From: Solirubrobacterales bacterium
GTDB lineage: Bacteria; Actinomycetota; Thermoleophilia; Solirubrobacterales; 70-9
DNA: 32,255 nt
Assembly (NCBI GenBank): GCA_035566275.1
Contig: DATMRN010000212.1
Span: forward strand, 1-32,255
Reading direction: 5' to 3'
The position numbers were made by a program, and so were the translations under genes. The stretch's first letter is position 1. Each line of letters opens with the position of its first letter. Below, piece by piece: positions 1-32,255 of this stretch. A model generated the notes under the pieces. The model was given only the letters and a program-made list of their open reading frames with translations. It had not been told where the DNA came from and searched no databases.

Positions 1-434
1 GCTGATGGGCGACGTCGGCACCGGCAAGACGACGCTGGCGATGCTCGTCTCCAAGGCGGCGCTGCAGGATAGCCGCTCGGTCGCGATCTACTCGTTGCCG
101 AAGCTCCTTGCCCGGATCCGCCGCACCTACGACTCCGAGCCCGGTGGCGACTCCTACCTCTCCTTCTTCGAGCGCCTCACCTCGGTCGACCTGCTCCACA
201 TCGACGACCTCGGCGCTGAGAAGCGCTCGGACTGGGTCCTGGAGCAGCTACGCGCTGGTCAACGAGCGCTACGAGTCCCAGCGCTCGATGCTCGTCACCA
301 CCAACCTCGACCAGCAGCAGCTCGAGGAGCAGATCGGCCCGCGCACGGTGTCGCGCCTGGTCGAGATCTGCGGCGACCCCCTCCCGCTCTTCGGACCGGA
401 CCAGCGCGTCCAGGCACGCGCGGTCGGCGAGTAA
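1..434 (+). pseudogene. DnaC/IstB-family AAA+ ATPase (helicase-loader-like); 5-prime end lies outside the window; interrupted by a frameshift near 248-252
   Basis: The frame starting at nt 2/5 gives Walker A GDVGTGKTT and Walker B LLHIDDLG, then DWVLEQL. The family-typical continuation YALVNERYESQRSMLVTTNL...GPRTVSRL...GPDQR is in the next frame (track ORF 108..434, stop 432-434). The two halves abut at 248-251 (gag cag cta / tac gcg ctg), so one extra nt or two missing nt separate them. Confidence 0.6.
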
Positions 435-1814
<1,380 letters not shown>

Positions 1815-1874
1815 AGCCAGGGACGGCGAGGTACAGAGGTCGCGGTTTTTGGCTCTCTGCTCTACAGTTTTGGG

Positions 1875-2564
1875 GTGGCCTCCGGTAGACGCGCAGCCAA
1901 GGTGAATGAGCGGCTGCCGCGAGGGAGACACGGCTTGCCGCGGGAGGCGGTGACCGAGTCCCAGCGCAACCGCATCCACCAGGCGATGATCGAAGTCGTC
2001 TCCGAGCGGGGCTACCCCGATACGCGCGTGGTCGACGTGATCGGCGTCGCGGGAGTGTCGAGAAAGACGTTTTACGAGCTGTTCGACAGCAAGGAAGACT
2101 GCTTCCTGGCCGCCTACGACGTGCTGCTGGGGAATCTGCTGAGCGACACGGCCGGGGGCTTCGAGTCGAAGCCCGGGGCGCCCTGGGCGGAGCGCGTGGC
2201 GGCGGGCCTGGGGGCGCTTCTCGATCACCTGGCCGAGCACCCCGACGAGGGGCGGTTCGCGATCGTCGAGGTGCTGGCGGCGGGGCCGAAGGCGCTGGCG
2301 CGCCGGGACGCGGCGCTGCGGCAGTTCACCGGGTTCCTCGATGCCGGGCGCGCGGAGACCTCGGTGGAGCTGCCCGGGATCACCTCGCTGTCGCTGGCCG
2401 GCGGGATCAACGAGCTGCTCTACAGCGAGATCCTGCACGGGGCTGCGGCGCGGCTGCCGAGCCGGCTGCCGGACCTGATGTTCTGGGTGACGCTGCCGTT
2501 CCTGGGGGCCGAGGGAGCCGCCGCGGAGCGCGAGCGGACCCGGCTTTCGATGCTGGAGCGCTAG
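1875..2564 (+). CDS. TetR/AcrR-family transcriptional regulator
   Basis: 229-aa ORF with an N-terminal TetR helix-turn-helix (SQRNRIHQAMIEVVSERGYPDTRVVDVIGVAGVSRKTFYELFDSKEDCFLAAYD). Start is uncertain: GTG 1875 or GTG 1902. Confidence 0.85.
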   Translation: MASGRRAAKVNERLPRGRHGLPREAVTESQRNRIHQAMIEVVSERGYPDTRVVDVIGVAGVSRKTFYELFDSKEDCFLAAYDVLLGNLLSDTAGGFESKPGAPWAERVAAGLGALLDHLAEHPDEGRFAIVEVLAAGPKALARRDAALRQFTGFLDAGRAETSVELPGITSLSLAGGINELLYSEILHGAAARLPSRLPDLMFWVTLPFLGAEGAAAERERTRLSMLER

Positions 2565-2629
2565 CTCGGAACTTGTTAAGGCGCTCTTTTCTGTGAATGG
2601 CTGGGTTTATTTATTAGCCGATGCTGGTA

Positions 2630-2657
2630 CTTTGGCCCCTGGAGGGATAAGCCAAAG
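2630..2657. promoter_or_regulatory. inverted repeat CTTTGGC-N14-GCCAAAG upstream of paralog A (candidate operator or 5-prime UTR hairpin)
   Basis: CTTTGGC at 2630-2636 and its exact reverse complement GCCAAAG at 2651-2657. It lies in the AT-richer 147-nt gap between the TetR gene and ATG 2712. The same half-site forms a palindrome at 14360-14371. Confidence 0.25.
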
Positions 2658-2711
2658 CTTTCAATGGCCGGGGCTCGGGACGGGCAGGCCAAAAAGGAGA
2701 GATATAAGGAC

Positions 2712-3470
2712 ATGCGCAAGCATTTGACGTTGATATTCGCTCTGGGGGCCGTGATCGCGGTCACCGTGGCCGGAGTGGCGCTCGCCGCCGGCGAAAAGCC
2801 GGAAGTCATCCGGTTCGGGAACCTGGTCTTTACGATCAACGGCGGGGTCACGCCGAAGGCGCTGCCGAAGAACAAATTTGCGCCGATCAAGCTGAACGTG
2901 AGCGGCGGGATCGCCACCGTCGACGGCTCCCAGCCGCCGGCCCTGAAGGAAGTCATCGTCGACACCGACAAGAACGGCATGATCGAACCCAAGGGCGTGC
3001 CGACCTGCACATCCGGCAAGCTCCAGGCGCAGGACACCAAGCACGCCGAAGCTGCCTGCAGGAGCGCCATCGTCGGCAAGGGCAAAACCACGGTGCGCGT
3101 CGCGTTCCCCGAATCGACGCCGTTCAACGCCACCGGACCGCTGGTCGTCTTCAACGGCGGCCTCAAGGGCGGCGTGACGACGCTGTTCATCCATGCCTAC
3201 GTGGCCGTGCCGACCCCGACCGCGATCGTCACCACGGTCAAGATCACGAAGGAGCACAAGGGTCGCTTCGGCACGCACTCGGTCGCTTCGGTTCCGGTGA
3301 TCGCCGGCGGCAGCGGTTCGCCGACCAGCTTCAGCCTCGCCATCAACAGGCCGGGCTACCTGCTGGCCAAATGCCCCACCGGTAACTTCGTCGCCCAGGC
3401 TGAAGCCATTTTCCGCGACGGGACCAAGGTCAAGGGCGGCATCGTCCGCAAGTGCACGCCGAAGGGCTGA
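2712..3470 (+). CDS. secreted 4-Cys protein of unknown function, paralog A of a three-member family
   Basis: Track ORF 2664..3470. Preferred start is ATG 2712, because MRKHLTLIFALGAVIAVTVAGVALA is a Sec-type signal peptide and AAGGAG lies at 2694-2699. The mature part is beta-strand-like with 4 Cys. It is clearly homologous to 18628..19383 and 14392..15171 (blocks LPxKxFAPI, DGSxPxxLxEVxxDxD, KGVPTC, ACRxAIVGxG, VFNG, AGGxG, C-terminal C). Confidence 0.8.
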   Translation: MRKHLTLIFALGAVIAVTVAGVALAAGEKPEVIRFGNLVFTINGGVTPKALPKNKFAPIKLNVSGGIATVDGSQPPALKEVIVDTDKNGMIEPKGVPTCTSGKLQAQDTKHAEAACRSAIVGKGKTTVRVAFPESTPFNATGPLVVFNGGLKGGVTTLFIHAYVAVPTPTAIVTTVKITKEHKGRFGTHSVASVPVIAGGSGSPTSFSLAINRPGYLLAKCPTGNFVAQAEAIFRDGTKVKGGIVRKCTPKG

Positions 3471-3496
3471 GGGGGGAGCCTCGCCGTTCGACGCAC

Positions 3497-3525
3497 GGGA
3501 GGCGCGGCGGAAAGTCGCGCCTCCC
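3497..3525 (+). terminator. GC-rich hairpin 27 nt after the paralog A stop (candidate intrinsic terminator)
   Basis: GGGAGGCGCG (3497-3506) pairs perfectly with CGCGCCTCCC (3516-3525), with a 9-nt loop. It is followed by AAGTCTTTCC, so there is no clean U-tract. Confidence 0.4.
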
Positions 3526-3553
3526 AAGTCTTTCCTCAGGACAGGCAAGGGAC

Positions 3554-3584
3554 AAGAAGGGCGGCCAAACGGGCCGCCCTTCTT
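3554..3584 (+). terminator. 13-bp perfect hairpin (candidate intrinsic, possibly bidirectional, terminator)
   Basis: AAGAAGGGCGGCC (3554-3566) pairs with GGCCGCCCTTCTT (3572-3584), with a 5-nt loop. The A-rich 5-prime arm and CUUCUU 3-prime arm resemble terminator A/U tracts. Confidence 0.45.
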
Positions 3585-3648
3585 CATGCCCGGAAACCGG
3601 GCGTTCGGCTTCCGCGATCATCCTGACCGAGCGTGACGACGAGCGCTG

Positions 3649-3949
3649 ATGCTCTACCTCGACGCGAGCGCGCTCGTCAAGCGCTACGTCGAGGAGGAGG
3701 GAAGCGAGGTCGTGCTGGAGGCGATGGATACTTACTGCGAACGCTTGGTCGATGTGCCGAATCGGCTATGCGGAGACAGTCCGCGCCGTCGCCCTGGCGG
3801 GAGGCCGAAGCGCCGTCAAGAGGGTCGAGCGAGACTGGCTCGCCTTCGACGTGATCGAGGTCGACCGCGCCGTCGCCGAGCACGCGGCGGAGCTGGCCCC
3901 TCTGCATGCGCGAGTTTGGCTCTTCTGGATGCCGCCATGGTCAACGTGA
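3649..3949 (+). pseudogene. degraded PIN-domain (VapC-like) toxin gene with at least two frameshifts and a lost 3-prime end
   Basis: Frame 1 starts with MLYLDASALVKRYVEEEGSEVVLEAMD, a typical PIN N-terminus with the first acidic residue. The continuation ILTANAWSMCRIGYAETVRAVALAGG...VERDWLAFDVIEVDRAVAEHAAELA is in frame 2, so the first shift lies near 3727-3735. A possible LALLDAAMV (conserved Asp block) is back in frame 1 from about 3916. No recognisable PIN C-terminus follows, and GC content drops at about 3950. Confidence 0.55.
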
Positions 3950-3967
3950 TGACCCAATGCAGCCCTG

Positions 3968-4612
3968 TTACCGCAGCGTCAGTGTGTCTGGCGGTTCAGT
4001 ACCCGCGTCCCGAATTGTAAAGACGTTATTGGCGACCCGCGCTGTCGCCACGGCTCCGTGGGTGTGCACCAGCGCCTTGTGGACTCGATCAGGAACCACT
4101 CCGACAATGAGTCGGGTGCCACGCATGCCTTGCGGACCTACTTCAGGAAGTGAGGTTACGGCGACTCCGCTTGCGAGGGCCTGCCTTGTAGTTGCACACG
4201 TTGCGCTTGCAATACGAAGGCTTATTTGCTCCACAATGCAAAGATGTCCGTTCCCGGGAACGGCCCAAAAGTCACGGTGTGCGGCTACAGGCAGTCGATG
4301 AGCGAGCGACCAGTTCATGCCCTGAACGGGTCTTCGCAAGAGCCTTGTTACCTTAACAGGGAGATCCTCGGGAGGTGTGCGAAGTAATGCAAAATTCGCA
4401 ACTTGCTGCGGTTCTACGTATTGGACCACGGCGACTGAGATGGGACTCCCCTTTGTGGAGTTGCTAGGTCGCAGATAGGTCGCATGGTTTAGCGCTGTCG
4501 TTGGCGGCTGGCTGTCCCACAGGATCCACCAGAGACCGAAAGTGCCGATGAGAACCGACGCAAGCAGGCCGGCACCGAGGCGCCGGCCTGCTTGCGAGTA
4601 AACCTTATCCAT
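3968..4612 (-). CDS. hypothetical membrane-anchored protein (single N-terminal TM)
   Basis: 214-aa ORF in the low-GC insert. The N-terminus MDKVYSQAGRRLGAGLLASVLIGTFGLWWILW is a signal-anchor. I recognise no family motif. The SD is weak. Confidence 0.6.
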   Translation of the reverse strand: MDKVYSQAGRRLGAGLLASVLIGTFGLWWILWDSQPPTTALNHATYLRPSNSTKGSPISVAVVQYVEPQQVANFALLRTPPEDLPVKVTRLLRRPVQGMNWSLAHRLPVAAHRDFWAVPGNGHLCIVEQISLRIASATCATTRQALASGVAVTSLPEVGPQGMRGTRLIVGVVPDRVHKALVHTHGAVATARVANNVFTIRDAGTEPPDTLTLR

Positions 4613-4655
4613 AGCGCAGCATCAACCTTGCGTGATTGATTTAGCTGAGCGGCTG

Positions 4656-5084
4656 CTACCAGATTTCCTTGCCGCTGATGTGGGCACTGGCGCCGGTGGT
4701 GTTGTTTCGAACGATCCCCTTCAAATTTCGTTCGTAACCGAGGTAGAGAAATTGTTCGCCTTCGGGGCCGAAGGTACAATGCCAAGAGGTGACAAGTCCT
4801 TCCGATGTGTTGAGTGCGTCTACACAAGCGCTGTGCTCATGGGAATATACCCACACACCGCCAAGGAATGCCCGCACCGTCGACTTGCATCGGTCTCCAG
4901 CCTGCCCGTACGGCGCAGCCCAGTAGTTGGTGCAGAAGTTTTGTTCGATAGCACTGGCTTTCGAAATAGGTCCGGCCGAGAGCCAGATGGATGTGAGCAG
5001 AGCGAACATGCAGGTAGTAAGCAACAGTACTCGAGTTGTACCCTTTCCACCAGCGAACGCTCCGTATGTCTGCGTTCTACTCAT
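4656..5084 (-). CDS. hypothetical small secreted Cys-containing protein
   Basis: 142-aa ORF. AGGAG (complement of 5091-5095) lies 6 nt upstream of ATG 5084. Signal peptide TRVLLLTTCMFALLTSIWLSAGPISKASA, then a ~97-aa mature part with 4 Cys. Codon usage is atypical for this window. Confidence 0.7.
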   Translation of the reverse strand: MSRTQTYGAFAGGKGTTRVLLLTTCMFALLTSIWLSAGPISKASAIEQNFCTNYWAAPYGQAGDRCKSTVRAFLGGVWVYSHEHSACVDALNTSEGLVTSWHCTFGPEGEQFLYLGYERNLKGIVRNNTTGASAHISGKEIW

Positions 5085-5134
5085 TTCGTTCTCCTAGTGA
5101 TAGATGGTTAACACGTCGATCAGGTTGTGGGAGA

Positions 5135-5164
5135 ACTCTAAAATGTTCTAAAGAACTTTTGCAA
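5135..5164 (-). promoter_or_regulatory. candidate sigma-70-type promoter for 4656..5084
   Basis: On the minus strand: TTGCAA (5164-5159), an 18-nt spacer, then TAGAGT (5140-5135), about 50 nt upstream of ATG 5084. The spacer contains the inverted repeat GTTCT-N2-AGAAC (5145-5156). Confidence 0.35.
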
Positions 5165-5422
5165 GTCGAGTGGACGGATGGTTGATGTCACCCGAAAGGA
5201 AGTTTGATGCTGGTCAACGTCAACCTTCCTCGCCGCACTGGCCGCATCTATGAGACCTTTATGACCACGGACTTCTGATCAGGCCAATGGAGAGACGGAG
5301 GCAGGGTAGTCGCTCGCAGACGTATGCTTGTACGAACAATCCCGGGGCGAGGAGGCTACGAAGTACTGGATTTATGCCGGCCACCGCCGGCCCTACCCCG
5401 CCCCCACGACAGACGCTGATTC

Positions 5423-6976
5423 CTACTTGCCCTGCTGTTCGAAGGCGTGCTGGTAGGTGGTGGGGGAGCCGGGTTTGCCGATCGGGTTGAAGGGGGCCTG
5501 CTGGGTGCAGCCCGGAGCTGGGAGCGTAGCGGTGTTGGTCTGTTCGGCGAAGGCGTATTTCTTGAGGCGGTTAAAGAAGTCGGTAGCTTTTTTGACATCG
5601 CCTTCGGTGCGTTCGTTGAAGGCGGGTTCGTTGGGGGTGTTGGGGTTGAGCGAGGCGGTGACCCCGGAGCTGCACTGGCGGGTCTCGAAGCTGGGCAGCC
5701 CGCTGGCGACGTTGTTTGCAAAGAGCGGCTGGCTGTAGGCGCTGGCCCGGTTGGTGGTGAGGCGGCGCTTGAAGGTGGAAAGCGCTTCCGGGTTGAGCGG
5801 CCCCATCGCACGCAAGTAGTGGATCTTTTCGCCTTTTTCGTTTTCGATCGGCAGGACCGCGTGGCTCGCCGCGGCCAAATTGGCCATCACCCCGGTGATC
5901 TCGTGCTTGTAGAGACCGAGGCCGGCGAGGATCGGGTTGAGGTTGCGCAGGAAGGGGTCGAGTGCGCGCAGGAACGGCGGGAACTGGTCGCGGAAGAGCT
6001 TGCGCAGGGCCGGGAAGGCGGTCGGGGCGCGGGCGATCACCGGGGCGAGGCCTTCGAAGAAGCCCTTCGCCTGCGGGGCCAGGTTGGAGAAGGCGATCAG
6101 GGTCGGGGAAAGCTGTTCGGCGGCGGGGACGAGCTGGCGCATCAGCGGGTCGGCGTCGAGCGCGAAGGTTTTGAGGCGGGCCAGGGTCGCCTTCGACTCG
6201 TCGAGGAAGGTCGGGAAGGCGCGGAAGAGAGCTTCGATGTCGCGGTCGCGCCGGGCGGTGGTCTGGAAGACCGTGTTGGAGTTGCGGATCAGGCTGGCCA
6301 GCTCTCCCTGGCGGCCGCGCAGCGCCTCCAGGGCGACGGCGCCGTTGCTGAACAGCTGGCGGACCGCGAGGCGCTGGGTGTCGAGGACGCGGAAGAGCCG
6401 GTCGAATTCGGTGAAGGTCGGGTTGAGCTCGCCCAGCGCGGTGGAAAACGCTTCGCCCTGGCCGCCGATCGCGACGGCGGCTTCCTGCTGCCAGGACTGG
6501 AAGGCGGCGCGCGTCTTGGCGTTGAAGGTGCGGAAGATCTCGTCGAGCTGGACCGACTGGGCGACGTGCGCGGTGGGCAGGGTGGCTCCGTCGGCGAGCT
6601 TCGGGCCGTTGCGGTCGCCGGGAGTGAGTTCGACGTAGGTCTCGCCGAGCAGGGTCTTGGTGCGGAGGATCGCCCGCGTCGACTCCGGCAGCGGCGCGTA
6701 CTTGTCGTCGATTTCGAGCGTCGCCAGCGCCTGCTTGCGGTTCGGCGCCAGAGCGATGTCGTGGACTTTGCCGATGTTGACGCCGGAGACCCGCACGTCG
6801 GACTGTTCGGCGAGCTGGGTCGCCTCGTCGAAGGGGACCTTGACCTCGTAGGATTTCGCCTTGAACGGGGTCGGCCCGCCGAAGGTGACCCAAAGGAAGA
6901 GCAGGATGCCGAAGCAGGACAGCGCGAAGCCGGCGATGACGAGGAGCTGGGTTGTGCTGGGCGCGCGCTTGCTCAT
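5423..6976 (-). CDS. Mce-family protein, 6th of six
   Basis: 517 aa. ATGA overlap at 6973-6976. TM LLVIAGFALSCFGILLFLWV, then an MCE domain (YEVKVPFDEATQLAEQSDVRVSGVNIGKVHDI...LRTKTLLGETYVELTPG). Confidence 0.93.
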   Translation of the reverse strand: MSKRAPSTTQLLVIAGFALSCFGILLFLWVTFGGPTPFKAKSYEVKVPFDEATQLAEQSDVRVSGVNIGKVHDIALAPNRKQALATLEIDDKYAPLPESTRAILRTKTLLGETYVELTPGDRNGPKLADGATLPTAHVAQSVQLDEIFRTFNAKTRAAFQSWQQEAAVAIGGQGEAFSTALGELNPTFTEFDRLFRVLDTQRLAVRQLFSNGAVALEALRGRQGELASLIRNSNTVFQTTARRDRDIEALFRAFPTFLDESKATLARLKTFALDADPLMRQLVPAAEQLSPTLIAFSNLAPQAKGFFEGLAPVIARAPTAFPALRKLFRDQFPPFLRALDPFLRNLNPILAGLGLYKHEITGVMANLAAASHAVLPIENEKGEKIHYLRAMGPLNPEALSTFKRRLTTNRASAYSQPLFANNVASGLPSFETRQCSSGVTASLNPNTPNEPAFNERTEGDVKKATDFFNRLKKYAFAEQTNTATLPAPGCTQQAPFNPIGKPGSPTTYQHAFEQQGK

Positions 6977-8388
6977 AGGTGAGAGTGGGGCCCGCAGCCG
7001 GAGCCCGGTATTTCGGGATCTGCAGGGATTTCGGGTAGGTCTTTGGGGCGCGGAACGCGGGCGGCTTGGAGGAGCGTCTTGAGGAACGGCCTGACTTCGG
7101 CGAATCCGTAGGCGAGATTGGAGGCGTTGCAGGAAATCATGACGAGGCCGCGCTGTACCGGACCGCCTGCGTCCTGCAGGTTGAAGTCGGCGTTGAGGTC
7201 GTGGTTTAGCCAGGGCAGGTAGAAGAGGTAGCTCTGCTTCGAGCCCTTCGGCTTGAAGGCAAGCTCGTTAAAGAAGGTGTTGAGGCCGCCCAGCGATTCG
7301 CCGAAGCCGGTCACCGTCTTCTTCAGCGCGCCGGAGCCTTCGTTGGCGTGGGTGAGCACTGGGCGGATCTGGCGGGTGAAGGGCCGGATCTGGTCGCGGA
7401 TCGGCGCCGTGGTCTGCTTGAAGAAGCGCTCGGTGGCGGCGAAGGCCGGGGTCAGCGCCTGCGCCTGCGGGATCAGGCCGAAGAGGGCCGGACGGGCGAC
7501 GGTGGAGAAGCGGTTGGAGCTGGCGAGGCCGGCCTTCGCGACCTGGAGGGTGGCCGGGAATTCGCGCAAGGCGGCCTGGATCGATTCCTGCTGGTTGGCG
7601 AAGTTGCCCAGCGCGGCGTTCGAGGAGGTGACGAAGCGCCGGATCTCGGAGTCGTGGCGGCCCAGTTCGGTGGTGAGCAGAGAGAAGTCGTGGATCGCCC
7701 GGGCGAGCGCGACGTGGCGTTTGGCGACGGCGCCGTTGAGTTTGGCGATGTAGTGGGCAAAGGGCTGGAGGCGACGGAAGGCGCCGGAGAGCTGGCGCCC
7801 GTGGCCGCCGATCCCCTGGGCGCCGCCGGCGAGCAGCAGCTGCAGGTACTGGCGGGTGTCGCCGTCGAGGGTGGCGAGGAACTGATCGAAGTTGACGTTC
7901 GGTTCGGTGCGGGAGAGGGGGATGTTGGCGCCGTTTTCGATATGTCCCCTGCCGCTCCCCGGGTCGACCTCGACCACCATGTCGTTGAGGTTGGTCTTCG
8001 GCCGCAGCAGCAGGGTCGCGTTGTGGTGGATCAGCTGCATGTACTTGGGCACGATTTCCATGCCGACGACGGCGTGGCCGTCTTCGAGGTTGACCGAGGC
8101 GACTTTGCCGATCTGGATACCGGCGATGTCGACCGCCTGGCCCTGCCCGGGGGTGACCGCCTGCGCGGTTGTGAACTCGGCGCTGATGTGCTCATAGGTT
8201 TCGCCGACGAAGGGCAGCCAGGAGGGCAGCGAGGCCTTTTGCTGGATGAAGATGCCGAGCATCATCGCGATGCCGAGCACGGTGAGGACGACGATCGCGA
8301 TCGTGTCTTTGCCACGGCCGCGGGCCTGGCGGCCGAGCGAGGCGCGGAAGTGCTTGAAGCGGCTTTTCTCGGGGGCGTTCTCGCTCAT
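6973..8388 (-). CDS. Mce-family protein, 5th of six
   Basis: 471 aa. ATGA overlap at 8385-8388. TM IAIVVLTVLGIAMMLGIFI, then an MCE domain (ISAEFTTAQAVTPGQGQAVDIAGIQIGKVASV...LRPKTNLNDMVVEVDPG). Confidence 0.92.
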   Translation of the reverse strand: MSENAPEKSRFKHFRASLGRQARGRGKDTIAIVVLTVLGIAMMLGIFIQQKASLPSWLPFVGETYEHISAEFTTAQAVTPGQGQAVDIAGIQIGKVASVNLEDGHAVVGMEIVPKYMQLIHHNATLLLRPKTNLNDMVVEVDPGSGRGHIENGANIPLSRTEPNVNFDQFLATLDGDTRQYLQLLLAGGAQGIGGHGRQLSGAFRRLQPFAHYIAKLNGAVAKRHVALARAIHDFSLLTTELGRHDSEIRRFVTSSNAALGNFANQQESIQAALREFPATLQVAKAGLASSNRFSTVARPALFGLIPQAQALTPAFAATERFFKQTTAPIRDQIRPFTRQIRPVLTHANEGSGALKKTVTGFGESLGGLNTFFNELAFKPKGSKQSYLFYLPWLNHDLNADFNLQDAGGPVQRGLVMISCNASNLAYGFAEVRPFLKTLLQAARVPRPKDLPEIPADPEIPGSGCGPHSHL

Positions 8389-9893
8389 GGGCTGATCGCC
8401 GCAGGATCGGGGGGACCGACCTGTCCCAGCGGCCCGTTGACGTCGGGGACGGGGTTCGTGTAGCAGCGCACGCTCGGCTTAATCGGTGGGCGGCCGCCGA
8501 GCTGCGGCTGGGTGCCAAGGGGGGCATCGATCGAATACCCCCAATTGCTTTTCTCGTTTATCAGGTTGCCCTTTGGATTCGGTTCGGTAACCAACTGTGG
8601 ACCGCCCCCTGCCTGAAGCCTCAGGTAGGGGCCATTGCCGTCGAAGGTCTGCCCAGCGCCGGCGAAGTTGCTGAGGGCGTAGAAGAATTCGCGGTAGTTG
8701 GGACCGCCGGTGCTGAAGCGGTCGGCGATCGTCTGGTTGCCGGTCGGCACCAGCACCTTGGTCGTGCAGAGGCTGAGCTGGTTGAGTTGCGGCAGGGCGC
8801 TGGCCTTGCCGGCCTGGGCGGCGCCGGCGAAGCCGGGGGTCAATTCGCGCAGCAGCCTCGCGGTGCCGCCCGCCTCCTTGCCGGAGAGCAGCGGGCGGGC
8901 CTGCTTCAGCCACGGTTTGGAGGCGCTGATCAGCCCCGGCAGCTCGGCGACCGCGGGGGTCAGCTCGATCGCGTAGGTGCGCAGCGGCGGCAGCGAACGG
9001 TTGAGGCTGACCAGCGAGGCGCGGGCGGTCTTCAGGAACGGCGCGAAGCGGTGCACCGTGACCGCGAGGTTGGCCGACTGGGCGGCGAGAGCGCCGGTGA
9101 AGATCTCGAAGTTGTCGATCAGGCCCTTGAGGTCGCTCTCGCGGCTGGCGAAGGCGCCGAAGGTGCGCCCGGCGCCGGCGACCAGGCGGGAGAGGTCGTG
9201 CTGCTGAGTGCCAAGCAGGGCATTGGTTACCTGGGCGCTGTAGCGGCTGGCCGGGCCGCCGTATTTGAGGGCGCCGTTGAGGCCTTCCGCCCCGGTCTTG
9301 CCCTGGACTTCGGGGAGCTGGGTGGCGTCTTCGGCCGCACTCGGCTTGTGGGTGAGCGCTTCGCCGTAGCTCTCCAGCAGGCGGCTGAGGTCGGCGCGGA
9401 CCGGGGACTGCAGCGCCGTGAGGATCTCGTCGAGCTGGACCGCGGTGGAAGTGTGGCTGACCGGGATCGTCGCCCCGCTGGACATTTCCGGGGCGCTGGG
9501 GCTGCCGGGGTCGAGTTCGACGAAGAAGTTGCCCTCGAGGAAGATCCGCGGGCGGATCTCGGCGAAGGCGTCGGAGTGGATCGGCCGGCCGGCGCTTTCG
9601 ACCGTGAAGGTGACGTCGGTGTTGTTGCCGTCGCGGCTGGTCGAGACCACCCGGCCGACTTCGACCCCGGCGATCCGCACCGGCGAGTTGAGGGCGATGT
9701 TGGCCGAGTTGGAGAAGGTCGCCTTCAGCTCGTACCCGTAGCTGGTGAAGGGGACGTGCCCGGTGAAGGCAAGGTAGGGCCCGATCGTGAAGATGAGGAT
9801 GAAGATCACCGCGATCAGGGCGTTGCTGGGTCGCCACTTGAAGCGGCGGTCGGTGGCGCCCTGCCTGGTGTCGCGCTCGGGGAGGCGGCTCAC
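8385..9893 (-). CDS. Mce-family protein, 4th of six
   Basis: This is the C-terminal 502 codons of track ORF 8385..11492. GTG 9893 forms GTGA with the upstream stop (9890-9893) and is preceded by GGAGG 6 nt upstream. TM ALIAVIFILIFTIGPYLAF, then an MCE domain (YELKATFSNSANIALNSPVRIAGVEVGRVVST...IRPRIFLEGNFFVELDPG). Confidence 0.9.
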   Translation of the reverse strand: MSRLPERDTRQGATDRRFKWRPSNALIAVIFILIFTIGPYLAFTGHVPFTSYGYELKATFSNSANIALNSPVRIAGVEVGRVVSTSRDGNNTDVTFTVESAGRPIHSDAFAEIRPRIFLEGNFFVELDPGSPSAPEMSSGATIPVSHTSTAVQLDEILTALQSPVRADLSRLLESYGEALTHKPSAAEDATQLPEVQGKTGAEGLNGALKYGGPASRYSAQVTNALLGTQQHDLSRLVAGAGRTFGAFASRESDLKGLIDNFEIFTGALAAQSANLAVTVHRFAPFLKTARASLVSLNRSLPPLRTYAIELTPAVAELPGLISASKPWLKQARPLLSGKEAGGTARLLRELTPGFAGAAQAGKASALPQLNQLSLCTTKVLVPTGNQTIADRFSTGGPNYREFFYALSNFAGAGQTFDGNGPYLRLQAGGGPQLVTEPNPKGNLINEKSNWGYSIDAPLGTQPQLGGRPPIKPSVRCYTNPVPDVNGPLGQVGPPDPAAISP

Positions 9894-11317
9894 TTGCTTC
9901 CTCCCTGACCCTTCAGCTGACCGGAGGTCTTTGTGCCGTGATTGCCCGGGACGTTGCCGATCACGGTCTGGCCAGCCTTGTAGCGAACGTTGCCCGCTTC
10001 GCACTCGTGTGGCTGGCCCGGAGATGCGGTGTTCGGGTATGGGTTGTAATGGAGGTGGTTTTTGACTTCGGGGCCATTGGCTGGAGCAGACGATGGTCCG
10101 CTCTCGGCATTCGGGCCTTCGGGCGGCGTGAAGGAGATGAAGTTGAGCCAGTTGCCCAAGCCATTGCCTCTTTCGGTGGCGCTGGCGAGGTTCCTGAAGG
10201 CGAGGGTGAGGTAATTGCAGGTGGTCTGGGCCGGCGCGATGAACTTGATCGCCGGGCCGAGGGTGTGGTTGGTGTCGATCAGCAGGTCGAGCCCGTTGAA
10301 GACCCCCGGCGCGTTCTGGAAGGCGAGCAGCGCGTCGGCGGTCGGCGGCAGCTGGGCGTTGAGGACCGGCGAGGCGTTGAGGACGGGGATGCCGGCATGC
10401 AGGGCGGCGGCGATCGTCGGCGAGGTTTCGGCGAGGGCGTGGGCGCCGGGCTTCAGCGCCGTGAAGAAGCGCTGCGAGTCGTGCAGGAAGGGCCGCAGGA
10501 CGGGCAGGTCGGCGTTGGCGGCGTCCAGGGTCGGTGGGCTCTTGGAGATCGTTTCCTGGATGAATGGCCGCGAGACGCGGGCAAAGGCGGCGAAGGTGCG
10601 GTCGAGGGCGGCGAAGAGGCTGGCCTGGGTCTCGGCCACCGGCGCGACGGTCGCCGAGAGGTCCTCGAGCGCCCGCCAGAAGCCGCCGAAGTTGGTCTGC
10701 GGGGCGACGATCGTGCGCAGCACCGGCTGGGCGCTGACCACCAGCCGCCGCAGGGAGCCGAACGCTTCGTTGATCTGCGGTCCGCGGCCGGCCAGCGCGT
10801 TGCCGAAGCCGGCCAGGTTGCGGCGGATCGCCACCCGGGTCTTTTCGTCGAACATACCGAAGAACTGGTCGATGTCGACCGGTTCGGGGCGCGCCGCGGA
10901 GACCGGGATCGTTTCGCCCGCGGCGAAGCCCTTGCGGGAGTTTCCGGGGACGATCTGCAGGTACTTGAGGCCGAGCGCCGACTTCGGCCGGATTATCATC
11001 GTCGAGTCGCTGGGGAGCGGTTCGACGCTCTTGTCGAGGCTGAGCGAGAGCTTGGCGGCGACGCTGCCGTCGCTGCGTTGGACGGGGACGACCGACTTGA
11101 CGATGCCGACCCGGACGCCGCCGATCCGCACCTCGTTGCCCTTGACCAGCGCGTCGGCGTTGGGAACTTCGGCGTTGAGGTTGTAGGTGGAGACGAAGGG
11201 CAGCCCGTTGTTGGCGTTGTAGGCGAGGAAGACGGCGACGATTACGACCAGCACGGTGACCGCCCCGACCAGGATCGGGCTGCTCGCGACGCCTGTCAGT
11301 CCCCTGCGGTTCCTCAT
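9890..11317 (-). CDS. Mce-family protein, 3rd of six
   Basis: 475 aa. ATGA overlap with the upstream gene (11314-11317). TM ILVGAVTVLVVIVAVFLAY, then an MCE domain (YNLNAEVPNADALVKGNEVRIGGVRVGIVKSV...IRPKSALGLKYLQIVPG). Confidence 0.93.
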   Translation of the reverse strand: MRNRRGLTGVASSPILVGAVTVLVVIVAVFLAYNANNGLPFVSTYNLNAEVPNADALVKGNEVRIGGVRVGIVKSVVPVQRSDGSVAAKLSLSLDKSVEPLPSDSTMIIRPKSALGLKYLQIVPGNSRKGFAAGETIPVSAARPEPVDIDQFFGMFDEKTRVAIRRNLAGFGNALAGRGPQINEAFGSLRRLVVSAQPVLRTIVAPQTNFGGFWRALEDLSATVAPVAETQASLFAALDRTFAAFARVSRPFIQETISKSPPTLDAANADLPVLRPFLHDSQRFFTALKPGAHALAETSPTIAAALHAGIPVLNASPVLNAQLPPTADALLAFQNAPGVFNGLDLLIDTNHTLGPAIKFIAPAQTTCNYLTLAFRNLASATERGNGLGNWLNFISFTPPEGPNAESGPSSAPANGPEVKNHLHYNPYPNTASPGQPHECEAGNVRYKAGQTVIGNVPGNHGTKTSGQLKGQGGSK

Positions 11318-12801
11318 GGCGCCAGCAGGTAGTTGAGAAGTGGGGCGGTGCCCCCGGTCTTGGCGCCGGGGCCAGGCCCACCAGCCTGGCCGGCCTTGGG
11401 CGACGGCGACGATTCTGACGCGGAGGCGCCGGCACCAGTCCCACCGGTCTGGCCTTCGAGCTGGTGCTCGAGGCGGCGGTAGAGGTCGGCACTGCTGATC
11501 GTCGCCGATGTGACAGCGCCTTCGCCAGTGAAGTTAGCTACGCAGCCACTTTCGGGCTGGACCACATAGTCGACACAGTTGGTCAATGTGACCAGGGTCC
11601 GACCGAAGTGCCCGTACTGGTCGAAGCCGTTGAGGGTCGCGGTGGTGTTGTAGATCAGGTCGACCAGGCCGTTCCAGCCTCCGGTCTTTTCGATGTTGAC
11701 GAAGAACTTGGCGAGGTTCGTGGTCGGGCCGGCGCCGCTCTTGGCTAATTCAGTCGTCTTGCGGACGATCGGGTCGGCTTCGCGCAGCTTCGGGCCGGCG
11801 ATCGCGCCGCTGGCGCCGAGGCTCTTCAGCGCCACGGTCGAGGCGGCGGAGAACGGGGTCAGGGCCCTGGTCGCGTCGGTCAGCGACGGCGCCGCCTTGC
11901 CGAAGTCGGCGAAGACCGGGGTGGCGGCGTCGGAGAAGCCCTGGAGGCTGTGCATCGTCAACCGGAACTGGCGCAGGAAGCGCGGGAACTTGCGCAGCGA
12001 CGCTTCCAGTTCCGGCCCCCGTTCGGAGCTGGCCTGCCCGGCGGCGCCGGCGTTGGCGAAGAAGCCGGCGACGTGCGCGCGCACGCGCGAGAACGGCCGG
12101 AGGATTTCCTCGGAGTTGCTGGCCAGCTTGGCGAGCTGGTTGCGCTGGGCGGAGAGGATGGCGAACAGGCGATCGACGTCGCGCAGCACCGGGTTGGCCC
12201 GCTTGACGACTTCTTCGATGTCCTTGCCGCGCCCGGCCAACCCAGCGCCGAGTTCGTTGAGGATGAGGCGGAAGCGCTGCGCGTAGGGAAGGGTTTGGAT
12301 GTCGTTGATCAGGTCGGGGTCGACGCTGGTGCTGTTGTTCTCCACCGGCAGCAGGTACTGCCCGGCGCCGGGCTGGCCGGAGGGGATCTTTTTCAGCGAC
12401 GGCGCCGGCTGGGAACCAGGGGCGCGGGGCAGGGTCGGGTTGCAATCGATGAACTTCTCGCCGATCAGCGACTGGGGGCGGATCAGGCAGCCGGCGTCGC
12501 TGCGGAAGTCCTGGAAGCCGGGGTTGGTGATTTCCATGACGATGATCGCTTTGCCGGGGATCGCCTGTGGCTTGCCGTTCTTGTAGCTGTCGATCTCACC
12601 CGGCATCGAAACGCCCACCGACTTGATTTCGCCGACGTTCGCCCCGGCGACGCGGACCTGCTCGCCCGAGACCATGAAGGAACCGTTGTCGAAGACGGCG
12701 CGGACGAGATAGGCGCTGTTGCCGCCCCCGGAGGAGGAGACCAGCACGATCGCCACCACGACCGCGGCCACCAGAGCGCCGATGATCAGCCCTCTTCTCA
12801 T
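11314..12801 (-). CDS. Mce-family protein, 2nd of six
   Basis: Track ORF 11314..12831. Preferred start is ATG 12801, which forms ATGA with the upstream stop at 12798-12801; ATG 12831 is the alternative. TM LIIGALVAAVVVAIVLV, then an MCE domain (YLVRAVFDNGSFMVSGEQVRVAGANVGEIKSV...IRPQSLIGEKFIDCNP). Gly/Pro/Ala-rich C-terminal tail. Confidence 0.9.
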   Translation of the reverse strand: MRRGLIIGALVAAVVVAIVLVSSSGGGNSAYLVRAVFDNGSFMVSGEQVRVAGANVGEIKSVGVSMPGEIDSYKNGKPQAIPGKAIIVMEITNPGFQDFRSDAGCLIRPQSLIGEKFIDCNPTLPRAPGSQPAPSLKKIPSGQPGAGQYLLPVENNSTSVDPDLINDIQTLPYAQRFRLILNELGAGLAGRGKDIEEVVKRANPVLRDVDRLFAILSAQRNQLAKLASNSEEILRPFSRVRAHVAGFFANAGAAGQASSERGPELEASLRKFPRFLRQFRLTMHSLQGFSDAATPVFADFGKAAPSLTDATRALTPFSAASTVALKSLGASGAIAGPKLREADPIVRKTTELAKSGAGPTTNLAKFFVNIEKTGGWNGLVDLIYNTTATLNGFDQYGHFGRTLVTLTNCVDYVVQPESGCVANFTGEGAVTSATISSADLYRRLEHQLEGQTGGTGAGASASESSPSPKAGQAGGPGPGAKTGGTAPLLNYLLAP

Positions 12802-14204
12802 GGGCCCGGTGGTGCGTCGGCGGGGTTGCATTCGGACGGGGAAACGCCGGCGCCGCCCAGGGGCGGGTCGACGAAGGGGTTGGAGTGGTCAGGAGCGGAC
12901 TGGGTGGCGCCGCCGGGGCAACGGCGGTGGATTCCGGCCGAGGAGCCGAAGGCTTCGAACTGCTGGCTCGGTTTGATCGGTTCCAGCGAGCCGCTGCCGC
13001 TGTTGTAGTTGAAGAGATTGAGGTCGGCCAGCGCCCCGCGGACGTAGTTGCCGTTGCCGTCGTAGTACCCGGAGACCTGGCCGAGCTTGCCGAACCCGTT
13101 GAAGATGTCAGGCGTGTAGGCCCGGGCGAAGTCGAGGTTCGGCTGGAAGGCGGCGATCGCCTGCTGGGAGTTGGGGAAGGCCCTGGCGGCGCGCTGCTGG
13201 ACGGTGGGCAGCGCGGCGAGCAGTTCGCCCGCGTCGTTGGCCTTGCCGGGCTTGCGCACCGTGAATCGCAGGTTTTCGAAGAGGGGGACCGCTTTGGAGA
13301 GGACCGGGCGGAGTTCGGCGAGGAAGGGAGCCAGGTTCTTGGTCGCCGGCTTCGCCGTGTCGACCAGCGGTTCGAGGTCGCCGAGGGCGGCGCGGAGGTT
13401 GACGAAGGTGGTGTTGCTCTGGCGCAGGACGGGGGGCAGCCGCCGCAGGGTCTGGTCGAGGGCGACGTTCTGGGTGGAGATCGCGCCGAAGGCGGTGTTG
13501 GCGTTGGCGATCGCGCTGGAGAGCTGGCCGCCGCGTTCCGACACCGCGGTGGCGAGCCTGCTGGAGCTGACGATGAAGCGCTGGAAGAGGTTCTGGTCGG
13601 CGTTCAGCTCGTGTGTGAAGGCGGCGGTGCGGTTGAGCGCCGGGCCGAAGTACTTGTAGGTCTGGTTCGCCTGGTGGCCGACGCCGGCGTAGATTTCCGA
13701 GTTGCCCTGGATGAACTGGCTGAGCCCGCGGCGCACCCCGGGCGGGAAAGTGTTGAAGAGCTGGTCGATGTCGACCGGCGTCGTGGTCGAGGCGAGCCCG
13801 AGGGTGGCGCCTTCTTCCAGCGCCGGGTTGCTGTTGGGGCCGGGGCTGACCGAGACGTAGTGGTTGGCGACCCCGGAGAGCGAGGTGGCGCGGATCACCG
13901 CGGTGCTTCCCTCGTGAAGCTGCTGTTCCACTTCGACGTGGACGCTGGCAAGGTTGTTTTCGGTCAGTTCGATGTTTTCGACCGAGCCGACCGGCGAGCC
14001 GCCGATCAGGACCTGGTTTTCGGGGACGAGCTGTCCGGCGTTCTGGAAGAGGAGGTCGTACTTGTAGCCGCCGTTGCCGCTGAACAGGACGACGGCGAGC
14101 GCGACGACCACGATCGCGAGGGCAGCGACGACGGCGATGCGGGCGGGGGAGAGCCCCCGGCTGGGCGCCGGGCTTTTCTCCTCGCCTAAGGGATTGGCAG
14201 CCAC
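12798..14204 (-). CDS. Mce-family protein (MCE/MlaD domain), 1st of six
   Basis: 468 aa with a GTG start. N-terminal TM IAVVAALAIVVVALAVVLF, then an MCE domain (YKYDLLFQNAGQLVPENQVLIGGSPVGSVENIEL...IRATSLSGVANHYVSVSPG) and a long helical region. Exactly 2 Cys, both in the last 45 aa. Confidence 0.92.
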   Translation of the reverse strand: MAANPLGEEKSPAPSRGLSPARIAVVAALAIVVVALAVVLFSGNGGYKYDLLFQNAGQLVPENQVLIGGSPVGSVENIELTENNLASVHVEVEQQLHEGSTAVIRATSLSGVANHYVSVSPGPNSNPALEEGATLGLASTTTPVDIDQLFNTFPPGVRRGLSQFIQGNSEIYAGVGHQANQTYKYFGPALNRTAAFTHELNADQNLFQRFIVSSSRLATAVSERGGQLSSAIANANTAFGAISTQNVALDQTLRRLPPVLRQSNTTFVNLRAALGDLEPLVDTAKPATKNLAPFLAELRPVLSKAVPLFENLRFTVRKPGKANDAGELLAALPTVQQRAARAFPNSQQAIAAFQPNLDFARAYTPDIFNGFGKLGQVSGYYDGNGNYVRGALADLNLFNYNSGSGSLEPIKPSQQFEAFGSSAGIHRRCPGGATQSAPDHSNPFVDPPLGGAGVSPSECNPADAPPGP

Positions 14205-14359
14205 GGATCGTCGCTTGCGGTTCCCCGGCCTCCGACCCGGAAGAACGGCGCCGGAATCGTATCCGAGCCATCCCCGGACAAGCGCGCGCCACGCAGGGAC
14301 TTAACTGGAATTCAACGCGCTACTCTGGACCCGCGGGACGGTTATGGCACTGGGAGGCG

Positions 14360-14378
14360 CTTTGGCCAAAGTTCGAAC
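14360..14378. promoter_or_regulatory. two abutting perfect palindromes, CTTTGGCCAAAG and GTTCGAAC, just upstream of the paralog B ribosome-binding site (candidate operator)
   Basis: CTTTGGCCAAAG at 14360-14371 and GTTCGAAC at 14371-14378. SD GGAG is at 14382-14385 and ATG at 14392. The site lies in the 187-nt divergent region shared with the mce operon. Confidence 0.3.
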
Positions 14379-14391
14379 AGAGGAGTAGCCA

Positions 14392-15171
14392 ATGCGCAAA
14401 CGTCCAACCGCGATCGTGGGCTTGGCGGTAGCCATAGCCACAGCGATCGTTGCCTCGGCCGCGATCGCCGGCCCCACCGTTTCCGGCCCGGACGGCAACA
14501 CGCAGGCGATCGACGTCAAGCTGTCGCCGACGAAGCTCTCGAAGAGCATGCAGACCCCCGTCACGTTGAACGTGACCACGAAAACGACCACCACGACGGC
14601 TGCGAACGGGGTGCCGGTGCCGGCGGTCCAGGCGATCGTCGACTTCGACAAGAACACGAAGCTCTTCACCAAGGGCGTCCCCACCTGCGACGCCGCCAAG
14701 CTGCAGAGCACCTCGACCGAAATCGCCCTTCGCGAATGCGGCAAGGCGATGATCGGCGGCGGCAAAGCGACGGCGCTGATCCCGGTCGGCGAAAAAGTCT
14801 TCCCCGAGCCGACGACGGTGACGGCATTCAACGGTGTGCCGCAGGGCGGCAAGCCGGTGGTCCTGCTGCACACCTACGGCGTCTCGCCGGTGCAGACGAC
14901 GATCGTGCTTAACGGCGTCGTCACCAACCTCAACAAAGAAGGCTACGGCCCCCGCCTGACCGTAAGCATCCCGCTGCTGGCCGGCGGAACCGGCGCCCTG
15001 ACCGACTTCCAGACGTCGATCGGCAAGAAGTTCACCTACAAGGGCAAGAAGCGCAGCTACGTCAGCGCCGAATGCAAGAAGTCGCCGCTGAAAGCGCGTG
15101 GCAAATTCGTCTTCAAAGACGGTGAATCCCTGACCGCGTTCTCGACCCAGGGGTGCACGAAGAAGAAATAG
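14392..15171 (+). CDS. secreted 4-Cys protein of unknown function, paralog B
   Basis: 259 aa with a good SD. Signal peptide MRKRPTAIVGLAVAIATAIVASAAIA. Shares KGVPTC, ECGKAMIGGG, AFNGVPQGG, IPLLAGGTGALT and KKRSYVSAECK...ARGKFVFKDG...GC with paralog C, and most of these blocks with paralog A. Thr-rich stretch TTKTTTTTA. Confidence 0.85.
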   Translation: MRKRPTAIVGLAVAIATAIVASAAIAGPTVSGPDGNTQAIDVKLSPTKLSKSMQTPVTLNVTTKTTTTTAANGVPVPAVQAIVDFDKNTKLFTKGVPTCDAAKLQSTSTEIALRECGKAMIGGGKATALIPVGEKVFPEPTTVTAFNGVPQGGKPVVLLHTYGVSPVQTTIVLNGVVTNLNKEGYGPRLTVSIPLLAGGTGALTDFQTSIGKKFTYKGKKRSYVSAECKKSPLKARGKFVFKDGESLTAFSTQGCTKKK

Positions 15172-15183
15172 GCGCCCGCCGAA

Positions 15184-23565: not shown

Positions 23566-24267
23566 TTAGTTGAGTGAGGAGAGGAAGTCAGCTAGCTCGT
23601 TGAGCTTTTTCGGCGGCAGTTCGCGGAAGGAGGGCATGATACCCGGCCCTATTTCCACCGAGCGGATGATCGCCGCACGCGGGATCCGCCGGGCGATGTG
23701 GGTCAGTTCGGGTCCGGGACCGTTGTTGCCGTTGTCGCCGATTTTGTGGCAGGCGAGGCAGCCCGAGCCGGCGACGACCTCCTTGCCGGCTTGGTATTGA
23801 GGCGCGACCTTGAGGTCGATTTCGGTGGGGGAGCCGGCGACGGCGCCGGAGTAGGTGAGGTAGCCCATCGCGAGGATGGTCAGGACGGCGGCTGTCATCG
23901 CGATCGGCCGCCGCTCCGGCCGCCGCTCCGGCCCGCGGTCGTAGAAGGGCAGGAGGAGGAGGAGGACCATGCAGACGGTCGGGATCCCTATCGTCGCGAT
24001 CGGGACCAGTTCCGGGGGCTTGATCACCCGCAGGACCTCGAAGAGGAAGAAGAAGTACCACTCGGGCCGCGGCACGTAGCTGGTCGTGGTCGGGTCCGCC
24101 TTCGGCCCCTGCTCGGCGCCGAGGACGATCGACATCAGGATGATCACGCCGACGACGATCAGCGCCATCGTCGAGTCCTTCAGCACCGCGTAGGGGAAGA
24201 AGGGCTTCCCCTTCTTCTTGAGCACCTCGTACTCCTCGAGGTACGCCTGCTTGTCGCGTGCCTTCAT
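23566..24267 (-). CDS. qcrC: menaquinol-cytochrome c reductase QcrC-type subunit (cytochrome b subunit IV fused to a mono-haem cytochrome c)
   Basis: This is the C-terminal 233 codons of track ORF 23566..24738. ATG 24267 forms ATGA with the qcrB stop (24264-24267). It contains the PEWYFFFLFEVLR subunit-IV motif, three TM segments, then CLACH haem-c binding and a distal MPSF. Confidence 0.85.
   Translation of the reverse strand: MKARDKQAYLEEYEVLKKKGKPFFPYAVLKDSTMALIVVGVIILMSIVLGAEQGPKADPTTTSYVPRPEWYFFFLFEVLRVIKPPELVPIATIGIPTVCMVLLLLLPFYDRGPERRPERRPIAMTAAVLTILAMGYLTYSGAVAGSPTEIDLKVAPQYQAGKEVVAGSGCLACHKIGDNGNNGPGPELTHIARRIPRAAIIRSVEIGPGIMPSFRELPPKKLNELADFLSSLN
23905..23928. repeat. perfect 12-nt tandem duplication (CGGCCGCCGCTC x2 plus a partial third copy) inside qcrC
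   Basis: Copy 1 is at 23905-23916 and copy 2 at 23917-23928, followed by CGGCC. The duplication is in frame and encodes PERRPERRP in the loop after the subunit-IV helices. Confidence 0.9.
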
Positions 24268-25157
24268 CGGGCTGGAGACGCTCCGTTGCCCCCGACCCCG
24301 GCGTCGAGCTGGGAGACCGGCTCGGCGACCTTCGGCCGCTCCGCCCTGACCCACGGCGGCGCCGTGGTGCCGAGCTTGACGACCAGGTAGAGGTGGGCGC
24401 CGATCAGGGCGATGATCGCGCCGGGGAGGAGCAGCATGTGGATCGAGTAGAAGCGGGCCAGAGTCGTCGCGCCGAACTCGGGCCCGGCGCGCAGGAAGTC
24501 GCTCAGGTAGGGGCCGACGATCGGCCCGGTCCCGTTGATGTTGATGCCGACGACCGAGGCCCAGAAGGAGCGCTGGTCGAAGGGCAGCAGGTAGCCGGTG
24601 AAGGCCATCGTCATGGTCAGGATCAGCAGCACGACCCCGATCACCCAGTTCAGCTCGCGCGGGTACTTGTAGGCGCCGAAGAAGAAGGTGCGGCCCATGT
24701 GGACGAAGACGAGGATGACCATCACGCTCGCCCCCCACTTGTGCATCCCGTGCACGAACTGGCCGAGGAAGACGTCGTTGTTGATGTGGGAGATCGAGGC
24801 GTAGGCCTGGGTCGCCGAGGGCGTGTAGAACATCGCCAGGAAGACGCCGGTGACCGCCTGCACGATGAAGGCGAAGAGGGTGGCGGAGCCGAGCGTGTAG
24901 AACCAGTTGGTCCCCTTCGGCACCTTGCGGTAGAGCATCCCGGTGAGGAAGCCGGTGGCGCCGGTGCGCTGGTCGACCCAGGCGAGCACGTCGGCGGGGG
25001 CTTCCTTGGCTTTGTCGCCGAGCCGCTGGACGTCGGTCGGGCGCTCGGGCGGGGAGGTCTTGAGGTCGGCCGGCGCCCGGCCCTTGCCGTTGCCGCCCTC
25101 GCCCGGCTTGGCCGGCTTGCGGAGGGGGGCGGGAACGATCGAGCCTGGGATCTTCAT
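24264..25157 (-). CDS. qcrB: cytochrome b6-type subunit (N-terminal four-helix half of cytochrome b)
   Basis: 297 aa. WFYTLGSATLFAFIVQAVTGVFLAMFY, FVHGMHKWGASVMVILVFVHMGRTFFFGAY and TGYLLPFDQRSFWA motifs carry the haem-ligand His pairs. There is a ~60-aa Lys/Pro-rich N-terminal extension. Confidence 0.93.
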   Translation of the reverse strand: MKIPGSIVPAPLRKPAKPGEGGNGKGRAPADLKTSPPERPTDVQRLGDKAKEAPADVLAWVDQRTGATGFLTGMLYRKVPKGTNWFYTLGSATLFAFIVQAVTGVFLAMFYTPSATQAYASISHINNDVFLGQFVHGMHKWGASVMVILVFVHMGRTFFFGAYKYPRELNWVIGVVLLILTMTMAFTGYLLPFDQRSFWASVVGININGTGPIVGPYLSDFLRAGPEFGATTLARFYSIHMLLLPGAIIALIGAHLYLVVKLGTTAPPWVRAERPKVAEPVSQLDAGVGGNGASPAR

Positions 25158-25166
25158 CGTGGTCGC

Positions 25167-25841
25167 CTAGGGAGCCGGGAAGGTGTCGGGGCGCGGCGGG
25201 TAGAGGTATTCCCAGACGCCGCCGGTGAACTCGCCGGGGTCGCGGGCGCGAACCGGTTCGAGCTGGTTGGTGACGCTGTAGCGGGGACCGACCTCCACCT
25301 GGCCGTTGCGGATGCGGGTCTGGAAATGGTCGAGCGGGCGCACCGGCGGGCCACCGATCCGCTTGCCCTGGAAGTCGTAGACGCCGCCGTGACAGGGGCA
25401 GATGAAGTTGCCTGCAGCCTGGACGAAGCGGACCGGGCAGCCGAGGTGGGCGCAGCGGTTGGAGACCGCGATCATCTGCTTCGGGTTCTCGCCCAGTTTG
25501 GCGGAGCCCTTGCGGATGTAGGCCGTCGTCTTGCCGGCGTCGCCGATCCCCTCCGTTTCGGTGAAGACGACCTGGCGGTAGGTGTCTTCGACGAAGTCGC
25601 GAACCGGGCCGATCGCCTCCCAGCGTTCCTTGCCGCGGTGGAAGATCGGAGCGACGGCGAAGCCGACCGCGGGCAGGACGATGGCGAGCCCGGCGACGCC
25701 GCCGATGCCCTGGGCGGCGATCGTGAAAGCGCGGCGGCGGGTCATCGACTCGCCCTCGAAGTAGCCGGGCGGGTCGGGCTTGGCCCGCTGCTGTTGGGGG
25801 GTCTCTTCGGCCCCGCTCATCTTGTCCATCTCGTCAGCCAC
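25167..25841 (-). CDS. qcrA: Rieske 2Fe-2S subunit
   Basis: 224 aa. Twin-arginine signal TRRRAFTIAAQG. Rieske boxes CAHLGCP and CPCHGG. The start may be GTG 25841, or ATG 25829 or 25820. Confidence 0.93.
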   Translation of the reverse strand: MADEMDKMSGAEETPQQQRAKPDPPGYFEGESMTRRRAFTIAAQGIGGVAGLAIVLPAVGFAVAPIFHRGKERWEAIGPVRDFVEDTYRQVVFTETEGIGDAGKTTAYIRKGSAKLGENPKQMIAVSNRCAHLGCPVRFVQAAGNFICPCHGGVYDFQGKRIGGPPVRPLDHFQTRIRNGQVEVGPRYSVTNQLEPVRARDPGEFTGGVWEYLYPPRPDTFPAP

Positions 25842-25865
25842 AGCTCGTCTTCGGAACCGCGAAGT

Positions 25866-26360
25866 CTATTGACTCGCGCTGCCACGAGGTCCCCCTGCTC
25901 GCAGCGCCAGCTTGGCCGCCTCGTGGGCCTCGCTCGGGCCCTCCCCCACCGCGGTCGCCGAGGCTCGCCAGAGGCCCGTGGCACTGGTAGCACGGCCCTC
26001 GGCGTGGAGCTGGGCGCAGAGGCTGATCAGGTCCGCCAGCTCGCGGACGGCGGCGGAGTCTCCGAGGGCGGCGAGGCGCTCGATGCCGAGCGCGTAGAGG
26101 TAGTCGCCGGCGAGCAGGGCGAGGTCCGGGTCGTGGCCGGCGAGCAGGCGCGGCTCGCCGTAGTGGAGGAGGTAGCCCTCGCGGACCGACTCGACGAGAA
26201 GGGAGTACTCGGCGGGCGCCGCCGCGGCGCGGGGGCCGGCGGCGGCGAGCGGGCCGAAGACCGGCTCCTCGGTGGGCTCGACGACGTGTGGGGAGATCGG
26301 GGTGTCTTCGTCACGGAGCTGGGCGGCGAGGACGTGGAGGGCGCCGGCGGGCTGGTTCAC
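25866..26360 (-). CDS. hypothetical protein, translationally coupled to hemL
   Basis: Track ORF 25866..26444. Preferred start is GTG 26360, which forms GTGA with the hemL stop (26357-26360), giving 164 aa. It contains LLAGDYLYALGIERLAALGD but no DDxxD. No family confidently recognised. Confidence 0.5.
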   Translation of the reverse strand: MNQPAGALHVLAAQLRDEDTPISPHVVEPTEEPVFGPLAAAGPRAAAAPAEYSLLVESVREGYLLHYGEPRLLAGHDPDLALLAGDYLYALGIERLAALGDSAAVRELADLISLCAQLHAEGRATSATGLWRASATAVGEGPSEAHEAAKLALRAGGPRGSASQ

Positions 26361-27655
26361 GCAAGCGCTCCCTCGAGGGACTCCCCAGCGGCTTCGAGGG
26401 TGCGGCGGATCGACTCCTCGTCGTGGGCGAGCGAGACGAACCAAGCCTCGAACTGGGAGGGCGGCGGGTAGACGCCGCGGTCGAGCATGGCGCGGCAGAA
26501 GCGGGCGTGGGCCTCGATGTCACAGGCCCGCGCGGCGGCGAAGTCGGCGATCGGGCGCTCGCTGAAGAAGAGGGTGAGGAGCCCCGGAGCGGAGGCGACC
26601 TGGAGAGGACGGCCCCGGGCCAGCTCGGCAAGACCCGCGGCGAAGCGGTCGGTCAGCTCACCGAGGCGGTCGTAGGCGCCGGCGTCCAGCTCGCGCAGGG
26701 TCGCGAGCCCGGCGGCGACCGCCAGCGGATTGCCCGAGAGAGTGCCCGCCTGGTAGACGTCGCCGGCCGGGGCGACGCGCTCGATCAGCTCCCGTCGCCC
26801 GGCGAAGGCGGCCGCCGGCAGGCCGCCGCCCAGCACCTTGCCGAGGACGGTCAGGTCGGGCTCGACCCCATAGAGCTCCTGGGCGCCGCCGCGAGCGACG
26901 CGGAAGCCGGTGATCACCTCGTCGAAGACGAGCAGGGCGCCGGCAGCGGCCGTCGCCTCGCGGAGGAACTCGAGGAAGCCGCCGGTGGGTGGGACGACGC
27001 CCATGTTCGCGGCAACCGGCTCGGCGAGCAGGGCGGCGACCGGGTGCTCGGCGAGGGCGCGGGAGACCGCCTCGCGATCGTTCCAGGGAACGACGACGGT
27101 GGAGGCGGTCTGGGCGGCGGTGACGCCGGGGCTCGCCGGGATGCCCAGCGTCGCCAGGCCGGAGCCGGCGTCGGCGAGCAGCCCGTCGGAGTGGCCGTGG
27201 TAGGCGCCGGCGAACTTGACGACGACCTCGCGGCCGGTGGCGGCGCGGGCGAGGCGGACGGCGCTCATCGCCGCCTCGGTCCCGGAGGAGGTCATGCGCA
27301 TCATCTCGACCGAGGGGACGCGGGCGGCGACCTCCTCGGCCAGCTCGACCTCTCCCTCGGTCGCGGCGCCGTAGCTGGTCCCCCGGGCGACCGCCTCGGT
27401 GACGGCGGAGACGACGGCCGGATGTGCGTGGCCGAGGATCAGCGGTCCCCAGGAGCCGACCCAGTCGAGGTAGCGGTTGCCGTCGACGTCGACCAGCTCG
27501 CACCCTTCGCCGCGCTCGATGAAGACCGGCTCCCGCCCGATCTGCCGCATGGCGCGAACCGGGCTGTTGACACCACCGGGCAGTACCCGCAGCGCCCGCT
27601 GGTACAGCTCAGCGGACCGCTCGCTACTGGGAATGCTCAGCCTCCCAGGCGGCAT
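26357..27655 (-). CDS. hemL: glutamate-1-semialdehyde 2,1-aminomutase
   Basis: This is the C-terminal 432 codons of track ORF 26357..27829. ATG 27655 gives MPPGRLSIPSSERSAELYQRALRVLPGGVNSPVRAMRQIG, the canonical HemL N-terminus. The aminotransferase class III body includes LVFDEVITGFR and a PLP-Lys region (LTVLGKVLGGG). Confidence 0.95.
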   Translation of the reverse strand: MPPGRLSIPSSERSAELYQRALRVLPGGVNSPVRAMRQIGREPVFIERGEGCELVDVDGNRYLDWVGSWGPLILGHAHPAVVSAVTEAVARGTSYGAATEGEVELAEEVAARVPSVEMMRMTSSGTEAAMSAVRLARAATGREVVVKFAGAYHGHSDGLLADAGSGLATLGIPASPGVTAAQTASTVVVPWNDREAVSRALAEHPVAALLAEPVAANMGVVPPTGGFLEFLREATAAAGALLVFDEVITGFRVARGGAQELYGVEPDLTVLGKVLGGGLPAAAFAGRRELIERVAPAGDVYQAGTLSGNPLAVAAGLATLRELDAGAYDRLGELTDRFAAGLAELARGRPLQVASAPGLLTLFFSERPIADFAAARACDIEAHARFCRAMLDRGVYPPPSQFEAWFVSLAHDEESIRRTLEAAGESLEGALA

Positions 27656-28721
27656 AGTCGTCCGTGAAGTAATGCAAACGGATCTTCTTGTACTCGGTCG
27701 AGGAGTAGAGGGTGGCGCGGTCCTCTGGGCCCATTCCGCACTCCACGGCGATCGAGTCGAGGATCGCGTCGCACTCTTCCTTGGAGCGGCCGTGGGCCAT
27801 GGTGAAGACGCTGTAGGGCCAGTCCTCATACGTGGGGCGCTGGTAGCAATGGGAGATGCCGCGAAAAGAGGCCATACGAGCGCCCACCTCCACGATCTCG
27901 TCCTCGGGAACCTTCCAGACGCCCATCCCGTTGGCCGAGAAGCCGGCGCGGCGGTGGAAGAGGATGGCGGCGACGCGGCGCAGGATCTTGCGGTCGACCA
28001 TGCCGCGCAGGTGCTCGAGCAGGTCGTCGGTGCTCATCCTCAGCTCGGCCGCGGCCTCGTCGTAGGGGCGGTCGATCGCGGCCATGGGGCCCTGGAGAGC
28101 CCGGATCGCGGCGATGTCGCGCTCGTCGTAGGGCTGGGCGTCCAGCTCGCGCGGCGGCGACGCGTCGACCGCGGCGGCGAGCGCGTCGGTTCCCTTCTCC
28201 ATCTCCAGGTTCATGTTGATCTTGAAGAGCGTAAGGGTGGGCAGCTGCCGCATCGACTCGGCCCCGGTCTCGCGCATCAGCAGGTCGAGGGTGCCGGCCA
28301 GGCCCAGCTCGGAGTCGGGCGGGGTGGCGATCGTGAACCAGAGGTTGAAGTCGTGGGTGCGCAGGTAGTTGTGGGAGACGCCTGGGTGGGAGTTGACGAT
28401 CGCGGCGGCGCGCTGGGGATGCTCGGAGTCGACTTTGGCCGCGACCAGCATCGATTCGTAGCCGAGCGCCCGGGTGTCGAAGATGGGAGTGATCTCGCGG
28501 ATGATCCGCTCGTCGAGCAGACGCCGAGTGCGGGCGAGCACGTCGGCCGGCTCCAGCTCGGCCTCCGAGGCGAGAAGCGCAAAGGGCTCGGGGTCGAGCG
28601 GGAAGCTCGACTGGAGCAGGTTCATCAGCCGCTTGTCGGTCTCATCCAGCGGGATCGCGGCGCCGTCCTTGCGGGAGCGGGCCTTCGACTGGGGAATCTT
28701 CGGCGTGCCTATTGAAGCCAC
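27624..28721 (-). CDS. fused AhbA/AhbB (NirD/L/G/H-like) siroheme decarboxylase homologue, Lrp/AsnC fold
   Basis: Two tandem modules. Module 1: LDETDKRLMNLLQ...GVSHNYLRTHDFNLWFTIA...LFKINMNL. Module 2: DERDIAAIRALQ...GMGVWKVPED...GISHCYQRPTYEDWPYSVFTMAHG...EYKKIRLHYF. The start is taken as GTG 28721, with GGAGG 7 nt upstream. It overlaps the hemB end by 13 nt and the hemL start by 32 nt. Confidence 0.8.
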   Translation of the reverse strand: MASIGTPKIPQSKARSRKDGAAIPLDETDKRLMNLLQSSFPLDPEPFALLASEAELEPADVLARTRRLLDERIIREITPIFDTRALGYESMLVAAKVDSEHPQRAAAIVNSHPGVSHNYLRTHDFNLWFTIATPPDSELGLAGTLDLLMRETGAESMRQLPTLTLFKINMNLEMEKGTDALAAAVDASPPRELDAQPYDERDIAAIRALQGPMAAIDRPYDEAAAELRMSTDDLLEHLRGMVDRKILRRVAAILFHRRAGFSANGMGVWKVPEDEIVEVGARMASFRGISHCYQRPTYEDWPYSVFTMAHGRSKEECDAILDSIAVECGMGPEDRATLYSSTEYKKIRLHYFTDDYAAWEAEHSQ

Positions 28722-29680
28722 CCTGCGGCCTCCTTCGCGTAGTAGGTGACGATCGCGTCGGCGCCCGCGCGGCGGATCGAGGTCAGCGTCTCCAGCACCG
28801 CGGCCCGCTCGTCGATCCATCCGTTGGCGGCGGCGGCCTTCAGCATCGAGTACTCGCCGGAGACGTGGTAGGCGGCGACCGGCGCCCCGGTCTCCTCCTT
28901 GACGCGGCGGACGACGTCGAGGTACGGCGTGGCGGGCTTGACCATCAGCATGTCGGCGCCCTCTTCGAGGTCGAGGACAGCCTCGCGGACCGCCTCGGCG
29001 GCGTTGGCCGGATCCATCTGGTAGCCGCGGCGGTCGCCGAACTCGGGGGTCGACTCCGCGGCCTCGCGGAAGGGGCCGTAGAAGGCGGAGGCGTACTTGG
29101 CGCTGTAGGCGACGATCGGCACGCCGGAGTGGCCCTCCTCGTCAAGCTGGAAGCGGATCGTCCCGACTCGCCCGTCCATCATGTCGCTCGGCGCGACCGC
29201 GTCGGCGCCGGCCTCGGCATGGGAGATCGCGGCCTTGGCCAGCAGCTCGACGGTGATGTCGTTGTCGACCTCGCCGTCGCGGACGAAGCCGCAGTGGCCG
29301 TGCGACGTGTACTCGCAGAGGCAGACGTCGGTGATCACCAGCAGCTCGGGGTGCGCCTGCTTCAGGGCGCGGACCGCCATCTGGACGATTCCCTCGTCGT
29401 CGTAGGCGCCGCTGCCGCTCTCGTCCTTGGCGGAGGGGATGCCGAAGAGAAGGATCGCGCCGATGCCCGAGGCGACGAGCTCCGTGGCCTCGGCCACCAG
29501 CTCGGAGATCGAGAAGCGCTCGATGCCGGGCATCGAGTCGACCGGCTCCCTGACTCCCTCCCTGGCCACTACGAAGGCGGGTTGGATCAGGTTGGCCGGG
29601 GACAGAGTGGTCTCGCGGACCAGGGCGCGGAGGGGCTCGGTACGGCGAAGACGCCGTAGGCGTGTTGCCGGGAAAGGCAT
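28709..29680 (-). CDS. hemB: porphobilinogen synthase (delta-aminolevulinate dehydratase), Zn-type
   Basis: 323 aa. RLRRLRR near the N-terminus, the Cys-rich metal site DVCLCEYTSHGHCG, and active-site Lys regions (MVKPA). Confidence 0.96.
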   Translation of the reverse strand: MPFPATRLRRLRRTEPLRALVRETTLSPANLIQPAFVVAREGVREPVDSMPGIERFSISELVAEATELVASGIGAILLFGIPSAKDESGSGAYDDEGIVQMAVRALKQAHPELLVITDVCLCEYTSHGHCGFVRDGEVDNDITVELLAKAAISHAEAGADAVAPSDMMDGRVGTIRFQLDEEGHSGVPIVAYSAKYASAFYGPFREAAESTPEFGDRRGYQMDPANAAEAVREAVLDLEEGADMLMVKPATPYLDVVRRVKEETGAPVAAYHVSGEYSMLKAAAANGWIDERAAVLETLTSIRRAGADAIVTYYAKEAAGWLQ

Positions 29681-29713
29681 CCTGCCGATTCTAGGCCGGG
29701 TAGCGTTCCGGCG

Positions 29714-30451
29714 ATGTCAGCGGGGATCGGAACAGAGGCCGCGGCGCTCGAGGCGCGGGGGCTGGCCAAGCGCTACGGGGAACAGGCTGCGTTGCGAGGG
29801 GTCGACTTCGTTACCCAGCCGGGGGAGCTGCTGGCGGTTATTGGGCCCAATGGGGCTGGAAAGACAACTTTGCTTTCGATCTTGGCCGGGATCCTCAAGC
29901 CCGACGATGGAGAGATTCACCTGCCTCAGGGAGAGGTCGGGTGGGTTCCGCAGCAGGCGGCTCTCTACCGGCGACTGACTGTTGAGGAGAACTTGCTGCT
30001 GTTCGCTCGGTTGGAGGGGCACGAGGATCCGCGGGCTTCGGTCGAGGAGATGCTCGAGCTGAGCGGGCTTGGGGAGCGGCGGCGGGAGATCGTTGCTCGG
30101 CTCTCTGGAGGGAACCAGCAGCGGATCAACATTGCGATCGGACTCCTCTCTCGGCCAGTTGTGTTGCTGCTCGATGAGCCCAGCGTCGGCCTCGACCCGC
30201 GTCAGCGAGCGCGGCTATGGGAGTTCGTGGCGGGGCTGGCTGGGGGAGGGACGACGGTGATCTTCTCTACCCATGACATTCAGGAGGCGGAGCGATATGG
30301 GGAGCGGCTGCTCGTGCTTGCGGATGGCGAGGCGCTCTTCGATGGCACGCCGGATGCCCTTCGGGAAGCGGTTCGGCGAGAGGCTCCAGAGGCCGCCGAC
30401 AGGGACTTCGAGACCGCGTTCGTCGCCTACCTCCACCATCGGGGGCACTGA
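29714..30451 (+). CDS. ABC transporter ATP-binding protein (ABC-2/DrrA-like)
   Basis: 245 aa. Walker A GPNGAGKTT, signature LSGGNQQR and Walker B LLLDEPSVGLD. Confidence 0.93.
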   Translation: MSAGIGTEAAALEARGLAKRYGEQAALRGVDFVTQPGELLAVIGPNGAGKTTLLSILAGILKPDDGEIHLPQGEVGWVPQQAALYRRLTVEENLLLFARLEGHEDPRASVEEMLELSGLGERRREIVARLSGGNQQRINIAIGLLSRPVVLLLDEPSVGLDPRQRARLWEFVAGLAGGGTTVIFSTHDIQEAERYGERLLVLADGEALFDGTPDALREAVRREAPEAADRDFETAFVAYLHHRGH

Positions 30452-30453
30452 CG

Positions 30454-31806
30454 GTGCGCTGGCTGCTGTTGAAGGACCTGCAGATCCTGCGGCGCTCGCC
30501 GCTGCAGGCGTTCCTGCTCGTCGCCTACCCGGTCCTGATCGCGATCCTGGTCGGCTTCGCGATCTCCCGCGGGCCCGAGAAGCCACGGGTCGCCTTCCTC
30601 AACGAAGTCCCCGCCGGCACCCGGGTCAGCGTCGGCGGTCAGCAGTTGCCGGCGGCCGGGGTCGGCAACCGCATCTGCGCGCGGGTCGAGTGCGTCCCCG
30701 TCAAGGGCCGGGCCGAAGCGGTAGGCGAGGTCCGCTCCGGTGACGTGCTGGCGGCGCTGATCCTCCCCGCCGACCTGGTCGACCAGATCAACTCGCTCTC
30801 GACTCTCACCCCAGGCACGCCCAAGGTCGAAGTGCTGGTCAACGAGGAAGACCCGGTCAAGGCGCAGCTCGTCGACGAACGCATCTCCACCCTGTTGGCG
30901 CAGGCGAACCTGGCGATCGCGCGCCGCATCGCTGCCGAAGGCGGCCACTACCTCAACCTCCTCATCGACGGCGGCAACTTCAACGCGCTCGGCCAGACGA
31001 TCCACATCCTTGGCCTCCGCGTCAGCGCCCAGATCCTGACGGCGCTGGGCCCGGCGCTGCCGGCCGGCCCGTTGCGCAGCTCGCTCGAGCAGGTGACCAA
31101 CTTCGCCGGACAGGCCCGCGACAACCTCAACGTCGCCGGGCCCCTGATCGAACGACTGGCGCAACCGATCGAGGTCAAGAAGGACGTGGTCAGCGGTTCG
31201 ACGCCGCCGCTGGAAATCTTCGCGATCGCCGTCGCCGCGACGCTGACCCTGGCCTTCGTCACCGTGCTGCTGGTGGCGGGGTCGCTCGCCCTCGAGCGGG
31301 AGGAGAACGCCTTCTCGAGGCTGACCCGTGGATTGGTGTCTCCGGCGGGCCTGCTCGGCGAGAAGGTCGTCCTCGGGATGGGCGTGGGATTAGTCGTGAC
31401 GCTGCTGATGCTCGCCGGGCTGCAGATCTTCGTGCCGCTGCACTGGAGCCGCTTCGGCCTCTGGCTGCTGGCGATCCTCGCCGGGGGCGGGGCGCTGGCC
31501 GCCGCCGGGGCGGCGCTCGGCGCCGCGGCGCGCGAGGTTCGCGCCGTCTCCCTGCTCGCCTTCATGGTCACCCTGCCTGTCGCCTTCCTCTCGCTGGTCC
31601 CCTCGGGGACGGTCGGGCCTGGCCTCTACGACGCGATCAAGCTGATAACCGCCCTCTTCCCCTTCAAGCCGGCGTTGCAGGCGATGACCGCGGCGCTCGA
31701 TTCGGCGGGGCCGGGGATCGGCGGTCCGCTACTGCACCTGGTCGTTCTGATTGCCGCCTATGGGCTGATCGCTCGATTCGCATTGCGGCGGTTCGCTTCC
31801 GTCTGA
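30454..31806 (+). CDS. ABC-2-type permease with a large extracytoplasmic loop
   Basis: 450 aa. The GTG start is 2 nt after the ATPase stop. One N-terminal TM (FLLVAYPVLIAILVGFAI), a ~210-aa soluble loop, then five C-terminal TM segments. Confidence 0.85.
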   Translation: MRWLLLKDLQILRRSPLQAFLLVAYPVLIAILVGFAISRGPEKPRVAFLNEVPAGTRVSVGGQQLPAAGVGNRICARVECVPVKGRAEAVGEVRSGDVLAALILPADLVDQINSLSTLTPGTPKVEVLVNEEDPVKAQLVDERISTLLAQANLAIARRIAAEGGHYLNLLIDGGNFNALGQTIHILGLRVSAQILTALGPALPAGPLRSSLEQVTNFAGQARDNLNVAGPLIERLAQPIEVKKDVVSGSTPPLEIFAIAVAATLTLAFVTVLLVAGSLALEREENAFSRLTRGLVSPAGLLGEKVVLGMGVGLVVTLLMLAGLQIFVPLHWSRFGLWLLAILAGGGALAAAGAALGAAAREVRAVSLLAFMVTLPVAFLSLVPSGTVGPGLYDAIKLITALFPFKPALQAMTAALDSAGPGIGGPLLHLVVLIAAYGLIARFALRRFASV

Positions 31807-31947
31807 GGGGCAAGGCGCTCGGCCGCAGACACCAAGCGCTCGGCCGCGGGTCCTGTCACGGGGGAGGGGCCTGCGGGCGGGCGCAAGGCGTCCGTTCTCG
31901 GCCCCTCCCCCGCGCCACCCGCGGAAGTAGCGGTTAGGGTCCGGGCC

Positions 31948-32255
31948 ATGCGGGTGCTCTTTATCGGAGACGTGGTCGGAGGGCCTGGGCGCAGGGGACT
32001 GAAAGCTTCGATGCCTGGGCTTAGGGAGCGGTATGAGCCGGACTTCGTGGTCGTCAACGGGGAGAACTCGGCTGGAGGGATGGGGATCACCGAGAAGACC
32101 GCGGTTGATTTGTTCGATGCCGGGGCAGATGTGATCACCAGTGGGAATCACGTGTATCGGCACAGGGAGGTCTACGAGTATTTGGACCGGAATGAGCGGG
32201 TGATCCGGCCGGCCAACTATCCGCACGCCAATCCGGGACGGGGGCATACCGTGGT
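31948..32255 (+). CDS. YmdB-like metallophosphoesterase (TIGR00282 family), 3-prime end outside the window
   Basis: This ORF is not in the supplied track because it is open-ended. Translating from ATG 31948 gives MRVLFIGDVVGGPGRRGLKASMPGLRERYEPDFVVVNGENSAGGMGITEKTAVDLFDAGADVITSGNHVY, with the calcineurin-like metal motifs GD, GEN and GNH. Confidence 0.85.
   Translation, partial: MRVLFIGDVVGGPGRRGLKASMPGLRERYEPDFVVVNGENSAGGMGITEKTAVDLFDAGADVITSGNHVYRHREVYEYLDRNERVIRPANYPHANPGRGHTV

Follow-up and report, generated by a model that had tools for sequence, protein, structure and literature searches.

Exported four-cysteine proteins encoded beside mce and mmpL genes in Solirubrobacterales: a candidate new domain family

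To our knowledge, the actinobacterial Mce systems described so far possess genes for a YrbE/MlaE permease and an MceG/MlaF ATPase. In Mycobacterium and other Actinomycetales, the stability of the Mce complex additionally requires the Mas/Mam proteins (including the orphan OmamA/B); these possess an extracytoplasmic domain of about 160 aa with a predicted NTF2-like order of secondary structure elements (alpha1-4, then beta1-4), are usually anchored by an N-terminal membrane helix, and are typically encoded as pairs that follow mceF in the same direction, with orphan pairs elsewhere (PMC1810536, PMC13492129). Three members (A, B, and C) of the protein family that we describe here are encoded in a 32,255-nucleotide stretch of DNA from a Solirubrobacterales bacterium, referred to below as the window. 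The family resembles Mas/Mam in the occurrence of pairs downstream of mceF in three loci (L085, L087, and L089) and of tandem pairs or triplets elsewhere, although the layout of the window itself is different, with A being convergent and B divergent with respect to the mce genes. It differs from Mas/Mam in possessing a domain of about 225 aa that is predicted to be all-beta and contains four invariant Cys residues, and in its apparently cleavable signal peptide. Judged by the predicted models, the family is a positional analogue of Mas/Mam and not a homologue.

Two further groups of proteins invite comparison. The MmpS proteins (PF05423), partners of MmpL4/5-type pumps, are membrane-anchored proteins of about 140 aa that are usually encoded upstream of mmpL and in the same direction. 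Like MmpS, the members of the family are small, predicted to be extracytoplasmic and beta-rich, and encoded beside mmpL, but they are longer, lack PF05423 and, in the case of C, are divergent from the MMPL gene in the main clade. LprG/LppX/LprA/LprF (PF07161) and the LpqN-type proteins are similar in size (about 230 aa) and have been proposed to assist MmpL-dependent export by handling lipids outside of the cytoplasm. However, these proteins are lipoproteins with structures in the PDB, whereas A and B of our family lack a lipobox and C possesses a poor one.

The window and its three related genes

The window has a high GC content of about 66-75%. Its first part contains, in this order, purA, a TetR gene, A, a stretch of lower GC content with orphan ORFs, and six minus-strand genes with MlaD domains; B, an MMPL gene on the minus strand, C, tRNA-Lys, a gene for a conserved 269-aa membrane protein, tatC, and menaquinone/cytochrome/haem genes follow in its later part. 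The features relevant to our analysis are these:

1875..2564, plus strand: TetR-family regulator (PF00440), immediately preceding A in the same direction
2712..3470, plus strand: A, 252 aa, ATG start; predicted signal peptide followed by a predicted all-beta mature domain
5423..14204, minus strand: six consecutive MCE/MlaD-domain genes (mceA-F-like; PF02470, TIGR00996, gene calls on the parent contig)
about 12798-14204, 11314-12831, 9890-11317, 8385-9893, 6973-8388, and 5423-6976, minus strand: extents of the individual mce genes
14205..14391, no strand: divergent intergenic region between mceA and B; strongly conserved DNA that includes the near-invariant GACTTAACTGGAAnTCAACGCGCTACTCTG
14392..15171, plus strand: B, 259 aa, ATG start
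15184..18510, minus strand: MMPL-family RND transporter, 1108 aa (PF03176 at 1.4e-56), between B and C
18511..18627, no strand: divergent intergenic region between MMPL and C
18628..19383, plus strand: C, 251 aa, TTG start

A Shine-Dalgarno-like motif (GGAG/GAGG) precedes the start codon of each of the three family genes. For A, the start at position 2712 agrees with the N-termini of its orthologues and with the GGAG motif; the alternative start set by the gene caller at position 2664 yields a protein of 268 aa. B is separated from the divergently oriented mceA by a spacer of 187 bp, and its stop codon lies 12 bp from that of the convergent MMPL gene. The distance between C and the divergent start of MMPL is 117 bp. 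The matches of the MMPL protein to the NCBIfam MMPL/HAE3 models fall under the equivalog cut-offs of these models.

That the three ORFs are related had been claimed in a sequence-only reading of this DNA, and BLASTP comparisons bore this out: A and B are 32% identical over 267 (97.8 bits, E 4e-29), A and C 33% over 257 (134 bits, E 4e-43), and B and C 33% over 222 (129 bits, E 4e-41). By these alignments, A, B, and C qualify as true paralogues, with a similarity far above chance. All of the shared blocks that had been noticed by eye, K/RG(V/L)PTC, xC(R/G)xA(I/M)(V/I)GxG, (V/A)FNG, and (I/V)PxxA(G/A)GxG, were recovered in the three-way alignment, as were the N-terminal blocks common to A and C and the KRSY block common to B and C; the block given as GNLV..GG exists, but four residues intervene in it and not two. 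The view that B and C form the closest pair did not hold, as the bit score of A and C is at least that of B and C, and the mean identity between subfamilies is lowest for B-C (30.0%, versus 33.3% for A-B and 33.2% for A-C). Similarly, the KRSY segment is indeed present in B and C but is not specific for them, since 93 of the 102 A-type orthologues possess it. It stood out as an additional B/C block because A of the window has lost 8 residues that these orthologues kept: A and its nearest relatives read INRPGY in place of a 14-residue segment such as IGKTFTYKGKKQSY, the result of a recent deletion.

The family is large. A profile built from A, B, and C retrieved 2590 relatives in a word-indexed search in which 8000 candidates were scored, and C alone as the query retrieved 1637. 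When 1.84 billion cluster representatives were searched exhaustively with an HMM, 2806 clusters (50% identity) passed E<=1e-3; of these, 1879 reached E<=1e-10 and 775 reached E<=1e-30. The proteins are nearly always 245-290 aa in length, and the identity of representatives to A, B, or C ranges from 30 to 66%; in a few tandem fusions of 400-500 aa, the match falls into two stretches and about eight Cys residues are present. In their source records, the relatives are all named 'hypothetical protein', and those with a name or title all stem from metagenome-assembled genomes (MAGs) of Solirubrobacterales/Conexibacteraceae or unclassified Actinomycetota. A scan of one genome per species found 161 relatives, from which 80 loci were kept; since only C-type sequences served as queries, these loci are biased toward the C-type context. 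All 80 belong to MAGs of Solirubrobacterales, Conexibacteraceae, or unclassified Actinomycetota/Actinomycetes. The range of the family so far is hence limited to Solirubrobacterales-type Actinomycetota.

Three groups can be told apart among the relatives: one with 56-87% identity to A, one with 67-90% to B, and one with 61-86% to C. Between the groups, the identity is only about 30-40%. Because of this low cross-identity, and because one member of each group occurs on the same contigs, the sequences argue that A, B, and C are ancient paralogues, each heading its own group of orthologues. A belongs to the group that is linked to TetR genes.

Export, cysteines, and predicted fold

The sequence-only reading had been unable to assign the family to a named domain, and our searches agree with this. 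With hmmscan, neither A nor B matched any Pfam-A model (2025 copy) at E<=10; C gave a single chance match (HCBP_related, 11.7 bits versus a cut-off of 21.4), and among 59 members searched at E<=1 no Pfam family was matched by more than two. NCBIfam release 20.0 (hmmscan) gave no match, the sole row being that of a signal-anchor model for B (E 9.2, 6.4 bits), and the best E value in a sequence-profile search of the PDB was 0.13, which is not a match. A, B, C, and the 59 members, with their family length of about 250 aa, likewise gave no Pfam match that would place them with MmpS (PF05423). For LppX/LprAFG (PF07161), the family is again without a Pfam match, the proteins of the window lack a lipobox, and the PDB provided no fold match. 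The MlaD domain (PF02470) is absent from A, B, and C, although the neighboring genes match it. Literature searches on Solirubrobacterales in combination with Mce/MmpL, and on the protein TTHA1873 (see below), returned nothing relevant.

Export was judged by applying simple sequence rules to 377 members. A strongly hydrophobic 12-mer is located within the first 47 residues of 368 of them, K/R precedes this segment in 340, and a small-x-small site lies past it in 374; a Tat-like N-terminus was found in four. A second hydrophobic 19-mer occurs only in 11 members, so that 366 of the 377 are without a later membrane segment. A, B, and C all possess N-termini resembling signal peptides, that of A being predicted to span approximately residues 1-26 (MRKH...VALA/AGEK), and no lipobox is present in any of the three. 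The claims of signal peptides without a lipobox and of export thus find support, the latter in the N-terminal hydrophobic segments following K/R (340-368 of the 377 members). By these sequence features, the family proteins appear to be exported via a cleavable signal peptide. It is improbable, in our estimate, that the N-terminal segment serves as an uncleaved anchor or, in the C-type proteins, as a lipoprotein signal, tethering the proteins to the membrane beside the transporters. A Cys residue within the hydrophobic segment is part of the C-type consensus, and 31 of the 377 sequences, mostly C-type, fit the lipobox pattern (e.g., L-T-A-C, L-I-A-C). In C of the window, however, this Cys lies inside the hydrophobic core (VVVC), fails the lipobox -1 rule, and precedes more hydrophobic residues as well as a standard ASA/A site, and A and B do not possess any N-terminal Cys.

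The four conserved Cys residues that had been proposed for the family were confirmed in a far larger set of proteins: C99, C116, C221, and C248 (numbering of A) are invariant in 59 diverse relatives and 99-100% conserved among 377 aligned sequences. From these conserved residues, two disulfides can be predicted. Exactly four Cys residues are present in 227 of 374 members and six in 52; in the six-Cys examples that we examined (P0361 and P0378), the added residues are positioned near the N-terminus and close to each other, a clustering that fits sequential local disulfides. Mean-field direct-coupling analysis of the 377 sequences for strand pairings and Cys proximity was discarded, as its top pairs were local i/i+4 contacts and gap-column artefacts.

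Besides the Cys residues, P48, L51, P58, G95, G122, G124, F147-N148-G149, P167, P195, G200, and G202 are conserved in at least 95% of the 377 sequences. Near-invariant polar residues are D86 (96%), N148 (97%), and H161 (89%), and S215 is found in 85% of the members. Read as a whole, the conserved set (Cys, Gly, Pro, and F147-N148-G149) looks mainly structural and not like a catalytic constellation. One loop, [DE]84-x-D86-[RK]-[ND]88-G89 (87, 96, 83, and 75% conserved), resembles the DxDxDG calcium loop, and we regard putative Ca2+ binding as a lead that may be worth following.

Structure prediction and a fold search had been suggested as checks, and they gave confident all-beta models with no significant structural neighbor. 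The AF2 model of A (59-sequence alignment) reached a pLDDT of 90.8 and a pTM of 0.84, and that of mature C (72 sequences) a pLDDT of 96.8 and a pTM of 0.91. Both models consist of about 15 strands in the same order, several of them 10-15 residues in length, and the segment separating the first Cys from the second contains one or two short helices. With acceptance set at E<=1e-3 and TM>=0.5, Foldseek searches of the PDB with the A and C models produced no match at E<=1e-3 (top TMq 0.39), and a library of viral structures likewise gave none. The best non-significant rows for A were MSCRAMM adhesins, the p53 core, and macroglobulin receptor-binding domains (TMq <=0.28); for C, they were the hypothetical protein TTHA1873 (E 5e-3, TMq 0.34), the N-domain of the adhesin Sgo0707 (TMq 0.35-0.39), the pilins BcpA and CppA, and ClfA. 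According to the models, the mature domain is of the beta-sandwich type, with no recognizable solved relative.

The family shares with the Ig-like domains of Gram-positive adhesins and pilins (Sgo0707 N-domain, BcpA, CppA, ClfA) and with TTHA1873 its predicted character as an exported, all-beta sandwich-type protein. It differs from them in that the structural similarities are poor (E 5e-3 to 9e-2, TMq 0.31-0.39, rmsd 7-11 A, identity 7-10%), and from the adhesins and pilins in that it lacks LPXTG and an isopeptide-type motif and adds two Cys pairs. Sortase-anchored adhesins and pilins are recognized by an LPXTG sorting signal at the C-terminus together with a CnaA/CnaB/DEv-IgG fold; LPXTG occurs in none of 377 family members, and the fold similarity stays short of significance. 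That these weak neighbors are Gram-positive adhesins and pilins, and not lipid carriers, counts against a role of the family in lipid handling.

We also considered that the proteins might be extracytoplasmic enzymes, for instance a hydrolase or a transferase whose substrates are the envelope lipids or wall polymers that MmpL or Mce handle. The polar residues D86, N148, H161, and S215 would suit such a function, and the glutamic peptidase neprosin and the cyclase AvmM are among the weak Foldseek rows. We nevertheless judge an enzymatic role to be very unlikely: the conserved positions are mostly Gly, Pro, Cys, and Ala, A of the window has G at the position of S215, no enzyme family was matched by sequence, and the rows with enzyme folds attain a TMq of 0.21-0.27 at E values of about 1e-2.

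Gene neighborhoods in the window and across genomes

The spacer between mceA and B is conserved at the DNA level, with a mean column identity of 75% in an alignment of 24 sequences. RNAalifold placed 25 pairs in it, none of them compensatory (covariation term +0.46), and no Rfam match was found in the spacer; a structured leader RNA was rejected. As there are neither compensatory pairs nor an Rfam match, we read this spacer as what is probably a shared promoter/operator. Its near-invariant 17-mer TTAACTGGAATTCAACG occurs once in the window and is therefore not a regulon-wide site. A TTTGGC...GCCAAA element 5' of A and B was considered as a common operator and was rejected as well: it is partly conserved in B-type orthologues and missing 5' of C.

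The arrangement of the family genes relative to their neighbors was counted in the 80 loci from species-representative genomes. In 75 of them, the first family gene has the start of a divergent MMPL gene at a distance of less than 700 bp (median gap 268 bp), and 22 loci possess two or three tandem C-like copies at this position. A B-type gene, 56-70% identical to B, is located between mceA and MMPL in 31 of the 80 genomes. A TetR gene followed by one to three A-type copies also occurs in L001, L092, and L094, despite rearranged flanking genes. The three groups thus hold fixed positions: A-type genes after TetR, B-type genes divergent from mceA, and C-type genes divergent from MMPL. Synteny in the main clade extends over the entire region (rpsF-ssb-dnaB-purA ... 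tatC-menaquinone-cytochrome genes), and adjacency alone is therefore weak evidence there.

A divergent lineage provides a second arrangement. Here, mceA-F, a first family gene (264-282 aa), a second family gene (281-320 aa), and MMPL follow each other on one strand; the family proteins share about 30-38% identity with A/B/C, and the identity is 38% for the MMPL protein and 51% for the last mce gene. The first family gene begins 6 bp downstream of mceF in L085 and L089 and overlaps it by 4 bp in L087; in L085, three TetR genes adjoin the mce-family-MMPL cluster. We consider this the strongest argument for a functional link, since the same partners recur in another order and orientation and with tight spacing to mceF. 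Genes for a YrbE/MlaE permease or an MceG/MlaF ATPase were not found near these mce operons. A metagenome scan for the region upstream of mceA in the co-directional lineage returned one 2.5-kb contig from a 43%-identical relative, on which an MlaF-like ATPase gene abuts mceA; this contig is uninformative for L085.

The main competing explanation, which we regard as possible but rather unlikely, holds that these are beta-sandwich proteins of the surface or cell wall (adhesin-like, structural, or ligand-capturing) that have no direct role in Mce or MmpL function, and that their neighborhood reflects a conserved chromosomal backbone together with tandem duplication. The synteny of the main-clade region would be expected from it, and it accords with the strong expansion and diversity of the family, including the tandem-fusion proteins, with surface proteins being the best (non-significant) structural neighbors, and with pairs of family genes far from any mce or mmpL gene, such as those in L088 (beside large unannotated proteins and a Flg_new_2 protein), L091 (a GDSL lipase), and L090 (a PAS protein). 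It does not sit well, however, with the rearranged second lineage, where a pair of family genes has been kept on the same strand between mceF and MMPL, 6 bp away from mceF or overlapping it by 4 bp, or with the build-up of extra copies specifically between MMPL and C. Moreover, neither an LPXTG sortase signal (0 of 377 members) nor a wall-anchoring repeat was found in any member, and all Foldseek hits have E values above 1e-3 and TM scores below 0.4.

A possible accessory role beside Mce and MmpL

We tentatively put first the reading that A, B, and C are exported, probably disulfide-stabilized accessory proteins of an Mce/MmpL lipid-transport cluster. The proteins would be exported via the Sec pathway, with the mature part of about 225 residues forming a single compact all-beta domain. 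Two local disulfides would brace this domain, C99-C116 around its sole helix and C221-C248 at the C-terminal strands, and the [DE]-x-D-[RK]-[ND]-G loop may bind Ca2+. Outside of the membrane, the proteins would act as accessory subunits of the adjacent Mce and MmpL (RND) systems, either by holding and handing over hydrophobic cargo or by assembling or stabilizing the extracytoplasmic portion of the transporters. Each group would be specialized: A would be controlled by a lipid-type TetR regulator, B would go with the mce operon, and C with mmpL. Such a role would parallel that of Mas/Mam for the mycobacterial Mce systems and of MmpS or LprG/LppX for MmpL pumps, with an unrelated predicted fold. 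A note of caution is warranted, as the paralogues may adjoin one another merely through local duplication and their adjacency to the transporter genes may partly reflect inheritance.

A bolder version of the accessory role is that the family provides extracytoplasmic subunits that bridge or cap an Mce heterohexamer and a proton-driven MmpL (RND) transporter, which would replace the ABC module. We think this highly doubtful; if it were true, the Mce-MmpL composite would represent a new architecture for lipid transport across the actinobacterial envelope.

What is new here, as we see it, is the protein family and its predicted fold, whereas the proposed role would be of a known kind. Since no solved relative was found despite a fold predicted with high confidence, the family is a candidate for a new domain family and possibly for a new fold. 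The Solirubrobacterales are abundant, mostly uncultured soil Actinomycetota, and the proteins described here form one of their large lineage-specific sets of putative exported proteins. The pairing of the family with Mce and MmpL in two different arrangements offers a handle on the movement of lipids through non-mycolate actinobacterial envelopes, and the accessory role, if correct, would mean that Mce-associated accessory proteins are not confined to Mas/Mam.

The A gene and the interval up to mceF

The A protein, one of three paralogous exported four-Cys proteins (A, B and C) encoded on the plus strand of the window, carries an 8-residue deletion at residues 211-216 (window 3342..3359), where it reads INRPGY versus a 14-residue segment such as IGKTFTYKGKKQSY. 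This deletion is common only to the closest relatives of A, and a Ser that is 85% conserved across the family is lost through it as well.

Between A and mceF, the nearest of the six MCE/MlaD-domain genes mceA-F, the GC content drops to 57-59%, compared to about 67%, over window positions of about 3500..5400. The orphan open reading frames in this interval gave no family match; they include:

3968..4612, orphan ORF of 214 aa with an N-terminal hydrophobic segment
4656..5084, orphan ORF of 142 aa, Cys-rich

Since a mere 139 bp separates the A-type gene from mceF at the related locus L003, the lower-GC stretch of the window looks like an insertion.

The C gene and its downstream region

In members of the C-type, the orthologue group of C, a consensus Cys is located in the middle of the hydrophobic core of the signal peptide. 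About 30 of these proteins fit a lipobox pattern (L-T/I/A-A-C), despite a standard A-x-A site that comes after it. We located the following features in C and beyond it:

18628..18696, signal peptide of C
19413..19486, tRNA-Lys(CTT) gene, starting 30 bp past the C stop codon
19498..20307, minus strand, conserved protein of 269 aa that has a single membrane helix at its N-terminus and a tail rich in Lys and Ser

The 269-aa protein is without a Pfam or NCBIfam match. At almost every related locus, its gene immediately precedes tatC. In several relatives (e.g., L005, L007, L036, L051, L052, L064, and L080) this gene and tatC are 2-8 kb more distant, and this suggests insertions in those genomes at the point corresponding to the tRNA-Lys gene behind C, with the tRNA gene known here from the window.

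Two further genes of the window are the following:

23566..24738, minus strand, cytochrome b C-terminal domain fused in a single gene to a c-type cytochrome domain
27624..28820, minus strand, duplicated NirDL-like/AsnC-type (siroheme decarboxylase-like) protein

The position of the latter between an aminotransferase class-III (hemL-like) gene and hemB hints at the siroheme-dependent haem route. On the parent contig, some 3 kb before the window begins (L092 6569..9253), the dnaB gene upstream of purA harbours an intein, and this intein includes a LAGLIDADG endonuclease domain.

Family genes, the mceA-B spacer and the ABC module

A second genomic context of the family recurs, in which the gene for a 205-215 aa protein is followed by two tandem family genes (L088 6684..8908; L091 822..3027). 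The L088 copy of this protein possesses a hydrophobic, signal-like N-terminal segment. Neither mce genes nor the gene for the RND transporter MMPL are present nearby at L088 and L091.

In the window, the upstream side of mceA is occupied by B and the MMPL gene:

14205..14391, mceA-B spacer
5423..18510, mce-B-MMPL region without ABC module genes

At the loci measured, the spacer has a length of 183-200 bp. Its DNA is strikingly conserved, while the B-type proteins encoded there are just 56-70% identical to B (23 aligned loci). The spacer contains a nearly invariant stretch, GACTTAACTGGAAnTCAACGCGCTACTCTG, and, on its mce side, a conserved hairpin-capable element, GGTTCCCCGG...CCGGnGGAAC. An alignment of related loci revealed no compensatory changes, and the spacer has no Rfam match.

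Actinobacterial mce operons have been described as consisting of two yrbE and six mce genes (PMC1810536). Within 10 kb of the six-gene mce operon, we detected neither a yrbE/mlaE permease gene (PF02405) nor an mceG/mlaF ATPase gene, both in the window with the parent contig upstream of it and at L002, L003, and L085. Either the ABC module is sited elsewhere in the genome, or MMPL is the partner of these Mce proteins.
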